From assembly GCA_027493955.1 (NCBI GenBank), contig JAOSJT010000001.1, positions 3,960,586 through 4,024,585 of the forward strand: a stretch of 64,000 bases of DNA, given 5' to 3'. Below are positions 1 to 64,000 of the stretch, piece by piece. The notes under the pieces are model-generated. The model ran no database searches, had not been told where the DNA came from, and saw nothing but the letters and a program-made list of their open reading frames with translations. Made by a program: the position numbers and the translations under genes. Every line of letters starts with the position of its first letter. Within the stretch, counting starts at the first letter, position 1. This DNA is from Bacteroidia bacterium. Its GTDB lineage: Bacteria > Bacteroidota > Ignavibacteria > SZUA-365.

Positions 1-816
1 TGCACCCACCGTGACACCGAGCAGAATGGTAACGATGTCGATGAGCGGATTACGCGCGGTTTCCATCAGGCGCTTCGTTACACCGCTTTCCTTGAGCACA
101 TTGCCGAAAAAGAGCATGCCGAGCAGCGGCAGCGCGCCGGGAGAGATGAAACCGGTCACCAGAAAGCCGATGATGGGGAAGAGAATTTTCTCCTTTTTCG
201 ACACAGCGCGGGCGGGTTTCATGCGAATGAGTCGCTCCTTTTTGGTGGTCAGCAGCTTCATGATGGGCGGCTGAATGATGGGCACCAAACCCATGTAGGA
301 ATAGGCCGCGATGGCGATAGCACCGATGAGATGCGGGGCAAGCTTCGATGCAATGAAAATGGCCGTCGGACCGTCGGCGCCGCCGATAATACCAATGGCC
401 GCTGCCTCGTCGGGGCTGAATCCGAGATACAGTGCTCCAATGAGCGTAATGAAAATTCCGACCTGAGCTGCCGCTCCGAGCAGGACGAGTTTGGGGTTGG
501 AGAGCATGGCGGAGAAGTCCGTCATCGCGCCGATGCCGAGGAAAATCAACGGTGGATAAATACCTTTCACCACACCGTAGTACAGATAGTTGAGCACGCT
601 CCCCTCTTCGTAAATGCCGATCTGCATGCCGACATTTTCGAGAAAGGGAATGTTGCCGAGAATGATGCCAAAACCGATGGGCACGAGCAGCAAGGGCTCG
701 TAGTCCTTGGTAATGGCGATGTAGATGAAAAACAAGCCGGCAGCGATCATGATCATGTGACCGAGCGTCACATTCGCGAAACCGGAGAAATCAAAAAAAT
801 GCAGAAGGCCTTCCAT
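1..816 (-). CDS. mmdB: Na+-translocating methylmalonyl-CoA/oxaloacetate decarboxylase beta subunit (partial; 3' end of gene lies beyond window start)
   Basis: Manual reverse-strand translation from the ATG (reverse complement of 814-816) gives MEGLLHFFDFSGFANVTLGHMIMIAAGLFFIY...IGIIGGADGPTAIF..., a polytopic membrane protein with the OadB/MmdB GGADGPT motif. It is absent from the ORF track because no stop lies inside the window. It starts 5 nt after the BCCP gene on the same strand. Confidence 0.75.
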   Translation of the reverse strand, partial: MEGLLHFFDFSGFANVTLGHMIMIAAGLFFIYIAITKDYEPLLLVPIGFGIILGNIPFLENVGMQIGIYEEGSVLNYLYYGVVKGIYPPLIFLGIGAMTDFSAMLSNPKLVLLGAAAQVGIFITLIGALYLGFSPDEAAAIGIIGGADGPTAIFIASKLAPHLIGAIAIAAYSYMGLVPIIQPPIMKLLTTKKERLIRMKPARAVSKKEKILFPIIGFLVTGFISPGALPLLGMLFFGNVLKESGVTKRLMETARNPLIDIVTILLGVTVGA

Positions 817-821
817 CGCGA

Positions 822-1265
822 TCAACCTCCGATCTCGACGAGCACATCGCCTTCCAGGACGTTGTCGCCTTTGGAAATACGAAGCGCTGTCACGGTGCCG
901 TCATTGGGGGCGACAATATTGTTTTCCATTTTCATCGCTTCCATGACAAGCAGCACTTGCCCCGCCTTGACCGTGTCTCCTTCGCGGACGTGCATGTCCA
1001 GAATGACTCCCGGCAGCGGTGCCTTGATGATTTTGCCCTTATTCTCTTCCGGTTTGGCCGTGGTTTTCGGGCGTTCGCTTTCGGTCGTGTACGCGGGTGT
1101 GCGGACCAGTGTCGGGGTTTTGGAAATTTTCTTCTCCGCCTCGAACGAAACGTCGTAGACCGATCCGTTTACCTCGACAGTGGCGAGTCCCTCGTCAACC
1201 TTCTTGATCTCGACGGCGTAGTCCGTGCCGTTGATTTTGATATTGAACTTGCGTGCGGAATTCAT
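822..1265 (-). CDS. mmdC: biotin carboxyl carrier subunit of methylmalonyl-CoA decarboxylase
   Basis: 147 aa with a Pro/Ala-rich linker and a C-terminal biotinyl domain carrying the EAMKMEN biotinylation motif. It sits between the carboxyltransferase and beta-subunit genes. Confidence 0.85.
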   Translation of the reverse strand: MNSARKFNIKINGTDYAVEIKKVDEGLATVEVNGSVYDVSFEAEKKISKTPTLVRTPAYTTESERPKTTAKPEENKGKIIKAPLPGVILDMHVREGDTVKAGQVLLVMEAMKMENNIVAPNDGTVTALRISKGDNVLEGDVLVEIGG

Positions 1266-1281
1266 GACGATGCGTCCTCTG

Positions 1282-1746
1282 TCAGCGTTTGATGGTGAGA
1301 TGGGTCGGTGATGGCGTCATGGTGTACAGCTTGGAGCTCCACGGCGAATACGGCCGCGACACCTTGGAAATGGTCAGGACGGTTCGTTCTTCATCGTGCA
1401 GTTCATACAGATGCGACTGCAAGGCGAGCGCGATGGCGGCGACAACCTCGCCGCTGATACCGTTGCGAACCGGTGCCACCTGCGGGTCATCGTGTGTGGC
1501 TTTTGGTGTCGCGGGATTGGAGAGTACTTTCAGCGCTTTGATGAGAAAGGTGATCGTGGTCAACGCGGCAAAGACCACGAGGATACCGACGATAGTGATC
1601 ATGATTCCGTCGCCGGCTTGCACGGCATCCCAGCCGCTGAGTTTCCAGGCCGCTGCGGCACTATCGGCCGCGGCGGCGGCGATGCTGTCGGGCACGGCGA
1701 GGGAGCCCGCATCGTTCAGGGCAAGAGCCTCTGTATACTGAAACAT
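1282..1746 (-). CDS. mmdD: OadG-like small membrane subunit (gamma/delta) of the Na+ decarboxylase
   Basis: 154 aa with one N-terminal TM helix (GIMITIVGILVVFAALTTITFLI) followed by an Ala/Pro-rich tail, typical of OadG-family subunits. Position in the operon supports the call. Confidence 0.55.
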   Translation of the reverse strand: MFQYTEALALNDAGSLAVPDSIAAAAADSAAAAWKLSGWDAVQAGDGIMITIVGILVVFAALTTITFLIKALKVLSNPATPKATHDDPQVAPVRNGISGEVVAAIALALQSHLYELHDEERTVLTISKVSRPYSPWSSKLYTMTPSPTHLTIKR

Positions 1747-1758
1747 GCTCTTGACTCC

Positions 1759-3315
1759 TTACAACGGAATATTGCTGTGCTTTTTCATCGGGAGACTGTC
1801 ACGCTTGGTAGCGAGACTCTGCAGGGCGCGAATGACGCGGAAGCGCGTGTTGCGGGGTTCGATGACATCGTCAATGTACCCGTACTTCGCCGCGACGTAG
1901 GGAGTGGCGAATTTGCTGCGATACTCGCTCTCCATCATGCTGATGAACTGCGCACGGGCTTCGGCGTCTTTCTGTGACAGCTCGCGTCCATAGAGCACCT
2001 CGATTGCGCCGCGCGGACCCATGACGGCGATTTCGGCCGTGGGCCAGGCATAGTTGATATCGCCGTTGAGATGTTTGGAGCCCATCACATCATACGCACC
2101 GCCATAGGCCTTGCGCAGCACCACCGTCACTTTGGGAACGGTAGCCTCACCGTAGGCAAACAGGAGCTTGGCGCCGTTGGAAATGATGCCGCCGTATTCC
2201 TGCTGCGTTCCCGGAAGAAAACCCGGGACGTCGACAAAGGTGACGATAGGGATGTTGAACGCGTCGCAGAAGCGGATGAAGCGCGCGCCCTTCCGTGAGC
2301 AGTTGATGTCGAGCACACCCGCAAGATAGCTGGGCTGATTGGCGACGATACCCACGGACTGTCCGTTGAACCGAGCGAAACCAACCACGAGGTTCGGCGC
2401 ATAATGGCGCTGCACTTCGAGGAATTCTCCGCAATCCACAACCGCGTGAATCACGTCCTTGACGTCGTACGGTTTATTGGGATTTTCAGGAATGATGTAG
2501 TTGAGACTGTCTTCCAGGCGGTTAATGGGATCGCTGCAGTCAATTCTCGGCGGTTCTTCAAGGTTGTTCTGCGGCATGTAGCTGAGCATTTTCCTGATGA
2601 TCATGATCTGTTCTTCATCATTCTCACAGGCGAAATGCGCTACACCGGATTTCGCGGTGTGTATCGCCGCACCACCGAGCTCTTCGGTGCTCACATCCTC
2701 GTTGGTCACGGATTTGACAACCTTGGGACCAGTAACAAACATGTAGCTGGTTTCCTTGGTCATCAGGATGAAGTCCGTGATGGCCGGGGAGTACACGGCT
2801 CCACCCGCGCACGGTCCGAAGACGCCGGAAATCTGCGGAATCACCCCGGAAGCGATGATGTTTCGCTGGAAAATATCCGCATACCCGCCAAGGCTTTTCA
2901 CGCCTTCCTGAATGCGCGCGCCGCCGCTATCGTTCAGACCAATAACGGGAGCGCCGGCTTTCATGGCCATGTCCATAATCTTGCAGATCTTCTTGGCGTA
3001 CATCTCGGAAAGCGATCCGCCGAACACGGTGAAATCCTGCGAGAATACATACACCAGCCGACCGTCGATGGTACCGTAGCCGGTTACCACACCGTCCGAA
3101 AGATATGCTTCATTTTCCAGCCCGAAATCGATGCACCTATGGCTGACGAACATATCGAATTCTTCGAAGCTGCCTTCGTCCAGCAGCAGGTCCAAACGTT
3201 CGCGTGCCGTCAGCTTACCTTTGGCATGCTGCGATTCAATGCGTTTTTCACCGCCTCCTTTTCGCGCTTCAACGCGCTTTTCCAGGAGTTCCTTGATCTT
3301 GTCTTCGATTGCCAT
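1759..3315 (-). CDS. mmdA: methylmalonyl-CoA decarboxylase alpha subunit (carboxyltransferase, propionyl-CoA carboxylase beta-chain family)
   Basis: 518 aa. N- and C-terminal carboxyltransferase halves with conserved stretches ([76 protein letters not shown]). Confidence 0.9.
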
Positions 3316-3745
3316 GTTTCGTCCTTGGACGGTCTAGTGGTACAGAGATGCGTGTTTGCCCCGCAAAAGTCAGGAGTTTTACTTCAAAACCCCCAATTGT
3401 AACAAAATTAGCGATTAGAGTGGTGAGTTACAATGTTTTTCTTTCATGTCGCTGCGTGGTCACGTCGATTTACCAGAAACATGAGCCGATTCGTCCGAAA
3501 TTACCGTATTCCAGAGATATCAAAACAAGAGGGTTTGCTTTTTCGAGAATGCCTTCGAGGAAGGACGAAAGCTCGTTGTGCGAACGCCGGCAGGTGGAGG
3601 AGATGCACCTCGGCGGTGAGAAAAGAATGGCTACGCTTGAAGCCGACCGTTCCGCGGCATGCTTCGAAAAAAAATCCAAGCGGAAGCCGAAGAGAGTTTG
3701 TTTTCGCTTCTTTTTTACAGTTTCTCTCTGCAAATTTCCGAATAC

Positions 3746-4813
3746 ATGAAACGAGAGCAGCTCCTCACCTTTATCAAAGTCGGCGTCACAGTCCTCATCA
3801 TAGGATTCTCCATTTATTTTTCTGTCTGGAAAGTGGATTTCCGCGAGTTGGGACGCAGCTTCACCACTGCGAATTACTGGTACGCGCTGCTCATTATTCC
3901 CGTCATCATTCTTTCGCATTACGTCCGGGCGCTACGCTGGAACGTCATTCTCGAGCGGATTCATCCCGGGGTAAGAACCGGCAATCTTTTCGCGGGCGTG
4001 ATGATCGGCTATTTCATGAACAATCTGATCCCGCGGAGCGGCGAGATCGTAAGACCGTGGTTCACCGCGCAGACGGAGAAGGACACCACGTTCAGCTCGC
4101 TCCTGGGTTCCATCATCGTGGAACGTTTTATCGACACCGTGGCATTGCTGCTTGTCATTGCGGCGATACTCTTTTTCGACCAGACCCTCTTCAGCGGCTT
4201 CGAAGAGATCGGTGTTGACGCCGGTGTGATCCAACCCATTCTGTACATGGCCATTGTGCTCGGCGTGGTGTTCATCATCATTGCGCCGAGCCGTGTCGGT
4301 TTATGGATGGCCGAGACGTTCAGTACCCCGTTCCTCTGGGCGGCGGGTCTGCCGGGATTGGGCAAACTGAGAGCATTGCGGGAGGGAGTGCTGAGCATGT
4401 TCCGCAAGCTGCAGCTGGGTTTCGGGGCCATCAAGTCGGTGCGGCAGGTGCTGCTGGTGACCGTTCATACCGTGCTTCTGTATTTCCTCTATCTGCTTCC
4501 GTTGTACATCATGTTCTTTGCTTTCGGAAGCGGGGAGCAGGGGACGACCACGATGTTCGCCGCGCTGGAAATCTGGGCGGTGACGGCGCTGGGCTATGCG
4601 GTAGCCCCCACACCGGGTGCGTTCGGGGTGTTTCACGCCACCGCGCGCATCGCTTTGATGAAATTCGCCGGTTTCTCCGAGGCCGACGCCGTCGCCTATG
4701 CAACACTGACGCATTTTGTGAACTACCTGGTCCCCATAGCTCTCGGAATTTACTATCTGCTGACGCGTAATATCAGCATGGGAACGCTGATGAAAGCCCG
4801 CTCCGCCGCCTGA
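3746..4813 (+). CDS. flippase-like / lysylphosphatidylglycerol-synthase-TM-region family membrane protein (UPF0104)
   Basis: ORF 3659..4813. Probable start at ATG 3746 (MKREQLL). About 8 TM segments and an RALRWNV-type motif typical of this family. Confidence 0.55.
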   Translation: MKREQLLTFIKVGVTVLIIGFSIYFSVWKVDFRELGRSFTTANYWYALLIIPVIILSHYVRALRWNVILERIHPGVRTGNLFAGVMIGYFMNNLIPRSGEIVRPWFTAQTEKDTTFSSLLGSIIVERFIDTVALLLVIAAILFFDQTLFSGFEEIGVDAGVIQPILYMAIVLGVVFIIIAPSRVGLWMAETFSTPFLWAAGLPGLGKLRALREGVLSMFRKLQLGFGAIKSVRQVLLVTVHTVLLYFLYLLPLYIMFFAFGSGEQGTTTMFAALEIWAVTALGYAVAPTPGAFGVFHATARIALMKFAGFSEADAVAYATLTHFVNYLVPIALGIYYLLTRNISMGTLMKARSAA

Positions 4814-4844
4814 AAGACGACCTTCCATTTTCCCGCACCGCCAC

Positions 4845-5963
4845 ATGTCCCGAACACATATTCTCGATCCCTGGAAGCTGCGATCGGGCTTCGTCGCCCG
4901 AAACCGTCTCGTGCTGGCGCCTATGACCACCTGGTCATCCCATGACGACGGCAGCATATCCGACGCCGAATGTGCGTATCTCCGGCGACGGTCCCAAGGT
5001 GTCGGTATAGTCATCACCGCCGCGTGCTACGTCCAGCGCTCGGGCAAGGCTTTCACCGGACAGTGGGGATGTGACGGCGCGGACAAACGCCCCTCGCTCG
5101 CCGCAGCGGCCGACGTGATTCATGAAGGAGGAGCTCTTGCAGTGCTGCAATTGCATCACGGCGGACGCATGTGTCCGGAATCCTTGCTCGATCACCCGCC
5201 GCATGCGCCGAGCGCGGTGCGCGCCGAGCGGCCCGGTGCCGATCTTCCCGCTCCGATGACGGAGGAACAGATACAGAGCAGTATCGAGGCCTTCGCTCGT
5301 GCGACGCGCCTGGCTGCCACCGCGGGATACGATGGAGTGGAAATTCACGGCGCCAATCACTACCTCCTCCAGCAATTTTTCTCACCGCACTCCAATCGAC
5401 GGGACGATACCTGGGGCGGTGATGTGCGGGATCGGTTGCTCTATCCCCTCGCCGTAACCGACGCCGTGCTTGCTGCCGTCCGGGACATGGATCAACCGTT
5501 TATCGTTGGCTACAGACTCTCGCCCGAGGAGGCTGAGCAGCCCGGCATCACCATGGAAGACACGCTCGAACTCGTGGACGCGCTCAGCCGGCGCACCCTG
5601 GACTGGCTGCACATCAGCACCCGGGACTACAAGGCAACATCGCTTCGCGATACGGACACGGCGTGGCGGCCAACACGGCGGGTTGTTGATGCACTTGCTT
5701 CCGTAACGGACGTCATCGGTGTCGGCTCGGTGTATACTCCCGCAGACGCGCAGTTCCTGCTCGACGACGGCTGCGCGGCCGCCGCGCTGGGGCGTATTCT
5801 GCTCATGGAACCCGAGTGGGTGGGTCTGCTTCAGAGCGGACAGGAGGGGAGTATACGTCAACACCTCCCGGCGGAGGATGGTGATGTACGACTTACCATT
5901 CCCACGTCCATGTACCGCATGCTGCTGTCGCGACCAGGGTGGTTACCGCTGGCCCGGGACTGA
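4845..5963 (+). CDS. NADH:flavin oxidoreductase, Old Yellow Enzyme family
   Basis: 372 aa with LAPMTT, LQLHHGGR and GYDGVEIHGANHYLLQQFFSPHSNRRDD(T)WGG motifs of the OYE TIM-barrel. Confidence 0.8.
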   Translation: MSRTHILDPWKLRSGFVARNRLVLAPMTTWSSHDDGSISDAECAYLRRRSQGVGIVITAACYVQRSGKAFTGQWGCDGADKRPSLAAAADVIHEGGALAVLQLHHGGRMCPESLLDHPPHAPSAVRAERPGADLPAPMTEEQIQSSIEAFARATRLAATAGYDGVEIHGANHYLLQQFFSPHSNRRDDTWGGDVRDRLLYPLAVTDAVLAAVRDMDQPFIVGYRLSPEEAEQPGITMEDTLELVDALSRRTLDWLHISTRDYKATSLRDTDTAWRPTRRVVDALASVTDVIGVGSVYTPADAQFLLDDGCAAAALGRILLMEPEWVGLLQSGQEGSIRQHLPAEDGDVRLTIPTSMYRMLLSRPGWLPLARD

Positions 5964-6365
5964 CAAGCGGGAAGGGTTTCATCGTTTTGAATCCGGTGTT
6001 GAAGGAAGAGAAGCAAGCCATGGGGCGCAGCTCCATGCGCGGCATGGATACGTCTGTTGCTTAACGAACGGATGGCGGATCAGATTTCGCTGCGGCAGCA
6101 ACGAGAAAGAAGTCCCGGGTAACAAGGTACAACACGCCGCGATCCACTCTGCCAGTGGGCACTTTTTCCTGATTCCCCCATTGCGGCACCCACAGTCACG
6201 CGAAAATAGCTCCTGAGAGTTCTTTGGATGCTTCTCTTACGAGTCGCCGCGTCCTGGGAGCAGCGGATTGCCGACGGTCACTCTCTCCTCGATAGAACCG
6301 TCGTCTGACTGAGAGCTTGTTCGATGACCGCAGCTCCATAGTTCGGGGTGAAGGAGTTTTTACCG

Positions 6366-6722
6366 ATCACAAGTGGGCGATTCATGAAGCACCGACATTT
6401 ACACAGGCAGTGGGCGATTCATGAACCACCCACATTTGCATCACAAATGGGCGATTCATGAACCACCCACATTTGCATCACAAATGGGCGATTCATGAAC
6501 CTCCCACATTTGCATCACAAATGGGCGATTCATGAACTCCCACATTTGCATCACAAATGGGCGATTCATGAACCACCCACATTTGCATCACAAATGGGCG
6601 TTTCATGAACCTCCCACATCTGCGTCACAAGTGGGCGATTCATGAAGCACCCACATTTGCATAGAAAATGGGCGATTCATGAACCACCCACATTTGCACA
6701 GAAAGTGGGCGATTCATGAAGC
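6366..6722. repeat. tandem array of about 9.6 copies of a 37-bp unit (TGGGCGATTCATGAA-CCACCCACATTTGCATCACAAA), degenerate at the edges
   Basis: Read directly from the sequence. Each unit contains the palindrome TTCATGAA and the inverted repeat CATTTG-N5-CAAATG. The period is not a multiple of 3. It lies in a 937-bp non-coding gap between convergent genes. Confidence 0.9.
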
Positions 6723-6899
6723 TCGACAAGCGCGCGGCAGCCAAATCTCAACGGCGCTTCCCGCAACCCATTGAACAGCATCTATCATGATCATTCCCCG
6801 ATACCGCGGCGATTCAGATGCGCGGCGTGGTTGTGTCTGTCCATCCACGATCGGAGAGTGCGTTATACCCGGGCCACTGCAGCGGCGAAAATGAAGCCG

Positions 6900-7832
6900 T
6901 CAGGCAAGGAGGTAGAAGACACCGCGATCCTCCCTGCGTGTGCGCAATTTCTGCTCTCCGATCATGACGTCAAGATACTTCCCGACATCGAGCGGGTGTA
7001 ATTGCAAACTGTCGGCGAGGTCGTCCAGCGTACAGGGACGCACGCGAAGCAGGGAGAGGATATGGGTTTCCACATCCGCGCTATAGGCGGTGCAGCGGTG
7101 GCGCAGAAGAGCTTTGCCGACTACTTCGACGTCGGGTCCCAGCTGTCGTGCGAGAGCGACAAGATTCTCTCTGGGCATGGGCTGTATCCAGTCCACAGCT
7201 CCTGGTCTGTCGAGTGCGTTGAGTTGAATGTGTGTCGTGCGCAGACGCTGCAGAGTGTGTCTGAACAATGCGATCTCCTCTTCCGTGTCGTTGATCCCGG
7301 GAATAACGAAAATCTCCAGCCAGATTTCACCGGTGAATTCCTGCGTGAACGCGACGAGTCCTTCGATGAGATCCGTGCTGCGCAAACCCGGACGCGGCCG
7401 GTTGATCTTGCGGAACACCTCTTCGGAAACGGCATCGAGGGAGGGCACGACAACGTCGGCCCGCAGTAATTCGGCGCGTACCGCCGCATCCGGCAAAAGA
7501 GTACTGTTGGTGAGAACGGTCACACGATATGCGGGGAATTCGTCCTTGAGCATGGCAATAATGCTGCCAATGCCGCTGTGCAGTGTGGGTTCGCCGGAAC
7601 CGGAAAACGTGATCGAATCGAGCTCGGGAGAGGCGGACAGGTATTCGCGTAATTCTGCGATGACGGCGGTGGTGGGGACATATTCCCTGCGCTCCAGCGT
7701 CAACTCGTCCGTCTTCCCGCACTCGCAGTAGAGGCAGTTGAGTGTACAGGTTTTATTGGGCGTGAGATCAATACCCAGCGATGTGCCAAGACGTCGCGAG
7801 GGGACAGGTCCAAAAAGATAGTTGTAGTGCAT
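6900..7832 (-). CDS. radical SAM protein with a C-terminal winged-helix-like domain
   Basis: ORF 6900..7970. Probable start at MHYNYLFGPVPSRRLG (ATG at reverse complement of 7830-7832). CxxxCxxC cluster CTLNCLYCEC. The C-terminal 60 aa look like a wHTH. Confidence 0.7.
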   Translation of the reverse strand: MHYNYLFGPVPSRRLGTSLGIDLTPNKTCTLNCLYCECGKTDELTLERREYVPTTAVIAELREYLSASPELDSITFSGSGEPTLHSGIGSIIAMLKDEFPAYRVTVLTNSTLLPDAAVRAELLRADVVVPSLDAVSEEVFRKINRPRPGLRSTDLIEGLVAFTQEFTGEIWLEIFVIPGINDTEEEIALFRHTLQRLRTTHIQLNALDRPGAVDWIQPMPRENLVALARQLGPDVEVVGKALLRHRCTAYSADVETHILSLLRVRPCTLDDLADSLQLHPLDVGKYLDVMIGEQKLRTRREDRGVFYLLA

Positions 7833-8151
7833 AGGGCAGTGCTTCGCTCCGTTCCTGTAAACTACGGCACGCCGATTTGCGGGGCAACGCGTGTCGGGTG
7901 CTCCCTGATGCATGCATGCCGGACAGAGTGTGAGACGGGCAGCGACTCTGTTCGTAGCAGGAGAACCCACATTCGACCAGGCTTCAGAAGTTCCATTGCT
8001 CTCGAGCCGGCGCGCCTCCCCGTAGCTCCTGTTGTCTGATAACGGACATTCCGCGCACGTTTTTCAAGACGGTACAATCCCTTTCGCCGAATTTCCTGTG
8101 GGCATTCCGATTTTCCTTGTCTCTGATTCAAGAGATTCCGATCTTACAAAG

Positions 8152-8170
8152 AATGTGCGTACTGCACATT
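8152..8170. promoter_or_regulatory. inverted repeat AATGTGC-N5-GCACATT upstream of argF (candidate operator)
   Basis: Seen in the 400-bp non-coding leader of the argF-arcC-pyrB-rocD cluster. Confidence 0.25.
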
Positions 8171-8431
8171 GTTTGAAACAGGAAGTGTGTGCATGATGCA
8201 TTGCGGCGTACATACGAACAGGGCGACGGCGGCGGTCTTACGCAGACTGCGCAAGCCCTCGCATTCATGCACGACGCGCTCCAGGAAGATCCTGCAATTC
8301 AAACACTACTGCACCGACGCCCCTATTTGACCCCAGCTCCTCCCCGCCGTAACGGCTTTCGCTCCGTCCCACGACAATCACGACCTTGTACCACATATTT
8401 CGGGCACGCTGTGCCCTTCAGGAGTATCACT

Positions 8432-9352
8432 GTGAAAGCGACCGACTTCCTCTCCGTCCGCGACATGAATCAGGAGGAGATCCTGGCCACCTTCGACATC
8501 GCCCTCGATATGAAAGCCGACCGCACGAAATATGCCGAAGCCCTCAAGGGTCAGGCGCTGGCGATGATTTTCGAGAAGCCCTCCCTTCGCACCCGCACGA
8601 CCTTCGATATTGGCATTCAGCAGCTCGGCGGATATTCACTCTACCTCTCACCGGCTGAAATCAGCCTCGGAAAACGCGAATCCGTGTACGATGTCGCGAA
8701 AAATCTCGAGCGCATGGTGCAGGGTATCATGATTCGCACCTTCGCGCATCAGATCGTCATTGATATGGCGAAGTTCGCTTCCATCCCCATTATCAACGGA
8801 CTCACCGACTTCTCGCACCCCTGCCAGGCGATGGCGGACTACCTCACCGTCAAGGAAGTGAAGGGCGAGCTGAAAGGCCTCAAGCTGTGCTATGTGGGCG
8901 ACGGCAACAACGTGGCGCACAGTCTCATGTTCGCCGGCGCTATCCTCGGTGTGGACGTCACTGTGGCCTGCCCCGCTGGTTACGAGCCCAACCTCATCGC
9001 CTTCCAGCAAGCCACGGAAGATGCCAAACTTTCGGGCGCGAAAATCGAAGTAGTACACGATCCGGCCGCCGGTGTGAAGAATGCCGATGTTGTGTACACC
9101 GACGTCTGGGCCTCGATGGGGCAGGAAGCCGAAGCCGCCGAGCGCCGCCGCATCTTCATGCCCTTCCAGGTGAACGAAGATCTCATGGCCAAGGCGAAGA
9201 CCGACGCCATCTTCATGCATTGTCTGCCTGCACATCGCGGAGACGAAGTGACAGACGGCGTGATCGACGCTCCGAATTCGGTGGTCTTCCAGGAGGCGGA
9301 AAATCGCCTTCATGCGCAAAAGGCCATCATGTATCAGTTGATGAAAAAGTAA
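8432..9352 (+). CDS. argF: ornithine carbamoyltransferase
   Basis: STRTR (SLRTRTTF), HPCQ and HCLPAHRGDEVT motifs are diagnostic of OTCase. ORF 8189..9352, but the conserved N-terminus starts at an in-frame GTG at 8432, preceded by AGGAG 8 nt upstream. ATG 8468 is an alternative start. Confidence 0.85.
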   Translation: MKATDFLSVRDMNQEEILATFDIALDMKADRTKYAEALKGQALAMIFEKPSLRTRTTFDIGIQQLGGYSLYLSPAEISLGKRESVYDVAKNLERMVQGIMIRTFAHQIVIDMAKFASIPIINGLTDFSHPCQAMADYLTVKEVKGELKGLKLCYVGDGNNVAHSLMFAGAILGVDVTVACPAGYEPNLIAFQQATEDAKLSGAKIEVVHDPAAGVKNADVVYTDVWASMGQEAEAAERRRIFMPFQVNEDLMAKAKTDAIFMHCLPAHRGDEVTDGVIDAPNSVVFQEAENRLHAQKAIMYQLMKK

Positions 9353-9361
9353 GGGCCGGCC

Positions 9362-10303
9362 ATGTCCCGTACAGCGCTCATTGCCATCGGCGGGAACTCG
9401 CTCATCCGCGCGGGTGAGCGCGGCACCATTGACGAGCAGCTCGCCAACGCGCACGCCACGGCGCGTTGTCTTGCCGAAATGGTGCAGCGCGGCTGGCGCA
9501 TCGTTATAACGCACGGCAACGGTCCCCAGGTGGGGGCCGCCCTGCTGCGTTCCGAACGCGCCGCCGGTGAAGTCTACACCCATCCCCTTGACGTCTGCGT
9601 CGCCACCACGCAAAGCGAAATCGGCTACCTGCTCCAGCGCGCGCTGGAGTACGAGCTTCGGCAGCTGGGCCTCACCACACCGGTGCTGACCGTGCTGACG
9701 CAGGTGCGCGTAGACGAACACGATCCCGCTTTCGCCCATCCCACCAAGCCTATCGGACCCTTCTATTCGAAGAAGGAAGCCGAGGACCGGCAGCGGCGTC
9801 TCGGCTGGAATATCGTCGAGGATTCGGCCCGCGGCTATCGCCGCGTCGTGCCCTCGCCCGAACCGAAAGAGGTGTTCGAACAGCACATCATCCGTAAACT
9901 GCTCGACGACGGCATGATTGTCATCGCCTGCGGTGGTGGCGGTATTCCCGTCATCGAGCGGGCGAATCACGAAGTGATCGGCTCCGAGGCCGTGATAGAC
10001 AAGGATCGCGCATCGGCCCTGCTCGCCTCGGAACTGGGTGTGGACCTCTTCATCATCAGCACTGATGCGCGGCAGGTGTTTGTGGACTTCAAGAAACCCA
10101 CGCAGCGGGGTCTCGACACAGCCAACGTATCCGAACTGCGGCAGCTCGCCGGCGAGGGGCAGTTCCCGGCCGGGAGCATGGGACCGAAAGTGGAGTCCGC
10201 CATCCGCTTCATCGAAAGCGGGGGCCGTGAAGTCATCATCACGTCATTTGAATATCTCACCAGCGCGCTCGACGGCAACGACGGCACGCGCATTGTTCCA
10301 TAA
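9362..10303 (+). CDS. arcC: carbamate kinase
   Basis: 313 aa. The IAIGGN N-terminus and overall amino-acid-kinase fold signature match carbamate kinase. Confidence 0.85.
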   Translation: MSRTALIAIGGNSLIRAGERGTIDEQLANAHATARCLAEMVQRGWRIVITHGNGPQVGAALLRSERAAGEVYTHPLDVCVATTQSEIGYLLQRALEYELRQLGLTTPVLTVLTQVRVDEHDPAFAHPTKPIGPFYSKKEAEDRQRRLGWNIVEDSARGYRRVVPSPEPKEVFEQHIIRKLLDDGMIVIACGGGGIPVIERANHEVIGSEAVIDKDRASALLASELGVDLFIISTDARQVFVDFKKPTQRGLDTANVSELRQLAGEGQFPAGSMGPKVESAIRFIESGGREVIITSFEYLTSALDGNDGTRIVP

Positions 10304-10324
10304 CCGGCACAGGAAGGACAGAGC

Positions 10325-11242
10325 ATGAAACTCCGCCATCTCGTCGAATCTCAGCAGTTCACCGTGCCTCTGCTGATGGAGTTGTTCGACCGTACGCGCA
10401 TGATGGAAAAGGTGCTGGCCCGCGGCGGCACCCGCGATTACGCACAGTACATCATGGGGACGCTGTTCTATAAGCCGAGCACGCGTACGCGTTTCTCCTT
10501 CGAAGCCGCCATGCACCGTCTCGGCGGCCGTGTGCTCTCCACCGAGCACGCAATGGAGTTCTCCTCCGAAATCGAAGGAGAAAAAATCGAGGATACCATC
10601 CGAATCATCGGCAATTATTGCGATGTTATCGTGTTGCGCCACCATGAGGAGGGAGGCGCCACACGCGCGGCAAGCGTGTCCACGATTCCCGTCATCAATG
10701 CCGGAGACGGTGCGGGCGGGCAGCACCCCACACAGGCGTTGCTCGATCTCTACACCATTTACAACGAATGCAAAACACTGGACGGTCTGTCCGTCGCGCT
10801 CATCGGTGCCCTCGATCACGGGCGCACCGCCCGCTCGCTCGCGTATCTGCTCGGGAAGTTTGACCGTACGAAGCTGTATTTCATCGCTCCCGAGGAAATG
10901 CAGATCGGCCGGGACATCCTCGACTATCTCGACAAGCACGACGTCGCGTATGAATTGGCCTCCACCACGAAGGGCATACTGAAAAGCATGGATGTCGTTT
11001 ATCAGACACGCATCGACAAAGACCGTCTGCGCAAGCGCGATATCGATTTGTCGCATTACAACATCGACAGTACGGTTCTGCGCGAATTGAAAAAGGACGC
11101 CATCATCATGCATCCCCTGCCGCGCTCGGTGGAAATTGACCATGCGGTGGACGACGATCCGCGCGCGGCGTATTTCCGCCAGACGCGCAACGGTCTCACC
11201 GTTCGCATGGCGCTGCTCACCATGCTTCTCGAACAAGAATAA
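10325..11242 (+). CDS. pyrB: aspartate carbamoyltransferase catalytic subunit
   Basis: 305 aa with STRTRFSFE, HPTQ and HPLPR motifs. These are the ATCase set, not the OTCase set (which has HCLP). Confidence 0.8.
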   Translation: MKLRHLVESQQFTVPLLMELFDRTRMMEKVLARGGTRDYAQYIMGTLFYKPSTRTRFSFEAAMHRLGGRVLSTEHAMEFSSEIEGEKIEDTIRIIGNYCDVIVLRHHEEGGATRAASVSTIPVINAGDGAGGQHPTQALLDLYTIYNECKTLDGLSVALIGALDHGRTARSLAYLLGKFDRTKLYFIAPEEMQIGRDILDYLDKHDVAYELASTTKGILKSMDVVYQTRIDKDRLRKRDIDLSHYNIDSTVLRELKKDAIIMHPLPRSVEIDHAVDDDPRAAYFRQTRNGLTVRMALLTMLLEQE

Positions 11243-11268
11243 ACCGATACGACAACACAGGTAGCACT

Positions 11269-12465
11269 ATGAACACACAGGATTATATCGCTCTCGAAGA
11301 ACAATACGGCGCTCACAACTATCATCCCCTGGACGTTGTCGTCGCACAAGCCGAAGGCGCCTGGGTCACCGACGTCGAAGGTAAGCGCTTTCTCGACTGT
11401 CTGGCCGCCTATTCCGCGGTGAATCAGGGTCATTGCCACCCGCGCATCATGGAGGCCTTCGTGGATCAAGCGAGGCGCGTCACGCTCACAAGCCGCGCTT
11501 TTCGCAACGACCAGTTGCCCATGCTGTATAAGAAGCTGCATGAGATGACCGGTTACGACATGTCCCTGCCGATGAACTCCGGCGCCGAAGCTGTGGAAAC
11601 AGCCATCAAGACCGCGCGTCGCTGGGCCTATGACGTCAAGGGCCTTCCGGAGAACAAGGCGGAGATCATCGTTGCCTCCGGCAATTTTCACGGCCGCACG
11701 ACCACCATCGTCGGTTTCTCCGATGATCCGTCGTCGTTCAAGGGCTTCGGACCGTATTGCACCGAAGCCTTCCCGATGCACGAATACGGCAATCTCGACG
11801 ATCTGAAATCGAAGATCACGCCGAACACTGCGGCCATCATGGTCGAACCGATTCAGGGCGAAGGCGGCATCGTGATTCCGCCCGATGGCTACCTGAAAGG
11901 TATCGAGCAAATCTGCCGCGAAAACAACCTCCTGTTCATCTGCGATGAAATTCAGGCGGGTCTCGGTCGCAGCGGTAAGCTCTTCGCGCATTACTACGAA
12001 GGTGTTCGGCCAGACATTGTGATTATCGGCAAGGCGCTTTCCGGTGGCTTTTACCCCGTATCCGCCATTCTGGCCGACAAGCATATTCTGGGTGTGATCA
12101 AGCCGGGCGAGCATGGTTCAACCTTCGGAGGTAATCCTCTTGCCGCCGCCGTCGCCGTGCGTGCTCTCGAAGTTATCGAGGAGGAAAAACTCATCGAGCG
12201 TTCCGCCGAACTCGGCGAATATTTCGCCGGAAAACTCCGCTCCATGGATTCTCCGCATATCGTGAAGGTCCGCGCGCGTGGATTGTGGATCGGCCTCGTA
12301 CTGGATACGAAGGCACGACCGTACTGCGAAGCACTCATGCGCGAGGGCATTCTCTGCAAGGAGACGCATGTGAACATCATCCGTTTCGCTCCTCCCCTCG
12401 TCATCACGAAGGATGAGATAGACTGGGCGCTCGAGCGCATCGAAAACGTACTCAAGACCGTGTAA
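11269..12465 (+). CDS. rocD: ornithine aminotransferase (ornithine--oxo-acid transaminase)
   Basis: 398 aa class-III PLP aminotransferase. Strongly OAT-like throughout (AHNYHPL, FICDEIQAGLGRSGK, GEHGSTFGGNPLA). Confidence 0.85.
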   Translation: MNTQDYIALEEQYGAHNYHPLDVVVAQAEGAWVTDVEGKRFLDCLAAYSAVNQGHCHPRIMEAFVDQARRVTLTSRAFRNDQLPMLYKKLHEMTGYDMSLPMNSGAEAVETAIKTARRWAYDVKGLPENKAEIIVASGNFHGRTTTIVGFSDDPSSFKGFGPYCTEAFPMHEYGNLDDLKSKITPNTAAIMVEPIQGEGGIVIPPDGYLKGIEQICRENNLLFICDEIQAGLGRSGKLFAHYYEGVRPDIVIIGKALSGGFYPVSAILADKHILGVIKPGEHGSTFGGNPLAAAVAVRALEVIEEEKLIERSAELGEYFAGKLRSMDSPHIVKVRARGLWIGLVLDTKARPYCEALMREGILCKETHVNIIRFAPPLVITKDEIDWALERIENVLKTV

Positions 12466-12494
12466 TACAAGTTCATCGTTCATTTATCCGATCA

Positions 12495-13841
12495 ATGGAG
12501 AGATCCATGGCAGTAACAAGCAATCGCATCAACACCCTCATCGTCGGCGCCGCCGGACGCGATTTCCATAACTTCAACATGGTGTATCGCGACAACGAGC
12601 TGTACAATGTCGTCGCCTTCACCGCAGCCCAGATCCCGGATATCGCGGGCCGCAAATATCCCGCTTCCCTCGCAGGCAAGCTCTATCCGAAAGGGATTCC
12701 CATCCACGCCGAGGCCGACCTCGAGAAGTTGATCGTCAAGCACAATGTGCAGGAAGTGGTGTTCGCCTACAGCGACGTCACGTACGAGCATGTGATGAGC
12801 ATCGGTTCCCGTGCCACCGCGGCCGGCGCGCATTTCAAAATCCTCAGCGCGAAAGACACGATGATCGTGAGCAACAAGCCCGTGATCTCGATCTGTGCCG
12901 TACGCACCGGCAGCGGAAAGAGCCAGACCACGCGCAAAGTGGCGAATATTCTCCAGGCCATGGGTCTCAAGGTTGCGGCTATTCGCCACCCCATGCCGTA
13001 TGGTGACCTCGCCAAGCAGAAGGTACAGCGTTTCGGCTCCATCGCCGATCTCAAGAAGCACAATTGCACCATCGAGGAAATGGAAGAGTATGAACCGCAT
13101 ATCGTCAACGGCACCATTATCTATGCCGGCGTCGACTACGCGGCCATTCTCGAACAGGCGGAGAAGGAAGCCGATATCATTCTGTGGGATGGCGGCAACA
13201 ACGACATGCCGTTCTACAAGCCGGACCTCAACATCGTCGTCGCCGATCCTCTGCGCGTCGGCAACGAGCTCGAGTACTATCCCTCCGAGGCCAACCTTCG
13301 TCTCGCCGATGTGGTCATCATCAACAAGATCGACAGCGCGGATCCTTCCGAGGTGCATGAACTGCGCGAGAACATCCGCAGCGTCAACAAGACGGCGCGC
13401 ATCGTCGAAGCCGCCTCTCCGCTCATCGTCGAGCGCGGCGAGCAGATCCTCGGCAAGCGCGTGCTGGTCGTCGAAGACGGCCCCACGCTCACCCACGGCG
13501 AAATGCAGTTCGGTGCCGGCACTGTGGCCGCGCTGAAATTCGGTGCCGCAGAGCTCATCGATCCCCGTCAGTGGGCCGTCGGAAAGATCAAAGAGACCTT
13601 CGAGATCTATCCCGAAATCGGTACCTTGCTCCCCGCCATGGGCTACGGTGAAAAGCAGATCAAGGATCTTACCACCACCATCGACAAGGTGCCCTGCGAC
13701 CTCGTCGTCGTGGGTACGCCCATTGATCTCAAGCGCGTCGCAAAATTCAAGAAACCCGCGGTGCGCGTCCAGTACGAATTGCAGGAAATCGGCGAGCCCA
13801 GTCTCAAGACCATTCTCGACGAGTTCACGCAAAAACTCTGA
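12495..13841 (+). CDS. P-loop protein resembling the cyclic 2,3-diphosphoglycerate synthetase family (function unknown here)
   Basis: 448 aa with a central Walker-A-like AVRTGSGKSQTT. The last gene of the argF cluster, 30 bp after rocD. The family assignment comes from memory of overall similarity, not from a search. Confidence 0.4.
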   Translation: MERSMAVTSNRINTLIVGAAGRDFHNFNMVYRDNELYNVVAFTAAQIPDIAGRKYPASLAGKLYPKGIPIHAEADLEKLIVKHNVQEVVFAYSDVTYEHVMSIGSRATAAGAHFKILSAKDTMIVSNKPVISICAVRTGSGKSQTTRKVANILQAMGLKVAAIRHPMPYGDLAKQKVQRFGSIADLKKHNCTIEEMEEYEPHIVNGTIIYAGVDYAAILEQAEKEADIILWDGGNNDMPFYKPDLNIVVADPLRVGNELEYYPSEANLRLADVVIINKIDSADPSEVHELRENIRSVNKTARIVEAASPLIVERGEQILGKRVLVVEDGPTLTHGEMQFGAGTVAALKFGAAELIDPRQWAVGKIKETFEIYPEIGTLLPAMGYGEKQIKDLTTTIDKVPCDLVVVGTPIDLKRVAKFKKPAVRVQYELQEIGEPSLKTILDEFTQKL

Positions 13842-13877
13842 TGCGCCCTTCGGTACGGCGACGTACCCGCGATAATG

Positions 13878-13909
13878 AAAAACTCCCGCCCATCGGCGGG
13901 AGTTTTTTT
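13878..13909. terminator. bidirectional rho-independent terminator
   Basis: AAAAA-CTCCCGCC-CATC-GGCGGGAG-TTTTTTT between convergent genes. Confidence 0.8.
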
Positions 13910-13967
13910 GAGCGGGGCGTCGGTTGCGCGCGGAAGGGCTGACCGGGCGAAATCCGTTGTCATCGCC

Positions 13968-16409
13968 TCACGGATTGATCGAGATGCCGAGGAAGTACTG
14001 TTTCCCTCCATTGAGCTGCGTAAGGCGATGCCCCACATCCACGCGCAGCAGACCGAAGACACGATCAAGAGATAATCCCGCCTCGAAGAGGGGGCGCGTC
14101 GCTGTGCGTATCTCCCGCGTGAGCATGACTGCGGAAGCCTCGCGCATGCGCGTCCAGCCCGCTGCTGCGAAAATTCGGAGTTCCCACACATCTGCGGCAA
14201 GCAACCCCATGGAGGGCAGCCCCAACAGAAGGAAAGGCAGCTTTCCGAAGTTGTGCTCCAGAAACACCGTTGCTTGCTCGTCGCCCCCGAATTCTCCGAG
14301 AGCGAGTGTCCTGAAGCGGAACGGCGCTGTCATCCACGTTTCACTCCCGGGAAGCGTGAGCATGTCCTGTACCGGCAGTTGCGCTGTGGATCGCTGCCAG
14401 GAAAGGCGGAATGCGCCGCTCCCGAGCGTTCCGAGTGTGTATCCGCCTCCTACCGCCGCCCCGGGAATAAAGACGTCCCACTCTGCGCCGGCTATGGAAA
14501 AGGACCGATATTCCAGCCAGAGGTCCGGCGCCAAATCGGAAGGCTTGAATGCCGCTCGATGCACACCGTCCGCCTCGAGTGTCCTGTTCCTGAAGTCGCC
14601 GCGCAATCCGAGCTTCAACCGCCATGCGCTGCCGTCATTGATCGGTGGGTTTTCCAGATACGTTCCCTCGCCGACCAGACTCCAATCCGAGTGTTTGCTT
14701 GCGGACGCGGCGTGGGAATACTCCACTCCGAGGTCCGCTTTGAGCCACGGCAGGGGATGTGTTTCCCAGAGCAGACGACCGCCGCTGCGGTAGTAGTAAT
14801 CGAAGGCGTCAAAGCGGTCCAGCAGAATCATGCTTGTAACAAAAAACGTGTTGAGCAGCGGTTCATCGCGATACAGGATCGCAAGATCGTGAAAAGCCGA
14901 GACGGTCAGTTGCGAGCGGTCCCGCGATCCCAGGGACAGCTGCATGTTGCCGCTCCCTTTCGGCCGTCTGTCCAGAAAACCGTAGCGCAACGAGGCGGAC
15001 CAGCTTCGCAGCCGATCCGTCACATGCGTCGAGGCGTACGGGAAGCCTATCGACAGACCCTCCACACGATTGAACTGCACGGCTTCAACCAGACCCGGAA
15101 TTTGCGAGATCAAATCCCCTTGTTGTAGTTCCTTCCCGGTCACGACATGGCCGAGGTTATAATCCTTCATTTTCGCAGCGCGGACCTGCGCCACACTGTC
15201 GGAAATCATGTAGATGGTATCATCCACGAGCGACCGCGGCTGCAGGCGGCGCAGTTCCCAGTCATCGGAAGTGAAGGAATCGGCTGTCGGGAGCACCTCC
15301 ACCTGATAGTCGTCGAACACGGCAGCGATATCCGGCGGGTTGCATATATATTCGGCTATCACCGAGCTTCCCTCCAGCGAGAGCCACGCCTTCATCCCCA
15401 TCAGGTTCAGATATCCCTGGACCTGCAGATTTGCCGCGCTGGGAAGCCAGAAGCGCTCCTCGTACAGGCTGAACTGTTGCCGGAAGGTGAAGCTCGACAT
15501 CATGGGGAGTATTACGGCGCAGGCCTCTGGCGTGAAGCGCAGATCGACCTGCGTGATGGACCAGGTGGAATCTTCGATGTAATAGTATCCCGAGACCGCC
15601 GCGGCCAGGCGCGAACGGGGCAGGACGCGGATCCGCCAGATGCGGAGGCGCTCTCCTTCCGACACCCCTGCGACGCTGTAGTAATACACATCGTCAAGAC
15701 CCGCCTCGGATATGGGACCCGTGATGCTCGCGCTGTAAAAACCGAGTTCCTCCTGCGAGCAGTCCATGCGCGCGAAACCGCTGGTGATGTTTCTTCCCAT
15801 TTCTTTGAACAGGTCGGACTGCTGGCGTGCGTGCACCTTTTCCTTCCGTTTGTTCGGGCACGCAAACCACGCCTCTGTTTGTGTTTCCGCTATGTCGAGA
15901 AAGGAGGCCTTCAAATCCTTTTCCAGTTCCTTCGACATGTTCCATGTGCTGTCGATGCGGGAATACACCTTGTTATGTGCGCGCATGTGATAGGAGTGCA
16001 ACGTTCGCTGCCGTTGCTCGCGCGCGAGCCGGGCACGCGTCACGATCAGGCGGGCGAGGCTGTCGTCCGGTGTGACGGTGACCTCGTCCAAAGTATAGGT
16101 GCGGGGACGCAGCGCGAAATCCATCCCGCTCTCGTTTCCCTGCACGGTGAAGCGGCGCGTCTTCGATTCGTACCCGATGGAGCTCACACGGATGGTCCAG
16201 GAGCCGGGCGGAAGCTGCAGACGGTACAGACCTTCCTTGTTCGTGACCACGCCGCTTGCGTTTTCCACCACAAAGACATGCGCGAAAGCAAGACCTTCCC
16301 TGGTGGAAGCGTCGCGCACCTCGCCCGTAATGACGTGTGTCTGCCCGCGCGCGCCCGCGGTCACGATCAGGAGTAAGAACAGAAAGATGCAGGAAGTATG
16401 ACGGGACAT
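13968..16409 (-). CDS. outer-membrane protein with an N-terminal carboxypeptidase-regulatory-like (CarbopepD_reg_2) domain, DUF5686-like
   Basis: ORF 13968..16445. Signal peptide from the internal ATG (MSRHTSCIFLFLLLIVTAGARG). A CarbopepD_reg domain (GEVRD..GLAFAHVFV..GVVTNKEGLYRLQLPPGSWTIRVSSIGYESKT) followed by about 700 aa of beta-rich sequence. Confidence 0.6.
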   Translation of the reverse strand: MSRHTSCIFLFLLLIVTAGARGQTHVITGEVRDASTREGLAFAHVFVVENASGVVTNKEGLYRLQLPPGSWTIRVSSIGYESKTRRFTVQGNESGMDFALRPRTYTLDEVTVTPDDSLARLIVTRARLAREQRQRTLHSYHMRAHNKVYSRIDSTWNMSKELEKDLKASFLDIAETQTEAWFACPNKRKEKVHARQQSDLFKEMGRNITSGFARMDCSQEELGFYSASITGPISEAGLDDVYYYSVAGVSEGERLRIWRIRVLPRSRLAAAVSGYYYIEDSTWSITQVDLRFTPEACAVILPMMSSFTFRQQFSLYEERFWLPSAANLQVQGYLNLMGMKAWLSLEGSSVIAEYICNPPDIAAVFDDYQVEVLPTADSFTSDDWELRRLQPRSLVDDTIYMISDSVAQVRAAKMKDYNLGHVVTGKELQQGDLISQIPGLVEAVQFNRVEGLSIGFPYASTHVTDRLRSWSASLRYGFLDRRPKGSGNMQLSLGSRDRSQLTVSAFHDLAILYRDEPLLNTFFVTSMILLDRFDAFDYYYRSGGRLLWETHPLPWLKADLGVEYSHAASASKHSDWSLVGEGTYLENPPINDGSAWRLKLGLRGDFRNRTLEADGVHRAAFKPSDLAPDLWLEYRSFSIAGAEWDVFIPGAAVGGGYTLGTLGSGAFRLSWQRSTAQLPVQDMLTLPGSETWMTAPFRFRTLALGEFGGDEQATVFLEHNFGKLPFLLLGLPSMGLLAADVWELRIFAAAGWTRMREASAVMLTREIRTATRPLFEAGLSLDRVFGLLRVDVGHRLTQLNGGKQYFLGISINP

Positions 16410-16600
16410 GCGGCTCTCCTCTTTACGGCACAACAAAAGGAGCAATGTATCCTGTTATATTACGAAGACTCGGTGACAGCACCAAGGGAAAAATCCCTCC
16501 CCATCGCATGCGCCACTCAAGGCGCCGTGATGCAGCGACTCGAGAGTACTTTCGTTCGGAAGGAGTGTGCCCAACACGGAAGCGACTGAAGGACGTCCTT

Positions 16601-16629
16601 AAAAAAAAACCGCCCCGTGGAGGGGGCGG
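16601..16629 (-). terminator. rho-independent terminator downstream of tRNA-Pro
   Basis: On the minus strand: CCGCCCC-CTCCAC-GGGGCGG followed by a run of nine T. Confidence 0.7.
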
Positions 16630-16649
16630 CATAGCGTTTGCTGTTGATG

Positions 16650-16723
16650 TCGGAACGGCGGGATTTGAACCCGCGACCCCTACTACCCCAAAGTAGTGCG
16701 CTACCGGGCTGCGCTACGTTCCG
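16650..16723 (-). tRNA. tRNA-Pro (anticodon GGG)
   Basis: Reverse complement folds as a cloverleaf: acceptor CGGAACG, D-arm GCGC/GCGC, anticodon stem CTACT/AGTAG with loop TTGGGGT, T-arm GCGGG-TTCAAAT-CCCGC, discriminator A. Confidence 0.85.
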
Positions 16724-16857
16724 ATCCGCTCGCCGTGAAGCGAGACCACTAATATACGCAAATGTTTCGGGATTTCCATAATGCCGTTGAAGCAGCAATC
16801 GGTCCAAGCAGCAATCGGTCCACCAGCGCGGACCGATTCACGATTCCGGATTCCCGA

Positions 16858-17259
16858 TTATCCTCTGATCCGCTCCCGCAGATCTTCCAGAAACACTTTC
16901 ACCTTTATGAGATCGTTTCGGAGTTGCCCTTCGGGTTCGAAGATCAAGGCGGTCTGTGCCGGATCCACCATCTCTTCCTTCTCATCGCGGCCGAATTCCG
17001 CGTCGCCTCCGGGTGTGTAGGTTTTCAGGACCTGCTTCGCACCTTCTATGGTATAGCGCTCGTCGCGCAGCAGCTTCTTGATGAAGAGAATGAGCTGAAT
17101 GTCTTTGTTCGTGTAGATGCGGTTGCCGGCGCGATTCTTCGCGGGCTTGAGCTCGTCGAATTCCGATTCCCAATACCGGAGCACGTATTGCTCGAGGTTG
17201 GTGATTTTACTCACCTCGCTGATGGAGTAGTAGAGTTTTTTAATCGAAAAATCTTTCAT
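16858..17259 (-). CDS. MerR-family transcriptional regulator
   Basis: ORF 16858..17391. Start taken at MKDFSIKKLYYSISEVSKITNLEQYVLRYWESEF, a MerR N-terminal HTH. Confidence 0.7.
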   Translation of the reverse strand: MKDFSIKKLYYSISEVSKITNLEQYVLRYWESEFDELKPAKNRAGNRIYTNKDIQLILFIKKLLRDERYTIEGAKQVLKTYTPGGDAEFGRDEKEEMVDPAQTALIFEPEGQLRNDLIKVKVFLEDLRERIRG

Positions 17260-17518
17260 CTGCGCACCCGAGGATAGTGAGCCGGAATCAGAATCTAACC
17301 ATACGTTTTTGAACATGCAACAGGCGCTTCTCTCGAAGGTTTCATGAAGTATTCCGCGTAACCTCACCGTACCCCTTTCCCTTCGTCCCAACGGCTCAAG
17401 CGATGTGCGAATTCCCGTAAGGTCCTGAGTCGCAATTCAGCGTACGTAACTGTGGTGAGCGCGCGTTCGTTCTGGTAAAGCATGCTGTTCGACCTCTTGC
17501 TGAAACCGGGATCCGCGT

Positions 17519-18145
17519 CTACCAGGGATTGGAGGATATCTTGCGGGGAAAGACAATTGCGGCGGTGAGCACGGCGAGCGCGAAACCGCCCAGCACATCG
17601 AGCAGATAATGTTGCCGCACCAGCATGGTGGAGAGAGAAATCGCCGGTGCGACGAGGAGAAACAGCATCGATGGCACGGAAAACCCTCTTTCCTTCAGGG
17701 AGAGAAACGCCACGAGCCAGGGATTTGCGACGTGCAGACTGGGGAAGGCGTTGAAACGTGAATCCACCAGATGCACGAGAGCAATGACACCGCCACCCTC
17801 CGCGGCGAAATCCCGTTCCGGTCCCTGCGCCGGAAACAGCGCGAAGAGTGCGAAAGCGCCGAGGTTCATGACTATGAAGGACGAGAACGCCAGATTCAGG
17901 AATTGCGCGTTTCTGCGTATGACGAAGAGCCCCAACACAATCACATACGCGAGCAGGTAAATGAAAAACGTCCAGGGAACGATGGGGAAGGTGGCATCGA
18001 TCGGGAGGGAGGGATCGAACACCGGTCCGCGCGACGCTCCGATCCAAGCCGTGGTGTAGTACAGCGTCACCCATCCCGCATAGCACAGCAGCATGATGAG
18101 GACGTAGCGACGAAGGGAAAACGGGCGTACGCGCTCAGTGTTCAT
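17519..18145 (-). CDS. PAP2-superfamily (acid phosphatase / lipid phosphatase-like) membrane protein
   Basis: ORF 17519..18211. Start at MNTERVRP. Multi-TM protein with an FPSLHV motif. Confidence 0.65.
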   Translation of the reverse strand: MNTERVRPFSLRRYVLIMLLCYAGWVTLYYTTAWIGASRGPVFDPSLPIDATFPIVPWTFFIYLLAYVIVLGLFVIRRNAQFLNLAFSSFIVMNLGAFALFALFPAQGPERDFAAEGGGVIALVHLVDSRFNAFPSLHVANPWLVAFLSLKERGFSVPSMLFLLVAPAISLSTMLVRQHYLLDVLGGFALAVLTAAIVFPRKISSNPW

Positions 18146-18249
18146 GCGGTAAAATATCGCATTCCGCAATGGAAAGGAATGCGCCGTGTGATCGCAGATC
18201 ATCCGCCGCATCGTTCATCGCTTCATATCATCCCTGGTCTTTCGCCAAT

Positions 18250-19539
18250 CTACACTACGTCTCGCCATCGCAGCCGCATTTTCCCCCGACGGGGGATTTT
18301 CTCGCCGGCGACCTTGCGGATGGCGGCGATGCGCTGAAGCAGCGGCGGATGGGAGTGATGCAGGGCCACGTAGAGCGGATGCGGTGTGAGATTGGCGAGA
18401 TTGGAAACGGAAAGTTTCTTGAGCGCATCGATGAGCGCCTCGGCATTGCGATAACTGCGCACGGCGTAGCGGTCCGCCTCGAATTCGTGTTTGCGGCTGA
18501 GGGCGTGCAGGGCGAGTGAGAGCAGGAAGCTTACCGGGGAGTACAGCATGCCGAAAAACACCAGCGCGGCGTAGACGGAATGCTCTTCGACGAAGAACGC
18601 CCGCGAGAGCGCGCCGCTCTCCACGAACAGCGAGAGCAGGAAGAGCATCATGCCGCTCTGTGCTATGCCGAGAGCGGTGCTGATGAGAATGTGCTTGCGG
18701 CGGTAGTGGCCGATTTCATGCGCGAGCACGGCGGTGAGCTCGGCGGGTGTGTGCTTCTCGATGAGCGTATCGAACAGCACGATGCGGCGGTGCCTCCCGA
18801 AGCCGGTGAAAAACGCATTCGCCCTCGTGCTGCGTTTCGAGCCGTCCATGACGAAAATGCCCTTCATCGGAAAGCGTACGGCCTCGGCGTAGCGCAGGAT
18901 TTCGTCGCGCAGCGGTCCCTCGGCCAGCGCGGCGAAGCGGTTGAACAGCGGCATAATCCACGTCGGTGCCACATACTGCACGGCGAGCATGATTACGGTC
19001 ACCGCTCCCCACGCGTACAGCCAGGCCATCGGTCCCGCCGAGGAGAACAGCCACAACACGAGCGCCAGCAGCGGAGCGCCCAGCAATAGCGCCAGCAGCG
19101 CGCCCTTGAGCACATCGGCGGCGAAGGTCTTCCACGTCGTGCGGTTGAAGCCGAAGCGCTGCTCGATCACGAATGTGGAGTATATGGAGAACGGCAGCGC
19201 CAGCAGCGAGCGTCCCGCCGCGAGTATGCCGATGTAGCACAAACCGGTGATGATAGCCGGGAGACCGAACGACCGCACCCACACATCCAGCACGCCAAAT
19301 CCTCCCGCGAACCAGAACCCCGGCAGCAGCAGCATATCGAAACCCGAGGTTACAAAGCCGAAGCGCGTACGCACCCGCGTGTATTCCTGAGCCCGTGCAT
19401 AGCGCTCCGCATCATACACGCCCGCGAATTCCTCCGGCACCCTCGGCGACAAAGCCCGCAGGTTGAGCACGTCCGCAAGCACGTCGAGCGCGTTGGTGAC
19501 GAACAGTGTGGCGAGGATGATAAGTGCGAATTCATTCAT
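18250..19539 (-). CDS. M48-family zinc metalloprotease (Ste24/HtpX-like)
   Basis: ORF 18250..19623. Start at MNEFALIIL. HEIGH zinc motif, a downstream EFEAD motif and multiple TM helices. Confidence 0.8.
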   Translation of the reverse strand: MNEFALIILATLFVTNALDVLADVLNLRALSPRVPEEFAGVYDAERYARAQEYTRVRTRFGFVTSGFDMLLLPGFWFAGGFGVLDVWVRSFGLPAIITGLCYIGILAAGRSLLALPFSIYSTFVIEQRFGFNRTTWKTFAADVLKGALLALLLGAPLLALVLWLFSSAGPMAWLYAWGAVTVIMLAVQYVAPTWIMPLFNRFAALAEGPLRDEILRYAEAVRFPMKGIFVMDGSKRSTRANAFFTGFGRHRRIVLFDTLIEKHTPAELTAVLAHEIGHYRRKHILISTALGIAQSGMMLFLLSLFVESGALSRAFFVEEHSVYAALVFFGMLYSPVSFLLSLALHALSRKHEFEADRYAVRSYRNAEALIDALKKLSVSNLANLTPHPLYVALHHSHPPLLQRIAAIRKVAGEKIPRRGKMRLRWRDVV

Positions 19540-19657
19540 GCAGCGCGGAGCCGGAAGTTGTATCAGTGTGATGACGCACTCCCAAAATGCGAAGAAATAT
19601 CGTTCTGACAACATATACTCCACCCAGAATGAGAGGGCGATGGAAATTCGCAGGCCG

Positions 19658-19775
19658 GCGCCTGAGCGAGTTTAGGCGGTCCCTGAGCGAGTTTCAGCGG
19701 TCCCTGAGCGAGTTTCAGCGGTCCCTGAGCGCAGTCGAGGGGCAGCCTCCGAGTGAAGGGCGGTTTCTGAGCGTG
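19658..19775. repeat. about 3.5 tandem copies of a 21-bp unit (GTCCCTGAGCGAGTTTCAGCG) plus a related GAAGGGCGGTTTCTGAGCGTG copy
   Basis: Read directly from the sequence. It belongs to a dispersed GGTCCCTGAGCG motif family also present at 26453-26511 and 28874-28918. Confidence 0.8.
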
Positions 19776-20000
19776 TTTCCGGTGCCCGATCGTAGCCGAA
19801 GGCCCGGAGTACGCCAATCTCTCGACAACGGATGCTACGCGCAGCGGATCGTATAGACCAGAGTTAGATATATGACTATGTAATAAACGAAATTTTTCAA
19901 AAAAATCCCATATCTATGGGAGGCGCAGCATGTTTGAATGGAGGTATGTTTCCGTTGTGATCATACATGAACGATGTTTCACGAGTAAAAGGACACTACA

Positions 20001-21512
20001 ATGAACGACAAAACAACAATCCCGAAACGGCTGCGGGCGCTACTGCCGCATAAGCGCTTCCATTGCCTGCGGACCATGCTCGCATTGCTCCTGCTGCTCT
20101 GCGCCACGAAGGCGTACCCGCAGGTGCAATGGACGGAAGTGAAATTGCCAAAATCCCCGAATATGACTTCATTTTCTAGTATGGTGTGGGCAGACTCGCT
20201 CCATGGATATCTCTTCGGGCGTTTCCACGGCGTAATACTAAAAACCTCCGATGGCGGTGCCAGATGGTTGCTTGATTTCCTACCACCAGGACCGGATTCA
20301 CTTATCTATCGTTCCGGGTTCGAATTCAGACACGCCGATTTCAAAGGCAGGGATTTCGGCGTTGTGACATTCAACAAATATGGCGGGCGGGATTCGTTGC
20401 TCTTCTATACAACGGACGGTGGCGCTACCTGGAGTTACCATCTGATCAAGATGAATTCTCCGTTTGAAAACACAATGAATCCTCCCGGTTCTCAATTGCG
20501 TGTTGACGCAAACCGTGCCCTGTTCCTGTATTACACGCGCCAATACGACGACGGTGTGATAGCCAATGTGATAACTCGCAGCGATGACTACGGCGCGACG
20601 TGGCGTGAACTCGGAGGCGACACCGTATCCGGAAGCGGCGACCTCATTAACTATTACGTCATGCTGGACTCGCTGACGCATTACCGCTTCACTACTTTGT
20701 GGGACATCGGTGACTTCAGTCGCTCCGAGGCGCGGGTCACAACCGATGGCAGGCGCAACTGGTCCGGTTTCCCCGAGTTGCATTATCTGTGGTTTATTGA
20801 TAATTCGGAAATTCAGGAAGTCCGGATGATCAATGATACCTCGGTATCGATTAGGCTTAGGGATCCCAACGGAAATGGCGGCCCATGCATTGTCAGCCGG
20901 GATATCCGCAATCACCTCACGCGTGAGGCATGGTATAACTATGGGCATCCGTATACATGGCCGAACGGGTGGAAGCAACCGGTATACGATTTGCTGTATC
21001 ACGACGGTACGTACATCGCCAGAATAACGGATTCCGTCATGGTCTTCCGGGAAAATCCACCGGAGCGCGCACAAAAATTGTACGTACCCGGAGGATATTA
21101 CGGCTCGTTTTACCTGCAACCGGGCGGTCGCGTGTGGCATTTGAATTGGGGAAAGCTCTGGGTCCTGGACTACCGGACCTTGGGCTCTGCTGTTACTCTC
21201 CCCGCGCCATCGCACGACATCGAGGGCTTCGAGTGCTATCCACAACCGTTTTCAAGCAGCTTGGGCGTGCTTACACTGCGCTTGAACAGCAAGCAGCGCC
21301 ATGCAGAGGTTGAACTCGCTGTATACGATTCGAATGGTAGGCGGTTGTATGATAGAGAAATCGGAGACATCGCGCCTGGCATGAGTGATGTGCATGTGGA
21401 TATGTCAGCAGCATCGTTCTCACAGTTACCCTCTAACGCGGTGCTGTTTATCGAATTACGAACTCAAAATCAACGCTTCTACACGAAATCACTGTTTCTC
21501 AAGAACAAGTAG
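20001..21512 (+). CDS. T9SS-secreted protein with BNR / Ycf48-like repeats
   Basis: Signal peptide (probable start ATG 20076, MLALLLLLCATKAYPQ). Repeats of the form S/TxDGGxxW (TSDGGARW, TTDGGATW, SDDYGATW). C-terminal Por sorting domain (ECYPQPFSSSLGVLTLRL...VYDSNGRRLY...). Confidence 0.7.
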   Translation: MNDKTTIPKRLRALLPHKRFHCLRTMLALLLLLCATKAYPQVQWTEVKLPKSPNMTSFSSMVWADSLHGYLFGRFHGVILKTSDGGARWLLDFLPPGPDSLIYRSGFEFRHADFKGRDFGVVTFNKYGGRDSLLFYTTDGGATWSYHLIKMNSPFENTMNPPGSQLRVDANRALFLYYTRQYDDGVIANVITRSDDYGATWRELGGDTVSGSGDLINYYVMLDSLTHYRFTTLWDIGDFSRSEARVTTDGRRNWSGFPELHYLWFIDNSEIQEVRMINDTSVSIRLRDPNGNGGPCIVSRDIRNHLTREAWYNYGHPYTWPNGWKQPVYDLLYHDGTYIARITDSVMVFRENPPERAQKLYVPGGYYGSFYLQPGGRVWHLNWGKLWVLDYRTLGSAVTLPAPSHDIEGFECYPQPFSSSLGVLTLRLNSKQRHAEVELAVYDSNGRRLYDREIGDIAPGMSDVHVDMSAASFSQLPSNAVLFIELRTQNQRFYTKSLFLKNK

Positions 21513-21524
21513 GAAAGGTGTGAC

Positions 21525-24500
21525 ATGAAGAATACGAAGTACCTGTTCACGGCATGTCTCTTCGTCATGATGACTGGAAACGCAATCGCACAGACCCCTG
21601 AGTTAAACGATTACTGGCAGAATTTCGTCTCAAGCGGGGCGAATATTCTCTCAGGCTACACTCCCGATCCTAATTCAGTAAATCTCGGCAGTAATATCGC
21701 AGGGTACCACTTGGGCCGCTTTGGCTTGCATGGTCTCATCTGGGGGCACCTGACCTGGGTGCGCTCGCCGGAGTATGCTGATCCGGCGACAACGGATGGG
21801 CTGCGCAGGTAGTATCTGCGAATTGCTAATGGTAAGATCGATACGATGACGAGCGCTCCGGTCTTCGAGGATATCAGTGGCTGCGGCGCTATCAGCTACA
21901 AAGGACCGACGCATGAGGCGATCACGAGATATCATGACGGGTTCTGGCATGATGGCGACATGATCGGTGGCGGGTATAAGGGCTGGGGCATGAAACGAAG
22001 CATGGATGCCATGGTGGCTCTACCCAGATATATGCCCCGCATACTCAAGGACGAGTGGTATCGCATGAAAATCCGCTGCGAAAACAGTCCGCCGCCGAGT
22101 ATGTTCACAACAATCACCATCTGGCTGGCTCCTGGCGGCTCGCCCTTCCCGAGTACGCCGCATTATATGCAGACGTATCGGGGGCTGGAAAAGGGAACAG
22201 AAGAGAATGCTCCGATATTACCTGTCACAGACGACGGATCGCTGCACATTGACCCTGTCAGCGGACTGCTGCAACCGCAGCGCGTATGGTACAGGAAAGG
22301 TACTGTGGCGATACTGTCCTGCTTTTCCAACATATCCGTGAAGAATCTGGCCGTGTTCAGAGGTACGGGCGGCAGCAGAACGCCGTTCTACAGTTTGCAG
22401 GTGCATGGTGCGGATTACACTGCCGATATCAACGATTTCTATGAACACTGGATTCGTGTCGGCGATGAAGATGTAAACGGCAGCGACCGCGACGTGTGGT
22501 CTGTGACTCTTGACAATGGTGAATACGTGATTCATACCACGGCAGCCAATGGGTATCCGATCGCTATGCCGGGTGCGCTGTATCGGCAGGATAACGAAGG
22601 CGTGTATGCTTCGGCATATCTGAAGTACAAGGACGAAGTTGACTTTACGAGCTTCAATCTGGAGGATTGTGAAATCGAATACGATTTGCGCATCGGCAAG
22701 CGCAACACCGGTTATGCTTAATCGGGCATGGCGTTTCATTTCACGAATCGAACAGGAGATCTCCATACCTACATCGACGGCAGAGAGCCAGACCTCGGCG
22801 TTGAGGGTGGTGTATTTGAAACCCCGGATGAAGTGACGGAAGGCGATGAATCCGTGGCCCTTCATAGCAGTGCCCAGTCCCTTGTGCGTTTTGGTCATTA
22901 CTACCGGCATTTGTACCGCTATCTCGCCGCAAATCTGCGTCCCGACAGAATGGAGGTGACACACCATCGCGAGAGCAAGGAGAAAAAAAATGATGCGGGG
23001 CAATTCGTAGAAAACAGCGGAGAGCTGTTCTATGGCGGCACTCCGTGGGATGCGTCCTTCAGCATTGATCCCGACTCACTCGCCTACTCCGAAGGGCATA
23101 ACTACGAAGGAGAAATGGCGGGAGCGATATTGCGCTTCAGCCGCTATATACTGGATCCGACTACACCGGCGGAGCTGAGTACGCATTTCGCCACGAATGC
23201 GAGCACCTACATCACGGCCATGAACGACAATTTGCTGGCGAAATGGATCAATGCCGCGCAACTGTATACCGGCAGCAGTGACCTGTTTTATGGCGCCAGT
23301 CAGAGCAACTGCTTGCTCGGCATCGGCAATCTCAACGACGGTCATATTTGGCGATACACGAAATCCCGTACAGGGAGTATGTTCCTGCATGCTCGCGGCT
23401 TATCCGGCATCACTCCAGCGTACTCTAATTTCTCCGATGCGTATTGCGATTACTATCACACGAAAATTGCCGATGCCTTCGTTCCCCAACAATACGATGG
23501 CAGAGACACCTGGCAATGGTATGACGGCGCCGGGTGGTGGGAAACGTATGACAACGGGATTATGGATGCAGCTCACTATGCGGGCGAGGTACGGCATGTG
23601 TTCATGGCGGACGAGTATGGCTTCCCCGAAATGGGCGACATCGGGTCGAAGATAGCAGACAATTTCGTGAATGCTATGTGGAACAGAGTTCTCCCCAATC
23701 CTCCGGAGAACCTGGTTGATCTGTACGAGTTCCGCCATCCCAATGAAAAGCACAAACTTTCTGACAAAGGAAACAGTTACGGACTCACGGACTACCCGTT
23801 GCTCGCAAAATACAATTTTACGGTGTGGGAAATTCTTAATGATTTCTACGCCCGTAAACCTATGCACCTGCGGAATTACGCACCAGCCTCCGCACAGATG
23901 GCCTATGCCGTGCGCTACGGTACGCCGCGCAATCTTCGCGCCGAGCCGCTCACCGTGTAGTCCTGCAATGATGGCCTCGTCTCGAACCTGCTTATCCGCT
24001 GGGATCCACCGTCGGATTATCCCTGTGGCTATCTTGATGGTCCATCGGGCGGCATCCGCCATGCGGGCACGCGCCTGCGCTGGTATCACATCGATCGCAA
24101 ACTCGCAAGCGATGCGGACTGGTCCGCCGCCGTGCGCTGGAGCATAGACATACCCACATTCCAGCAAGCCCACAAGTATCCCTTCCTGCTTGATCCCACT
24201 GCCGAGGTGGGGCAGAGTTATCAGTATCGTGTATGTACGCAAGACGCCTCAACGGGCATCACGAATCTTTCGGAATACTCCCCAACCCTCGACGTCACCT
24301 ATCCCGCCTATGCCGGTTACTATGACAGCAGAAATGACTTGCTCGAAATCGACCTCTTCCCCTGGCCGACGATACTGAGCGGCGAAACGCGCACGCTCGC
24401 CAAAGGCATTTACTATGCGCCGTTCAACATCCTGGTGGAAGAGGGCGGCACGCTCGTGCTCGATCCCGCCGTGCAGATCATTTTCGGCGATTTGTGCGAG

Positions 24501-26285
24501 CTGGAAGTGAAGGGCTCGTTCGTCGTCAACGGCAATCCGGACTGCGAGAGGGTAACGCTCACCGGTGTGGCCCCTCAATCGGGAGGCGGCGCCTCGGGCA
24601 GTTGGTGGGGTGTGTCGCTCTTTCCCTCCGCGACGCATGACATCGATTACGCCATCATCGAGAACGGAATCAACAATCTGGTGCTCTTCGATCCGGGCGG
24701 CGTTGTGAGCAACACCGCATTGCGCTACGCCTCACAACATGGCGTCATCATCAAAAACGCCGACGATTCCGGTCCCGCCGCACAATTGCTCGAGCAATGC
24801 GACATTCACGAAAACGGCTGGACCAATGTGTTTATGACACACGGAAGTCTCGATGCGGGAGGCCAACCGATACCGATCTACCCCATCATCCGCAACTCCA
24901 CCATCCGCCAGGCGCTCACCGGCGATGGTATACTTGTGGCCGATCAGGCATTTCCTCTCATTGAATACTGCGACATACACTCGAACGCGACGAATGGCAT
25001 TCGCTGCGAGCAAGTGCGCGGAGACGTTTTCGCCAACTCGAACGTCACTCTGTTGCACAGCAACATACACGATCACGAAAGCGGAGCGGGCGTATTCCTC
25101 CGAGGCAGCAATGGCCTGTTGCGCTTCAACGAGCTGTATGGAAATCTGCATGGCGTGTCGGCCAACGATGCGTCCATACTTCATGGTGCGCTGTCCTACG
25201 GCTCTGTCGGCGGTAATTCGCTGCATGACAATGATATTCACCTGCGAATAGAGAATTGTACCGGTATCTACATTGGGTTCCACTTCAGTTTGCTCGGCGA
25301 CAGTCGTGGCCACGGCAATACCTTTGTCGCGCCGGGCAGTTACCACATACAATCGGTAAATTCGGCGGGCTTCGCGCAGTGCAACAGTTACAATCCGTAC
25401 GACCCCTACGCCAATCCACCGCATTTCGACATCCCCGGTTTCCCGATGACGCCGGACATTGAAGTGTTGCCGCTCGGACCATGCGTCCCTCCCGGAGGTG
25501 GTACGCAAACGATATTGCCTAAAACCGTTGCATCCAACGAGCGTGCATTCACGCTCGGCACTTTGCCGATGTTGTTCGAAAAACACGACGATGCCTCGGT
25601 TCTGAAACTCCTGCAGACGTACGAGCTCGATCCGATATGCCGGCATGGCATACTCAGTTGGCTGGGCACCTACGCCGCGAGCGGCTCGCACAAGGATCGC
25701 TACCTCGCCATACTCGACTCACTGTCGCAATCCTGGCAGGGCGGCATGTTGGCGCAGGTACGCCATGCCGGAGTATCCGCCTTCGTCTCGCGCGGCGGCA
25801 TGCAGATGTCGCCGGGTTACGCTTCCTCAATATCCGACTCGGCATTGCACTCCTACATCACACTGAAAGCCGCAGTGACAAATTCGAAGGAGCTTTCTCC
25901 GATGGAGGTTCTCCAGGCGCAGATCCGGAACAACGATACCGTCAACAAAACGATGTCGCCGCTAACACCCGCAGCGGGAAACGGCGTCCCGGTCCCCAGA
26001 ATTTCCGTCAATGCCGGGCCGCCTCAGCCGGAGTATTCCGGACTGCTCGCATACCCCAATCCGGCGAGCGGTATGCTCAATCTCCGGGTGACAGATGCTC
26101 GTCGTTATGAGCAATGCAGGGTCACAGACTTGCTCGGACGAGTCGTCATGAAGGTAGATTTGCGTACGGTTACGGTTGAGGAAGGTTTGTACCGACTCGA
26201 CCTCTCCACGCTCCCCCGCAACCGCTATCTCGTCACGTTGTTCGGCGAAGATGGCACGGCGTGTAAAACGGTGGTGTTGCGCTGA
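21525..26285 (+). pseudogene. composite T9SS-secreted parallel beta-helix protein (about 1587 codons) interrupted by three in-frame stops: TAG 21810-21812, TAA 22719-22721, TAG 23958-23960
   Basis: ORFs 21525..21812, 21846..22721, 22728..23960 and 24132..26285 share one frame, and the gaps translate without further stops (the 23961-24131 gap reads ...SNLLIRWDPPSDYP...RWSID..., Fn3-like). Only the first piece has a signal peptide (MKNTKYLFTACLFVMMTGNAIAQ). Only the last has a T9SS CTD (AYPNPASGMLNLRV...). The middle contains pectate-lyase-like beta-helix repeats. Confidence 0.5.
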
Positions 26286-26343
26286 GGTCTTGCGCAAGGC
26301 ATTCCGATTCGAAGTTAATAGCTGGCCTTTCGGTCATAACAGC

Positions 26344-26384
26344 AAAACAGGAGAGCGTCCGGCTCTCCTGTTTTGCGTTTTGCG
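26344..26384 (+). terminator. rho-independent terminator after the composite cargo gene
   Basis: CAGGAGAGC-GTCCG-GCTCTCCTG followed by TTTTGCGTTTTGCG. Confidence 0.65.
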
Positions 26385-26452
26385 AAATTAGAGTTGAATT
26401 CCTGTAAAGTTCTGACGCTTTGTTTGCATGAAAATAAGCACGTGAATTATAA

Positions 26453-26511
26453 CGATGGTCCCTGAGCGAGGTCTCGGCTGCGCTCGACCATCGTCGAAGG
26501 GACGCTCAGCT
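26453..26511. repeat. REP-like imperfect hairpin carrying the GGTCCCTGAGCG motif
   Basis: CGATGGTC-CCTGAGCG...CGCTC-GACCATCG inverted repeat, followed by the GAAGGGACGCTCAG reverse copy of the motif. Confidence 0.6.
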
Positions 26512-26543
26512 ACTGACGAATGGCAATCACAGTCGGAGGGGAA

Positions 26544-27749
26544 CTATCGGACGACTGTGAACGGGTAGGTGGAGAGTGTGTTGTTGATACTGATGCACGC
26601 GATGTAATACCCGACCGGGAAGGTCGACACGAGAACACTACGCGTCAGAACAGCATCGTAATACTGAAGTTCCTCCGCATGAAATATTCGTCCGGTCAGA
26701 TCTCTGATAGATAATTGGATGTGCGCGGGCTTTGTATACGTAATCTCGACATTGACGAAGTCTTTTGGCGAGCTTGGGTAGACCGATAGCGATTGAAGTT
26801 GCTTTGGGTTCTCAACCAGGTTCGGTGTACAGCACGGAGAATTAATCTTGTTGTATCTGTTGTTGCCGGTAAATTCGTTCGGACAATAGAGCTTCCTGAG
26901 CGCACAGATATTGCGACAAGAAAGTTTGGTGGCTTGCGGGATATTTGCCTTCAGAATGTTTCTATACATTGGGTCGCTTTTCGAGTCTGGATACGTTGTG
27001 CTATTCTCACAAGGATTCCCAATTGCGTCGGGATTATCGTTTGGGTCACTTGTTTCGCCCACGCCATATCCATTAATGTGGCCGAGCCCTAAGCAGTGAA
27101 GGATTTCATGCAGCAGGACTGATTTGATCGAAACGCACGGTTTACCTCATATTGAGGGATTGTTGCATTCCGGTTGCCAGCACCACTCATTATTTCGCTT
27201 TCGATCTTGTGACAAATTCAACCACACGGAGGGGACGTCAGTAGAGGGATTTCTCCCCTCCATTTGTCCCGGAACCTCTCTCCCATCAATACCAGGCTTA
27301 TCAAAAGCTTGGGCAAATGTGGTGCCAAAAATTTCAATCGGCTCCGCTCCGTTCAGATTTTCGCAACTTTTTGAAATCGTGAGTCCTCCTGTTGTCGGGC
27401 ACACGCAATCATGAAGTTCATTTGTAATATCCTGCAGCGCCGAATTCACAGTCGCCTTGAAGTCGAAATTTAAACAAGTGATTCCTTTAATGGTTTCAGG
27501 GAGAAACTGCCACTCTCTGACACAAATGTTTCTGGCGACATGTTGGTAGGGTAGCACAAGCGGACCGGCGACAGGGGTTGTGCGGCCACACCAGAAAACA
27601 TTATCAGAATACTCAAGGTCTTCTACCTTCTCTTTCCCTCGGACGTAGTATGAATGAATCCAGGTTGGATCGCAGCCCGTTTGCGCGTACGTAACACTGA
27701 CGGGAGTAACGAGCAGAATGACGAGAATGATGATTCGTTTTGTAGTCAT
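26544..27749 (-). pseudogene. T9SS-secreted metzincin-type zinc metalloprotease interrupted by one in-frame TGA (27147-27149, minus strand)
   Basis: ORFs 27147..27782 (signal peptide MTTKRIIILVILLVTPVSVTYAQ) and 26544..27062 (T9SS CTD) are in the same frame. The 84-nt gap translates without stops as GKPCVSIKSVLLHEILHCLGLGHINGYG, which contains the HExxHxxGxxH metzincin zinc site. Confidence 0.5.
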
Positions 27750-27759
27750 GGCTGTAATC

Positions 27760-28698
27760 CTATTGGAGTCTGAGCATACCATTTCGCAACGTGCTGATGC
27801 AGTCCTCCAGATTTATCTGCGCACCACTGCGGAGAAGGAGATCGTTATCGAAGACCACATTTCCTACCACTGGCAATGCTCCCCTGACTCTTAAGTGATA
27901 GGAGGTATAGCTTGTTTGCGTACTCACGACGAATAAATCGAGAAAAACAATATATTGCTTCCCGACCTCCATCTTGCCTGGACCGGATTCGTAATACGTA
28001 AAACCCTTCGGGGCATAGTATCTGAATATACTGTCCGGCGGGCAGACCCAAGAAACGGGGATGCAGTTGCCGCTGCCTTCACCGATCGGATTTCCACAGA
28101 AATCGCTGTTCTGCAATCCACCAAAAATAGAAGTGATTATGGATATATCAGCGCAGTAGATTTCATTGAGATGCGGCGAACCAAAATATCTGGTCGTTGA
28201 GTCAATATGAACGCTTCTCGATTCAACGTTCACAAGATACACACCGCCGATATTGAAGTCTCTGAGCGTATCATAAAGATTTCTGGGAGATACGCGGTCG
28301 TAAAATGCATTTTGCAGGCTGCCGCCCAGATCCATATACGTCGATTTGTAGGCTGCGGGTTGTCGCCAATTTGACTCGTTTTCAGTGTGACGGAAGCGCA
28401 AATAATCGTAGTCCAGAGCTCGCAGCAGGGCTCTCATGCCGAGCGCGATGGAATCTTCACTGAGACTGTTGGCGAAGCTGTACAGCTCCTCCGGTGAATA
28501 AAGCTTACAGAGCGTATCCGCAACGATATACGTCGCGACAATGTCGAGCGGCATTTGGATCGAGTAACTTGGCCAGTTCGTAATTACCGCCGCATTCAGT
28601 ATCTCGCAGGTGCTGTCGCTTTTCATAAACAGCGGCTGGGAGTGCGAAGCTTGGGATATGCCGGCGGCAAGCAACACGAGTAAAACAGTGATACGCAT
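27760..28698 (-). CDS. secreted hypothetical protein
   Basis: ORF 27760..28743 with signal peptide from MRITVLLVLLAAGISQA. No recognisable domain. Confidence 0.45.
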   Translation of the reverse strand: MRITVLLVLLAAGISQASHSQPLFMKSDSTCEILNAAVITNWPSYSIQMPLDIVATYIVADTLCKLYSPEELYSFANSLSEDSIALGMRALLRALDYDYLRFRHTENESNWRQPAAYKSTYMDLGGSLQNAFYDRVSPRNLYDTLRDFNIGGVYLVNVESRSVHIDSTTRYFGSPHLNEIYCADISIITSIFGGLQNSDFCGNPIGEGSGNCIPVSWVCPPDSIFRYYAPKGFTYYESGPGKMEVGKQYIVFLDLFVVSTQTSYTSYHLRVRGALPVVGNVVFDNDLLLRSGAQINLEDCISTLRNGMLRLQ

Positions 28699-28873
28699 AT
28701 GATTATCCTTATAAAAGTACGGTGCAAAATACTCGCAGGGCATACAAAAGTCAAGCCAACTACCATATTGGGGTCGCAGGCAGGTCGGAATGGTTGCATG
28801 TGGGCTGTGTGAGTAGAAATGGGATCAGTATCAACCGCAAACGAGAATGCAATGAACGCCAAGAAAGCATGGT

Positions 28874-28918
28874 CGAAGGGCGGTCCCTGAGCGTGGCTTC
28901 GACGGTCCCCGAGTCAGG
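28874..28918. repeat. third copy of the GAAGGGCGGTCCCTGAGCGTG dispersed motif, partly duplicated (GACGGTCCCCGAGTCAGG)
   Basis: Matches the 19755-19775 copy at 19 of 21 positions. Confidence 0.7.
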
Positions 28919-29004
28919 TGACCATTCCGCCGGGCGGAAGTCGGTGACTATCGAATGTGACATCGAATTGGGATGAAAAATCTATCAAATATAGTCACTC
29001 TGTG

Positions 29005-29068
29005 CTTCGGCCGAGGCCCACCCCCATCATGTAGAGACGTTGCATGCAACGTCTCTACATGGCCGAAG
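29005..29068. promoter_or_regulatory. perfect 28-bp palindrome (GTAGAGACGTTGCATGCAACGTCTCTAC) nested in an outer CTTCGGCC/GGCCGAAG inverted repeat, about 165 bp upstream of a cargo gene start
   Basis: Read directly from the sequence. Candidate operator or 5' UTR hairpin. Confidence 0.6.
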
Positions 29069-29230
29069 GGGCCGTGCATTCCCTTTGCTGAAGAGACAAC
29101 AAAAGCTATCGGCATGCATAATAACCTTGATTCCTGGTCGGATGCTGTGTACTTTGCCGTTTCGCTGGTCGTCGCCGGGCAAATAGTCATTCGTCATCCC
29201 GCATTCGTGCCACAAACCGAGGATATCGAC

Positions 29231-30883
29231 ATGAACTTTCGTAGTACCTTGTTGCTTCTCCTTCTCGTCCTCGTTTCATCCGGTCTGATCGCGCAACCTT
29301 CACTGCCCAAGACCCCGAAGGAAGATATGTCCGGCCGCATTTCTCCTGGCAATCTCACCATGTGGTTTTCCAACAACGGCATCCTGTCCTTCGATCCGAT
29401 GCGTGTTGCTGCGGGACTGGAGTGGCCAACAGGTTCGGGGAAGTTCCTGGCCTTTTCCGAGGGATTACTCTTCGGTTGCCGGAATCCGGAGCCGTCGGTG
29501 GGCGGAGCCAATTACATTTCCGGCTTGCAACCTGGCAACATCCTCGCAGACGGACAGGCAAGCGATCCCGCCGATCCGGCGCACCGCATCTACATGGTTC
29601 GCAGAATGGACCGGACGTCCTTCGAAAACCTGAGTAGAGTCGAACAGTCGCGGTACATTTTGGACTTTCAGGAATGGCCGGTGCATCTGGGCGCTCCGTG
29701 GATTGACGGAAACAGAGACGGCATGTACGAAGCGGATTTTGACGCCTGGCTCGAAGGCACACCCGGCCAGGATTGCCCGAAATTTCCGGGAACGGAAGCG
29801 GCGTGGTTCGTCATGAACGATCTCGACAGCGCGCGCACGACGAAGCTGCACGGCTCCGATCCCGTGGGCGTCGAAATCCGCATGCTGATCTGGGGTTCGG
29901 ATGAAGCCGGCGTCCCGGCAAATACACTCGTGCGCGACATCAAAATCATCAACCGGAGCGGGGCCACGCTGAATGACGTCTACCTGTCCTGGTGGGTGGA
30001 TCCAGAAGTCGGCGACCCCTTGGACGATTTCGTCGGAGTCGACACCATCCGCAATATGGCCTACGCGTACAACAGCAGGGATCACGACAACGAATACGGC
30101 GTTGCACCGGCTATCGGCTGGAGATTGCTGCAGGGTCCGGTAGTCCGCGATCCAAACTCGGTGGCGCTGTATGATTACGGCTGGAAGCAAGGCTACCGCA
30201 ATCTGCCGCTGAGCAGCTTCGTGCATTATATAAACACCGACGCGGTGTACCGCGACCCGGAACTGAGCGATGAAAGCGGCGCTACACAGTGCTACAACAA
30301 CATGCAGGGGCTGACGTGGAACGGCGCGCCGTTCGTCAATCCTGTGAGTAACAAAACGAGCGTATTTACCCTCAATGGCAATCCCCTGACGGGCAGCGGC
30401 TGGGTGGACGGCATCGTGAATCCACCCGACGACAGGCGCATGATGATGAGCACCGGTCCGATATCTCTCGCCGACGGGGAAGAGCAGCAAATCATTATCG
30501 GATCGGTGGCCGCGCTGGACACCTCCGCGAAAGCGAGTGTCTATAAATTACTCGTCAACAGTGATGAATTCCTGAATTTTTTACTGCGCCATGTGACGTC
30601 GGCGTCGGCACCGGCAGCGATCCCACACTTTGCCATTTCGGACGTGTTTCCCCAGCCCGCAGCGGACAGGATAACAGTGCGCTTCGATGTGGACAGTCCG
30701 CAGCACATCACGCTTGACGTGTACGACATGCTGGGCCGGCGACTGCGGCGCCATCTCGATCTGTCCACTGCCGCAGGCAGCCACAGCAGCACAATCACAA
30801 CGAGCGGCTGGGCTCCGGGCATGTATATACTCCGAATGCAAGGTGCACAGGGGAGTGTGAGCAGGCGCTTTGTCGTACGATAA
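29231..30883 (+). CDS. T9SS-secreted hypothetical protein
   Basis: ORF 28973..30883. Signal peptide from ATG 29231 (MNFRSTLLLLLLVLVSSGLIAQ). C-terminal Por sorting domain (ISDVFPQPAADRITVRFDV...GMYILRMQG...). Confidence 0.65.
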   Translation: MNFRSTLLLLLLVLVSSGLIAQPSLPKTPKEDMSGRISPGNLTMWFSNNGILSFDPMRVAAGLEWPTGSGKFLAFSEGLLFGCRNPEPSVGGANYISGLQPGNILADGQASDPADPAHRIYMVRRMDRTSFENLSRVEQSRYILDFQEWPVHLGAPWIDGNRDGMYEADFDAWLEGTPGQDCPKFPGTEAAWFVMNDLDSARTTKLHGSDPVGVEIRMLIWGSDEAGVPANTLVRDIKIINRSGATLNDVYLSWWVDPEVGDPLDDFVGVDTIRNMAYAYNSRDHDNEYGVAPAIGWRLLQGPVVRDPNSVALYDYGWKQGYRNLPLSSFVHYINTDAVYRDPELSDESGATQCYNNMQGLTWNGAPFVNPVSNKTSVFTLNGNPLTGSGWVDGIVNPPDDRRMMMSTGPISLADGEEQQIIIGSVAALDTSAKASVYKLLVNSDEFLNFLLRHVTSASAPAAIPHFAISDVFPQPAADRITVRFDVDSPQHITLDVYDMLGRRLRRHLDLSTAAGSHSSTITTSGWAPGMYILRMQGAQGSVSRRFVVR

Positions 30884-31074
30884 AGCGATTTGTAAAGGCC
30901 AGCGCCTCATGCTGGACGTTCGCCACGACGTCCCGCTTTGCTAGTGTTACTGTGATGGAAGCGCCCCTCCACCGTAGACGCCGATACCGCTCTACGCCTC
31001 GTTGAGTGCACAGACCGGCAGAAAACGCAGAACAGGAGATCGGACCCGCCAGGCGTGTCATCCCTCTGTTCTTT

Positions 31075-31132
31075 CTGTTTTTTCTGCGGTCCACCCCTCT
31101 CTTTTCTGCGCCTTCTGTTTTTTCTGCGTTCC
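31075..31132. repeat. two 18-bp CT-rich direct repeats (CTGTTTTTTCTGCGGTCC / CTGTTTTTTCTGCGTTCC) 40 bp apart, upstream of flotillin
   Basis: Read directly from the sequence. Confidence 0.6.
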
Positions 31133-31307
31133 CGTGTTCTGTGGTCCCGCATTTGTTCGTCTGACAAAGAACCGGTACGTTTGTATGTAATGGCGAGTAC
31201 TTCGCCTGATTCTCCCTATCCCAAGATACAGGGCGTTTCTTCGCTCCGGCATCCATTGCCCGAAAACAAAGTCGATACGCAATATCCACGTTTCTCTGGA
31301 GGCTTTC

Positions 31308-32693
31308 ATGGCTACCTGGCTCATCGTCATCGTCGTTCTCGTTCTTGTCGCCGGCTTCATCTTCTGGATGACGCGGCAGTACAGGAAGGCCGGTCCCAAC
31401 GAGGTGCTGGTCATCTCCGGCCGGCGCAGCGTCATTACGACGCCCGACGGCGCAAAGCAGGAAATTGGCTATAAATTCCGCATCGGTGGCGGTTCCTTCG
31501 TCAATCCTTTCAGCGAGCAAGCGGATACGCTGCCCATCGAGGTTGTCAGCGTCAACATCCGCACCCCGGAAGTGCTGTCCAAGGACGGCATCCCCATACT
31601 TTCCGAATCTTCCGCACAGGTCAAAATCGATTCCAACGAGTACTCGATTTTCCTCGCAACGCAAAACTTCATGGGTGGCGGCACCGACGCGGTGCGCGAA
31701 GTGGCCCAGACGGTGCTCGAAGGCAAGGTGCGCGAAAGCATCGGCAGCATGACGGTGGAGGAGCTGTATCAGAATCGCCAGGAATTCGCCAACCGCGTGT
31801 ACAACGCCGTGGTGCGTGATCTCGGCAGCATGGGTCTCGTCATGATTTCTTTCGCGCTGAAGGACGTCACCGATACGCAGGGCTATCTCGAAGCGCTCAG
31901 CAAGCCGCGCATCGCGGCCGCCAAGCGCGACGCCATCGTCAAGCAGGCCGAGTACGACCGCGACGCGGAAATTTTTGCCGCGCAGGCGAAAAAGGAAGCC
32001 GATATCGCCAAGCTTGTCGCCGCCGCCGAAGTGGCCGGCCGCAACTGGCGTAACGAAGAACTCAAGGCAAAATCCCAAATCGAAGTCAGTAAAGTGCGCG
32101 CCGCCGCCGATACTTCCTACGAGCTCGAACGCCACAAACTTGCGCAGGAAGTGAAGCGCGAGGAATACAAGGTCAAGTTCATCGAGACCGAAGAGCAAGC
32201 CAAGGTGCAGACCGAGGAAATCAAGCGCAAAGAAAAGGAACTCGAAGCCAACGTCATCAAGCCGGCCGAAGCCCGCAAAGTGCAGATTCAGACCGAAGCC
32301 GAGGCCGAAAGCTTCCGCGCCCTCCGTGAAGCGGAAACGAAAGCCACTGTCCGCGCGCGCGAAAATGAACTCGACGCGGAGCGCATCAAAATGCTCGGCA
32401 AGTCCGAAGCCGACGCCATGACCGAAAAAGCCAAGGCCTACGGCGAGTACAATCAGACCGCACACTATCAGATGATTCTGGACATCCTGCCCGAGCTCAC
32501 GAAAAATATCGCCGAGCCGCTCTCGCGTATCGACAAGATCACGATGATCAGCGGCGCCGACGGCAAGCTCGGCACCTCGCAGATCACCGGCCAGGTGGCG
32601 GACATTCTCGCCAACGTGCCCGAGGTCGTCAAGTCCCTCACGGGCGTCGATCTCGCGAAATACCTCAGGGAAAAACTCGGCGGCGATGCGTAA
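31308..32693 (+). CDS. flotillin-like SPFH/band-7 protein (YqiK-type)
   Basis: 461 aa with an N-terminal TM helix, an SPFH domain, then a long EA-rich coiled-coil (flotillin repeats). Confidence 0.85.
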   Translation: MATWLIVIVVLVLVAGFIFWMTRQYRKAGPNEVLVISGRRSVITTPDGAKQEIGYKFRIGGGSFVNPFSEQADTLPIEVVSVNIRTPEVLSKDGIPILSESSAQVKIDSNEYSIFLATQNFMGGGTDAVREVAQTVLEGKVRESIGSMTVEELYQNRQEFANRVYNAVVRDLGSMGLVMISFALKDVTDTQGYLEALSKPRIAAAKRDAIVKQAEYDRDAEIFAAQAKKEADIAKLVAAAEVAGRNWRNEELKAKSQIEVSKVRAAADTSYELERHKLAQEVKREEYKVKFIETEEQAKVQTEEIKRKEKELEANVIKPAEARKVQIQTEAEAESFRALREAETKATVRARENELDAERIKMLGKSEADAMTEKAKAYGEYNQTAHYQMILDILPELTKNIAEPLSRIDKITMISGADGKLGTSQITGQVADILANVPEVVKSLTGVDLAKYLREKLGGDA

Positions 32694-32797
32694 TGCATGG
32701 CAACCGGACTCCCATGTCTCAACGAAACCGCCGCAAGAACCACGCACGCAGCGCGGTGGCCGCGGCATTCAAGTCATAGACAGCATGAGGTAGCACA

Positions 32798-35149
32798 GTG
32801 ACCGCAGACAGAATACATTTGATCGGGTCCTCGCCCACGCTCAAGGTCGCCGCGAAAGCCAAGGCGCTGAAAGAGCAGGGTGTGGACGTCATAGACTTCA
32901 GCGTGGGCGAGCCGGACTTCGGCACGCCCGCGCATATCAAGGATGCCGCCAAGCGCGCCATCGACGAAAACTTCACCAAGTACACCGCCAACGAGGGCAT
33001 TCTCCCGCTGCGCAAGGCCATCGCCGCGCATCTGAAAGAGGAATGCAATCTCGTGTACGATCCCGGGACGGAAATCATCGTCAGCAACGGCGCGAAGCAC
33101 TCCATCTACAACGCCATGATGGCCATCGTCAACGACGGCGACGAAGTCATCATCCCCGCGCCGTACTGGGTGTCGTATCCCGAAATGGTGAAGCTCGCCA
33201 ACGGCAAGCCGGTGATCGTACAGACCCGCGAGGAAGACGGCTTCCGCCTGACGCCGGATCAGCTCCGCGAACACATCAACGCGAGTACGCGCGCGGTGTT
33301 TCTCAACAATCCTTCCAATCCCACGGGCTCGGGCTATTCGCGCGAAGAACTCGAGGCGCTGGCCGACGTCATCGTCGAGGAAGACATCTACGTCATTGCC
33401 GACGAAATTTACGGCAAGCTGATGTACGACAGCCTGAAGTTCACCCGCTTTGCATCGCTCGGACCCGAGGTGTGGAAACGCACCATCACCATAGACGGCG
33501 TGTCCAAGGCCTACAGCATGACGGGCTGGCGCATCGGCTGGGCCGCCGCACCGAAGGACATCGTTTCGGCCATGGCCAAGGTGCAGAGCCACGCCACGTC
33601 CAATCCCTCGTCCATATCGCAACGTGCGGCGCTGGAAGCGTACAAGGGACCGCAGTACGAAATTTCCAAAATGGCGGCTGAGTTCGAGAAGCGCCGCAAT
33701 TTCGTGGTGTACAAGCTGCAATCCATCCCCGGCGTTTCCTGTCCCATGCCCCGCGGCGCGTTCTACGCCTTCCCGAACGTGAAGTCCTTTTATGATAAGG
33801 AGTTCGAAGGTGTACCCATCCGCAACAGCTACGGCATGGCATATTACCTGCTCAAGCATGCGAATGTGGCCATTGTGCCGGGCGACGCCTTCGGTTCGGA
33901 CGACTTCATCCGAATCAGCTATGCAACATCCATGTCCAACTTGCAGGACGGCATGGCCCGCATTGCCGAGGCTCTCTCGAAGCTCAAGCCCGCGCCCAAG
34001 CGCAAGCTCATCAAGCTCGCGAATACGGAAACCGTGGTGAAGCATATCGTGCAGTCCGAAGACGAAGTGCGCATCGACAAGCGCAACGCCCTCGTGGCCG
34101 AAGCGGAAGCCGAGCTGAGCTACAGCAACTACTTCGAATGGAATGCCAATATCAACGGACTCATCGTGCAGCTCCGCACCAACGTGGGGCATCTGTACGA
34201 TTTCTGGGTGGAAAACTGGTATCCCGCGCAGCTCGAAGCAGACATCGAACCGCATGGCGTGATTTACGCTGTGGACGGTGTGGCGGGGCGCGAATCGCAT
34301 GCCTTCTACAACAGCGACACCAAAACCGGCATCCTGTTCAACTGCGACCATTACGGATCGCTGCGCTCGCTCGCTCTCGGACTCGTCAGCGACGTTGCCG
34401 AGCGGCATAGCGACGTGCACGCCATTCGCGCGCTGTCCATGGACATCAACGGCGAGGGCGTGCTGTTTATCGGACCATCCGGTACGAAAAAGACGGAGCT
34501 GTTCTGGCGCCTCTTCTCCGAACGCGATGAAACCGCACTGCACAGCTACGACTATCTGTTTGTGCGCTATGGCGGCGGCTATGCGGCCGCGGACAATCCC
34601 GAGCGCAAGATGTACATGCCCACCAATACCGTCGAGTCCTGGGACGGCCTGGCAAAGCTTTTCGACAAGAGCAAATGCGAGAACGTGACTACGCGTGTCG
34701 AGGACTGCCGTAACGACAAGCACAAAGTGAACGACAGTTGCCGCCTCAACAGCGGCGCGCCGTACAGCTACTCCTGCGCGAAGAAAAGCCATGCCATGCT
34801 CGATCCCTACTGGCTGGGGGGCATGTCGCGTCACGTCAAGCGCATCGATATACGGCATGTGTTCATTCTCCGCAACGATCCCGTGTCGGCCGCAGTGCAG
34901 AAGCTCGATGTCGAGGATGCGCTGCATCAGATTGAGGCCGGCTATCCGGCGGGTACGTCCGGAGGCAAGCAGGAGCAGTGGTACAATCCGCATCTGCTGC
35001 TGCGCGGGCAGGATCGTTTCGATTTGCAGAAAACTTTCTTTGGCAAACTGTTCCGTTCGGCCGCGGTGTATCAGCTCAACGCCGGTACAGCCACGGTGAC
35101 GGAAATGGCGCAGCATGTTTTGAAAAACGTCGGCGTAAGCGGAAGGTGA
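32798..35149 (+). CDS. fusion protein: class-I aspartate aminotransferase (residues 1-400) plus a PEP-carboxykinase(ATP)-like C-terminal domain (residues 400-783) with altered active-site motifs
   Basis: Complete AspAT ([13 protein letters not shown] PLP-lysine region). The C-terminal domain aligns to the PckA nucleotide-binding half: HYGSLRSLA vs [23 protein letters not shown] vs [23 protein letters not shown] vs [24 protein letters not shown] vs IFLTADAFGVLPPVSKL. Confidence 0.7.
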   Translation: [783 protein letters not shown]

Positions 35150-35153
35150 GACA

Positions 35154-37013
35154 ATGGCGAAAGACATCTATGACGATGCATACTATAAAAAGTTCTACGA
35201 GCAGCTCGTTCCATTGCTCAAGGGACCGAACATCAAGGAAGTGGACCTCAAGTGGCTGGAGCCGCGGGTAAAGGAATACGCGCAGAAAACGAAACACGGC
35301 TCGCACGTGTGGCGTTCGGTGCAGAGCTCGCGTCTGGCCGCCAAGACCGTGTATCTCGGTACAGAGAAGGTCCGGCTCCCCTATCTGCTCCCGTATCAGG
35401 AAAAAGTGGTCAAGGGCGCGCCGGACGAGCTGGAGAAAGTGCTGAAATGGATGAAGACACTGCCCTTCATCAAGCTCACGCGGCAGATGGGCAACAATCC
35501 GGATTTCAATCCGGTTTGTACGCTGTATCTGAGTGTGGGCGACTGGCGCAACTCGCGTCTCGCCTACATGTGGGGCAATTTGCTGGACGATCCCGGAGGT
35601 CGGCCCGGTCCGGAGATCACCATGATTCACATCCCCGAGGAGCATCAGAGTCGCCAGCAGATTCTGACCATGCCGGAGTTCAATCTGAACATCTGTCTCG
35701 GCAGCGATTATCTCGGCGAGGAGAAAAAGGGCTTCCTTCGCCAGGCCATGTGGCTGGCGGATGAACGCGGTATGCTCGGTCTGCACGCGGGAAGCAAAGT
35801 GGTGGTCGCGCGCGACGCCAAGAGCAACGATCTCAAGCGTCATGGCGTCATCCTTTTCGGTATGACTGCTACGGGCAAATCCACCTGGAGCTGCCATCAG
35901 CTCGAGATGGATCCCAAGCGCGGCGAGATGACGTACGCGTCGCAGGACGACATTTGCTTCCTCAAAGACGACGGATCGGCCTACGGATCGGAGCACAACT
36001 TCTATGTGAAAACCGATGTGCGCAAGAGCGATCAGGAAGCGATGTTCCACGCACTCACGCACAAAAGCGCCCTGCTCGAAAATGTGATGGTCACCGCGGC
36101 CGGCGATGTCGACTTTCTCGACGAGAGTCTCTGCGGCAACGGTCGCGCGGTGGTGCGCATGGACAAGCTCGACATCGAGCGCGACGGCAAGCGCATTTCC
36201 ATCGCGGCGGATTCCATCAATCTGCCCAGTCTGGAAAAGAACGACGCACTGTGGTTCGCTTTCATCACCCGCCGTAACACGCTGATGCCCTTCTCGCAGA
36301 TGCTCACGCCGGAGCAGGGTGTGCTTGCGTATCTGTTCGGCGAATCCACGCTGAGTTTCGCGGCCAATCCCGAAAAAGCCGGCGAGTCCGTACGCATCGT
36401 CGGCACCGACGATTTCATCATCGGCAGCCGCGGCGCAAAGGTGAACCGCTTCTACGACATCATCATGAAGCTCACGACGAAGTATCCCGGCCAGGTGAAT
36501 TTCCGCCTGTACAATACCGGCGGCATGGGCGAGGTGATCGAGGAGTACGAAGAGCGCGGCGTGGCGAAAAAGCGTCTCGTGCGCAAGGCCGAGCGCGTGC
36601 CACTCGATCTCATGGCGGCCATTCAGCGCGGCGATCTCCGCGGCACGAACAAGTACGAAAAGGGCGTGCTTGGTACCATGTCCATCGTGGAAGCCGACGG
36701 CCGACGCATGGACGAATGGGATGTGCACAAACTCTACACCGACGAACAGATCGACCATCTGATCAAGGACATCATTCAGGGTCGCCGTGCCTTCCTGGAA
36801 GAAGTGTCGAAGGAAGGCCTGCGTCCCGAAATCATCGCCGCGGCCGAGCGCAGCTTCCGCGCCATGGGCGACACCAGCGTGCGGAGGAGCAGCTCGCCCA
36901 ACGCTTCCACCGGCGGTTACAACATCCCCGCCCCGCCCGAGCCCCGCGTGATTGTGCGCAGCGACGAGCCCGTATCGCGCCCCCGCAAGCCGGGAGTCTG
37001 GCGCTGGCGGTAG
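35154..37013 (+). CDS. divergent phosphoenolpyruvate carboxykinase (ATP)-family protein with a Pro/Arg-rich C-terminal tail
   Basis: 619 aa with YLGEEKKG (PckA YGGEMKKG), ILFGMTATGKST (kinase-1a), DPKRGEMTYASQDDICFLKDDGSAYGSEHNFYVKT (PckA [30 protein letters not shown]) and YNTGGMGE (PckA NTGWNG). Starts 4 bp after the fusion gene. Confidence 0.7.
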   Translation: MAKDIYDDAYYKKFYEQLVPLLKGPNIKEVDLKWLEPRVKEYAQKTKHGSHVWRSVQSSRLAAKTVYLGTEKVRLPYLLPYQEKVVKGAPDELEKVLKWMKTLPFIKLTRQMGNNPDFNPVCTLYLSVGDWRNSRLAYMWGNLLDDPGGRPGPEITMIHIPEEHQSRQQILTMPEFNLNICLGSDYLGEEKKGFLRQAMWLADERGMLGLHAGSKVVVARDAKSNDLKRHGVILFGMTATGKSTWSCHQLEMDPKRGEMTYASQDDICFLKDDGSAYGSEHNFYVKTDVRKSDQEAMFHALTHKSALLENVMVTAAGDVDFLDESLCGNGRAVVRMDKLDIERDGKRISIAADSINLPSLEKNDALWFAFITRRNTLMPFSQMLTPEQGVLAYLFGESTLSFAANPEKAGESVRIVGTDDFIIGSRGAKVNRFYDIIMKLTTKYPGQVNFRLYNTGGMGEVIEEYEERGVAKKRLVRKAERVPLDLMAAIQRGDLRGTNKYEKGVLGTMSIVEADGRRMDEWDVHKLYTDEQIDHLIKDIIQGRRAFLEEVSKEGLRPEIIAAAERSFRAMGDTSVRRSSSPNASTGGYNIPAPPEPRVIVRSDEPVSRPRKPGVWRWR

Positions 37014-37062
37014 GACCCTCACCCTCCCTCACCCCCTTCCCCCTCTCTCCGCCTCAGGAGGA

Positions 37063-37296
37063 GAGAGGGGAGGGTGCTTCTCGAATGTGTACTGTGTTAA
37101 TTGTAACACAAGCGGAAACCCTCTTCCTTTGGGAACGATGAAGAGGAAATCATATAGAAAAATATAGACGACCAAAACCCCTCTTCCTACCGGTCCTGGC
37201 GGGATGCTGCCGGGGGCATCCCTCCGGGACCCCGCAGAGAGGGGAGGGTGCTTCTCGAATGTGTAGCGTGTGTATTGAAACACCGGCATATTCCTT
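37063..37296. repeat. two copies, about 175 bp apart, of a roughly 65-bp element (GAGAGGGGAGGGTGCTTCTCGAATGTGTA...GTGTTAATTGTAACAC...)
   Basis: Read directly from the sequence. Each copy has an internal hairpin (GTGTTA-ATTG-TAACAC). The first copy abuts a CCCCTCTCTCC/GGAGAGAGGGG hairpin just after the PckA-like stop. Confidence 0.7.
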
Positions 37297-37589
37297 CCGC
37301 TGGTCCTCATACATCAGGATTGTCAATGCGGCACTGATAGCGGACCCGGTATATCCGAATAGTGCATCCATTTTTGCACTGATACTCTCTTAGCTGTGGG
37401 GTATCTTGCCGCTTGCAATTTGCGTGTTGGTTATAACGAGATACCCGAAGGTGGTTCTGCTCATTCGTTTTCGCCTGAAAGTATTCCGGATTCCAATAAT
37501 CGACATACGTCATACCCCGCTGTGCCGGTTTTCGCTGTGAGGCACGGTTTGACGGATCGAGCGACGTCGTCAATAGAGGAGAGGTCCGC

Positions 37590-37886
37590 ATGAGGAGCGA
37601 TCTTGATGCTGTTGAAGAATCGGAAGATCTCAAGTTCGAGGTTTTCCCGAATCCTGCCCGGAAGGAAATCACGTCTCGATTCGTTCTTGCGGCACCCGCT
37701 TTAGCGCGTCTGTCGCTGTACGATATCTCAGGACACTTCATTCAAGACCTGTACCGTTCAGGCACTCTCGATGCCGGTACGCACCAGGTAACATGTACCC
37801 TCGAAAACATGCAAGTAGGTTATTATCACGTCGTGCTGCGCGTGAACAAAAACGTCGTGCGGAAATTGATCCATATAGTACTCTGA
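37590..37886 (+). pseudogene. orphan T9SS C-terminal sorting domain (98 aa) with no upstream cargo and no signal peptide
   Basis: ...KFEVFPNPARKEITSRFVLAAP...LSLYDISGHFIQDLY...GYYHVVLRVNK is a complete Por CTD. Nothing protein-like lies upstream in any frame. Confidence 0.4.
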
Positions 37887-37900
37887 TCGTGGGGCGCATC

Positions 37901-40159
37901 ATGACGAACACCAGATATATAACAATCACTTCTGCCCTGCTTCTGCTCATGCTAACAACGGACGCGGCGGCACAATGGAAACAGCTTCCCATCCCCGCAG
38001 TTCATGGCAAGATTGCCTGCGCATCGGACGGGTCGCTCCGGGTACTGACCAACGGCACACTCTGTTACAGCGATGCGGGCAGGAAGTCTTGGACCTACCA
38101 ATCCTTCCCGTACGATCTGCGTGATCGTACCTTCTACCCGCTGCGGCAAATGCTTCTTGCTTCCGACGACACAATGCTGATCATCTCCATGAGTGGAGAT
38201 GTGTATTCCGTCGTACGGGGAGAGGAGACCCTACGTCCGGCTTCTGAGGGATTGCGGTCGAAGAATCCTCGTGGTCCCTTTCTCTTGACCTCTCGGGGCA
38301 AGCGCGGCGAACTCCTGCTCTGTCATGAGCAATTCTACGCATCCACAAACAACGGCGCAAGCTGGGAACTGCGGTACAGCGATCCAGGATCAGGCAGTTT
38401 TGGTCCCGGCGCGGTGGATCCGTGGAATACGGATGTGATGCTCCTGCTCAATGCGAATATCATTCACAGATCCACCGATGCGGGCGCGACGTGGCGGATG
38501 ATCCCTATGGAGCTGTCCTCCTACGGAGCGGCCGACATGATTGTCTGCCCCGACGGACAGATTCACGCGGGGCGCTACCACTCATCGAATTGCGGCGAGA
38601 CGTGGAGAACGTACCCTATGGAGGGAGGTATCGACGATTATTGGGGCGATGACAACCTCAAGTATGTATACAACAGTCAGGAACATAGCGTGTACGCATT
38701 AAACCGGCTTTACGGATTGTTCTGCCGGGATCTCGACAATCCGACTTTCCAGATCACCACATTGTCCTCATCCTACGACAGATGGATACGGTCGTTCCGT
38801 CTTAGTGCTGATGTCTCGTACGATGCACGATCGGGCAAAATGTTCGCCATCGTCAATGATTCACTGTACGAATATCTGCGGGGGGAGGTCGCGTTACTGA
38901 GCAACACCGTTTCGGCAGCGCCGGTCAACGGTTTGCTCGCGTACAATGCGGAAGGGGATACGCTTTTGGTCTCAACACCGCATACCACTCTGAAGAGTAC
39001 CGATGCAGGCCGGACATGGGAATCAACCTCAATACGGGGGGTAGGTCATTTCAAGATGGAAATGATGCATTCCAAGAGAAGCAAAGATATGATCTACCAG
39101 TTCAACAGGGAGAATCAAATTATCTGGGTAATAGAGAACGAGAAGTCGTTAGAGAAATGGATCAGACTTGTCGGACCTTGCAAGCCCACCTACGATCCGT
39201 TCAGCAAGGATACCTTCCACGGTGGAAGCAACGGACTCTGGAGATTGAACGATTCCGAGGTGCTGAGCGCGGATTCCACCGCTGTTCTCATGGGCGAGTT
39301 ATATGCGGGCACGCCCGTGCTTGCTCAATGCCTGTCCTTCGACAAGCATAGGGAAGGTGCTATACTACTCGCCGGCCTCGATCGGGACGATGGGAGAACC
39401 TCGCAGCTCCACCGCACCGGTAACTACGGTTTTAGTTGGGCGCGGATTACCTCCATCGCCCTGAATGAGACGCCGATTGACATCATTTTCGATGATGCTG
39501 TTGAAAACAGGATTCTCGTGATCGAGCCGACGGGAGTGCATATCACCACCGACGACGGCGTGACCTGGCAATATCGAGACCCCGGTCTTGGAAGCAGAAA
39601 GATCACATCCGTAGCTATCGATCCGGACAATGCATCGACAATGTTTCTCGGCGTCACCTCTCCGTCGAGACTCGACCCCATCCCGCAGTCGCGCGAAGAT
39701 GGCGGAGGCGTGTGGCAAAGCACGGATAGTGGTATGACGTGGGGCAAGCTCCCCATCAACGGCTTGCACAACTATAATATTTCGCATGTCCTCGCGCTTC
39801 GCAATCCCCGCCGCATTTTAGTCGGCACTCCCTGCGGCGCATATGAATATCTTCTTGATTCGACCACCTCCGTCACACCGCAGAGCGCTGCGCCTACCGG
39901 CGGGGTGGAATTCGAGATATACCCAAATCCAGGTCGTGGAGTTGTGAACATCAGGTACACGATTAGCGCCCCCTCGGCTGTGCGGGTTGCGGTGTACGAC
40001 GTTCTCGGAAGGGTGGTGAGCGTTCAATCCGTGGATGCGGCATCGGGCGGCAGTCACACCTTGACCCTGGCTACCGCGGCTCTGCGTGATGGTGTGTACA
40101 TCGTGACGCTTGAGACACAAAGCGGAATTGCCGCACGCAGAATGCTGCTTGCGCGATGA
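37901..40159 (+). CDS. T9SS-secreted BNR / Ycf48-like repeat protein
   Basis: ORF 37793..40159. Signal peptide from ATG 37901 (MTNTRYITITSALLLLMLTTDAAAQ). Repeats STNNGASWE, STDAGATW, STDAGRTWE, TTDDGVTWQ and STDSGMTWG. C-terminal Por CTD (EFEIYPNPGRGVVNIRY...). Confidence 0.7.
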   Translation: MTNTRYITITSALLLLMLTTDAAAQWKQLPIPAVHGKIACASDGSLRVLTNGTLCYSDAGRKSWTYQSFPYDLRDRTFYPLRQMLLASDDTMLIISMSGDVYSVVRGEETLRPASEGLRSKNPRGPFLLTSRGKRGELLLCHEQFYASTNNGASWELRYSDPGSGSFGPGAVDPWNTDVMLLLNANIIHRSTDAGATWRMIPMELSSYGAADMIVCPDGQIHAGRYHSSNCGETWRTYPMEGGIDDYWGDDNLKYVYNSQEHSVYALNRLYGLFCRDLDNPTFQITTLSSSYDRWIRSFRLSADVSYDARSGKMFAIVNDSLYEYLRGEVALLSNTVSAAPVNGLLAYNAEGDTLLVSTPHTTLKSTDAGRTWESTSIRGVGHFKMEMMHSKRSKDMIYQFNRENQIIWVIENEKSLEKWIRLVGPCKPTYDPFSKDTFHGGSNGLWRLNDSEVLSADSTAVLMGELYAGTPVLAQCLSFDKHREGAILLAGLDRDDGRTSQLHRTGNYGFSWARITSIALNETPIDIIFDDAVENRILVIEPTGVHITTDDGVTWQYRDPGLGSRKITSVAIDPDNASTMFLGVTSPSRLDPIPQSREDGGGVWQSTDSGMTWGKLPINGLHNYNISHVLALRNPRRILVGTPCGAYEYLLDSTTSVTPQSAAPTGGVEFEIYPNPGRGVVNIRYTISAPSAVRVAVYDVLGRVVSVQSVDAASGGSHTLTLATAALRDGVYIVTLETQSGIAARRMLLAR

Positions 40160-40619
40160 GGATTGCTCGTAACTGCAGGTGTGGGGTAAAAAACCACTGG
40201 TATTGAACTCGGGCTAACCGTTCCGACGATTCACAAACGAGAAGGTGTGCGAACGGATGCCGGAGGCGCTGGCGGAAATCAGACAGTTTATACAGGATCG
40301 GCAGGGGGCAGGGAAGTTGCTTCAACGCGATACAAGGGGACGATCATAGCAGGTACTGTGCTTATCAGCGCCTGCTTCGAAAAACATTGAGTGCGGGAAT
40401 TGAAGCAACGCCAGTCGACGGAGCATCCGCCGTGGGGGCTTGTTTTGCGATAGGCAGGTCCGATATATTATTCTGTCAAGGGCTGCAACTTTTTTCCCAC
40501 ATCCGACTCTATTACTATGTGCAGCATAATGCGCCGTTAGTCCGGAGTAGCACCGTCATCTGATGCCAAGCACCAAGTCCTCGCCACACCCACCGTCGGA
40601 TACGCGACAGGAAGAATTC

Positions 40620-41150
40620 ATGCACCTGCTGAACGTGCATCACGCGGCCTTCGTGCGCTATGTGCGGGCGATGACGAAGGACAGCGAGCTGGCGCGGGAT
40701 GTCGTGGGCGAGACGCTGCTGGCGGCATACGAGAGCTTTCACAACCTGCGCGACCCGGCATCGTTTCTGTTTTTTCTCATCGCCATCGCGCGGCGGCAGT
40801 ACTGGAAAATGAGCCGCTGGGGCAGGCTGTTTACGCGCATGGAAACGAAGCACGAGGATCTGGTGATAGATGGCGTAGCGGAGCCGGGAGTCGCCCACGA
40901 TGTCGAACTCCTCCATGCAGCCCTCGCGAAGCTGCCGCAAAAGCAGCGGGAAGCCCTGGTTCTCTTCGAACTGTCCGGATTGAGCCTGAATGAAGTTCAC
41001 GCACTGCAGGGCGGATCGCTTTCAGGCGTCAAATCCCGGATCGCACGGGCAAGGAAAAAACTCGCGGAAATGCTCGGGGAAAGACAGACCGAGCCCCGTA
41101 CATCCGAGGATGCCAAGATCGTCATAGCTGATACAAAGGTCGGACAATGA
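40620..41150 (+). CDS. ECF-subfamily RNA polymerase sigma-70 factor
   Basis: ORF 40563..41150. Sigma-70 region 2 (ETLLAAYESFHNL) and region 4 (REALVLFELSGLSLNEV). Overlaps the next gene by ATGA. Confidence 0.8.
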   Translation: MHLLNVHHAAFVRYVRAMTKDSELARDVVGETLLAAYESFHNLRDPASFLFFLIAIARRQYWKMSRWGRLFTRMETKHEDLVIDGVAEPGVAHDVELLHAALAKLPQKQREALVLFELSGLSLNEVHALQGGSLSGVKSRIARARKKLAEMLGERQTEPRTSEDAKIVIADTKVGQ

Positions 41151-42490
41151 GAGCAGACGATAATAAACTGGAACACCTTCTCAACGAGGCCCGAACTGCG
41201 CCGCCCTTTATCTCAGTCCATGCTGCGAAGCGCTTCTTTGCATCACATTCCGGTACAAGCGTTCTCGCCACTCAATCAAGAAAAAAGGCAAACATTCGCA
41301 GAATTATAATCTCAGGAGGCGTTATGACAGCGATCACAGCAATTGTTCTCATCGTCGGCTTGTACGCACCTCAACAGCAGCTTCCTTCATCTTCGCCACC
41401 AAAACGGAGCGCGGAAAGCGTCACAACACACGCGCGTGCCGATGATTCCACGAAATCCGTAAACAAAACGAAGATGGAAGTCGGTACACCTCGACAGTCG
41501 GACGTCACGAAAGACGCCGCACTGGATGTTTACCCCGTTTCGGAGAAATTAAAAGAGACCGCTCGCAAAGCACGGAATGACGGGGATGCTCCGACATCGG
41601 CCACGCGACGACTGGAACTGTTTGCAGCGTGGACCAAGGAGAGAATACGAGGTTGCGAGGTGTACGATCTTGATTCTCTCGAACTCAGTCGCATCGGCAT
41701 CATCGTGTCCGATGATAGCACAATCTCACGTTCGTACGGAAATTTTACGATCGGTATGAAAGAAGACATGAGCGACGGTTCAGTTCTGATACGCATTCCC
41801 ATTGGAAAACCTCGTAGCGTAACCGACAGCATCAAACTCGCCCGCGCGATCGAGAAATCGACCTTGCATTCGGGTCCCGGCATCTCCGAACCCATACGGC
41901 CGGCAGAACGGGTTCCAGTTCACGAAGTGCTCATCACCAACTCCAGAGGTCGCACCTTCAGCCATGCCGTCTCCACCGGCAATCAGGATACCGTCGCAGC
42001 CATTGGCTCGGGCGATTACTCCGGCGACGAACTTGTCGCGATCCGGGTACGTTTCCAACAGACAACGCTGACACCGGGAGCCGAAGATTATTACTACCTC
42101 TACTGGTACGAGCCCACAAAAACCTTTCTCGATCTCATGCCGCCGCGCGTTCGTCAGGCAATCGAGCGCAGAAAAGGCATGGATAGCAGAATTGCACACG
42201 ACGAAAGCGCCGTGGCTAAATCGCTGAAGACGAGCAGCGTCTACCCCAACCCCGTCACCAGCGATATCGCCACCCTGGACTACACGCTTCGTGAGAAGCG
42301 TCGTGTTGCGATCTCGGTGTACGACATCACAGGCGAGCGAATCAGGAACGTCGCCGTCTCGGAGCAGCGTGAACCAGGTGCCTGGCAGGAGAATATTTCT
42401 CTCTCCGGAATTCCGGACGGCTACTATTTACTTGCTGTCACGACGGACAACGGTGAGCAGAACATCCATCCAATGGTACTGAAAAGGTAG
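41147..42490 (+). CDS. putative anti-sigma factor: single-pass membrane protein with a C-terminal T9SS-type sorting domain
   Basis: Translationally coupled to the ECF sigma gene. Short cytoplasmic N-terminus, one TM helix (IIISGGVMTAITAIVLIVGLY), and a C-terminal 80 aa SVYPNPVTSDIATLDYTL...ISVYDITGERI...GYYLLAV. Confidence 0.5.
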   Translation: MRADDNKLEHLLNEARTAPPFISVHAAKRFFASHSGTSVLATQSRKKANIRRIIISGGVMTAITAIVLIVGLYAPQQQLPSSSPPKRSAESVTTHARADDSTKSVNKTKMEVGTPRQSDVTKDAALDVYPVSEKLKETARKARNDGDAPTSATRRLELFAAWTKERIRGCEVYDLDSLELSRIGIIVSDDSTISRSYGNFTIGMKEDMSDGSVLIRIPIGKPRSVTDSIKLARAIEKSTLHSGPGISEPIRPAERVPVHEVLITNSRGRTFSHAVSTGNQDTVAAIGSGDYSGDELVAIRVRFQQTTLTPGAEDYYYLYWYEPTKTFLDLMPPRVRQAIERRKGMDSRIAHDESAVAKSLKTSSVYPNPVTSDIATLDYTLREKRRVAISVYDITGERIRNVAVSEQREPGAWQENISLSGIPDGYYLLAVTTDNGEQNIHPMVLKR

Positions 42491-43475
42491 CGACGTTCGA
42501 CGCGAGCGTGCCCACCTGTCAGCCTGTTAATGACATCTCATGGAAGTGGGGCTCTGATTACATTACGGAAAGAATCATGCTTCGAGACGCTGCTCTGCTG
42601 ACATCGGATTATTAAGGAATATCCGTGCTGTCGCAGCCCTCAGCATGACGAGGTTTGCTGGCACGTACTGGTGCGATGATGTCACTTACGAAATGGGCCG
42701 GTGTCCGCCCAGGCGGACTGGTGGGCACACTCAGGCTGACACCGGTCCCTTTCAGGTATGACATGTCCGACTGGCCCGGCTAGCCAACATCGTCACCCTG
42801 AGTCATGTAACCAGCGCTGCGCTCAGGTTTATATCTCGTGTGACATTTCAGAAAAAATCATCGTCACACTGAGCGAAGCACCGCGATAGCAATTGAGTTC
42901 GTAGAAAAATGTTTGCACGGTGCGGAGTCGAAGTGCCTTTGCTCGATTTGCACAGGTTTTATGGGTCCTCAACATCACCTCTGTCATTAGCAGGCGTCCC
43001 TCTGCTTGAATTTGGACTTCGAAACGCACCTTTCCTGTCGGGATTCCTCCTTATAACATCGAGGTGGCATGTAGTCTCCACATGCGTTGCCCAATCCAAT
43101 CACCTGGCGACAATGAGTCGGCGATCTTGGCTAACTCCATTAGAATTCTCTCTTTGCGTCTCTGCGCCTTAGCGCCTTTGCGTTAAATTCCCCTCTTATC
43201 TCTGAGACGTCCCATAACATCTGTGAGGTATCGAATCTCCTTATGCGTGGTGAGAGCAATCTCTTTCGCCGGTGGAATCCGCCCCGAATAATTGGCCTTG
43301 ATCTTCACCTCGCCGCGGTGCGTTGAGTTCAATAAATCAGCCGTGCCCTGGCCGCTCTCACTAGATGACATATGAGGGAGCAGCCGCACGAAAAGCTCAG
43401 ATCGAGGTACAAATGTGGACTTGCATGGAATACAGATTGTGGCTATACTACGGATATACATGGAGAAGGCGCAGC

Positions 43476-43724
43476 ATGCAAACCACTATTCAGAAATGGG
43501 GCAACAGTCAGGGACTCCGCATCGGTAAAGAGTTGCTGAAGGAAGCGGAGCTGGAAGTCGGTGATGCTGTGGAGATCAGCGTTCGCGAGGGAATTATTCT
43601 CATCGCACCGCAGCGGCAGATTCGGGGGAAATATAAACTCGAGGATCTGATCGCACGCATGCCGAAATCACGGAGGAGCCGCGAAACGGATTGGGGCGCA
43701 CCAGTCGGCAAGGAGGTGTGGTAA
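43476..43724 (+). CDS. mazE: MazE/PemI-type antitoxin (AbrB/SpoVT fold)
   Basis: MQTTIQKWGNSQGLRIGKELL...GDAVEISVREGIILIAP. Stop overlaps the next ATG (TAATG). Confidence 0.8.
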   Translation: MQTTIQKWGNSQGLRIGKELLKEAELEVGDAVEISVREGIILIAPQRQIRGKYKLEDLIARMPKSRRSRETDWGAPVGKEVW

Positions 43725-44056
43725 TGACGCGTCCGCCTCGTCAGGGCGACATCGTATCGCTGTCCTTCGATCCGCAAGCCGGACATGAACAGCAGGGACG
43801 CCGTCCCGCATTGGTTGTCAGCAAGGACCTCTTCAATGAAAGCACAGGGATGATCTTCGCCTGTCCCATTACCAACACTCAGCGGGGCTATCCGTTTCAT
43901 GTCGCCCTGCCTGCAAGCGGAAAGGTTACGGGCTTCGTCATGGCGGAGCAAATGAAATCCCTAGACTGGCGCGCCCGCAAAGCGAGGTTGCTTGAACGTG
44001 CGGATAAGGACACGCTGAACGAAGTGCTTGCTATACTCGAAGCCTGCTTATATTGA
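43724..44056 (+). CDS. mazF: MazF/PemK-type endoribonuclease toxin
   Basis: RQGDIVSLSFDPQAGHEQQGRRPALVVS and ACPITN motifs typical of MazF/ChpB. Confidence 0.8.
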   Translation: MTRPPRQGDIVSLSFDPQAGHEQQGRRPALVVSKDLFNESTGMIFACPITNTQRGYPFHVALPASGKVTGFVMAEQMKSLDWRARKARLLERADKDTLNEVLAILEACLY

Positions 44057-44080
44057 CCGTACCATAACAGGGAGCTGTCC

Positions 44081-45868
44081 GTGCTGCCAAAGGGTCTTTT
44101 CGGGATTGTATCATCGGTGGCGATTGATTACGACGAGCTGCGCAGGTCGCTCAATGCCTTGCTCGACGAGGATGAGTATTACGAGTCCCAGTCGAATACC
44201 GCCTGCACGGGCATCGTGGGCGTGATCTGCTCCAGCCGCTATCCGTATGTGAAATGCATTTCCACTTCGCCTGATCACTCGCAGATCGGAGCAATCGACG
44301 GAAGCAGTTTCCATGGCTCGCGTCTGGACACGAAGCCGCATCGCTTGCTGGATAGAGATCTGGCCCTGCCGGATGAAGCGAATGGCATGTTCGCGGCCGC
44401 GGCGTGGAACGGTGAGCGTCTGAAACTTCTCGTCGATCCCCTCGCGAGCACCCCGCTGTACTATCGATGGGATGAGCGTTGTTTCGCCTTTTCTTCCTCG
44501 CTGGCGACATTGTTGGCCATCGACATTTTTGCCGCGCCCGCGCATTCCGAGCGGAGCCTCGCACAGTATCTCTGCTGGGGCAAGGTCCTCGGTGGAGGGA
44601 CGCTCTATCATGGTGTTCACAAAATGCAGGCGGCGGAGTTTGTAGATTTCGCCTTCAGCGATCACAATCCCACGAAAAAGAAATACTGGCGACCACGGAT
44701 CCAGACCAACGGTGACGGGGCTGCGCTCAACCGCACAGTGGACGCGTTCGCCGCAAGTGTGGACAGCGTGATGCGAACGCTTCCGGCACCCATTGCCGTA
44801 TCCCTGAGCGGCGGGTATGATTCGAGAACAATCCTGGCGGTACTACTCGCCGGAAAAAAACCGTTCGTCTCCGTCACGCATGGCATGGCGGACGGCTTCG
44901 ATACACGCATAGCGCAATCGCTGGCGAAGGAACATGGGCTCGACCATCGTATGCTGTGGATAGACGGAGCATTCTCGGAGTCGTATCCGCTGTACGCGAA
45001 GGAATGCGTGCTTCGCTCGAATGGTATGATGTCACTGGAAAACGCGCATCTGCCATTTGTGTACGCCGCGCATACGGCGTATGCACATTCGATCGTGGAT
45101 GGGATCAGCACATTTCTGGAAAGAAATTTCGGCTTGCGTCGCAGGGCGAAGGACGGATCATCGAAGGACGAGTTCTTCAACGCGGTGTGGGACTATCTGA
45201 TTGGCGACCGCGAGAGAACCGTAGCGAAGCTCGAAAACGGTGAGAAAGTCATCCAGATCGCGAAGGAAGATTTGTACAATCTGCTGCCCGCGTGCGTCGA
45301 CCTTTCCGATCCCGAAGCCCTCGCGGACACATTCTATCTTGAGCAAATCATCGCGAATCATGCAACGGACGGGGTCTGTCTTCAGCAGCACTACAATCGC
45401 TTCATGACGCCGTACTACGAACTCGGGTACATCAACGAACTCTCGAAACTGTCGGCGCGAAAACGTTCCGCGAACATACCGCAACGCGCGATTATGAAGC
45501 GGTTCACACCATCGCTGCGGTGGCGAGCAAGAAGCTATTCGGATATTCGCACTCTTCCAGTCTCGCAGTTCCACATGCAGTTATTGCCGGTCGCGTTTGA
45601 CCGATTACTGCACAGAATCACCCCCTTGATTCGGCGACTGTGGCGCAGGTCTTCGCTTGATTATGCCCAGTATCGCAGCGCGGACCTGCTTCTCAGCACC
45701 GCCCTACGTGAGATCTCGGCACAGAGGTCTTCACAATTGGCGCCTTTGCTTGAGGACCAGGCGGTCACGGATGACCCTGAATTGCTTCGCTCCCTGCTCC
45801 CACTACTGATGTTCAACGGAGCCCTTGGCGGAATACCTCCGGTACGAGTCCGCTCGATCCGTCCATGA
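44081..45868 (+). CDS. asparagine synthetase (AsnB)-family protein lacking the N-terminal catalytic Cys
   Basis: 595 aa with the SLSGGYDSR PP-loop. The N-terminus is MLPKGLFGIV instead of MCG. Confidence 0.65.
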   Translation: MLPKGLFGIVSSVAIDYDELRRSLNALLDEDEYYESQSNTACTGIVGVICSSRYPYVKCISTSPDHSQIGAIDGSSFHGSRLDTKPHRLLDRDLALPDEANGMFAAAAWNGERLKLLVDPLASTPLYYRWDERCFAFSSSLATLLAIDIFAAPAHSERSLAQYLCWGKVLGGGTLYHGVHKMQAAEFVDFAFSDHNPTKKKYWRPRIQTNGDGAALNRTVDAFAASVDSVMRTLPAPIAVSLSGGYDSRTILAVLLAGKKPFVSVTHGMADGFDTRIAQSLAKEHGLDHRMLWIDGAFSESYPLYAKECVLRSNGMMSLENAHLPFVYAAHTAYAHSIVDGISTFLERNFGLRRRAKDGSSKDEFFNAVWDYLIGDRERTVAKLENGEKVIQIAKEDLYNLLPACVDLSDPEALADTFYLEQIIANHATDGVCLQQHYNRFMTPYYELGYINELSKLSARKRSANIPQRAIMKRFTPSLRWRARSYSDIRTLPVSQFHMQLLPVAFDRLLHRITPLIRRLWRRSSLDYAQYRSADLLLSTALREISAQRSSQLAPLLEDQAVTDDPELLRSLLPLLMFNGALGGIPPVRVRSIRP

Positions 45869-46327
45869 CCAACCGGGTGAACGTTATTCGACAATGCGGG
45901 GCACGGAGGCCACGGCAATAGGGGTCTGTTCACAACTTCGGATCCGGCATCCATTGCGGTTGTGATCGGTTAACAGGCCAGTGGCCTGCTTTCATGTTTC
46001 CGTGCATTTCGGTGTTGATGCCGAGCTGTGAATGAGAAGCTGGTTCCATAGAAGGTACATACCGATACAGGGGACCCCTGGGAGGCGCAGATTCCGCACA
46101 TATCTTGGAGCTACTCCTGGTATCTGGAACTGCCGCTTCTGCCTGCGGTTTCCACTGACGCAGAATCACGGGGTTGATCCGCGACATCGAAGTCCGTATT
46201 TTCAGGACAATTGGCATACGCCTTCTCTGAGAACACTTTTCCGAAACACAACGGGACCCACTCCCCCCGACACGCTGGTACATTAACAGCGGACCAACTA
46301 TTTTTTCATCCATAACGTACGGGTACT

Positions 46328-47029
46328 ATGTCTGCACTGGTACGATTCCTGCAATCCACCATTCTGAGCAAAGTCGTCATGGCCGCGACGGGACTGATTC
46401 TGGTCCTGTTTATTCTCGGCCACATGATCGGCAATCTTCAGATGTACCTGGGACAGGACAAAATGAACACCTATGCGGCGACCTTGCAGGGCCTTGGCGG
46501 TTTGCTCTGGCTCATCCGCGGTGTGCTGCTGCTCTGTCTCGTCCTTCATGTCATCACATCCATCCGACTCAAACTGCTGAACATGTCGGCCAGGCCTGTC
46601 GCGTATTCCAAAAAAGAGTACGTGAAGGCATCGCTGACCTCACGCACGATGATGTGGACCGGATCGCTGATTTTCTTCTTCGTCACCTATCACCTCCTGC
46701 ATTTCACCATCAAGGCGACGAATCCCGTGTACGGCGAGCTGGTGGACGCCGCGGGTCGTCATGATGTTTTCTCGATGGTCGTGCTGGGGTATCAGAACGT
46801 GCTGATTTCCCTGACCTATTTCGTCGCGATGCTTCTTCTCGGCTTTCATCTGTTTCATGCCATCGCGAGCATGTTTCAGACGCTGGGGGTGAATCATCCG
46901 AAGTACACGCCCATGATCAACGGGCTCGGCGCGGTAGTCTCTATTGTCATCGTCGCCGGCTTCCTTTCCATACCCCTCGGGGTTCTTTTCGGCTGGATCG
47001 CATTGCCGGCAGGAGTGATAGTACTATGA
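46328..47029 (+). CDS. sdhC: succinate dehydrogenase / fumarate reductase cytochrome b subunit, b558 (Bacteroides) type
   Basis: 233 aa, five TM helices with conserved His residues. First gene of the sdh/frd CAB operon. Confidence 0.8.
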
Positions 47030-48939
47030 CACTCGATTCAAAAATTCCTTCCGGACCCATCGCCGAGAAATGGGACAAGCACCGCTTCGAGATGAAGCTG
47101 GTCAACCCCGCGAACAAGCGCAAGTACAGCGTGCTCGTCGTGGGTACCGGCCTGGCCGGTGCATCGGCGGCCGCGACACTTGCCGAATTGGGGTACAAGG
47201 TCACCGCCTTCTGCTACAACGACAGCGCCCGCCGCGCGCACAGCATCGCCGCGCAGGGCGGCATCAACGCCGCAAAAAATTATCAGAACGACGGCGACAG
47301 CGTGTACCGTCTGTTCTATGACACGGTCAAGGGCGGCGACTTCCGCGCGCGCGAAGCCAATGTGTACCGCCTCGCCCAGGTCAGCAACAACATCATCGAC
47401 CAATGCGTAGCGCAGGGCGTGCCCTTCGCGCGCGAATACGGCGGCTATCTTGACAACCGCTCCTTCGGCGGGGCGCAGGTGTCGCGTACGTTCTACGCGC
47501 GCGGACAGACAGGGCAGCAGCTCCTGTTGGGCGCCTACTCGGCGCTGATGCGGCAGGTGGGGCTCGGCAATGTGCAGTTACACACGCGCCATGAGCTGAT
47601 GGACATCGTGCTCGTGGACGGGCATGCGCGCGGTATCGTGGTGCGCGACATGGTTACGGGACAGATCGCGTCGCATGCGGCCGATGCCGTGATTCTCGCG
47701 ACGGGCGGCTACGCCAACGTCTTTTACCTCTCCACCAACGCCATCGCCTGCAATGTGACGGCGGCCTACCGTGCCTATAAGAAAGGCGCGGCCTTCGCAA
47801 ATCCCTGTTACACGCAGATTCACCCCACGTGTATTCCGCAGTCCGGCGATCATCAGTCAAAACTGACGCTGATGTCCGAATCTCTGCGCAATGACGGCCG
47901 TATCTGGGTGCCGAAAAACAAGGGCGAAACCCGGCAGCCCAACGACATTCCCGAGAGCGACCGCGATTACTACCTCGAGCGCAAGTATCCCAGCTTCGGT
48001 AATCTCTCGCCGCGCGACATCAGCTCGCGCAGCGCGAAGGAAGTCTGCGACGACGGCAGAGGGGTAGGCGCCACGGGGTACGGCGTCTATCTTGATTTCG
48101 CGGATTCCATCAACCGCCTGGGACGCGACGTCATCGAGGAGCGCTACGGCAACTTGTTCGAGATGTATCAGCGCATCACGGACGAGGACCCGTACAAGGT
48201 CCCGATGCGCATTTATCCCGCCGCGCATTACACCATGGGCGGGACCTGGGTGGACTACAATCTCATGAGCACCATACCCGGGCTGCACGTGCTGGGCGAG
48301 GCCAATTTCTCCGATCACGGCGCAAATCGCCTCGGCGCAAGCGCGCTGATGCAGGGTCTGGCGGACGGCTATTTCGTCATTCCCTACACCATCGGGCATT
48401 ATTTCGCGACAGCGAAAACGCAGAAAGTCACGACCGAGCACGCAGAATTCAAGAAGGCCGAGGAAGACGTGAAGGCCCGCATCGGCAGCTTACTGGCGCT
48501 GAACGGCTCGCGCACCGTGGTCTCCATCCATCGCGAGCTCGGACAGATCATGTGGGACAACTGCGGCATGGGCAGAAACGAAGCCGGCTTGAAAAAAGCG
48601 CTGGAGCTGATACCCCAGCTTCGCGAGGAGTTCTGGAAGAACGGCAAAGTCGTGGGCGACGGCGACAACCTCAACAACGCTCTCGAGCGCGCCGGACGCG
48701 TGGCCGATTTCCTCGAATTCGCCGAATTGATGTGTCACGATGCCTTGCATCGCAACGAATCCTGCGGCGGACATTTCCGCGAGGAATATCAGCACGAAGA
48801 CGGTGAAGCGAAGCGCAACGACGAAGAGTACGCATACGTGGCGGCCTGGGAATTCACCGGTGTCGGCAGTGCGCCGATTCTGCACAAGGAACCGCTGGAA
48901 TTCGAAAATGTGAAGCTTCAGACAAGGAGTTACAAGTAA
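47026..48939 (+). CDS. sdhA: succinate dehydrogenase / fumarate reductase flavoprotein subunit
   Basis: 637 aa with an FAD-binding GxGxAG N-terminus ([12 protein letters not shown]), [17 protein letters not shown] and RLGASAL motifs. Confidence 0.9.
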
Positions 48940-49685
48940 TGAAACTCACATTGCATATCTGGCGTCAGAAAAACGCCCGCGATAAAGGCCGCATGGTAAC
49001 GTATCAGGTCGGTGGCATCGTCGAGGATATGTCCTTTCTCGAAATGCTCGACGTGCTCAACGAGCAGCTCATCACCAACAATGAAGAGCCCGTGGCGTTC
49101 GATCACGATTGCCGCGAGGGCATTTGCGGCGCTTGCGCGCTGACGGTGAACGGCATTCCCCACGGTCCCGAAAAGGAAACCACCATCTGTCAGTTACACA
49201 TGCGTCACTTCAAGGACGGTGATACGATTTACATCGAGCCCTTCCGCGCGCGGGCGTTTCCCGTGATCAAGGATCTCGTGGTGGATCGCAGCGCCTTCGA
49301 CCGCATCATGGCGGCCGGCGGTTTCGTTTCCGCCAACACCGGCGGCGTGCCCGACGCCAACGCCATACCCATCAGCAAATTCAACGCCGACAAGGCGATG
49401 GATTTCGCCGCCTGCATCGGCTGCGGCGCCTGCGTGGCTTCGTGTAAAAACGCCTCGGCCATGCTTTTCGTGGCGGCCAAGGTGTCGCAATACGCCTATC
49501 TGCCGCAGGGGCAGGCCGAACGCAAGCGTCGCGTGCTGCGCATGGTCGCGCAGATGGACAAAGAGGGCTTCGGCGGTTGTACCAATCAATACGAATGCGA
49601 AGCCGTATGTCCGAAAGGCATCAGCGTCGCAGGCATCGCGCTGATGAACCGCGACTTCCTGAAAGCGAGCCTGACGGAAGAATAA
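48939..49685 (+). CDS. sdhB: succinate dehydrogenase / fumarate reductase iron-sulfur subunit
   Basis: 248 aa with Cys clusters for 2Fe-2S (CREGICGAC) and 4Fe-4S/3Fe-4S ([16 protein letters not shown]). TAATG overlap with sdhA. Confidence 0.9.
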
Positions 49686-49708
49686 TATTCTGAACCGCAT
49701 CGAACAGA

Positions 49709-49745
49709 GCCCCCTGTCCTGCATGGGCAGGGGGACTTTTTTTCT
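49709..49745 (+). terminator. rho-independent terminator of the sdh operon
   Basis: GCCCCCTG-loop-CAGGGGGAC followed by TTTTTTT. Confidence 0.75.
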
Positions 49746-49930
49746 TCCCCGAGCGGAGAGTTTCGACCAGGTAGTCATACCGAACCAGAGTATGGATTGC
49801 AATTCTGAGGAAAAATCGCCCACTATCATCCGGTGCGGTTTATTCACACTTGCTCCGTAATTGCTGTTTTTGCTCTTGAATTCCCAAAAATATTTATCTA
49901 TTATAATGTGTTGCACGTGTACCACCTAGT

Positions 49931-52900
49931 GTGAAAGAGGTTATGGCTACATTCTACCGAATCCTCGCTGTTTTCGCCTGTCTGCTCGCTGTTTCGACAT
50001 CCCTGCACTCACAAACGGGCTCCTGGTCTCCGCAATTCATCCCCCCGACGCAACCGATGTTGTACGACATCGACATGCATCCGAGCGGGTTCGGCCTTGC
50101 CGTCGGCAAATCCGATATCAACGCGAGCACCGGTGCGTTTTACTCCGGCGTGTTGATGACGGTTGATTTCGGCAATAATTGGGCACAGGTGGAGAACATG
50201 GTCCCGCGCTTCGATCCGGAGTTGCCGGATTATGCGCTGTGGCGCGCCGTGTTCATTCTGAATGAACAGGTGGCAGTTATCGTAGGCGATAGCGGCCTGG
50301 TGTATCGCACCAAAGATGGCGGATTTTCCTGGACCAATGACTCCGTGGTTTTCAATCCGGATTTTGCCGCTCGCCCGACGCTGCGCGATGTGGTACTGAT
50401 CAGTGAACGCGTCGGGTACATTGTGGGCGGCGACGTGCTGACGACCCTTCCGATCAATTCGGAGTTGCATCCCAATCAGGTCTTCCGCACGGACGACGGG
50501 AAAATCTGGTATGACAGATCCCCGACGCTGCAACAGACACAAAATCTATCGGCCGCGCTCAACGCGTGCGCCTATTCCGGCGGAACGCTGTTCATTGCCG
50601 GCGAGGTCGGCATGTTGTTGATGGACAACGGCACGGGATATCAGCGAATGAGTATCGTCAGTTCTCCGGCGTTTTACCGGCACATGTATACCGACATTGA
50701 TGCCGTCAGCCAGAACGAAATATTCGTCGTTGGCTATGACGATGTCAGCAACACGCCACTCGCCTACAGGAGTATCAGGGATCTCTCACGCTTTTCCAGC
50801 ATCGTTCCGGGCAACATCGCTTTCGGCGTAAGACGCATTCCCGCGGTGGATTTTCTGCACCCCAGCTACGGTTGGCTGGGTGCGGCACAATACTACACCG
50901 GCATGACCAATGACGGATGCGCATCCTGGACAACGTTCAATGTTCCGGGTAGTTCGGTGCAGAGCGATATGACAGCGATAGATTTCACCGACGAACTGAA
51001 TGGTTGGGCCTGTGGTGGTGACGAAGCCAGCAACAGTGGTTGGGTGATCCGTTTCAGTGGGTCGCCTCCGAGGGCAAATATTTCGATTTCGGACAAGGAA
51101 GTTGATTTCGGGACTATCGAATGTGAAAATTCGGTGGAAGCCAACGTATACATTCGAAACACCGGAACCGGTGATCTCTGGTTACCGATGAACAGTGTGT
51201 TCTTCACCGATCCGGGTTTGAAGGTCATCAATCCTGCTCCTACGGCATTCCCTGTGGTCGTAAAACCCGGAAAGCAAGTCATTTTGCGGGTGCGTTGGAC
51301 CATGGGCAGAAACGTGTTCGGAAATGCGACCGCGACGATGACGATCTGGCACAATGATCCCGATCATAATCCCTGGACTGTTACGCTCAAAGTCAAGCGC
51401 AACTACGGTGCACTCGATTTTCTCCCGGAAATGCAGTTGTCGTACGGGACCTGTCTGAAAGATACAGTGTACTTCCCGACGGTCATCCCTGCGGTCGGTA
51501 ACCGTACCCCGACGTTCATTTCGTGGAAGTATGTGAGCGGACACAATGATTTTGCCATTGTCGCCCCGGATCCGGGCACGCAGGTCCCCACATCGATCGG
51601 TGTGAATTTCCGTTTTGCGCCGAGTGACACCGGCATGCGCCGCGGTGTGTACAGCGTGGTTCACGGAAACCCCGCCTGTCCGGACACGTCACAGATAGTC
51701 CTTACGGGCTTCGGCCAGCGGACGATACTTCGTGCTTCAGTGGACACGATCAATTTCGGCGAGGTGTGCGTGGGCGCACAGAAGGACACATCCATCATTC
51801 TGCGGAGTTTCGGAAACACCTTCGTTTCCGGCGGTCTGATCGAGCATGTCAGCGGAGATCCGCTGTTCGGTTCTCCCGACTGGGGAGTGTTTCTAAAACA
51901 GGATAGCGCGAAAGTGTTCCGGCTCCATTTCTCGCCCTTCAAGGCAGGCAGTTTCACCGCGCGATACCGCATAATTTCCGGTCCCTGTCCGGACACGTTG
52001 TATCTGACGTTCCGCGGGCGTGGTATCGAAACCAAACTCGAAATCACTCCGAAGAGCCCGATACAGCTCGGACCCATTTTCGTGAATCGCGTGACTACGC
52101 GCGACGTGACGATTACCAATGTCGGCACAACCAACGCGCGCATAACGGAAGTACGACTGCTCACTACAGATCCGACGTTGCAGATAATGGTCCCGCCTGC
52201 GCTACCGCGCTCGTTGACTCCGTCTCAAACTCTCGGAATCACCCTCCGTTTCGCGCCAAATAAGCTCGGTGAAATTCGCACCCGTCTGTTGGTACGCTGG
52301 GATTCGCGATGCGCTGACACGATTGACGCGGAGGTGAATGCGATATGCGTACCAAATCCGGAAATCGAAGCGCCACAGAACGCGGATCTCGGGGTACAGC
52401 GCTGTCCGCAACCCTTGCGTGATACGGTGTGGATTAAGAATAAGGGCAACGGACCACTGGTGTTCTATAGCACCACGGTGACGGGGGTGGACAGGCAGCA
52501 TTTCACCATCATTCAGCCGAAGATCAATGACACGGCGAAAGCGATGAGCGACTATCCGATTATCGTGGAATTCAACCGCCCCGATCCCGGCCGCTCGAAT
52601 GCCATACTTCGTTTTACTCACAACGATATTGATGCCGGTCGTACCGACATCGACGTGACGGCTGAACGTACCGTTGCGCATTTCGTGGTTGAAGGGGATT
52701 CGTCCACCGCATTCTTCACGCGTCTCTTTGTCGAAGAGTCGCGCACCTTTATCGTTCGCAACACCAGTCTGCAACCGATGTCGGTGACGGATATCACCGT
52801 CGTCGAAGAAGCGGCAGTGTTCAGTGCGCAACCGACACGGGCCCTCCCGATTGCGCTGGCCCCGGGTGACACCATGTCGTTCAGAGTCGTTTTCACACCG

Positions 52901-55900
52901 GACGCACGCGGTCCGTTCAACGGTGTCGTTCTGATCATGGGTACTCCTTGTGAATACAGCATCGCCCTTGGTCTTAAGGGTTCCGGCGATACGGACGGTC
53001 TCAGCACCGACAGAGGGAATCTCGCCTTCACCCTTGACCCCTGCAGCTACACCAATGCCTGTCAAAACATCGTCCTCAAGAATCAGGCGCCGGAAGCGGT
53101 GCTCGTCAGTTCACTGATCATCGTGCAGTCCGGGACGGTGTTTTCCATCGATCCGGCCGTAAGCACGCCATTCAATATCGGTCCCAACGGTGAACGCACC
53201 GTGCGTATCTGCGCCTCGCCGGAGGCCATCGGCTCGAGAACCGGGACGCTGCAGATCCACAGCAACGATCCCGCCTATCCTCTGCTCAACGTGGCCTTGA
53301 CCAGCAAGCGTGATTCTTCAGCCATCACCGTTTCTGTAACCGACATAGACTTCGGGCGGAGCGCGGTATGTCAGAACGTTGCGCCGCGCCGCGTGACCAT
53401 TACCAACACCGGTACACTGCCGGAAACAGTTACTCCGGCACTTCTCAACGGAGGGACGGCCTTCTCCATTTCCATGGCCGGTCCCGAGGTTATTCAACCG
53501 GGTAAGTCGTATACCTTCGACGTCGTGTATCTCCGTCCTACGTATGGGACGCACAACGATATCATTGAACTGCGGACAACGCGGTGCCAGACGGTGTTCC
53601 GGATACCACTTAGCGGCGAGTACGTGGAGCAGACCTATTTCGCGGCGCCGAATCCTGTCGTTTTCCCGACGGTGAATGTCGGTGGTGTCTCCACCCGACA
53701 ACTCACCTTGCAGAACAATGGCGGTTTCGATGCGACGATCGGCGGAGTAACCATCTCTCCCGCCGGGCCGTTCACCATCCAGGGTTCCGCACCGACGAGC
53801 GTCTCCGCGGGAGGCACAGCGAACATTTCTCTGCGCTTCAATCCTGCGTCCGAAGGTCCTGCAACCGCGACCGTGTGTGTGTACATCACGTCGCCCTGCC
53901 CCGACACCATTTGTGTGCGGCTCGACGGCGAAGCCGTGAAAGGAACGCTCGAGTTGCATCCGGCGCTGCTTGCCTTCAACACACTCGCGCAGTGCGAGGA
54001 GGAAGTTCTGGACGACACGCTGATCAATACCGGCAGCGGACCGATCACCATTTTGTCCGCTTCCATTAACGGTCCCGGCCAGGCGGCCTTCACAAACCTG
54101 ACACCGGTACCCGGCGCGGGTGAAGTTGTGCCTCCCGCAGGGAAGCGCATCTTCTCTATCCGCTACAATGCCGCGAATGCTCCCGCTGACGGCGCGGTGA
54201 ATGCGAATCTGCAAATACGCACAGACGATATTGTGTTGCCGCAGTTTGATATACCTCTTGAAGCCGGACGTGTTACCCAGATCGCTGACGCAGGCGGTGC
54301 CGTCGACTTCGGAATTGTTGAAGTCAGTCAGCCCGAACAGCGTACCATCACGTTGCGAAACAACGGCACTGTACGGCTCTGCTATGAAACCGTCTCGCTG
54401 CCCTCGCAAGTGACGCTTTCACCTTCGTTACCGATTTGCATTGATCCCGGCAGGACGGTAGACGTTACGCTGACCTACACGTCGGCGGCGCCGGGAAGCT
54501 TTGCTGGTACGGCAGTGCTTCGCATCCCGACACCGTGTGCGGACAGTACGGTATTCCAGCTTTCCGCCACGTCGCAGGAGGGCTCCCTGGTTCAGACAGA
54601 TACCGTGCGTCTCGCCCCGGCCCCCTGGTGCGATGATGCAACGTTCAGTTTCACGGCCAGGAGCAGCTATCTTGAAACCGTTTCACTTACGGGCATGCGT
54701 CTCGAGGGTGCGGATGCGGCGTTCTTCTCCATCGTGAGTCCCTCACCGTCGTCGCTCCCGCGCAATATCACATCGGGCGGAACCGAGCAGTTCGTCGTGG
54801 AATTGATCCCCGACCAACGCAATAAGGTGTATATCGCGACGTTCGTCGCCGATTACACCGCGTTCGGTCAGCCGGTGCAGCGCAGGACGGTGTTGATTGC
54901 GGAAGCTGTCGTTCCCTCGCTGAGCGTGGAAAGTGCGAATTTCCCCGCAACCGTGCTGGGTCAGTCCGGCGGCACACAGACCATACGAATCCGCAATACC
55001 AGTGCGCTTCCTTTGAACGTCAGTCAGATTCTCCTTGCGGATCCGTCGTTCATCGTACGCTCCCAGACGCCGACTCCCCCTGCGACTCTCCAGCCCAACG
55101 GCGAGATGACGGTGACCATCGAGTTCATACCGCAGGTAACCGGTTCACTCCTTGACAGCCTTGTCGTGGTTTCGCAGCTTCCCTGTGCCTTCAGGGCCAG
55201 CGGCTTGCTGAACGGCGAAGGCATACCGCAACCCATCGTCGACGCAACGATCACTATCGGTGCCATCTCCGGCGAGGTGGATCAGGTGATAGATGTTCCG
55301 GTGCTCGTGGATAAGTCACTGGGCGGTGCCGATGTGGGCGGCTGGACCGCAACGTTGACGTTCAACCGCAGCATGCTGTATCCGCTCGCCCTAGTCACCG
55401 AAGGCACGCCGAGCGCCGGTCTGACTCCGAATCTGTCCTGGGATTACGCCAACAGCACTGTAAGCTTCGGCGTGACAGGCAGTGGTCCACTCATGGCAGC
55501 CGGGACGGGACCGATAGCCTGGCTCCGTTGCCGTGTACTTGTGGGCGATGCGCAGACCACTGCTCTGACGCTGACGAGTTTCAGTTTCACCAGCGGATAT
55601 GCCAGAGTAGCGGGCAGGGTGAACGGAAGCTTCGAACTGCTCAATTACTGTATGCCCGACGAACGGCTGCTCCGCGACAGGGCGGGATTCCGTATCTCGC
55701 AAAGCATACCCAATCCCGTGTCTCAGACGGGTCACGGCCGCGCAAGCGTCAGCTTCGTGTTGCCGAGCGAAGAGCGCGTGACCCTGTTCATCTATGATCA
55801 GATCGGACGGCAAGTTCGAGAGCAGGACTTCGGGGTGATGCCCGCCGGGACCCATTCGACCTTCCTTGGTGTCAGCGATTTGCGTCCGGGCGTGTACCAC

Positions 55901-55957
55901 TACGTTCTGCGGACCGCACGGCACACCGCTGTTCGTTCCATGGTTGTGATCGAGTAA
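49931..55957 (+). CDS. giant (2008 aa) T9SS-secreted adhesin-like protein: N-terminal BNR/Ycf48-like region, more than 12 tandem Ig-like domains, a cohesin-like domain, C-terminal Por CTD
   Basis: Signal peptide MATFYRILAVFACLLAVSTSLHSQ. Repeated roughly 100-aa modules of the form DFG.V..G....T..I.N.G...L.I. C-terminal ISQSIPNPVSQTGHGRASVSFVLP...GVYHYVLRTA. Confidence 0.7.
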   Translation: MKEVMATFYRILAVFACLLAVSTSLHSQTGSWSPQFIPPTQPMLYDIDMHPSGFGLAVGKSDINASTGAFYSGVLMTVDFGNNWAQVENMVPRFDPELPDYALWRAVFILNEQVAVIVGDSGLVYRTKDGGFSWTNDSVVFNPDFAARPTLRDVVLISERVGYIVGGDVLTTLPINSELHPNQVFRTDDGKIWYDRSPTLQQTQNLSAALNACAYSGGTLFIAGEVGMLLMDNGTGYQRMSIVSSPAFYRHMYTDIDAVSQNEIFVVGYDDVSNTPLAYRSIRDLSRFSSIVPGNIAFGVRRIPAVDFLHPSYGWLGAAQYYTGMTNDGCASWTTFNVPGSSVQSDMTAIDFTDELNGWACGGDEASNSGWVIRFSGSPPRANISISDKEVDFGTIECENSVEANVYIRNTGTGDLWLPMNSVFFTDPGLKVINPAPTAFPVVVKPGKQVILRVRWTMGRNVFGNATATMTIWHNDPDHNPWTVTLKVKRNYGALDFLPEMQLSYGTCLKDTVYFPTVIPAVGNRTPTFISWKYVSGHNDFAIVAPDPGTQVPTSIGVNFRFAPSDTGMRRGVYSVVHGNPACPDTSQIVLTGFGQRTILRASVDTINFGEVCVGAQKDTSIILRSFGNTFVSGGLIEHVSGDPLFGSPDWGVFLKQDSAKVFRLHFSPFKAGSFTARYRIISGPCPDTLYLTFRGRGIETKLEITPKSPIQLGPIFVNRVTTRDVTITNVGTTNARITEVRLLTTDPTLQIMVPPALPRSLTPSQTLGITLRFAPNKLGEIRTRLLVRWDSRCADTIDAEVNAICVPNPEIEAPQNADLGVQRCPQPLRDTVWIKNKGNGPLVFYSTTVTGVDRQHFTIIQPKINDTAKAMSDYPIIVEFNRPDPGRSNAILRFTHNDIDAGRTDIDVTAERTVAHFVVEGDSSTAFFTRLFVEESRTFIVRNTSLQPMSVTDITVVEEAAVFSAQPTRALPIALAPGDTMSFRVVFTPDARGPFNGVVLIMGTPCEYSIALGLKGSGDTDGLSTDRGNLAFTLDPCSYTNACQNIVLKNQAPEAVLVSSLIIVQSGTVFSIDPAVSTPFNIGPNGERTVRICASPEAIGSRTGTLQIHSNDPAYPLLNVALTSKRDSSAITVSVTDIDFGRSAVCQNVAPRRVTITNTGTLPETVTPALLNGGTAFSISMAGPEVIQPGKSYTFDVVYLRPTYGTHNDIIELRTTRCQTVFRIPLSGEYVEQTYFAAPNPVVFPTVNVGGVSTRQLTLQNNGGFDATIGGVTISPAGPFTIQGSAPTSVSAGGTANISLRFNPASEGPATATVCVYITSPCPDTICVRLDGEAVKGTLELHPALLAFNTLAQCEEEVLDDTLINTGSGPITILSASINGPGQAAFTNLTPVPGAGEVVPPAGKRIFSIRYNAANAPADGAVNANLQIRTDDIVLPQFDIPLEAGRVTQIADAGGAVDFGIVEVSQPEQRTITLRNNGTVRLCYETVSLPSQVTLSPSLPICIDPGRTVDVTLTYTSAAPGSFAGTAVLRIPTPCADSTVFQLSATSQEGSLVQTDTVRLAPAPWCDDATFSFTARSSYLETVSLTGMRLEGADAAFFSIVSPSPSSLPRNITSGGTEQFVVELIPDQRNKVYIATFVADYTAFGQPVQRRTVLIAEAVVPSLSVESANFPATVLGQSGGTQTIRIRNTSALPLNVSQILLADPSFIVRSQTPTPPATLQPNGEMTVTIEFIPQVTGSLLDSLVVVSQLPCAFRASGLLNGEGIPQPIVDATITIGAISGEVDQVIDVPVLVDKSLGGADVGGWTATLTFNRSMLYPLALVTEGTPSAGLTPNLSWDYANSTVSFGVTGSGPLMAAGTGPIAWLRCRVLVGDAQTTALTLTSFSFTSGYARVAGRVNGSFELLNYCMPDERLLRDRAGFRISQSIPNPVSQTGHGRASVSFVLPSEERVTLFIYDQIGRQVREQDFGVMPAGTHSTFLGVSDLRPGVYHYVLRTARHTAVRSMVVIE

Positions 55958-55978
55958 ACTGCTTTCTCGCGACATTTC

Positions 55979-56013
55979 CAGCGGCCTGGTATCACATCGA
56001 TGCCAGGCCGCTG
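55979..56013 (+). terminator. 11-bp perfect stem hairpin (CAGCGGCCTGG / CCAGGCCGCTG) after the giant gene; no U-tract
   Basis: Read directly from the sequence. Confidence 0.4.
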
Positions 56014-56218
56014 TCGTGATGTACGACGTACGATTTATGGTGGAGGGTGAAGGGTAAAGGGTGAAGAGCCCGAAGTGCGAAGCTTCCTCTACCCCCAGCT
56101 TCAGCTGGGAGGCACGAGCACACACCACTGGGTACATACAGGCGGACGACAATTACACTATTCCACAACGTCAGTGGGGGGGGGGCGCCCATTTCTCCTG
56201 CCGGCAAGGTCGTTCTCT

Positions 56219-56956
56219 TTACCTGCGACCACGCTCCCCGTGTTTGCGCGAAAGGCGTGAAGCAGAACGGTTCTCACTTTCGGGACGCGGACCCACAATG
56301 ATGACGAATTCACGTTTTTTTCCCTCCGCCGCGAATCGCGTATACAGCGCATGAAGTGTACCGCGGGCAACGAGTTGTGAGGGAAGCGTGAGATCACAAG
56401 CGATGCACGCCTCGCGTGTGGGTCCCAATTGCGTCCGCATATCCTCGAGCACCTGTGTCAAACGGTAAGGAGCATCCAGAAACACCAACGGTATCGTCAT
56501 ACTGCGGAGCTTTGCCAGCTCATCCCTCCGAAGCGATTTTTTGGGGGAGAGGAAACCATAGAAGAGAAATCGCTGCGCATTGAAGCCGGAAACAGCCAAA
56601 GCCGCTGTCAGGGAATCGGGGCCCGGGACGACATCCACGACTATTCCAGCATCGAGAGCGGCAGAGACGAGGCTGCTTCCGGGATCAGCGAACACCGGCA
56701 TGCCGCAATCCGAGATGAGGGCGACTGTTTTTCCACCCCGCAATTCTTCCAAAACCTCCTCCGCCGCGTCTCTCTCGGTGTGCTCGTTGACTTCGATGAG
56801 ATCTTTCAACATTCCGTGTCGCGACAACAGGCGACGCGCAACCGGAGCTTCTTCGCAAGCGATGAGATCAGCATCGCGAAGCGCCGTCACAGCGCGGGGA
56901 GAAATGTCCTCCGCATGCCCGATGGGAGTACCCACAATCACAAGGATGCCGCTCAT
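56219..56956 (-). CDS. rsmI: 16S rRNA (cytidine1402-2'-O)-methyltransferase RsmI (tetrapyrrole-methylase fold)
   Basis: IVGTPIGHAEDISPRAV..LRDADLIACE and SDCGMPVFADPG...VPGPDSLTAAL..SGF...F.F.GFLSPK match RsmI throughout. Confidence 0.75.
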   Translation of the reverse strand: MSGILVIVGTPIGHAEDISPRAVTALRDADLIACEEAPVARRLLSRHGMLKDLIEVNEHTERDAAEEVLEELRGGKTVALISDCGMPVFADPGSSLVSAALDAGIVVDVVPGPDSLTAALAVSGFNAQRFLFYGFLSPKKSLRRDELAKLRSMTIPLVFLDAPYRLTQVLEDMRTQLGPTREACIACDLTLPSQLVARGTLHALYTRFAAEGKKREFVIIVGPRPESENRSASRLSRKHGERGRR

Positions 56957-57651
56957 CGCCTCTCCAGCTTGCGCTCACGTTCGATGAGTATCGCTTCGGC
57001 GAGCAGAAGATCCTCCGGTTCGGTGATTTTCAGATTACTCGCGGAACCCGCTACGACGTGAACCTGCACCCCGATGCGTTCGAGTAACGACACATCGTCC
57101 GTTGCCGCGAAATCGTCGCGGATCGCAGCGGTGAACGCCTCACGAAACACACCGGCACGCGCACCCTGCGGCGTCTGTGCCTGCCAAATCATCGCGCGGT
57201 CCACCGTTTCGCTGATCACACCAGCTTCGACGCGCTTTAGTGTATCCCGCGCAGGTATGGCCAGGACGGCCGCACCATGTCGTGCGACGGCGTCAACAAC
57301 ACCTGCGATGTGGTTTCGCTTCACACAGGGACGGGCAGCATCGTGGACGAGGACGATTTCCCTGTCATTTTCCACGGCGGAAAGGGCTTTCTCGACGGAG
57401 TCCTGTCGGCGTTCCCCGCCCAGTACGATGTCAATGTTCGCACGCCAGCTGCGATTTCCGAGCACCGCGCGGATCTTTTCTCTGTCGTCCGTTGCGATGA
57501 TGATGCGTCGGCATTCCTCAATCGCGTCGAAGGCCACAAGAGTATGAAACAGAACGGGGGCCCCTGCAACTTGCAGGTATTGCTTCGGCGCATCGGATTT
57601 CATTCTGCTTCCGCTGCCGGCAGCAGGAATACAGACAGTAAATCGGTGCAT
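56953..57651 (-). CDS. ispD: 2-C-methyl-D-erythritol 4-phosphate cytidylyltransferase
   Basis: IPAAGSGSRM...PKQYL N-terminus and a VLVHDAARP motif. Overlaps rsmI by 4 nt. Confidence 0.85.
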   Translation of the reverse strand: MHRFTVCIPAAGSGSRMKSDAPKQYLQVAGAPVLFHTLVAFDAIEECRRIIIATDDREKIRAVLGNRSWRANIDIVLGGERRQDSVEKALSAVENDREIVLVHDAARPCVKRNHIAGVVDAVARHGAAVLAIPARDTLKRVEAGVISETVDRAMIWQAQTPQGARAGVFREAFTAAIRDDFAATDDVSLLERIGVQVHVVAGSASNLKITEPEDLLLAEAILIERERKLERR

Positions 57652-57823
57652 GATTCAATTCTCTCCGTCGGTGAAATGTGCAGATAGTCGTGATTGTCAA
57701 GGATGGCGCAGCGATATGCGTGTATGCACTCCCGACTCGCCGCCACGGCACAATACTGCCGGAGCGCATAATAACACAGGCGAAGCCGAGACTCCGCCTG
57801 TCATGTTCTGCGTCACTGCGATA

Positions 57824-58858
57824 TCAGATGATCATCATCGCATCGCCGTAACTGAACAGTCGATACTTATCCTTCACTGCCTTTTTATATGCCTTCATCA
57901 TGAGGTCGTAATCCGAAAAGGCGGCGACCATCATGAGCAAGGTGGACTTCGGCATGTGGAAATTGGTGATCAGTTTATCCGTGATCTTGAAATCGTAGGG
58001 CGGATAAATGAATTTGTCCGTCCATCCGCGGGCGGGTGAAAGCTGCCGCATGGTAGTAACACTCGATTCCAGAGCACGGACGGTACTGGTGCCGACAACG
58101 ACGATGCTTTTCTTTGCGTCTTTTGCCTTGTTTACCGCGGAGCAGGCTTCAGGCGGAATTTCGTAATACTCGGAGTCCATCTTATGCTTCGTCAAGTCTT
58201 CAACTTCCACGGGACGGAAGGTGCCGTGCCCGATATGCAACAGGACAGAGGTAATGGAGACACCTTTTTTCTTCATTTTTCCGAGCAGCCGCTTCGTGAA
58301 ATGAAGTCCGGCCGTGGGGGCGGCCACCGCGCCGACCTGGCGGGCGTACACTGTCTGATAATGCTCCTTGTCGGCTTCTTCCGGCTCCCGTTTGATGTAC
58401 GGAGGCAGCGGTGTCTGGCCGACGATATCGATGAGCTTGAACAAATCGCCCTGATAGTTGAAGCGCACGGTGCGTCCGCGAGACGTGGTGTTGTCGATGA
58501 CCTCGCACATGAGCTTGTCGGAGAAATAGATTTTGTTTCCGATGCGCACCTTACGGGCAGGGTCCACGATCACGTCCCAGAGGCGCTCATCCTTACTCAA
58601 CTCACGAAGGAGGAAGACCTCGATTTTGGCGTTGGTCTTTTCCTTCCTGCCGATCAGCCGCGCGGGAAATACTTTCGTGTCGTTGAGAACGAGGCAGTCG
58701 CCTTTCTTGAAATACTCATGAATATCGGAAAAAAGCCGGTGCTCAATATCGCCGGTGCTGCGATGCACCACCATGAGTCGCGATTGGTCGCGTTCCTCGA
58801 CGGGGTACTTGGCGATGAGTCCCTTGGGAAATGCGTAGTCGAAATCGGAAAGTTTCAT
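57824..58858 (-). CDS. queA: S-adenosylmethionine:tRNA ribosyltransferase-isomerase
   Basis: [14 protein letters not shown]...RD.SRLMV N-terminus and GTTS.R.LE motifs, 344 aa. Confidence 0.9.
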
Positions 58859-59421
58859 AAAATCCAGACCTGGATAAATGTATGATAATCAGGCGCGGGT
58901 CGTCCGGAGTACCATTCTTCCGGAAAAAACGCCATTTTTTGCGCTTTGCCGCCGCGTTCGACAAAATACGGAAAAAAAGAAGGGAAATCAACCGGATGTT
59001 GCATCTGAGCTGGAAAAACCCATATTTTACACGGTTATGGCTTCGGGAGGGCATCGTTTTTTACCCGGGTCTGCGGTATTTCCTCCATTCCACCGCCGCC
59101 GCTTCCGCGCTGCCGGCGCGAAAGTGACGCGGAGGGATAATTACCGTCGTTGCGGCCATGGACCCTGCCGTACGGAGCGGATCGAAAGGACGCTACAGGC
59201 AAAGAGCAAACCGCACCCATTCCGGGCCTCCGGCGCCGTCTCGCCCTCCGTTCTCTTCCCGGCTCATTGCCGCCATGCCCCATCCGATCTCCGGGACCAT
59301 GAAGCACGAAGCGTCCTCCCGCTGATGGAAAAACACGGATCTTTCTTATCTTTCAGGACGGACCGGTCTGCTTTCATGCCGTCCATCCATCGTATCAGAC
59401 ACAGCACATTCGGAGAGCGAC

Positions 59422-61476
59422 ATGATTACTCCCCAGCTCCTTGCACCGCACAGCATTGTCGTCGTGGGAGCATCGAACGACATTCACAAACCCGGCGGGA
59501 AGGTACTGAAAAACATCATCGACGGAGGTTTCGCGGGCAACCTGTACGTGGTGAATCCGAAAGAGGCGGAAGTTCAAGGCATCAGGAGTTTTCAGCACCC
59601 CGGGGATCTGCCGCAGGTCGATCTCGCCGTTATCGCCATCGCCGCGAAATTCACACTCGCCACGGTCGAGACCTTGGCAAATGAAAAAGGGACAAAAGCA
59701 TTTGTTATTCTCTCCGCCGGCTTCAGCGAGGAAGGCGACGAGGGCCGTGCGCTCGAACGCGCCATCGTGGACGTCGTCACCAGGGCCGGCGCCTCACTGA
59801 TCGGTCCCAATTGCGTCGGGATTCTTACTCCCGCGCATCACAGCATTTTTACCGAACCCATCCCGATGCTGGATGCGAAGGGCGTGGATTTCATCACCGG
59901 ATCCGGCGCCACTGCATGCTTCATTCTCGAAGCGGGGATCCCGAAAGGACTGACGTTCGCAAGCGTATTCTCCGTCGGCAACAGCGCTCAACTCGGCGTG
60001 GAAGAGATTCTCGCGTATTTGGACGAAAGCTTCGATCCCGCGACCAGTTCCCGCGTCAAAATGCTCTACGTCGAAACCATCGCCAAACCGCAGAAGCTGC
60101 TGCGGCACGCACGCTCCCTCATTGCCAAAGGCTGCCGTATCGCCGCGATCAAGGCGGGCTCCTCCGAAGCCGGTAGTCGCGCGGCCTCGTCCCACACCGG
60201 CGCGCTTGCCAGTCCGGACGTGGCGGTGGACGCGCTTTTCCGCAAGGCGGGCATTGTCCGTTGCTACGGTCGTGAAGACCTCATCGCCGTCGCATCCGTG
60301 TTCATGCACCCGGAACTTCGAGGAAAAAACATCGCCATCATCACTCATGCGGGTGGGCCGGCCGTCATGCTCACGGACGCGCTGTCCAATGGCGGACTGA
60401 ACATCCCGCATATCGAGGGTACCGCCGCGCTCGAGCTGCTCTCGCAACTGTATCCGGGATCTTCCGTCGCCAATCCTATCGACTTCCTCGCCACGGGTAC
60501 CGCCGCGCAACTCGGCACCATCATCGATTACGTGGATCAACGCTTCGACGAGATCGACGCCATGGTGGTTATTTTCGGGACGCCGGGCCTCACGCGCATC
60601 TTCGATGTGTATGAAGTGTTGCATGAAAAAATGCGCAGCTGTCGCAAGCCGATATTCCCTGTCCTCCCGAGCACACTTACCGCGCGCGAAGAAGTTGCGG
60701 ATTTCCTCGCAAAGGGTCACCTGAATTTTCCCGACGAGGTCACACTCGGCAACGCGCTCGCGCGCGTGTATTCCACGCGCAAGCCGACGGAAGAATCACT
60801 CGTTCCTGCTGTCGATCACGCAGCGATACGCGATGTCATTGCATCGTGCGACGACGGCTACATCGCACCCGACGCCATTCAGAGGCTTCTCGATGCGGCG
60901 GGTATTCCTCGCGCGGGCGAAGCGGTGGCAAGTACGGCGGACGGCGCCGCCGCGGCCGCTTCAACGCTCGGTTACCCGGTGGTCATGAAAGTCGTCGGGC
61001 CGGTGCACAAATCCGACGTAGGCGGCGTGGTACTCAATGTGCAGGACGAAGCGCGCGTTCGCACCGAATTCGATCGCATGATGCGCATCCCGGATACCAC
61101 CGCAGTGCTGCTCCAGCCCATGCTGAGTGGTATCGAACTGTTCGCCGGTGCGAAAAAGGAAGGCGGCTTCGGGCATCTCGTCCTCTGCGGACTTGGCGGA
61201 ATTTTCATCGAAGTATTGAAAGACGTGCAGGCCGGTCTCGCGCCATTGAGTTCCGAAGAAGCGCTTGGAATGATCCGGCAGCTCAAGGGCTATAGAATCC
61301 TGCAGGGCGTGCGCGGACAGGCGGGCGTGAACGAAGCAGCCTTCGCGGAAGTGGTCAGCCGGCTTTCCGCATTGCTTGAGGCCGCACCGGAAATCATGGA
61401 ACTCGATCTCAACCCGCTGCTCGGCACGCCGAAGGGTGTCACCGCGGTCGATGCGCGGATACGCATCGAGCGCTGA
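59422..61476 (+). CDS. acetate--CoA ligase (ADP-forming), fused alpha/beta domains
   Basis: 684 aa. N-terminal CoA-binding / succinyl-CoA-synthetase-like domain (SIVVVGAS...GPNCVGI), C-terminal ATP-grasp. Confidence 0.75.
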   Translation: MITPQLLAPHSIVVVGASNDIHKPGGKVLKNIIDGGFAGNLYVVNPKEAEVQGIRSFQHPGDLPQVDLAVIAIAAKFTLATVETLANEKGTKAFVILSAGFSEEGDEGRALERAIVDVVTRAGASLIGPNCVGILTPAHHSIFTEPIPMLDAKGVDFITGSGATACFILEAGIPKGLTFASVFSVGNSAQLGVEEILAYLDESFDPATSSRVKMLYVETIAKPQKLLRHARSLIAKGCRIAAIKAGSSEAGSRAASSHTGALASPDVAVDALFRKAGIVRCYGREDLIAVASVFMHPELRGKNIAIITHAGGPAVMLTDALSNGGLNIPHIEGTAALELLSQLYPGSSVANPIDFLATGTAAQLGTIIDYVDQRFDEIDAMVVIFGTPGLTRIFDVYEVLHEKMRSCRKPIFPVLPSTLTAREEVADFLAKGHLNFPDEVTLGNALARVYSTRKPTEESLVPAVDHAAIRDVIASCDDGYIAPDAIQRLLDAAGIPRAGEAVASTADGAAAAASTLGYPVVMKVVGPVHKSDVGGVVLNVQDEARVRTEFDRMMRIPDTTAVLLQPMLSGIELFAGAKKEGGFGHLVLCGLGGIFIEVLKDVQAGLAPLSSEEALGMIRQLKGYRILQGVRGQAGVNEAAFAEVVSRLSALLEAAPEIMELDLNPLLGTPKGVTAVDARIRIER

Positions 61477-61671
61477 TCCGCCGTGCGCTCGGTCCTGCGG
61501 CGGAGCGTCGGCAGCGTACCATGTGTTGCAGGTATCAGACGGATCGTGCCCGCGTGCCGTACTCAGACGAATCCGCGCGGGGTGGATCCTGCGGGCGGGA
61601 AGGTGCCGCCTCCTTCATTGCGGGTGACACAGGAATAGAATATCCGTATTACTCAGGCATTGGTGACGCGT

Positions 61672-62364
61672 ATGCACAATCGGAGACGCATCGAAGAACT
61701 CAGGGCGCTCCTGACGGCAGAGTTTCCTCTGCGGGAACTCTTCGTTGACACCGGTACGCAACTTTTCACCCTTTTCACCGCAGAGGATATTGAAGCGCTG
61801 ATCAGCAACGTATCGGCGGATGAATTCAACAAAGACGAGCGCCTGCCCTACTGGGCCGAACTCTGGCACAGCGCCGTGGCTCTGGCCGCGGTCCTGAACG
61901 AAGCGCAGATGCTTCCGGACAAGGCGCATGTGATGGAAATAGGCTGCGGTCTCGGATTGCCCGGACTTGTCGCGGCGCAGCGGGGCGCGCAGGTCACCTT
62001 CTCGGATTATGATCGCTTCGCTCTGTGGGCTGCGGAACTGAATCTGCGGAGCAATCTGCCGGGTGTCGAGGCGGAGTTTCTCGAACTGGACTTTCGCCAA
62101 CCGCCGTCGCGGCAGTGGCCTCTGATTCTGGCTGCGGATGTGATCTATGAGAAACGCTTCGTCGAACCCCTCGCGGCATTTCTTGACGCGACGCTGACGC
62201 ACGATGGCCAGGTTTTACTGGCGGAACCCAACCGCCTGATCGCCGTACCGTTTTTCGAGACGCTTACCGCGCGGGGTTTCCGCTACGAGCGCCAGTCGCG
62301 CTTCCCGAATCTGCATGGACGCACCGCCGAGGTAAGCGTGTACACGATACAACGACGGGCGTGA
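61672..62364 (+). CDS. class I SAM-dependent methyltransferase (protein-lysine MTase-like)
   Basis: ORF 61660..62364 (TTG), probable ATG 61672. Motif I VMEIGCGLGLPGL. Confidence 0.6.
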   Translation: MHNRRRIEELRALLTAEFPLRELFVDTGTQLFTLFTAEDIEALISNVSADEFNKDERLPYWAELWHSAVALAAVLNEAQMLPDKAHVMEIGCGLGLPGLVAAQRGAQVTFSDYDRFALWAAELNLRSNLPGVEAEFLELDFRQPPSRQWPLILAADVIYEKRFVEPLAAFLDATLTHDGQVLLAEPNRLIAVPFFETLTARGFRYERQSRFPNLHGRTAEVSVYTIQRRA

Positions 62365-62494
62365 AGCCTGCAAACGGAGGACGTCGTCGGGATTTTCGCG
62401 GCCTTCCCTTGGAGGCACTACGAGACGGCGGGAAGTCTTTGCGGGACGCCGAGACGCTCCGCGCTGGTCGGCACGTCCACGCATGATGCCGCCC

Positions 62495-63310
62495 TTACTG
62501 ATCGGCGAGCCACTCGCGCATGTACTTGCGGCGGAGGGGATCAATCTTCCATCCGTCGCGGCATTTGAGCGCTGTACGGAACGCCGCCGCCGCATCCTGT
62601 TTTCTGTCGGCCGCGATGTAGGTGAGACCCAGCTCGAAATGATGCCGGAGGACGCCAGGGCCCTCGGCGATGGCCGCACGGAAATGCGTTATGGATTTGT
62701 CCAGACTTCCATCAGGCATGCCGCCGAGAAACACATTTGCCAGTTGACGCTCTACCCACCCAACCGTGGCCACCTCGCGATGCCAGGTGCCGTAGATGGT
62801 GTTTGCCATCTGGTTCCGCGGATTGATGCGCAACGCTTCGTCCAATTCGTCGCGGATGCGGTTGGCAAGGCGCACTTTCTCCTTGCCGCCGACAAACATT
62901 CCTATGCTGCCGTAGGCCGCCGCGAGCGATGCGCGCGCGAAGGAATTGCGCTTGTCGTTTCGTACCGCGGCCTCCGCGTAGTCAATGGATTTTCGGTACA
63001 GACGTTCCTTCGCCGCATCGTCCGTCGCGGCATCGCCGTCGTTGATCGTGTAGTAGGAGAGGCGCCAGAGAACCTCGGCGTTGGAAGGATTGCCGTTTCG
63101 CAAGTCCTCGACGATCTGTCGAGCCGCGGAGTACTTTCCCTGATCGAAGTAGTTGTCCGCCTGGGCGAGCTGCTCGCTCAGCGCATCGCGCACGGTGCGC
63201 GAGGCATTGCCGGGCTCGCGCAGAACGGTGGCAAGGACAAGGGCGGTGATGAACAGGCCAGGCAGGAACCATCGCAGGGTCCGGGTGAGAGGTCCAGGGT
63301 GAGATGACAT
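62495..63310 (-). CDS. membrane-anchored tetratricopeptide-repeat protein
   Basis: ORF 62495..63370. Start at MSSHPGP with a TM/signal segment (FLPGLFITALVLATVL). TPR-like repeats. Confidence 0.55.
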   Translation of the reverse strand: MSSHPGPLTRTLRWFLPGLFITALVLATVLREPGNASRTVRDALSEQLAQADNYFDQGKYSAARQIVEDLRNGNPSNAEVLWRLSYYTINDGDAATDDAAKERLYRKSIDYAEAAVRNDKRNSFARASLAAAYGSIGMFVGGKEKVRLANRIRDELDEALRINPRNQMANTIYGTWHREVATVGWVERQLANVFLGGMPDGSLDKSITHFRAAIAEGPGVLRHHFELGLTYIAADRKQDAAAAFRTALKCRDGWKIDPLRRKYMREWLADQ

Positions 63311-63804
63311 ACGCTGTTGGTCTCCTTGTTGCTTTGTCCCGATCAAGCGGTGCCACGGGATAACGGACACTGCTTCATCCGCCGATTAGCGAATGATGCG
63401 CATTTCACATGAGAACAGTGTGACGAGAGCATGAGTTTTGTGTTGAGTCCATTTCGTCCGCTTCTCCCGTTCCTGACTTCGAACGTTCTCTGCATGGACA
63501 AAACGCTGTTGCCTGCAGAAAAAGTGCCTTCATGGCACAAAAAGAAATTTGCACTTTCCGGCTTCGCTGCGAAAGGCAAAATTTCGTCGTTGATCCTGCA
63601 CTACCCTGCCATGATGTCGGAGCGACCCTCGTCCCGTTATGTATCGGATGCAGCGTTGTGTATGTTGCATGACTGTCGCGTTGCGGAGACGGTTGTCGGG
63701 AGGAGAGGACGCTTCCCGCGGAGCGATACCTTGAAGCGCTGGATTTTCCCGAAGAAATATACGGCACATTTTTTGCTGTCATTCTCGTTTTCCTATTTCC
63801 GGTA

Positions 63805-64000
63805 GATGCCCATGTTCACTCGTTTCTTTTCCCTCCTCGCCGTGCTCATGCTCTCCATCGTTACTCCTCAACTTCTTGCGCAGCATCGCGTGAGCGGACG
63901 CGTCAGCGATGCAGTGAGCGGCGAAGCCCTGCAATTCGCCAACATTTGGGTGGAGCAAATCCAGAGCGGCACAACAACGGATAAAGCCGGCCGCTTCGTT
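63805..64000 (+). CDS. TonB-dependent receptor / SusC-like protein, N-terminal fragment (continues beyond window end)
   Basis: MPMFTRFFSLLAVLMLSIVTPQLLAQHRVSGRVSDAVSGEALQFANIWVE...TTTDKAGRF is a signal peptide plus a CarbopepD_reg domain. Confidence 0.55.

What the first reader, a model, noticed from the sequence alone, without database searches (positions are those of the whole stretch)
20001..27782. Pattern: neighbouring secreted-protein genes carry four nonsense codons (TAG, TAA, TAG, TGA) and zero frameshifts; five consecutive plus-strand ORFs share one frame
Ordinary pseudogene decay mixes indels and substitutions. Here two adjacent loci are broken only by point nonsense codons of all three types. 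The intact upstream gene (20001..21512) is in the same frame as the composite gene, separated by 12 stop-free nt. The housekeeping genes in the window (argF, arcC, sdhAB, flotillin, the PckA-like gene) terminate normally with TAA, TGA or TAG, so this is not a recoded genetic code. The pattern suggests recent relaxed selection on surface proteins, a suppressor-dependent expression strategy, or a consistent sequencing or assembly artefact class.
Basis: inference. Interest (0 to 1): 0.55.

Follow-up and report, generated by a model that had tools for sequence, protein, structure and literature searches.

The report
Recently broken secreted-protein genes
Two neighbouring genes for secreted proteins in a wastewater-type Bacteroidota genome were knocked out by four real point mutations to stop codons; this is ordinary gene decay, with the twist that every sampled close relative has broken the larger gene at a different place.

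Summary
A 1,586-codon gene (21525..26285, +) carries in-frame TAG, TAA and TAG. The convergent 401-codon gene (27749..26544, -) carries an in-frame TGA. Neither has a frameshift.

Homologues span every stop, and close relatives read CAG, GAA, CAG and GGA at those codons. Short-read assemblies from at least 11 sequencing runs reproduce all four stops, so they are not an assembly artefact.

Nothing supports suppression or recoding. All three stop types are involved, and all three also end intact genes (18 TGA, 14 TAA, 7 TAG). The stops sit at different positions in different lineages, and the base after each stop is T, T, T and G.

The "five ORFs in one frame" pattern is trivial. Four ORFs are pieces of one gene. 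The fifth is a separate upstream gene behind a conserved 12-nt spacer.

New here: both genes lie in a strain-variable island of type IX secretion (T9SS) cargo cassettes bounded by GGTCCCTGAGCG repeats. The large gene is independently disrupted in all five close lineages (6 nonsense, 2 frameshifts, 1 deletion) and absent from two others. Yet dN/dS between alleles is only 0.12-0.19.

Verdict: recent nonsense pseudogenes in a gene-flux island. Whether the losses are neutral or selected is unresolved.

The parts
19656..19733 (+). Left boundary of the island. About 3.5 tandem 21-nt units containing GGTCCCTGAGCG. The Logan short-read contigs break here (at 19702).
20001..21512 (+). Gene A. Intact 503-aa secreted protein with a BNR/Ycf48-like propeller and a weak T9SS tail. 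Its natural TAG terminator is conserved in relatives. It is not part of the broken gene.
   Evidence: intact orthologues in L007, L008 and L010
21513..21524 (+). 12-nt A-B spacer GAAAGGTGTGAC. Its length, a multiple of three, is why A and B share a frame. It is conserved as GAAAGGTGTGAA in three other lineages.
21525..26285 (+). Gene B, a pseudogene of 1,586 codons. It has an N-terminal signal peptide, a family-specific N-terminal region, a right-handed beta-helix and a T9SS C-terminal sorting domain. Three nonsense codons split it into ORFs of 95, 291, 410 and 717 aa.
21810..21812 (+). Nonsense codon 1, TAG. Relatives have CAG (Gln) in L007 and L005, and CGG in L008. The change is C>T.
22719..22721 (+). 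Nonsense codon 2, TAA. All three near alleles have GAA (Glu), and both distant homologues have Glu. The change is G>T.
23958..23960 (+). Nonsense codon 3, TAG. Relatives have CAG (Gln) in L007 and L008, and CGG in L005. The change is C>T.
26342..26376 (.). Perfect 15-bp hairpin (5-nt loop) between the convergent genes B and C. Probably a shared terminator (inference).
   Evidence: (I9)
26457..26487 (+). Boundary repeat (GGTCCCTGAGCG...) between cassette A-B and cassette C-D. The relative L006, which lacks A-B, joins its flank exactly here.
26544..27749 (-). Gene C, a pseudogene of 401 codons. It has a signal peptide, the zinc-protease motif HEILHCLGLGH and a weak T9SS tail. One nonsense codon splits it.
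27147..27149 (-). Nonsense codon 4, TGA, 14 codons upstream of the HExxH motif. The 97.8%-identical relative L006 has GGA (Gly). The change is G>T on the coding strand.
27760..28698 (-). Gene D. Intact 312-aa protein with a signal peptide and no known domain. It travels with C as a cassette.
28875..28912 (+). Right boundary repeat of cassette C-D (GGTCCCTGAGCG...).
29028..29061 (.). Perfect 34-nt palindrome. The Logan contig L001 ends here (at 29040).
   Evidence: (I4)

Best explanation
B and C are genuine, recently formed pseudogenes of type IX secretion (T9SS) cargo proteins. Each was disrupted by ordinary G/C-to-A/T point mutations (CAG>TAG, GAA>TAA, CAG>TAG, GGA>TGA).

Termination at the first stop separates the N-terminal signal peptide from the C-terminal sorting domain. 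No fragment can then be exported and anchored, so both genes are functionally null. This step is inferred.

The genes sit in a strain-variable island between the conserved M48-peptidase and flotillin genes. In that island, cargo-gene cassettes bounded by GGTCCCTGAGCG hairpin repeats are gained, exchanged, broken and deleted. Gene B is a dispensable or costly accessory gene in this clade. It was held under purifying selection for most of its history and is now broken independently in every close lineage sampled.

The absence of frameshifts in this strain fits a short decay time, a sequence poor in homopolymer runs, and the usual GC-to-AT mutation bias, which favours AT-rich stop codons.
For: Shown:
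- Homologues span all the stops, and near alleles have sense codons there.
- Short-read contigs from other runs are identical to the window. One contig is seen in 9 samples, plus two further runs, one of which differs by a single SNP.
- B carries a beta-helix and a Por_Secre_tail domain above Pfam threshold. C carries the zinc-protease motif and a weak tail.
- B is disrupted in all five close lineages at different sites: the window has 3 nonsense; L007 has TAC>TAA; L008 has a +1 frameshift and CAG>TAA; L005 has a G5>G6 frameshift; L010 has TGG>TGA and a deletion fusing B to a neighbouring gene.
- A-B is absent from L006, and tblastn found no A or B match in L011. C-D and the next gene are absent from L007.
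- dN/dS between B alleles is 0.12-0.19 with dS 0.35-0.67. The window lineage shows no excess of nonsynonymous change (26 N: 51 S, similar to the other lineages). The stops are therefore young.
- C differs from the intact L006 copy by only 8 synonymous changes, 5 nonsynonymous changes and 1 stop.
- All eight base changes that created stops are G/C>A/T.
- About 3-3.7% of random point mutations in B create a stop.
- B has 1.26 homopolymer runs of 5 nt or more per kb, against 2.39 per kb in the window.
- The other roughly 40 genes in the window are intact.
- The four more distant homologues (55% identity or less) are uninterrupted over the region visible.
Against: - Three stops in one gene is slightly more than expected. 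From the excess of nonsynonymous changes I estimate about 6-22 neutral substitutions since inactivation. That predicts only 0.2-0.7 further stops, where 2 are seen (my arithmetic; p about 0.02-0.16).
- Seven nonsense against two frameshifts over all lineages is unusual if frameshifts normally dominate, as in the Mycobacterium tuberculosis complex. It gives p about 3e-4 at that ratio and 0.09 at 1:1.
- Five of five alleles broken while dN/dS is about 0.15 is not what simple neutral decay of a single gene predicts. It needs either repeated import from an unsampled reservoir of intact copies or selection for loss.
- Gene A, in the same cassette, is intact in 4 of 4 lineages. That is only weakly informative. 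About 2.3 hits would be expected from its size, so p is about 0.1.
- No expression or read-level data were available.
Confidence: 0.8

Rival explanations
1. Recurrent selected knock-out. Losing B (and C) is advantageous in the short term, for example to escape a phage or predator that uses the surface protein, or to save the cost of a secreted 'public good' enzyme. Loss-of-function alleles then sweep repeatedly. Only lineages or recombinants with intact copies persist in the long term, which keeps dN/dS low. This refines the best explanation rather than contradicting it.
For: - All five close alleles are broken by independent mutations, and two further lineages lack the gene, yet dN/dS is 0.12-0.19.
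- The alleles are mosaic. dS is 0.24-0.39 in the C-terminal half against 0.43-0.97 in the N-terminal half and 0.7-1.2 in flanking core genes. This indicates recombination that could rebuild intact copies.
- The clone carrying all four stops is present in at least 11 sequencing runs, so it is not obviously unfit.
Against: - Second and third stops in an already dead gene bring no further benefit.
- No selective agent has been identified.
- No intact near allele exists in 5.8 billion protein clusters.
- Only five lineages were sampled, and two of the disruptions are single-base indels in short-read assemblies.
Confidence: 0.25
2. Consensus chimera. The population holds several haplotypes that each carry one stop, and assembly merged them into a sequence with three stops that no single cell carries.
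For: - The source is a metagenome-assembled genome.
- Three hits in one gene is slightly more than neutral decay predicts.
Against: - The same combination of stops appears in every independent assembly that covers the gene.
- The protein clusters hold no variant that lacks only one of the stops.
- For each stop to win a majority consensus it must exceed 50% frequency, so at least some molecules carry two or more.
Confidence: 0.08
3. Functional readthrough or suppression. The stops are decoded by a suppressor tRNA or by near-cognate readthrough, so full-length proteins are still made at a reduced, regulated level.
For: - In-frame stops with low dN/dS are reported as widespread in bacteria and read as possible readthrough (PMC7918605).
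- Low-level readthrough of UAG as Gln has been shown in Salmonella pseudogenes (PMC9122581).
- Two of the stops here are TAG derived from CAG.
Against: - Three different stop codons would all need decoding, while TGA, TAA and TAG end 18, 14 and 7 intact genes.
- The stops are at non-orthologous positions in each lineage, and some alleles carry frameshifts or a deletion instead.
- The base after the stop is T, T, T and G. In Salmonella readthrough, C was favoured and U was rare.
- Three stops in series multiply the inefficiency (inference).
- The window has no suppressor tRNA and no Rfam recoding element.
- The low dN/dS here reflects the history before the stops arose.
Confidence: 0.04
4. Sequencing or assembly artefact.
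For: The genome is a single 5.24-Mb contig, which suggests a long-read assembly. One related JGI contig (L011) is riddled with frameshifts.
Against: - Long-read errors are mainly indels, and this locus has none.
- Logan contigs from other runs are 100% identical over 9.3 kb.
- The flanking codons are identical to those of the relatives, and only the single mutated base differs.
Confidence: 0.02

Closest known systems
Classical bacterial pseudogenes formed by nonsense mutation, especially decay of recently acquired or accessory genes (gene-flux model; recalled from Liu 2004, Lerat & Ochman 2005 and Kuo & Ochman 2010, not checked here)
   Same: - Premature stops derive from sense codons.
- The events are lineage-specific and young.
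- They lie in a variable, recombining island.
- The same gene is deleted outright in sister lineages.
   Different: - One gene carries three nonsense hits and no indel.
- Every sampled close allele is broken, although long-term dN/dS is about 0.15.
In-frame stop codons as short-lived population polymorphisms (Belinky et al. 2021, PMC7918605)
   Same: - The stops sit at different positions within one protein family.
- They are young.
- The surrounding gene has dN/dS well below 1.
   Different: That paper reads such cases as possible readthrough or reversion. Here the variety of stop types, the co-occurring frameshifts and deletion, and the separation of the signal peptide from the sorting domain all argue for plain loss of function.
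Independent parallel pseudogenisation of one gene in related strains, for example the arginine decarboxylase genes of Chlamydia trachomatis serovars (PMC2720952; title and abstract seen only)
   Same: Different inactivating mutations hit the same gene in sister lineages.
   Different: This is a free-living, environmental Bacteroidota lineage rather than a host-restricted pathogen. The gene's function is unknown.
Contingency loci with simple-sequence-repeat phase variation
   Same: A surface or secreted protein gene is found in the 'off' state in many strains. One allele (L005) is shifted in a G5/G6 run.
   Different: There is no repeat tract at any of the nonsense sites, and point nonsense mutations are not a programmed switch.

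Membership tests
Nonsense-mutation pseudogene | An in-frame premature stop inside a reading frame that intact homologues span | tested here: met
   P0001 and P0002 span the three stops in B. P0017 spans the stop in C.
Nonsense-mutation pseudogene | The stop is derived from a sense codon by a point change | tested here: met
   CAG>TAG, GAA>TAA, CAG>TAG and GGA>TGA, with identical flanking codons.
Nonsense-mutation pseudogene | Selection is relaxed after the stop (dN/dS rising towards 1 on that branch) | tested here: inconclusive
   The window-specific changes (26 N: 51 S) resemble those of other lineages. There are too few post-stop substitutions to tell.
Nonsense-mutation pseudogene | No functional protein product | not testable with these tools
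   Inferred only. The fragments have either the signal peptide or the T9SS sorting domain, never both.
Programmed stop-codon recoding (selenocysteine, pyrrolysine, suppressor tRNA or variant genetic code) | The stop is conserved at the same position in orthologues | tested here: not met
   Every lineage has its stops at different codons, and relatives have sense codons there.
Programmed stop-codon recoding (selenocysteine, pyrrolysine, suppressor tRNA or variant genetic code) | A single reassigned stop type that is avoided as a terminator | tested here: not met
   All three stop types occur internally, and 39 intact genes end in TGA (18), TAA (14) or TAG (7).
Programmed stop-codon recoding (selenocysteine, pyrrolysine, suppressor tRNA or variant genetic code) | A recoding RNA element or a suppressor tRNA gene | tested here: inconclusive
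   None in the 64-kb window, which has only tRNA-Pro(GGG) and no other Rfam match. The rest of the 5.24-Mb genome could not be scanned.
T9SS cargo protein | A C-terminal Por_Secre_tail sorting domain | tested here: met
   B scores 28.7 bits on PF18962 against a cut-off of 27. C is below the cut-off at 17-18 bits, so for C the result is inconclusive.
T9SS cargo protein | An N-terminal Sec signal peptide | tested here: inconclusive
   Read by eye only: MKNTKYLFTACLFVMMTGNAIAQ in B and MTTKRIIILVILLVTPVSVTYAQ in C. No predictor was run.
T9SS cargo protein | T9SS machinery encoded in the genome | not testable with these tools
   Only indirect support. At least three further genes in the window carry Por_Secre_tail domains above threshold.
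Metzincin zinc protease (gene C) | The HExxHxxGxxH zinc-binding motif and family profile | tested here: inconclusive
   The motif HEILHCLGLGH is present. The Peptidase_M10 match is below threshold (E = 0.036, 14.4 bits). No homologues were found.
Simple-sequence-repeat contingency locus | A repeat tract at the switching site | tested here: not met
   There is no repeat at any nonsense codon. The A8 run at 22983-22990 is in frame. Only the L005 frameshift lies in a short G run.

The most novel reading that the evidence does not exclude
Gene B is a target of recurrent, possibly adaptive knock-out across a whole clade. Every sampled close allele carries its own disabling mutation, yet the gene evolves under purifying selection and its alleles are recombinant mosaics. 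This would fit a population-level on/off cycle. Point nonsense alleles spread under short-term pressure from phage, predators or the cost of a secreted enzyme. Intact copies are then regenerated by recombination between differently broken alleles, or by reversion.
Probability: 0.2. Interest if true: 0.5.

Novelty: new member of a known kind. Interest (0 to 1): 0.25.

Why it matters
It matters in three modest ways.

1. Annotation. GenBank lists four "hypothetical proteins" (M5R41_15250 to 15265) that are pieces of one dead gene. A further entry (M5R41_15270) is half of a dead protease gene.

2. A caution about method. A low dN/dS in a gene with in-frame stops does not show that the stops are read through. 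Here it reflects the gene's history before the stops arose.

3. A tractable natural case. A rare secreted-protein family has been knocked out independently in every sampled member of a clade. It lies in a repeat-bounded cassette island and appears in public time-series and bioreactor metagenomes. Whether surface-protein loss is neutral or selected in environmental bacteria could be tested directly on it.

Tried and rejected
- Genome and metagenome scans for more alleles. The genome scan found only the 39%-identical Zodletone copy, and the metagenome scan found nothing useful.
- A protein search with the composite query (stops written as X). It returned only two distant homologues and not even the gene's own fragments. 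Exact-sequence cluster look-ups were what uncovered the near alleles.
- A homologue search for the protease-like gene C found nothing.
- The AlphaFold model of the 410-aa middle fragment had mean pLDDT 43.6. I did not use it for a fold search.
- A profile search of B against solved structures gave nothing significant.
- The promoter and terminator scan of the island was at chance level.
- Rfam gave only the tRNA.
- A literature search for the run accessions and the locus-tag prefix found nothing.
- The contig L011 was discarded as evidence on breakage of gene C. Every gene compared on it is frameshifted, which suggests an error-prone assembly.
- I first suspected a mobile or invertible element because all Logan contigs start at 19702. 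The breaks are explained by the 21-nt tandem repeat and the 34-nt palindrome.
- Rejected: A plus B as one gene with a fifth nonsense codon. A has its own tail, B has its own signal peptide, and A's TAG and the 12-nt spacer are conserved.
- Rejected: selenocysteine, or code 25 (TGA read as Gly), for the TGA. TGA is the commonest terminator in the window.
Full report
**1. What is in the sequence**

In one + strand frame, ORFs run 20001..21512, 21525..21812, 21846..22721, 22728..23960 and 24132..26285. Translating straight through gives a 503-aa protein (A) ending in TAG at 21510. Twelve nucleotides follow, and then a 1,586-codon frame (B). B is interrupted only by TAG at 21810, TAA at 22719 and TAG at 23958, and it ends at TGA 26283.

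On the minus strand, a 401-codon frame (C, 27749..26544) is interrupted only by TGA at 27149-27147.

**2. Are the stops inside genes?**

Yes.
- B begins with a signal-peptide-like sequence. It contains a right-handed beta-helix (PF13229) and ends in a T9SS sorting domain (PF18962, above threshold).
- Two distant homologues, P0001 (1385 aa, 39% identity) and P0002 (1548 aa, 32%), align across all three stops.
- C has a signal peptide and the zinc-protease motif HEILHCLGLGH 14 codons after the TGA. It also has a weak sorting domain and a sub-threshold matrixin match.
- Exact-sequence cluster look-ups identified the source as an NCBI metagenome-assembled "Bacteroidia bacterium" on a single 5,237,942-bp contig. 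There the fragments are annotated as separate hypothetical proteins, M5R41_15250 to 15270.
- The same look-ups revealed near alleles from other samples. At the four stop positions these alleles read CAG or CGG, GAA, CAG or CGG, and GGA. The flanking codons are identical.

**3. Not an artefact**

Logan short-read assemblies of other runs give contigs identical to window 19702..29040. One contig is seen in 9 samples. Two further runs also match, one of them with a single SNP. All include every stop.

These contigs all start at 19702 and L001 ends at 29040. A 21-nt tandem repeat and a perfect 34-nt palindrome explain the breaks.

**4. The shared frame is not meaningful**

Four of the five ORFs are fragments of B. 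A is a separate gene with its own weak sorting tail. Its TAG and the 12-nt spacer GAAAGGTGTGA(C/A) are conserved in four lineages.

In the window, 7 of 29 same-strand neighbouring gene pairs share a frame. Five of those are separated by a single stop. One run is three intact genes at 8177..11242 with carbamoyltransferase, amino-acid-kinase and carbamoyltransferase domains. All other genes in the window look intact and ordinary.

**5. No support for recoding**

- TGA, TAA and TAG terminate 18, 14 and 7 intact genes in the window.
- The window has only tRNA-Pro and no Rfam recoding element.
- The base after each internal stop is T, T, T and G. In Salmonella pseudogenes, where low-level readthrough was demonstrated, C was favoured at that position and U was rare (PMC9122581).
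- The stops are not at orthologous positions in relatives (see section 6).

**6. What the relatives show**

The locus lies between a conserved M48 peptidase gene and a flotillin (Band_7) gene, and its content varies between lineages.
- L006 lacks A-B altogether. The junction is exactly at window 26457. It carries C-D, with C intact (401 aa), plus an ISL3 transposase and a GIY-YIG gene.
- L007 has A-B but lacks C, D and the next cargo gene.
- L010 has a tandem duplicate of A, a fragment of a second B, and a deletion fusing B (about codon 704) to the cargo gene that lies at 28973..30883 in the window.

The 12-mer GGTCCCTGAGCG occurs five times in the 64 kb, against 0.43 expected. All five copies lie at the three cassette boundaries: 19678/19699/19720, 26457 and 28882. 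It also forms arrays at or near cassette junctions in L005, L006, L008, L010 and L011.

B is disrupted in all five close lineages, each time differently.
- Window: three nonsense codons.
- L007: TAC>TAA.
- L008: a +1 insertion and CAG>TAA.
- L005: a G5>G6 frameshift.
- L010: TGG>TGA and the deletion described above.

The tally is 6 nonsense, 2 frameshifts and 1 deletion. All eight base changes that made stops, including the one in C, are G/C>A/T.

More distant homologues are uninterrupted over what is visible. These are L012 at 51% identity over codons 339-1576, plus P0001, P0002 and P0030. An exhaustive HMMER search found only five 50%-identity clusters in 1.84 billion proteins, so the family is rare.

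**7. Timing and selection**

Nei-Gojobori estimates give dN/dS of 0.12-0.19 between B alleles, with dS 0.35-0.67. Flanking core genes give 0.03-0.06 with dS 0.7-1.2. A gives 0.29. B was therefore constrained for nearly all of its divergence. Its lower dS and mosaic pattern (C-terminal half 0.24-0.39) indicate exchange between lineages.

Changes unique to the window lineage (26 nonsynonymous, 51 synonymous) resemble those of the other lineages, so the stops are young. C differs from the intact L006 copy by 8 synonymous changes, 5 nonsynonymous changes and 1 stop. The C-D cassette is 97.8% identical between genomes whose adjacent conserved flank (window 31057-34407) is about 91% identical, which points to recent transfer.

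**8. Is nonsense-only more than chance?**

About 3.0-3.7% of random point mutations in B create a stop. From the nonsynonymous excess I estimate about 6-22 neutral substitutions since inactivation. That predicts 0.2-0.7 additional stops where 2 are seen, a mild and non-significant excess (my arithmetic).

Four nonsense against zero frameshifts gives p = 0.06 at a 1:1 baseline. It gives about 0.001 at the 16:66 ratio reported for Mycobacterium tuberculosis complex pseudogenes. Seven against two over all lineages gives 0.09 and about 3e-4 respectively (my arithmetic). That baseline is from another organism.

B has only 1.26 homopolymer runs of 5 nt or more per kb, against 2.39 in the window. GC-to-AT bias also favours stop codons. 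I treat the skew as suggestive only.

**9. Interpretation**

The best-supported account is ordinary, recent nonsense pseudogenisation of two T9SS cargo genes in a gene-flux island. The first stop separates the signal peptide from the sorting domain, so the products cannot be exported (inferred).

What is not ordinary is that every close allele of B is broken while long-term constraint is evident. Two explanations remain open:
- repeated import from an unsampled reservoir of intact copies, followed by decay;
- recurrent selected loss, with intact copies rebuilt by recombination.

The data cannot separate these. The nearest literature is the description of in-frame stops as short-lived polymorphisms with low dN/dS (PMC7918605). 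The present case shows that such a pattern arises without readthrough.

**10. Limits**

- I had no read-level data and no access to the rest of the genome, so there is no genome-wide pseudogene count or tRNA scan.
- There are no expression data.
- Only five close lineages were sampled, and two of their lesions are single-base indels in automated short-read assemblies.
- The function of B's N-terminal 800 residues is unknown. There was no Pfam, NCBIfam or PDB match, and the AlphaFold model was unusable.

Noticed in passing
window 19678-19731, 26457-26468, 28882-28893; also L005, L006, L008, L010, L011: The 12-mer GGTCCCTGAGCG occurs 5 times in the 64 kb (0.43 expected), and only at the boundaries of the two gene cassettes. 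In relatives it forms tandem arrays of 21-40-nt hairpin units at or near cassette junctions. It looks like a REP-like element that may mediate cassette gain and loss.
   Followed up: partly
window 19700-30900 compared with L006, L007, L010: The interval between the M48 peptidase and flotillin genes is a hypervariable island of T9SS cargo genes. A-B is missing in L006, which has an ISL3 transposase and a GIY-YIG gene instead. C-D and the next gene are missing in L007. L010 has a deletion-fusion and a duplicated A.
   Followed up: partly
window 19804-19844 vs 21768-21808: A 41-nt relic upstream of gene A is 76% identical to the stretch of B just before the first stop. L007 (5624-5998) and L010 (894-1165) have longer fragments of a second B copy at the same place. 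This implies an old tandem duplication of the cassette.
   Followed up: partly
window 26457-28913 vs L006 8837-11293: The C-D cassette is 97.8% identical between two genomes whose adjacent conserved flank is about 91% identical and whose adjacent cargo gene is 79% identical. This suggests recent horizontal exchange of the cassette.
   Followed up: partly
window 29028-29061: A perfect 34-nt palindrome (CATGTAGAGACGTTGCA / TGCAACGTCTCTACATG) lies just upstream of the cargo gene at 28973..30883. Short-read contigs end inside it.
   Followed up: no
window 32789-35149 and 35139-37013: A 786-aa protein has a class I/II aminotransferase domain only in its first 392 residues, with about 390 residues unassigned. 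It is followed, with an 11-nt overlap, by a 624-aa protein that matches only part of the PEPCK_ATP profile (residues 163-347). Both are conserved and intact in L007.
   Followed up: no
window 56176-56185: A G10 homopolymer lies in the short intergenic gap between the 2,016-aa Ig-repeat cargo gene (which ends at 55957) and the tetrapyrrole-methylase gene (56219-56974, -). It could be a slipped-strand switch.
   Followed up: no
window 43365-44056: A MazE/MazF (PemK-like) toxin-antitoxin pair lies directly upstream of an asparagine-synthase-like gene. MazF shares that gene's frame.
   Followed up: no
L011 (JGI 3300076802): Every gene compared on this contig (C, D and the PEPCK-like gene) is split over two or three frames. 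This points to an error-prone assembly, so I did not use it as evidence on breakage of gene C.
   Followed up: yes
gene B family (P0001, P0002, P0028, P0029, P0030): The N-terminal region of B defines a very rare family. An exhaustive search found only five 50%-identity clusters among 1.84 billion representatives. It has no Pfam, NCBIfam or PDB match.
   Followed up: partly

Follow-up and report, generated by a model that had tools for sequence, protein, structure and literature searches.

The window, i.e., the whole stretch of 64,000 nucleotides which was analysed, contains on its + strand, at positions 21525–26285, a single reading frame of 1587 codons including the terminal TGA (1586 without it), as obtained by one-frame translation. 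Four ORFs are listed in this common frame (21525–21812, 21846–22721, 22728–23960 and 24132–26285), and the gaps of 33, 6 and 171 nt between them contain no additional stop. The frame is interrupted internally at three positions only, namely by a TAG at codon 96 (stop 1, 21810–21812), a TAA at codon 399 (stop 2, 22719–22721) and a TAG at codon 812 (stop 3, 23958–23960), the latter at the N-terminal edge of an FN3-like domain. This agrees with the original prediction of four ORFs in the same frame, separated by cleanly translating gaps; the copy in the window also has no frameshift, as had been stated. Piece 1 (codons 1–95, 21525–21809) aligns to the N-termini of the homologues P0001, P0002 and P0026. 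Piece 2 (codons 97–398, 21813–22718) is conserved among the homologues and matched no family in Pfam; piece 3 (codons 400–811, 22722–23957) is a domain of unknown function for which a largely helical structure is predicted; and piece 4 (codons 813–1586, 23961–26282) comprises an FN3-like domain, a beta-helix, a helical linker and a sorting domain. The annotated start of ORF4 is a GTG at 24132, within the FN3-like domain. The true stop of the gene is a TGA at 26283–26285, which is common to three related loci (L005, L006 and L007).

Downstream of the gene, at 26342–26385 (stem-loop at about 26342–26376; no strand assigned), a hairpin resembling an intrinsic terminator is preceded by an A-tract and followed by a U-tract; it is situated between two convergent genes. 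Folding yielded a stem of 15 bp with a dG of -31.6 kcal/mol (z = -6.2), which bears out the good terminator claimed for the 3' side of the gene. A scan for consensus promoters and terminators gave results at the level of shuffled sequence; the hairpin, confirmed by folding, was missed in that scan.

A Sec signal peptide is encoded at 21525–21590 (+ strand), with cleavage between AIA and Q; a Sec-type leader, MKNTKYLFTACLFVMMTGNAIA followed by QTPE, was recognized by eye in the first ORF only. Por_Secre_tail (PF18962) was detected in piece 4, at residues 698–771 (about 26052–26273), with 30.1 bits (cut-off 27), and is present in the homologues P0002 and P0026 as well; TIGR04183 scored 21.8 bits on the same piece, slightly below its cut-off of 23. 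Piece 4 also matched Beta_helix (PF13229) at residues 310–470 (about 24888–25370) with 42.5 bits (gathering cut-off 25.9). Both domains were found in the last piece only, so that the earlier observation of one Sec leader in the first ORF and one sorting domain in the last piece was reproduced. The 171-nt gap had been read as an FN3 strand; Pfam gave no match for this region at E ≤ 5. An AlphaFold model of 23961–24440, of moderate confidence (mean pLDDT 55, core 60–90), is a beta-sandwich, and FN3 domains alone make up its best Foldseek matches in the PDB (E 9e-4, TM up to 0.69); the FN3-like beta-sandwich is predicted to occupy about 23991–24299 (+ strand). The N-terminal ~800 amino acids matched nothing in profile searches of Pfam, NCBIfam and the PDB, and AlphaFold modelling of piece 3 gave an unusably poor result (pLDDT 34). 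The family is very rare; a HMMER scan of 1.84 billion cluster representatives yielded five matching clusters. As judged from the domain content, the encoded ancestor is predicted to be a cargo protein of the type IX secretion system (T9SS) of ~1586 amino acids, which would have begun with a signal peptide and a ~800-aa domain of unknown function, continued through an FN3-like domain, a right-handed beta-helix and a helical linker, and ended in a C-terminal sorting domain. Leader and sorting domain are on one polypeptide in the reconstructed ancestor and in the homologues; in the present strain they are separated by three stops. Clear Por_Secre_tail matches were obtained for three further genes of the window (28973–30883, 37793–40159 and 41147–42490), and no core genes of the T9SS machinery were identified within it.

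Comparison with homologous proteins indicated that the four ORFs had been one gene. The alignments to P0001 (1385 aa), P0002 (1548 aa) and P0026 (1553 aa) run on unbroken through all three junctions; P0024, P0011 and P0006 span junctions 2 and/or 3, and every homologue is a single chain. The pattern of split ORFs is not due to chance. Ancestral codons could be read from L005, L006 and L007, which have about 84% nucleotide identity to the window. At codon 96, L005 and L006 have CAG and L007 has CGG, corresponding to a C>T change to TAG in the window; at codon 399 all three have GAA (Glu), corresponding to G>T, and distant homologues have Glu, once Asp, at this position within the motif TGYAESG; at codon 812, L006 and L007 have CAG and L005 has CGG, again corresponding to C>T. 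Indels among the four lineages are all multiples of three, save two +1 insertions, both in relatives, and pairwise dN/dS values are 0.10–0.20 in each of the four pieces (0.15–0.17 for piece 2 against the relatives). The contiguous homologues, the sense codons in relatives, the in-frame indels and the low dN/dS in all pieces together support the reading of 21525–26285 as one ancestral gene, cut solely by in-frame stops. The proposal of one T9SS cargo gene, split in this manner, was thus upheld by homologues contiguous across the junctions, and the orthologue comparison which had been suggested as a check showed that the relatives carry one gene, not four. Scans for further relatives returned only the distant P0001 locus among genome contigs and only one weak beta-helix fragment among metagenome contigs.

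Could the four ORFs nevertheless represent four real proteins, i.e., a split gene whose products now act as subunits? They are annotated separately in the NCBI record, and an ATG is present 33 nt (ORF2) and 6 nt (ORF3) past the preceding stops, so that re-initiation could occur. However, ORF2, ORF3 and ORF4 are without signal peptides, and the inner pieces could not be exported separately, as had been argued; ORF4 starts within the FN3-like domain, and the supposed intergenic gap encodes a conserved strand, LIRWDPPSDYPCGYLD. With homologues that are all single chains and split points that are found in no relative, we regard this reading as scarcely credible.

The gene has a partner: 12 nt upstream lies a gene (20001–21512, + strand; PF14870, 27.3 bits) for a BNR/Asp-box (PSII_BNR-like) protein of 503 aa, which carries a signal peptide. 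It is intact in all relatives that carry the pair, and the order of the two genes is the same in L006, L007 and the related locus L011. The left edge of this cassette is formed by three tandem units of 21 nt, each starting with GGTCCCTGAGCG (19678–19740, + strand), and the right edge by the 12-nt motif GGTCCCTGAGCG itself (26457–26468, + strand). An extra copy is found at 28882–28893, which makes a total of five against 0.43 expected. In a further relative, L008, homology to the window ends at 19673 and restarts exactly at 26457; the entire cassette of 6.8 kb, containing the BNR gene and the big gene, is missing there. The big gene is hypervariable and mosaic through recombination.

All four other sampled copies of the big gene are broken (two with nonsense codons, two with +1 frameshifts, one with a deletion). 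The nonsense codons are TAC>TAA at codon 763 in L006 and CAG>TAA at codon 897 in L007, the latter copy also having a +1 insertion; in L005 a run of G has gained one base (+1, G5>G6), and in L011 an internal deletion of about codons 198–1076 is accompanied by a change of frame and a duplicated N-terminus. The frameshifts of L005 and L007 were read from unpolished Logan contigs and may be errors. Each of these lineages has its own lesion, independent of those in the window. The convergent neighbour on the - strand, gene B (26544–27749, 401 codons), is another T9SS cargo gene with the zinc-protease motif HExxHxxGxxH; its match to the sorting domain is weak (Por_Secre_tail, 18.4 bits, cut-off 27, E = 0.0027). 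It has an in-frame TGA at 27147–27149, where the intact orthologue of L008 (P0022, 97.8% identity) has GGA (Gly). More notable than the gene itself is the locus, a fast-turnover surface-protein locus.

The stops are not an assembly artefact. Identity to the window is complete in three Logan contigs (L001, L003 and L004), and a fourth (L002) has a single differing base, located away from the stops; the contigs span 3–9 kb and were assembled independently from the short reads of at least four sequencing (SRA) runs. Every stop falls within one or more of them, and the TGA of gene B is included in L001 and L002; L001 is on record in nine samples. In the NCBI MAG, the four piece proteins are recorded on a contig of 5.24 Mb. 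No intact near-identical allele was present among protein clusters at 90%, and no mention of the run accessions or of the locus-tag prefix was found in the literature. In this strain the lesions seem to be fixed. Population polymorphism captured in the assembly had been offered as one explanation; the stops could be on separate haplotypes, or be sequencing errors, with all three in no single cell. The source is a metagenome-assembled genome, and the sites are 900–1240 nt apart, which is beyond short-read phasing; both points are in favour of this explanation. It is contradicted, however, by the same sequence assembled independently from those runs and by the MAG contig: the only mismatch is a single base elsewhere, the stops would have to be the majority allele in every assembly and hence co-occur at least pairwise, and an intact near-identical protein is missing from the 90% clusters. 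Both artefact and unlinked polymorphism are thus highly improbable.

The standard genetic code is used. TAA, TAG and TGA each terminate Pfam-supported genes of the window; ordinary stops end, for example, the arginine-pathway genes, the genes for PEPCK and an M48 peptidase, a MazF-type toxin gene and the asparagine synthase gene which follows it. In-frame stops were found in only two of about 45 genes, where all three codon types are involved; roughly 40 other genes are intact. A scan of coding potential across stops detected stops 2 and 3 and missed stop 1 and the TGA of gene B, which have short or weak flanks; it was supplemented by the gene map and Pfam checks. Other adjacent ORFs in a common frame (8189–11242, 1282–3315 and 43718–45868) were considered as candidates for an alternative code, and proved to be separate Pfam-supported genes with ordinary stops. 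No suppressor tRNA is present in the window, where the only tRNA is a tRNA-Pro.

Read-through or suppression of the stops, by a suppressor tRNA or by leaky termination, would leave the gene functional and full-length cargo would be made; this had been another of the explanations originally considered. In its favour are the undetectable decay of the gene (pN/pS 0.07, two changes at 202 invariant codons, no frameshift), in place of the about 80–100 substitutions which normally accompany three nonsense hits, and the in-frame stops in L006, L007 and gene B. On the other hand, with TAG and TAA here and TGA next door no single suppressor would suffice, and all three codons terminate neighbouring genes normally. 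At the positions of the stops orthologues have sense codons, and their own stops are elsewhere (codons 763 and 897), i.e., positions vary by lineage and no recoding site is conserved. A stop followed by T is a context of efficient termination in E. coli, and T follows all three stops. The +1 frameshifts and the large deletion in relatives could not be rescued in this way, and the one tRNA of the window is the tRNA-Pro noted above. We consider read-through very unlikely.

The age of the lesions may be estimated from the changes private to the window, which number 64 synonymous and 16 non-synonymous; the resulting pN/pS is the same as in the relatives, and both changes at the family-invariant codons are conservative. 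Relaxed constraint is thus not detectable in the copy of the window. Under neutral decay, the substitutions expected per three nonsense hits would probably be joined by some frameshifting indels; Poisson estimates gave a mild excess of nonsense (roughly p~0.03–0.06), and this would be compatible with selection on the stops, or with a gene that still functions via read-through. Measured against the long purifying selection on the gene, the stops are very young. The undetectable relaxation fits very recent lesions; it is not proof of lost function.

In our opinion the gene is most probably an ordinary young pseudogene, made by three nonsense point mutations. Recent nonsense pseudogenization, the first of the explanations proposed originally, is well supported by the ancestral sense codons in relatives and by the full-length homologues. 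CAG was changed to TAG at codons 96 and 812, and GAA to TAA at codon 399; these substitutions would have inactivated the gene. Translation with the standard code would terminate at codon 95 and leave a secreted stub of ~73 amino acids, and the downstream ORFs, annotated by NCBI as separate proteins, would be gene fragments lacking an export signal, with ORF4 beginning partway through a domain. In the habitats which were sampled, the protein may have been dispensable, or a disadvantage, e.g., as a costly product or as a surface target, and its loss could have been tolerated or, alternatively, selected. The additional stops on the upstream side could be neutral follow-on hits, or could have been favoured for shortening a useless product which cannot be sorted.

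Positively selected loss, in place of passive decay, would refine the pseudogene reading rather than exclude it, and we hold it to be possible, though it is more doubtful than not. Equally tentative is its detailed form, in which the protein was costly or a target of phages or predators and upstream stops were favoured for making an unsortable periplasmic product shorter. Several observations point in this direction: the copy in the window and four others are independently broken and the cassette is missing from a further relative, while the flanking BNR gene and the other genes of the window are intact; nonsense is in excess over other signs of decay; a mosaic, hypervariable gene is typical of exposed proteins; and the adjoining gene B is also hit. 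Against it, only five lineages are sampled, from habitats which may be similar; the statistics are marginal, a large gene is a big mutational target, and two of the lesions among the relatives were read from the unpolished contigs. Rather unlikely, in our view, are recurrent null alleles repaired by the frequent recombination among alleles, which would constitute an on/off system of the population, or a partial read-through keeping a low level of full-length cargo. The null alleles of such an on/off system, equally improbable, would be mostly nonsense and would spread repeatedly in a cassette under purifying selection.

For annotation, the four "hypothetical proteins" MCZ7557753–56 should be regarded as fragments of one gene, for which a pseudogene flag is due; the same holds for the two annotated metalloprotease fragments of gene B. 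The locus provides a clean case of very young multi-hit inactivation in a large T9SS cargo gene. The pattern of lesions suggests that an exposed protein has been lost repeatedly, possibly under selection, in the communities which were sampled; neither a new mechanism nor a new genetic code is indicated by it.

In comparison with known systems, the ancestral protein resembles T9SS type A cargo (Por_Secre_tail, PF18962/TIGR04183) in its N-terminal Sec leader ending ahead of Gln, its large passenger with FN3-like domain and beta-helix, its C-terminal sorting domain of ~75 amino acids and the further cargo genes close by; it differs in the ~800-aa N-terminal region without a match in Pfam, NCBIfam or the PDB and in belonging to a very rare family, and this copy is not translatable as a single chain. 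Recoding of UGA or UAG has been reported in some uncultured bacteria and phages, and in-frame stops in large genes of metagenome-derived sequence are reminiscent of such stop-codon reassignment; here, however, all three stop types are in-frame in two genes only, the same codons end other genes and relatives have sense codons at these sites. With phase-variable contingency loci for surface proteins the locus shares repeated switch-off across related populations, a mosaic structure flanked by repeats and, in one relative (L005), a shift in a G-run, whereas the lesions of the window are substitutions and not readily reversible, and no repeat tract or invertible element was found within or ahead of the big gene. 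Comparative surveys of bacterial pseudogenes have described a class of "disrupted genes" formed by nonsense mutations. Here, too, a full-length orthologue exists elsewhere, sense codons have been turned into stops, the annotation lists the fragments as short hypothetical proteins, and the lesions are young and strain-specific; the present case differs in its three nonsense hits without a frameshift or other detectable decay, and in that each sampled sister lineage has its own lesion despite a long-term dN/dS of 0.1–0.2.

Translation of 21525-26285 (+) gave 1587 codons in a single frame with exactly three internal stops, TAG at 21810-12 (codon 96), TAA at 22719-21 (codon 399) and TAG at 23958-60 (codon 812), all on the + strand, and a terminal TGA at 26283-85 (+). 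The four listed ORFs (+) share this frame: ORF1 (21525-21812), ORF2 (21846-22721), ORF3 (22728-23960) and ORF4 (24132-26285), with distances from each stop to the next possible start of 33, 6 and 171 nt. When the N-termini were read by eye, a Sec-type leader (MKNTKYLFTACLFVMMTGNAIA, followed by QTPE) was seen in ORF1 only; those of ORF2, ORF3 and ORF4 were hydrophilic or acidic. Folding of the region 3' of the gene revealed a strong hairpin with a U-rich tail (15-bp stem, dG -31.6 kcal/mol, z = -6.2 vs shuffles), which is absent from the listing of a simple consensus terminator scan. The original prediction of one T9SS cargo gene in four same-frame parts, with the signal peptide in the first, the sorting domain in the last and a good terminator behind, was accurate in every detail.

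The stretches between the stops (pieces 1-4) were compared with Pfam. Only the last gave matches, at 42.5 bits to a right-handed beta-helix and at 30.1 bits (vs a cut-off of 27) to Por_Secre_tail, the T9SS sorting domain; pieces 1-3 had none. NCBIfam agreed, its sorting-domain model scoring slightly under its own cut-off. With the conceptual 1586-aa product as query, two homologues were found among 5.8 billion proteins, P0001 (1385 aa, 39% identical) and P0002 (1548 aa, 32% identical). Piece 3, run by HMMER exhaustively against 1.84 billion cluster representatives, yielded three more, P0026 (1553 aa), P0024 (1226 aa, partial) and P0025 (573 aa). The family is thus very rare, and consists of uncharacterised T9SS beta-helix cargo proteins. 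Its full-length members are single chains which align through all three junctions, as expected of one gene split in four. The 171-nt "gap" after stop 3 encodes LIRWDPPSDYPCGYLD, a stretch that P0001 and P0026 share with hardly any change. This gap had been suspected to code for a fibronectin type III strand. An AlphaFold model of 23961-24440 was a beta-sandwich (mean pLDDT 55, core 60-90), and its best PDB matches comprised fibronectin type III domains only (TM up to 0.69, E 9e-4). Pfam found no fn3 match. An FN3-like domain at this position is plausible, with only moderate support. Since the annotated start of ORF4 (24132) would lie inside this domain, ORF4 cannot be a natural protein. Four real genes, as the deposited annotation has it (four separate proteins, MCZ7557753-56, locus tags M5R41_15250-15265, by exact look-ups), can therefore hardly be entertained, also in view of the single-chain homologues.

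The records place these proteins on a 5.24-Mb contig of an NCBI MAG labelled "Bacteroidia bacterium". The same locus was present in Logan single-run assemblies of SRR25626499, SRR25131601, SRR25580097 and SRR25580095, the first contig being recorded in nine samples. Over 3-9 kb, three of the four contigs agreed with the window at every base; the remaining one had a single mismatch, away from the stops. All three stops were covered, and the two longest contigs, L001 and L002, span in addition a TGA in a neighbouring gene (see below). Since contigs from separate runs cover every stop, the stops are not an error of one assembly, nor was the suggestion of a population polymorphism captured in the assembly upheld. 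No intact near-identical allele was found among the members of the 90%-identity cluster. That the stops reside on separate haplotypes, unlinked, would appear very improbable: each was the assembled allele every time, and so at least pairs of them share genomes.

Orthologues from L005, L006 and L007, three relatives with a nucleotide identity of about 84% that came from cluster members and the contigs of these, were compared by codon alignment. They possess sense codons at all three sites: CAG, CAG and CGG, respectively, at codon 96, GAA in each at codon 399, and CGG, CAG and CAG at codon 812. Codon 399 is Glu in the distant homologues (Asp in one), within the motif TGYAESG present in all of them. 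Each stop is thus the product of a simple base change, in order C>T, G>T and C>T.

The whole window was searched for stops with coding signal on either side, and a gene map was built. In-frame stops were found in the large gene and in one other, the convergent gene B (26544-27749, -), a neighbouring T9SS cargo gene of 401 codons whose product has the zinc-protease motif HExxHxxGxxH and a weak, sub-threshold Pfam match to the sorting domain. Its TGA at 27147-49 is GGA in the intact orthologue P0022 (401 aa) of another relative, L008, indicating GGA>TGA; apart from this, 8 synonymous and 5 missense changes separate the two copies. Gene B was deposited as two hypothetical proteins. The remaining cases of adjacent ORFs in one frame are separate genes with Pfam support: those for a carboxyltransferase and OAD-gamma (1282-3315), for two carbamoyltransferases and a carbamate/amino-acid kinase (8189-11242), and for a MazF-type toxin and, behind it, an asparagine synthase (43718-45868). 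The region 8189-12465 was rejected as a split gene; three consecutive genes share a frame by chance, each ending with TAA. It is an arginine/ornithine cluster of two carbamoyltransferase paralogues, the kinase and an ornithine aminotransferase. The MazF/PemK-type gene (43718-44056; PF02452, 95.6 bits), with the asparagine-synthase-like gene next in the same frame, is overlapped by 7 nt by an upstream short ORF (43476-43724), which may encode an antitoxin. Intact sorting-domain genes are located at 28973-30883, 37793-40159 and 41147-42490, and an intact gene at 49931-55957 encodes 2008 aa with a cohesin-like domain and numerous Ig-like repeats of the HYDIN/ASH/DUF1573 type, which shows that genes for large surface proteins in other parts of the window have stayed whole.

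A reassigned genetic code is excluded, since genuine gene ends in the window use TAA, TAG and TGA alike and in-frame stops are confined to two genes. The only tRNA found in the window was tRNA-Pro. Each internal stop of the large gene is followed by T, an efficient termination context in E. coli. Programmed recoding is unlikely, and read-through or suppression in general has a small probability, given this context, the lack of conservation of the stop positions among lineages and the involvement of all three types of stop codon.

Against L005, L006 and L007, the window had pairwise dN/dS values of 0.10-0.20, whichever of the four pieces was taken. The indels that separate these four lineages have lengths of 3 to 36 nt, all divisible by three; the two exceptions are +1 insertions, one in L005 and one in L007. 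The window copy is free of frameshifts, as had been stated. Almost throughout their history, the four pieces have therefore been evolving as parts of a single translated frame. At codons shared by L005, L006 and L007, the window has 64 synonymous and 16 non-synonymous private changes (pN/pS 0.07), matching the 0.05-0.08 of the others. At 202 family-invariant codons it has two conservative private changes (Y278F and F1250I); the relatives have no fewer. The three stops are thus very recent. Given its codon content, a random substitution in this gene would yield a stop in only 3.0-3.7% of cases, so that three nonsense hits would normally accompany about 80-100 substitutions. Nonsense changes are thus mildly over-represented relative to other signs of decay (rough Poisson p ~0.03-0.06), which is suggestive, not decisive; mainly for this reason, selection for truncation and a residual function are kept as alternatives.

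The gene is strongly mosaic. In 150-nt windows along it, identity to relatives had a minimum of 0.59 and a maximum of 0.99, and different relatives are nearest in different parts, which indicates frequent recombination between alleles. The N-terminal half is more variable; the beta-helix half is much more conserved. Every other sampled lineage carrying the gene has a lesion of its own: TAC>TAA at codon 763 in L006 (a JGI contig of 188 kb), CAG>TAA at codon 897 besides the +1 insertion in L007, the +1 insertion within a G run in L005, and in L011 a tandem duplication of the upstream BNR gene (20001-21512, + in the window) and the N-terminus of the large gene, together with an internal deletion of about codons 198-1076, which leaves about codon 197 joined, out of frame, to about codon 1077. 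The BNR gene is intact in all four. Duplicated regions were noted at 3473-9168 in L011 and 3624-4058 in L006; in the latter, a 144-aa N-terminal paralogue fragment precedes the BNR gene.

L008, a closer relative, is 97.8% identical over 26457-28913 and is devoid of window positions 19674-26456 altogether. Its break points coincide with copies of the 12-nt motif GGTCCCTGAGCG, which is present in three tandem 21-nt units at the left edge (19678-19740), at the right edge (26457-26468) and at 28882-28893 (five copies vs 0.43 expected). It looks like a REP-like repeat mediating gain or loss of a 6.8-kb cassette of the BNR gene and the large gene. L008 also contains an ISL3-family transposase gene and a GIY-YIG gene (4934-6670) between homologues of 27760-28743 and 28973-30883, further evidence that this neighbourhood is a rearrangement hotspot.

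The large gene is thus probably a young pseudogene of a single T9SS cargo gene, apparently fixed in the strain, within a recombining cassette of fast turnover which is present or absent among relatives. Recent nonsense pseudogenisation, one of the explanations offered originally, is the best-supported reading. By the standard code, only a mature stub of about 73 aa would be made. The frequent breakage might mean that the habitats sampled do not require the protein, or else that losing it is an advantage, if it is costly to make or offers an exposed target. As for later stops further upstream, they could be neutral hits that followed the first, or could have been favoured for shortening an unsortable product. 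The disruption is real but ordinary. Of modest interest are the independent lesions in all sampled lineages despite dN/dS values of 0.1-0.2, and the repeat-bounded cassette. The gene is neither a recoding system nor a case of an alternative genetic code, nor is it a strict phase-variable locus; it belongs to the well-known bacterial pseudogenes of the nonsense type.

What the first reader, a model, noticed from the sequence alone, without database searches (positions are those of the whole stretch)
26544..27749. Metzincin protease gene whose zinc-binding motif sits between two ORFs separated by an in-frame TGA
The upstream ORF has the signal peptide and the downstream ORF has the T9SS CTD. The 28 codons between them are in frame and encode HEILHCLGLGH, the HExxHxxGxxH metzincin site. 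Neither ORF alone makes sense. This is a second adjacent cargo gene inactivated solely by a nonsense codon, or a candidate for read-through or selenocysteine. No SECIS is visible.
Basis: seen in the sequence. Interest (0 to 1): 0.6.

Follow-up and report, generated by a model that had tools for sequence, protein, structure and literature searches.

The report
Protease gene broken by one nonsense mutation
A secreted zinc-protease gene in this Bacteroidia genome is cut in two by a recent single-base change (GGA glycine to TGA stop); a closely related strain has the gene intact, so this is an ordinary young pseudogene, not selenocysteine or recoding.

Summary
One minus-strand reading frame (27749..26544) runs signal peptide, 200 codons, TGA (27149..27147), HEILHCLGLGH, T9SS-type C-terminal domain.

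The stop is not an assembly error. Short-read assemblies of at least 10 sequencing runs are 100% identical to the window here.

A 401-aa intact version exists in another metagenome (P0021, contig L005). It is 97.8% identical in DNA with no gaps and has GGA (Gly) where the window has TGA, a single G-to-T change. More distant homologs are single 380-411 aa proteins with A/S/G/K/N at that site, never Cys.

No SECIS-like hairpin follows the TGA. TGA ends conserved genes of the window at their natural C-termini, so the genetic code is standard.

The neighbouring 1586-codon beta-helix cargo gene carries three more in-frame stops (TAG, TAA, TAG). One of them is GAA in a relative.

Both genes lie in cassette-like units that differ between strains. 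The protease cassette is about 10 times less diverged than the flanking housekeeping genes, so the stop is very young.

Verdict: a recent strain-specific nonsense allele in a rare, uncharacterised metzincin-like T9SS cargo family. Low interest.

The parts
26544..27749 (-). Whole interrupted gene: metzincin-like T9SS cargo, 401 codons including the in-frame TGA, final stop TAG 26546..26544.
   Evidence: The intact 401-aa ortholog P0021 aligns end to end without gaps.
27681..27749 (-). N-terminal Sec-type signal peptide MTTKRIIILVILLVTPVSVTYAQ.
   Evidence: Read from the sequence. No signal-peptide predictor was available. Homologs have similar hydrophobic N-termini.
27150..27749 (-). Upstream fragment, codons 1-200. 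It equals NCBI protein MCZ7557757.1 (locus tag M5R41_15270, Bacteroidia bacterium MAG).
27147..27149 (-). In-frame TGA, codon 201. The ortholog has GGA (Gly), a G-to-T change on the coding strand at window position 27149.
   Evidence: The TGA is present in 100%-identical Logan contigs from at least 10 runs.
27078..27110 (-). Zinc-binding motif HEILHCLGLGH (HExxHxxGxxH), codons 214-224.
   Evidence: H214, E215, H218, G221 and H224 are invariant in 10 family members.
26967..26969 (-). Candidate Met-turn methionine (Met261 in SDPMY).
   Evidence: Alignment: DPMY in four of ten members, other residues (L, I) at that column in some. Assignment is inferred.
26547..26783 (-). Divergent T9SS type A C-terminal sorting domain (residues 323-401).
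   Evidence: sub-threshold; profile against solved C-terminal domains; mirolase C-terminal domain, TM 0.69.
27760..28698 (-). Upstream partner gene D (312 aa, signal peptide, no known family). It ends 10 nt before the protease ATG, so it is probably co-transcribed.
   Evidence: (the start was corrected because L005 has a stop in the longer ORF).
21525..26285 (+). Adjacent 1586-codon beta-helix T9SS cargo gene with three in-frame stops: TAG 21810-21812, TAA 22719-22721, TAG 23958-23960.
   Evidence: Single-protein homologs P0018 (1385 aa) and P0019 (1548 aa) span all three stops. L004 has GAA at 22719.
26457..26468 (+). Copy of the 12-nt motif GGTCCCTGAGCG at the border between the two cassettes. 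Other copies are at 19678, 19699, 19720 and 28882.

Best explanation
The gene is a very recent, strain-specific pseudogene (a null allele). It once encoded a secreted, cysteine-rich metzincin-like zinc protease with an N-terminal signal peptide and a C-terminal T9SS sorting domain. A single G-to-T transversion changed codon 201 from GGA (Gly) to TGA, 13 codons upstream of the HExxHxxGxxH zinc site. Translation therefore ends after 200 residues. That product has the signal peptide but neither the zinc site nor the sorting domain. No in-frame start codon lies between the TGA and the zinc site, so re-initiation cannot rescue an active enzyme. The gene sits in a strain-variable island of T9SS cargo cassettes, where the neighbouring giant cargo gene has also been knocked out, by three nonsense substitutions. 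Shown: the substitution, its reproducibility, the intact ortholog, the one-gene architecture of homologs, and standard use of TGA as a stop. Inferred: loss of function, protease activity of the ancestral protein, and export by T9SS.
For: - **Intact ortholog.** P0021 (401 aa) lies on contig L005. The segment is 97.76% identical to window 28913..26457, with 55 mismatches and 0 gaps. Codon 201 is GGA there and TGA here.
- **Reproducibility.** Logan contigs from SRR25626499 (the same contig in 9 samples) and SRR25580095 are 100.000% identical to the window over 9339 and 4664 bases, including all four stops. NCBI annotates the 200-aa fragment as MCZ7557757.1.
- **No repaired allele.** No version of the window's own sequence with S, G, R, L, W or C at codon 201 exists among about 15 billion proteins.
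- **One-gene architecture.** Remote homologs P0002, P0004 and P0005-P0007 are single 380-411 aa proteins spanning the site. The aligned residue is A/S/G/K/N, in a loop with indels.
- **Substitution pattern.** Between the window and L005 there are 4 synonymous and 0 non-synonymous differences upstream of the stop, and 4 synonymous and 5 non-synonymous downstream.
- **The stop is young.** dS of the cassette is 0.03-0.06, against 0.33-0.50 for flanking housekeeping genes.
- **The neighbour is also broken.** It has TAG, TAA and TAG in frame. TAA 22719 is GAA in L004 and E in three homologs. Its dN/dS against L004 is 0.18, so its stops are also recent.
- **Standard code.** TGA ends QueA, IspD and the ADP-forming acetyl-CoA synthetase-like gene at the ends of their Pfam profiles, and all housekeeping genes are intact.
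- **No rescue by re-initiation.** The first start codon after the TGA is GTG 27062, downstream of the zinc motif.
Against: - No expression or proteomic data exist, so low-level natural read-through of UGA cannot be excluded.
- The upstream/downstream contrast in non-synonymous changes rests on 13 substitutions and is not significant (hypergeometric p about 0.1). The C-terminal half may simply be less constrained.
- Four nonsense codons and no frameshift in two adjacent genes is a somewhat unusual spectrum for neutral decay.
- The 10 runs that reproduce the TGA may all sample one clonal population, so they exclude assembly error but not within-population polymorphism.
Confidence: 0.9

Rival explanations
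1. The TGA encodes selenocysteine, making the protein a selenoprotein.
For: There is an in-frame TGA in an otherwise open frame, in a cysteine-rich secreted protein, with Cys four residues downstream.
Against: - The ortholog has Gly (GGA), and nine other homologs have A/S/G/K/N. None has Cys or a stop.
- The 111-nt region does not fold better than shuffles (z = -1.83).
- Using the published bacterial SECIS criteria as I recall them (loop 16-37 nt from the UGA, G in the first two loop bases), the only hairpin that fits is a 4-bp AU/GU stem. The stable hairpin has its loop 42 nt away and no G in the loop.
- Rfam finds no RNA family match here.
- No selA, selB, selD or tRNA-Sec gene is in the window.
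- The neighbouring gene is interrupted by TAG and TAA, which Sec cannot explain.
Confidence: 0.01
2. Programmed or tolerated read-through of UGA (for example by tRNA-Trp) yields a small amount of full-length active protease, so the allele is hypomorphic or regulated rather than null.
For: From general knowledge, UGA is the leakiest stop codon in bacteria. The frame downstream is still fully open for 200 codons, and the zinc motif and C-terminal domain are intact.
Against: - No conserved structure or context exists, because the stop itself is not conserved: the only close relative has a sense codon.
- The downstream frame being open is expected for a stop as young as dS 0.03 or less.
- Non-synonymous changes are seen only downstream of the stop.
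- The neighbouring gene has TAA and TAG stops, which are poorly read through.
Confidence: 0.05
3. The TGA is a sequencing or assembly error, or a minor variant, and the real genome has an intact gene.
For: The source is a metagenome-assembled genome (a 5.24 Mb contig). Single-base errors do occur in such assemblies.
Against: - Independent assemblies of at least 10 sequencing runs give the same base and 100% identity over up to 9.3 kb.
- The separate ORF fragments of 200, 172 and 141 aa are on record from several contigs.
- No repaired allele of this strain is on record.
Confidence: 0.03
4. The organism uses an altered genetic code in which TGA is a sense codon (code 25, TGA = Gly, would match the ortholog's Gly).
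For: The ortholog has Gly at the site.
Against: - Any GGA-to-TGA change gives this coincidence.
- TGA terminates conserved genes at their natural ends, and no conserved gene in 64 kb contains an in-frame TGA.
- The source is a Bacteroidia MAG with 55-60% G+C.
- TAA and TAG also interrupt the neighbouring gene.
Confidence: 0.005

Closest known systems
Bacterial pseudogenes made by a single nonsense substitution (strain-specific null alleles of accessory or secreted proteins)
   Same: There is one base change relative to an intact ortholog, the frame is otherwise open, and the gene lies in a strain-variable accessory region next to other disrupted genes.
   Different: Nothing essential differs. 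The only mild oddity is four nonsense codons and no frameshift across two adjacent genes.
T9SS-secreted metzincins of Bacteroidota, such as karilysin (M10) and mirolysin (M43) of Tannerella forsythia (from my own knowledge of the literature; mirolase is not one of them, it is a subtilisin-like serine protease, and is cited only for its C-terminal domain fold)
   Same: The architecture matches: signal peptide, catalytic domain with HExxHxxGxxH, C-terminal T9SS sorting domain. The C-terminal domain model superposes on the mirolase C-terminal domain (TM 0.69).
   Different: - There is no family-level sequence match. Pfam M10 scores 14.5 bits against a cut-off of 24, and only over the motif.
- The protein has many conserved cysteines.
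- The family is very rare: 16 hits at E <= 1e-3 among 1.84 billion representatives, 8 of which (P0002-P0008 and P0010) cover the catalytic motif; P0001 is the window's own N-terminal fragment, P0009 aligns across the motif but its listed stretch starts at residue 97, and P0011-P0016 match only the C-terminal domain.
OgpA and Amuc_1438 O-glycopeptidases of Akkermansia muciniphila (PDB 6z2p, 8df2)
   Same: They are the best whole-chain Foldseek matches (E 2e-5 to 3e-4). From my own knowledge, both are metzincin-type enzymes.
   Different: TM is only 0.23-0.25, rmsd is 14-15 Å and identity is 10%, on a model with mean pLDDT 62.7. This is not evidence of membership.
Bacterial selenoproteins (for example formate dehydrogenase FdhF)
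   Same: An in-frame UGA inside a coding frame.
   Different: There is no SECIS, no Cys or Sec homologs, and the ortholog has Gly.

Membership tests
Metzincin clan of zinc endopeptidases | Extended zinc-binding motif HExxHxxGxxH/D | tested here: met
   HEILHCLGLGH at codons 214-224. H, E, H, G and H are invariant in 10 family members.
Metzincin clan of zinc endopeptidases | Conserved Met-turn downstream of the motif | tested here: inconclusive
   SDPMY lies 37 residues after the third His. Met is present in most members of the alignment, but some have L or I at that column.
Metzincin clan of zinc endopeptidases | Metzincin catalytic fold | tested here: inconclusive
   The AlphaFold model has mean pLDDT 62.7 and pTM 0.61. 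The best PDB matches are metzincin-type O-glycopeptidases, but with TM about 0.24.
Peptidase M10 (matrixin, Pfam PF00413) | Score at or above Pfam's gathering threshold | tested here: not met
   14.5 bits against a cut-off of 24, residues 203-226 only. PDB profile hits to serralysins and MMPs have E 0.015-0.6.
T9SS type A cargo | C-terminal sorting domain (PF18962 / TIGR04183) | tested here: inconclusive
   The sequence scores are below the curated cut-offs: 17 against 27 bits, and 17.9 against 23 bits. The family profile does hit solved T9SS C-terminal domains (E 6e-5 and 1.3e-4), and the fold matches the mirolase C-terminal domain (TM 0.69, probability 1.00).
T9SS type A cargo | N-terminal Sec signal peptide | tested here: met
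   By inspection only: a basic N-terminus, a hydrophobic core and AQ at residues 22-23.
T9SS type A cargo | T9SS machinery in the genome | not testable with these tools
   Only 64 kb is available. At least four other proteins in the window pass the PF18962 threshold, so the organism very probably has a T9SS.
Bacterial selenoprotein | SECIS hairpin immediately 3' of the UGA | tested here: not met
   z = -1.83 against shuffles. No qualifying stable hairpin was found. Rfam found nothing.
Bacterial selenoprotein | Homologs with Cys or Sec at the aligned position | tested here: not met
   Gly in the ortholog and A/S/G/K/N in nine homologs.
Bacterial selenoprotein | selA, selB, selC and selD in the genome | not testable with these tools
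   None in the window. The rest of the genome was not available.
Nonsense pseudogene | Intact ortholog with a sense codon one substitution away | tested here: met
   GGA in L005 against TGA in the window, within 2457 bases of gap-free 97.8% identity.
Nonsense pseudogene | The stop is real in the organism, not an artefact | tested here: met
   100% identical contigs come from independent assemblies of at least 10 runs.
Nonsense pseudogene | Relaxed constraint downstream of the stop | tested here: inconclusive
   0 non-synonymous and 4 synonymous changes upstream, against 5 non-synonymous and 4 synonymous downstream. Too few changes for significance.

The most novel reading that the evidence does not exclude
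The four premature stops (TGA, TAG, TAA, TAG) with no frameshift, confined to two adjacent T9SS cargo genes, may not be random decay. These genes lie in cassette-like units bordered by the repeated motif GGTCCCTGAGCG. One possibility is recent selection for switching off these secreted proteins in the sampled habitat, perhaps reversible by cassette exchange with related strains. Another is a G-to-T-biased mutational process: both polarised cases, GGA to TGA and GAA to TAA, are G-to-T. A third is that low-level UGA read-through keeps a trickle of active protease.
Probability: 0.08. Interest if true: 0.4.

Novelty: new member of a known kind. Interest (0 to 1): 0.12.

Why it matters
It matters little for recoding biology. 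It removes a false candidate for selenocysteine or read-through, and it is a clean example of how to settle such a case: find the near-identical intact allele.

It has two minor values. First, it documents a rare, unannotated, cysteine-rich metzincin-like family of T9SS cargo: eight full or partial relatives covering the catalytic motif among 1.84 billion representative proteins, and no Pfam or NCBIfam model.

Second, it shows strain-level turnover of T9SS cargo genes in an environmental Bacteroidia lineage by three routes: presence or absence of whole cassettes, recent cassette exchange, and point-mutation knock-outs.

For annotation, the 200-aa NCBI 'hypothetical protein' MCZ7557757.1 is better labelled as a fragment of a pseudogene.

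Tried and rejected
- **Word-indexed protein search.** The read-through protein found nothing, because the relatives are too remote or were not indexed. The exhaustive HMMER search and the cluster look-up were what worked.
- **Genome and metagenome scans.** A genome-contig scan with the C-terminal half found nothing. A scan with the family alignment found only one partial locus, L003, in a Bacteroidetes MAG at 33% identity, cut off by the contig end. A metagenome-contig scan found nothing.
- **Selenocysteine.** Rejected: see the fold, the hairpin enumeration, Rfam and the homolog column.
- **Code reassignment.** Rejected from stop usage in conserved genes.
- **Other same-frame ORF pairs in the window.** The pairs 8177-11242 and 43637-45868 were checked as possible further interrupted genes. 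They are ordinary separate genes: ornithine carbamoyltransferase, carbamate kinase and aspartate carbamoyltransferase in the first; a MazF-like toxin and an Asn-synthase-like gene in the second.
- **Structure prediction.** The model was of moderate quality only (pLDDT 62.7), so the fold search could not assign a metzincin subfamily.
- **Literature.** A search for the locus tag, run and contig accessions found nothing.
- **Polarising the changes.** I could not tell which lineage acquired the five C-terminal amino-acid changes, because the next homolog is only 35% identical.

Full report
**1. The observation**

On the minus strand, a single reading frame runs from ATG 27749 to TAG 26546..26544. 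It encodes the following, in order:
- a typical signal peptide (MTTKRIIILVILLVTPVSVTYAQ);
- 200 sense codons in total up to the stop;
- TGA at 27149..27147;
- GKPCVSIKSVLLHEILHCLGLGH..., which contains the zinc motif;
- a C-terminal beta-sandwich domain.

The mechanical ORF list places the first possible start after the TGA at GTG 27062.

The C-terminal domain scores below the curated thresholds for the T9SS sorting domain: PF18962 gives 17 bits against 27, and TIGR04183 gives 17.9 against 23. Other evidence supports it. A profile of the family hits solved T9SS C-terminal domains (E 6e-5 and 1.3e-4). The predicted fold superposes on the C-terminal domain of mirolase from Tannerella forsythia (TM 0.69).

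**2. Is it one gene?**

The word-indexed search found nothing. The exhaustive HMMER search of 1.84 billion representatives found 16 proteins at E <= 1e-3.
- P0001 is the window's own 200-aa N-terminal fragment.
- P0002 (398 aa, 35% identity) spans residues 8-401.
- P0004 (411 aa) spans nearly the whole protein, and P0005-P0007 (380-392 aa) cover from residue 173-189 to the C-terminus, so they also cross the stop position.

In the alignment, H214, E215, H218, G221, H224 and several cysteines are invariant. The residue aligned with the stop is A, S, G, K or N, in a loop that also has indels, and it is never Cys. The natural state of this family is therefore a single protein of about 400 aa.

**3. 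The decisive comparison**

The 90% cluster of the N-terminal fragment has four members:
- the 200-aa fragment, which is NCBI MCZ7557757.1 (locus tag M5R41_15270, 'MAG: hypothetical protein [Bacteroidia bacterium]', on a 5,237,942-base contig);
- two C-terminal fragments of 141 and 172 aa;
- P0021, a 401-aa protein from a JGI metagenome.

P0021 reads ...CNNPSIGGKPCVSI..., with Gly at the stop position. Its contig, L005 (JGI 3300076002), matches window 28913..26457 at 97.76% identity, with 55 mismatches and no gap. Codon 201 is GGA there and TGA here, one G-to-T transversion on the coding strand.

The other differences within the gene are:
- upstream of the stop: 4 synonymous and 0 non-synonymous;
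- downstream of the stop: 4 synonymous and 5 non-synonymous (R263G, N300S, N314S, S327A, L373P).

This pattern fits relaxed constraint after the stop, but the counts are too small to be significant.

**4. Not an artefact**

The exact 200-aa product is called on Logan contigs from SRR25626499 (the same contig seen in 9 samples) and from SRR25580095. Both contigs are 100.000% identical to the window, over 9339 and 4664 bases. Their gene calls show the same fragmentation of the neighbouring gene into pieces of 95, 291, 410 and 717 aa. None of the six possible single-base 'repaired' versions of the window's own protein is present among about 15 billion sequences.

**5. Not selenocysteine, not a changed code**

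- The 111 nt around the TGA do not fold better than shuffles (z = -1.83).
- I enumerated hairpins using the published bacterial SECIS criteria as I recall them. The only one that fits is a 4-bp AU/GU stem. The one stable hairpin has its loop 42 nt from the UGA and no G in the loop.
- Rfam gives only a tRNA-Pro in the whole window.
- No Sec-machinery gene is in the window.
- All housekeeping genes in the window are intact. TGA ends QueA, IspD and an ADP-forming acetyl-CoA synthetase-like protein exactly at the ends of their profiles. The code is therefore standard.

**6. The neighbourhood**

The + strand gene 21525..26285 has a signal peptide, a beta-helix region and a Por_Secre_tail domain that passes threshold. 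It carries three in-frame stops: TAG 21810, TAA 22719 and TAG 23958.

Homologs P0018 (1385 aa) and P0019 (1548 aa) are single proteins spanning all three stops. The stops align as follows:
- TAA 22719 aligns with Glu in three homologs. The 75%-identical relative on contig L004 has GAA in an otherwise identical 60-nt context.
- TAG 21810 aligns with Gln in two remote homologs. L004 has CGG there.

dN/dS between the window and L004 over 525 codons is 0.18, at dS 0.81. The gene was therefore under purifying selection until recently. Every other T9SS cargo gene examined in the window is intact.

**7. A mosaic island**

- L004 lacks window positions of about 23.6-29.0 kb, including the protease gene. 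Its giant gene is truncated and runs into the upstream region of gene E.
- L005 lacks window 19.7-26.46 kb (the BNR gene and the giant gene). It carries an ISL3 transposase and a GIY-YIG gene between gene D and gene E.
- The 12-nt motif GGTCCCTGAGCG occurs five times in the window, against 0.43 expected. All copies are at cassette borders (19678, 19699, 19720, 26457, 28882), and the motif occurs in arrays at the corresponding borders of L004 and L005. The L005 deletion joins 26457 to the 19.7 kb array.
- The gene D-protease cassette has dS 0.03-0.06 between the window and L005. The flanking aminotransferase and flotillin genes have dS 0.33-0.50, and gene E has 0.74. The cassette was exchanged between lineages recently, and the nonsense mutation is younger still.

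**8. Mechanism**

Translation stops after residue 200. The product would be exported to the periplasm by its signal peptide, but it lacks the zinc ligands and the sorting domain. No in-frame start lies between the TGA and the motif, so no active protease can be made except by rare read-through. Loss of function is inferred, not shown.

**9. Comparison with known systems, and verdict**

The phenomenon is an ordinary nonsense pseudogene. The ancestral protein resembles T9SS-exported metzincins such as karilysin in architecture only. It fails the Pfam M10 threshold. The structural model is only moderate (pLDDT 62.7), and its best whole-chain matches, OgpA and Amuc_1438, have TM about 0.24. I therefore file it as a metzincin-like member of an unannotated, rare family.

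Interest is low.

Noticed in passing
window 21525-26285 (+); stops at 21810-21812, 22719-22721, 23958-23960: The adjacent 1586-codon beta-helix T9SS cargo gene has three in-frame stops (TAG, TAA, TAG) and no frameshift. Homologs of 1385 and 1548 aa are single proteins. TAA 22719 is GAA in relative L004. dN/dS against L004 is 0.18, so the stops are recent.
   Followed up: yes
window 19678-19731, 26457-26468, 28882-28893; L005 6701-6921, 8717-8868, 11282-11293; L004 1061-1337: The 12-nt motif GGTCCCTGAGCG (partly in 21-nt tandem units) occurs only at the borders of the cargo-gene cassettes: 5 copies against 0.43 expected. It recurs in arrays at the same borders in two related contigs. The absence of window 19.7-26.46 kb from L005 joins two motif copies. 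The motif may be a recombination hotspot that defines exchangeable cassettes.
   Followed up: partly
window 26457-28913 compared with flanks 31057-34407: The gene D-protease cassette is 97.8% identical to L005 (dS 0.03-0.06). Flanking housekeeping genes are about 91% identical (dS 0.33-0.50), and gene E is 79% identical (dS 0.74). This suggests recent horizontal exchange of the cassette between diverged lineages. An ISL3 transposase sits next to it in L005.
   Followed up: partly
window 29020-29051; L005 11381-11412; L004 4959-4985: The perfect 32-nt palindrome ATGTAGAGACGTTGCATGCAACGTCTCTACAT lies upstream of gene E. It is also present near the cassette junction in L005 and at the deletion junction in L004.
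   Followed up: no
window 32789-35149 (+): The aspartate aminotransferase ORF is 786 aa. The aminotransferase match covers only residues 3-399. The C-terminal 386 residues have strong coding statistics but no Pfam family. The same long form (783 aa) is called in L005.
   Followed up: partly
window 27760-28698 (-): Gene D encodes a 312-aa secreted protein with no Pfam or NCBIfam family. It ends 10 nt before the protease start and travels with the protease in L005. It may be a partner such as an inhibitor, chaperone or substrate adaptor. The longer 327-aa ORF in the window is not real, because L005 has a stop in the extension.
   Followed up: partly
window 43637-44056 (+): A MazF/PemK-like toxin ORF (judged by sequence inspection only) lies directly upstream of, and in the same frame as, an asparagine-synthase-like gene (44057-45868). 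They are separate genes, not another interrupted one.
   Followed up: no
L004 17-922 compared with window 20648-21553: Relative L004 carries a second, 89%-identical partial copy of the BNR cargo gene upstream of the full copy, that is, a tandem duplication within the island.
   Followed up: no

Follow-up and report, generated by a model that had tools for sequence, protein, structure and literature searches.

PckA (EC 4.1.1.49; PF01293; E. coli structure 1AQ2, Thermus structures 1J3B/2PC9) is an ATP-dependent phosphoenolpyruvate carboxykinase (PEPCK) whose two-domain fold is common to the protein described here, a PEPCK-like enzyme that carries a C-terminal tail. The likeness extends to the P-loop K/T(S), the DD pair, the His and Lys Mn ligands, the Arg65/Arg333 equivalents, Tyr207, and the adenine-stacking Arg. 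The tailed PEPCK departs from PckA in having extra sequence inserted behind the P-loop, behind R331, and between NTGG and R481, in a 50-aa linker that leads to a conserved C-terminal peptide, in a Met at T455, and in its near-universal operon partners. Its nearest sequence relatives form the NF006821 (PRK09344.1-3) subfamily, which has the same catalytic residues and shares with the tailed clade the insert that follows the P-loop, the one that precedes R481, and an association with a further domain, here called X. The two clades differ in how X is carried: it is fused to the PEPCK N-terminus or absent in the NF006821 sister clade, whereas in the tailed clade it belongs to a separate gene that joins it to an aspartate aminotransferase (AspAT-X). 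No characterised member of either clade was found in the literature searched, nor was any description of the tailed clade, the fusion, the tail, or the gene cassette.

The locus lies within the 64-kb stretch of DNA analysed (64,000 nucleotides, hereafter the window) and comprises the following features.

31308..32693, + strand: flotillin gene, 461 aa, first in the cassette, with an N-terminal hydrophobic segment, SPFH/Band_7, a coiled coil, and a Flot domain
32798..33997, + strand: residues 1-400 of the 783-aa fusion, its class Ib aspartate aminotransferase half, Aminotran_1_2
33998..35149, + strand: domain X, the other 383 aa of the fusion, a compact P-loop module of PEPCK fold whose catalytic motifs are degenerate
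35141..35156, + strand: gene junction GGAAGGTGAgacaATG, with an SD-like element over the fusion stop, a 4-nt spacer, and the PEPCK-like start
35154..37013, + strand: PEPCK-like open reading frame, ATG start, 619 aa
35154..36860, + strand: PEPCK-like catalytic body, residues 1-569, with an N-terminal domain and a P-loop nucleotide domain; full-length Foldseek match to ATP-PEPCKs
36861..36962, + strand: variable linker, about residues 570-603, Pro/Ser/Ala-rich and predicted disordered
36963..37013, + strand: conserved C-terminal peptide DEPVSRPRKPGVWRWR, residues 604-619, and stop codon

An earlier note on this DNA had called the last gene a full-length but divergent member of the PckA family. 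The open reading frame is exactly as it described, and profile and fold matches confirm homology to PEPCK far past chance. An identical protein in GenBank (MCZ7557762.1) is named 'phosphoenolpyruvate carboxykinase (ATP)'. Pfam PEPCK_ATP (PF01293) scores 81.9 bits against a gathering cutoff of 26.5 and covers residues 158-342 only, NF006821 matches residues 29-560 with an E value of 3e-80, and hhalign pairs residues 179-552 with E. coli Pck at a probability of 97. The predicted structure, of moderate confidence (pLDDT 69.8, pTM 0.76), is matched by Foldseek to the Thermus and E. coli PEPCKs 2pc9, 1aq2, and 1j3b over ~580 aligned columns (E 7e-21, probability 1.00, TMt 0.66-0.72). As modelled, the 619-aa protein adopts the two-domain PEPCK fold. 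The PckA signature blocks listed in the note all occur, and in order: YLGEEKKG at residues 186-193, LFGMTATGKST at 234-244, DPKR at 253-256, the DD pair (265-266) of DD..DDG..E.N.Y.KT, and YNTGGMGE at 453-460. Only its spacing of 'DD....DDG' needs correction, being one residue short.

The catalytic site is intact. Residues R60, Y186, K191, K192, H211, T238, K242, S243, D265, D266, K286, R331, and R481 correspond, in this order, to E. coli R65, Y207, K212, K213, H232, S250, K254, T255, D268, D269, K288, R333, and R449, and all 13 are invariant, across phyla, in a 12-sequence family alignment. The pairing of R60 with R65 was assigned by inspection (MAFFT set R60 one column off), and the catalytic residues in E. 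coli numbering (R65 to R333) are those of the 1AQ2/1AYL literature. Every Mn/Mg, phosphoryl-transfer, and OAA/PEP residue checked is conserved, together with the adenine-stacking Arg. HAGSK (residues 211-215) does stand in place of HCSAN, as had been pointed out, with its His retained as H211, the equivalent of E. coli H232. The suggestion of a catalytically dead paralog is ruled out, since the His and all other catalytic residues are kept. These intact residues make it most likely that the protein is catalytically competent, and OAA + ATP ↔ PEP + CO2 + ADP would be its reaction.

A changed specificity has to be weighed against this assignment, namely a neo-functionalised PEPCK-fold enzyme with another substrate pair or phosphoryl donor, such as another 2-oxo-dicarboxylate or a non-adenine nucleotide. 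The protein is only about 16-21% identical to characterised PEPCKs (E. coli-type PckA) and falls under all curated NCBIfam PEPCK cutoffs, with 36.9 bits against 590 for the TIGR00224 pckA equivalog and 26-43 bits against 636-815 for NF006819/20/22/23. The NF006821 cutoff of 369 is likewise not reached by the window protein (270.4 bits) or by the cluster representative P0241 (275), while the true members P0244 and P0245 exceed it with 416 and 390 bits. Within the adenine pocket (E. coli R449, I450, I452, and T455), R481, V482, and L484 are kept and T455 is replaced clade-wide by M487; a clade-specific insert follows R331, and some more distant relatives have lost PEPCK residues (K213N, R333H). 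Nevertheless, the checked contacts to OAA/PEP, CO2, Mn2+, and phosphate (R65, Y207, K212, K213, H232, D269, and R333) are conserved, the partner is a typical AspAT with oxaloacetate as its product, and the PYC/OADA carboxylase domain joined to the distant relative P0301 is a further pointer to oxaloacetate chemistry. A shift to other substrates is improbable on this evidence.

At least 285 species-level genomes encode a tailed PEPCK. Identity within the clade is about 57-94% over the 80 best loci, which points to strong purifying selection, and the hosts are Ignavibacteria-like Bacteroidota, Calditrichota, Aminicenantes, KSB1, Fischerbacteria, and Caldisericaceae. Caldithrix abyssi (DSM 13497) is a cultured carrier of the cassette, in which the PEPCK-like gene is Calab_3641. 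In an NJ tree whose deeper nodes are weakly supported, the tailed clade is monophyletic (bootstrap 94) and forms a separate, long-stemmed branch next to the NF006821 group. Its members are 37-43% identical to NF006821-type PEPCKs and 21% identical to E. coli Pck. By these sequence comparisons, the tailed clade is the sister of the NF006821-type PEPCKs.

The cassette has the order flotillin, AspAT-X, PEPCK, with PEPCK last. The TGA of the fusion open reading frame occupies 35147-35149, and the four nucleotides gaca separate it from the PEPCK-like ATG at 35154, as the note had observed. An SD-like AAGGTGA overlaps the stop of the AspAT-X gene, a layout compatible with translational coupling of the two genes. 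Across loci, the gap between the end of X and the pck start has a median of 24 nt and ranges from -11 to 489, and a terminator and promoter scan within the cassette gave no signal exceeding shuffle expectation. AspAT-X lies immediately upstream of PEPCK in 71 of 73 loci, and of the 61 loci whose upstream sequence reaches 4 kb or more, all but one have flotillin there; in the rearranged loci L087 and L088 all cassette genes still adjoin. The cassette spans at least five bacterial phyla, in which the flanks are otherwise unrelated. Spacing and synteny together indicate that the three genes probably form a conserved operon. Flotillin, AspAT, and a separate X are absent from three sister-clade neighbourhoods; compared with these and with two sister sequences, the tailed clade is unique in its tail and in having flotillin and AspAT-X as neighbours. 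Elsewhere in the window, Rfam reports one tRNA and otherwise nothing, and an sdh/frd-type cluster lies ~10 kb from the PEPCK-like gene. A role in CO2 fixation for the succinate-propionate pathway, as the note had suggested, would be conjectural.

This conservation bears on the plainest account of the gene, an ordinary housekeeping PEPCK whose neighbours are co-regulated at most, with no complex and with a tail and a flotillin unrelated to catalysis. Automated pipelines already name the protein PEPCK (ATP), its catalytic site is intact, tblastn with E. coli Pck detects no second PEPCK within the 64-kb window, and metabolic reconstructions of related lineages just count one PEPCK. Such an enzyme would not, however, be expected to stay with the same two neighbours in almost every locus across phyla whose flanks are otherwise unrelated, to have covalent X-PEPCK fusions in its sister clade, or to end in a cross-phylum terminal peptide on a variable linker of the kind typical of interaction motifs. 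A plain housekeeping role is therefore unlikely, and the tailed PEPCK seems to belong to a membrane-linked enzyme assembly that has not been described before, rather than being a spare copy.

The immediate neighbour contributes an aminotransferase. The N-terminal half of the fusion matches PF00155 Aminotran_1_2 with 255.7 bits and the AspAT structure 1j32 over its full length (E 2.7e-106), and the PLP lysine K237 lies within SKAYSMTGWR. These matches identify it, at the level of sequence, as a genuine class Ib AspAT. It scores 437 bits against the NCBIfam aspartate transaminase model NF004769, whose cutoff of 617 is not reached. Because class Ib enzymes are often bifunctional, the aminotransferase could favour a substrate other than aspartate.

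Domain X has no match in Pfam or PDB by sequence search. Its AlphaFold model (pLDDT 88, pTM 0.87) finds ATP-PEPCKs as the best Foldseek matches (E 1e-16, TMq ~0.72, ~14% identity), and hhalign relates X to the PEPCK-like family at a probability of 93. Relative to free-standing homologs, its motifs read HAIRAL for HSIHGS, GPSGTKKT for GTGKST, and HSYDY for HSDDW, with PERKMY kept. Profile comparison places X nearer to the tailed-PEPCK lineage than to E. coli Pck, which suggests that it is an ancient paralog of that lineage. The earlier note had instead proposed that the gene was duplicated in tandem and that AspAT captured one of the copies. Both proteins do have the PEPCK fold and are adjacent, and the closeness of X to the tailed lineage makes a very old duplication plausible. 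A recent local duplication of pckA, with one copy possibly decaying, is hardly credible: a direct BLASTP comparison of the two proteins yields nothing (E = 2), X is a separate old family at ~14% identity whose free-standing orthologs occur in archaea as well as other phyla, both genes have been kept as such over at least five phyla, and the downstream copy is strongly constrained with its active site intact.

Free-standing X homologs occur in Thermodesulfobacteriota and archaea, at loci with no adjoining PEPCK-like gene and no flotillin gene, so the link between X and PEPCK rests on the cassette and on fusion proteins. In Bathyarchaeia, Asgard archaea, and Planctomycetota, among other groups, members of the sister clade join X and PEPCK in 880-900-aa proteins (hhalign probability 100, E 5e-53; BLASTP 9e-51), whose X is likewise degenerate. 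These covalent fusions lend Rosetta-stone support to an X-PEPCK complex. The suggestion that the PEPCK-like protein is half of a heteromeric enzyme thus gains strong comparative support from near-universal adjacency and from the sister-clade fusions.

PEPCK and HPr kinase belong to one P-loop superfamily, and free-standing X homologs show weak Hpr_kinase_C/ScmC matches (24 bits for Hpr_kinase_C, PF07475, against a gathering cutoff of 33.3). One might accordingly imagine that the cassette is a module for signalling or defence, or a mobile one, whose PEPCK-fold proteins would work as protein kinases in the manner of HprK and phosphorylate flotillin or another target. The window X, however, has no Hpr_kinase_C match and its best fold matches are PEPCKs, not HprK; PADLOC returns no match for any of the three cassette proteins at E <= 0.001; the flanks of inspected loci carry no integrase or mobile-element signature; and the 619-aa protein has a complete two-domain PEPCK fold with small-molecule binding residues. 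A kinase module is consequently a very remote prospect.

The tail, which the note had described as a Pro/Arg-rich stretch of 60 aa, does hold 18 Pro and Arg in the last 60 aa, against ~10% elsewhere in the protein. Its composition is not all that marks it, for the terminal peptide is conserved across phyla. The linker before this peptide has no sequence conservation across phyla, and pLDDT falls below 50 from residue 574 onward. Nearly all of the 80 best loci end in the consensus RPR[RK]xGxWR[WS]R-COOH. R609, P610, and W616 are invariant in the 12-sequence alignment, and P613, R617, W618, and R619 reach 90% conservation or more there; the last 12 aa have a net charge of +5. The peptide is missing from two sister-clade sequences (P0439 and P0244), and no other open reading frame in the window or in ~1 Mb of fetched loci has a WRWR-type end, which is confined to the PEPCK-like genes. 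A conserved terminal peptide on a variable linker looks like a typical interaction motif. Flotillin, the membrane, AspAT-X, and the enzyme itself are candidate targets, all of which fit the phyletic pattern.

The first gene of the cassette had been overlooked in the earlier note. Its product scores 91.7 bits for Band_7 and 25.1 bits for Flot, just below the cutoff of 27, and residues 59-452 match human flotillin-1 (9l3g/9bq2) with an E value of 5e-74. The N-terminus MATWLIVIVVLVLVAGFIFW is hydrophobic. By these matches the gene encodes a genuine flotillin of the SPFH superfamily. SPFH proteins form cages attached to membranes, and such cages organise particular partner proteins or enclose them, as in the human flotillin-1/2 complex (PMC11260169).

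The preferred model builds on what the sequence and fold comparisons show: a PEPCK fold with its catalytic residues intact, membership of the tailed clade, a conserved operon, X-PEPCK fusions elsewhere, and a conserved tail. This model is somewhat more likely than not: the tailed PEPCK and AspAT-X would form an assembly that interconverts aspartate, oxaloacetate, and PEP, encoded in an operon with a flotillin, with X docking the two enzymes and the tail serving as a docking motif. Oxaloacetate is both the product of AspAT and the substrate of PEPCK. In the proposed scheme, whose substrates and flux direction we infer, the AspAT half would catalyse aspartate + 2-oxoglutarate ↔ oxaloacetate + glutamate and PEPCK would catalyse oxaloacetate + NTP ↔ PEP + CO2 + NDP. 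X, a putative degenerate PEPCK paralog in which the metal-binding His and part of Walker A are gone, may act as a docking or regulatory module that keeps the aminotransferase on PEPCK in a physical complex. Channelling would then consist of labile oxaloacetate handed directly between the AspAT and PEPCK active sites. The basic-aromatic C-terminal peptide on its flexible linker may be a short linear docking motif, with the co-encoded flotillin or anionic membrane, or else AspAT-X, as its partner, and the assembly might be scaffolded by flotillin. The adjacency of flotillin could mean co-regulation instead of a physical scaffold. A stronger version is more tentative and probably does not hold: both enzymes would be dedicated flotillin clients, and RPR[RK]xGxWR[WS]R would recruit the enzyme to or inside a membrane flotillin cage, forming an aspartate/oxaloacetate/PEP metabolon.

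If the preferred model is right, a widespread uncharacterised class of PEPCK exists, with hosts that include Ignavibacteria-like Bacteroidota, Calditrichota, Aminicenantes, and KSB1. It is lumped with PckA by annotation pipelines despite the missed curated cutoffs, and the metabolism reconstructed for these lineages, which are abundant in sediments and the subsurface, depends on that annotation. The AspAT-pseudoPEPCK and archaeal X-PEPCK fusions would then represent a conserved enzyme-pseudoenzyme complex at the handover of unstable oxaloacetate. The clients and function of bacterial flotillins are poorly defined, and a cross-phylum three-gene operon with a deletable peptide offers a handle on them. 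Should the flotillin-client version be true, central-carbon enzymes would for the first time be seen tied to a flotillin scaffold in a genetically hard-wired way, and the tail would be the flotillin counterpart to cargo-loading peptides.

A comparison with known systems shows where the cassette is familiar and where it is not. HflK/C-FtsH is an SPFH cage with its client, and in bacteria SPFH proteins are known to partner with membrane proteases, NfeD proteins, and signalling or secretion components. The putative partners in the cassette, in contrast, are soluble central-carbon enzymes, and no description of a genomic link between flotillin/SPFH proteins and such enzymes was found in the literature searched. 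Encapsulin cargo-loading peptides and BMC encapsulation peptides are cargo-targeting peptides of protein compartments. They have the same layout as the tailed PEPCK, in which a folded enzyme runs into a disordered linker of variable sequence and ends in a short conserved peptide. The cassette differs from these systems in that it has no encapsulin or BMC shell gene and in that RPRRPGxWRWR is unlike their motifs; purely by analogy, flotillin would be the sole candidate for the 'shell'. Finally, X resembles the enzyme/pseudoenzyme pairs of the HprK/PEPCK superfamily (PF07475, ScmC PF27840) in having a PEPCK/HprK P-loop core and, as is typical of regulatory pseudoenzymes, the fused X has lost key catalytic residues while keeping structural ones. 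Compared with HprK_C, it covers more of the PEPCK fold (TMq ~0.72 to whole PEPCKs), falls below every Pfam threshold, and is fused to an aminotransferase.

The PEPCK-like gene is the last of a three-gene cassette in which it follows a flotillin gene and a gene fusing an aspartate aminotransferase (AspAT) to X, a C-terminal 383-aa domain with a PEPCK fold and degenerate motifs:

31308-32693, flotillin gene, first in the cassette
32798-35149, AspAT-X fusion gene, second in the cassette
35154-37013, forward strand, PEPCK-like gene, ATG start, 619 aa

The 783-aa fusion ORF stops at a TGA (35147-35149) that is overlapped by an SD-like AAGGTGA, and the ATG of the PEPCK-like gene lies four bases on. 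The ORF reading agrees with the earlier note on coordinates and the 4-bp spacing, and all the PckA signature blocks it listed are present in the order it gave. The motifs run from YLGEEKKG (186-193) through HAGSK (211-215), LFGMTATGKST (234-244), DPKR (253-256) and a DD...DDG...KT block to YNTGGMGE (453-460). Membership in the PckA family is borne out by Pfam PEPCK_ATP (81.9 bits, cutoff 26.5), by NCBIfam NF006821 (E 3e-80, residues 29-560), by hhalign to E. coli Pck (probability 97, residues 179-552) and by Foldseek, which matches an AlphaFold model of moderate confidence (pTM 0.76) to solved ATP-PEPCKs at E 7e-21 over ~580 columns. The homology to PEPCK is not due to chance. The family assignment is already in databases, where an identical GenBank protein is named PEPCK (ATP). 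No other PEPCK, PPC or PYC occurs within the 64-kb window.

The protein is nonetheless highly divergent. Identity in structural alignment is 16-18% to solved ATP-PEPCKs and 12-15% to GTP-PEPCKs, and no curated NCBIfam PEPCK cutoff is reached (NF006821, 270 of 369; TIGR00224, 37 of 590). When 1.84 billion representatives were searched exhaustively with phmmer, only 329 matches reached E <= 0.001, and those examined belong to its own family, the tailed clade, or to its NF006821-type relatives. PDB PckA has an E of ~5e-7 among 177,635 sequences; in so large a library this value would rise beyond 0.001, which probably puts canonical PckA out of reach. The low identity and missed cutoffs suggest a PEPCK-fold enzyme neo-functionalised for other substrates, a reading contradicted by the AspAT partner and the fully conserved oxaloacetate (OAA)/PEP site. 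In the E. coli PckA numbering of the structural literature, R65 corresponds to R60, Y207 to Y186, K212/K213 to K191/K192, H232 to H211, S250 to T238, K254/T255 to K242/S243, D268/D269 to D265/D266, K288 to K286, R333 to R331 and R449 to R481. The case of a catalytically dead paralog, which the earlier note named as a refutation, does not apply, because every checked catalytic residue has its counterpart; these residues are also invariant in a 12-sequence alignment of the tailed family from several phyla. The only departure of note lies in the adenine pocket, where Met replaces T455.

Certain PEPCK-fold relatives of 533-546 aa (P0249, P0252, P0253, P0257 and P0264; 26-32% identity to the window protein) lack key residues, with K213 replaced by N, D or Y, R333 by H and the R65 equivalent missing; in P0253 the His and the DD pair are missing as well. 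All are nonetheless annotated PEPCK (ATP), and their function probably differs. Giant proteins (P0301, P0307, P0321 and P0329) carry an internal PEPCK_ATP domain; P0301, of 2669 aa from an Omnitrophota MAG, also has a PYC_OADA carboxylase domain, making it a PEPCK-carboxylase mega-fusion.

The first gene of the cassette encodes a genuine flotillin (E 5e-74 to human flotillin-1, nearly full length); the human protein assembles into cages attached to the membrane (PMC11260169). In the fusion, the AspAT half matches 1j32 at E 3e-106, which identifies it by homology as a genuine class Ib aspartate aminotransferase. The cassette order is identical in Caldithrix abyssi, one Ignavibacteria MAG and one Aminicenantaceae MAG, with different outer flanking genes. 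Among 80 species loci, 71 of the 73 with enough sequence have X directly upstream of the PEPCK-like gene, at a median distance of 24 nt, and 60 of the 61 informative for flotillin have it upstream; in the two rearranged loci the cassette genes all remain adjacent. Operon membership is drawn from this synteny. A defence or signalling module is an unlikely alternative, against which stands the lack of any PADLOC match to the three proteins.

Only two informative loci lack the full cassette: L057, where flotillin and AspAT-X are both missing within 6 kb and the PEPCK tail is degenerate (ending ...SKVRPPRPVGY), and L027:715-3987, where AspAT occurs without X and the tail of the PEPCK is unrelated and frameshift-like. 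The AspAT-X fusion and the PEPCK-like gene are separated in one Ignavibacteria MAG by a 92-aa HepT-like toxin gene (L003:7611-7889). Other features of the window include the following:

16650-16723, reverse strand, tRNA gene, the sole Rfam match in the window
46328-49685, sdh/frd-type cluster (flavoprotein 47026-48939, Fe-S subunit 48939-49685), with an unassigned 233-aa ORF upstream
49931-55957, 2008-aa ORF after this cluster, with many HYDIN/ASH/Cep192-type Ig-like repeats
59422-61476, 684-aa ORF with CoA_binding_2, Succ_CoA_lig and ATP-grasp_5 domains, the architecture of ADP-forming acetyl-CoA synthetases

Very long antisense ORFs over the cassette at 30795-32768, 32774-35167 and 35076-37022 (all reverse strand; 657, 797 and 648 aa) are probably by-products of a GC-rich codon usage and not genes. 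Four flanking ORFs (24132-26285, 28973-30883, 37793-40159 and 41147-42490) end in Por_Secre_tail, a type IX secretion sorting domain, consistent with a Bacteroidota/Ignavibacteria-like host.

Close homologs of ~610-620 aa, with 57-94% identity among the 80 best loci, are present in no fewer than 285 species-level genomes, whose hosts include Ignavibacteria-like Bacteroidota, Calditrichota (among them the cultured Caldithrix abyssi), Aminicenantes/Acidobacteriota, KSB1, Fischerbacteria and Caldisericaceae. Several cassette MAGs labelled Chromatiales, Ectothiorhodospiraceae or Eubacteriales (L009, L021, L022, L025, L026, L055, L060 and others) are likely misclassified, their cassette proteins being 75-94% identical to Bacteroidota/Ignavibacteria-like ones or ~60% identical, like those of Aminicenantes. 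In a neighbor-joining tree with weak deep nodes, the tailed family forms a single clade (bootstrap 94) with a long stem, beside the NF006821-type PEPCKs (37-43% identity; E. coli Pck, 21%). The 60-aa Pro/Arg-rich tail described earlier is indeed enriched (18/60 residues), but it is more than that: a variable, predicted-disordered linker leads to an extreme C-terminus conserved across phyla. Its consensus is EPVxRPR[KR]PGxWRWR in the branch of Ignavibacteria and Calditrichota, and WESKSRPRRxGFWRSR in Aminicenantes. Within the window and ~1 Mb of fetched loci, such an ending occurs on the PEPCK-like genes alone. Docking motifs typically have this arrangement, in which a flexible linker connects a folded enzyme to a short conserved peptide at its end, and the tail may be one.

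Domain X has neither a Pfam nor a PDB sequence match, and BLASTP detects no similarity between it and the downstream protein (E = 2). Its confident model (pLDDT 88) best matches ATP-PEPCKs (E 1e-16, TMq ~0.72, 14% identity), and profile comparison with the PEPCK-like family gives probability 93. Free-standing X homologs (357-391 aa; Thermodesulfobacteriota and archaea) keep the textbook motifs HSIHGSC, APTGTGKST, HSDDW and ERKFYIRT; fused X has IRAL or VRGM, GTKKT, and SYD or SND instead, losing the putative metal-binding His, Walker-A glycine and first Asp while retaining the P-loop Lys/Thr, second Asp and ERK lysine. By profile, X lies far nearer to the window PEPCK lineage (probability 96 to P0245, an NF006821 member, and 79 to the window protein) than to E. 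coli Pck (17), which argues that X is an ancient truncated paralog from within the tailed/NF006821 lineage. The tandem duplication proposed earlier holds in that both genes carry PEPCK-type modules, but its timescale was wrong; profile comparison speaks against a local duplicate. At L005:8001-10095, a catalytically intact free-standing X (P0199) is directly followed by an NfeD/Peptidase_S49 gene. NfeD is a classic partner of SPFH/stomatin proteins, and this neighborhood, unless coincidental, could point to a second, independent link between X and SPFH proteins.

Members of the sister NF006821 clade have a length of ~545 aa or of ~880-900 aa, the long forms occurring in Bathyarchaeia, Freyarchaeota, Altiarchaeota, Planctomycetota and others. 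Those tested, P0439 and P0244, are an N-terminal X joined to PEPCK (hhalign probability 100, E 5e-53; BLASTP 9e-51), and X is catalytically degenerate in all three long forms read (these and P0469). P0439 and P0244, the two sister-clade sequences read for it, lack the terminal peptide. Flotillin, AspAT and separate X are absent from the three sister-clade loci examined; tail, flotillin and AspAT-X therefore appear jointly in the tailed clade only.

These arrangements suggest a mechanism. AspAT would make or consume oxaloacetate, which PEPCK would interconvert with PEP, while X, as a docking or regulatory pseudoenzyme, would hold the two together and favor direct hand-over of this labile intermediate. 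Flux could run in either direction, serving gluconeogenesis from amino acids or an anaplerotic fixation of CO2; the succinate-propionate role offered in the earlier note found no specific support. The basic-aromatic terminal peptide (net +5) would tether the enzyme to a partner, be it flotillin or an anionic membrane, AspAT-X or the enzyme itself, among which the phyletic pattern does not discriminate. That the tail targets these enzymes to a flotillin-scaffolded or flotillin-enclosed Asp/OAA/PEP metabolon would be of high interest if true, and we consider it rather improbable. A less likely reading, that of an ordinary housekeeping PEPCK whose neighbors share at most its regulation, would leave the X fusions and the conserved tail unexplained. 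The searchable literature yielded no description of the tailed clade or its terminal peptide, the AspAT-pseudoPEPCK fusion and its X-PEPCK counterparts, or a flotillin-containing operon conserved across phyla. The earlier proposal of a heteromeric enzyme with the fusion protein gains support from the X-PEPCK fusions together with gene adjacency. X is covalently linked to PEPCK in the NF006821 clade, whereas in the tailed clade it is linked to AspAT and encoded beside PEPCK; this comparison, the strongest available evidence, supports a model where X and PEPCK would work together physically.
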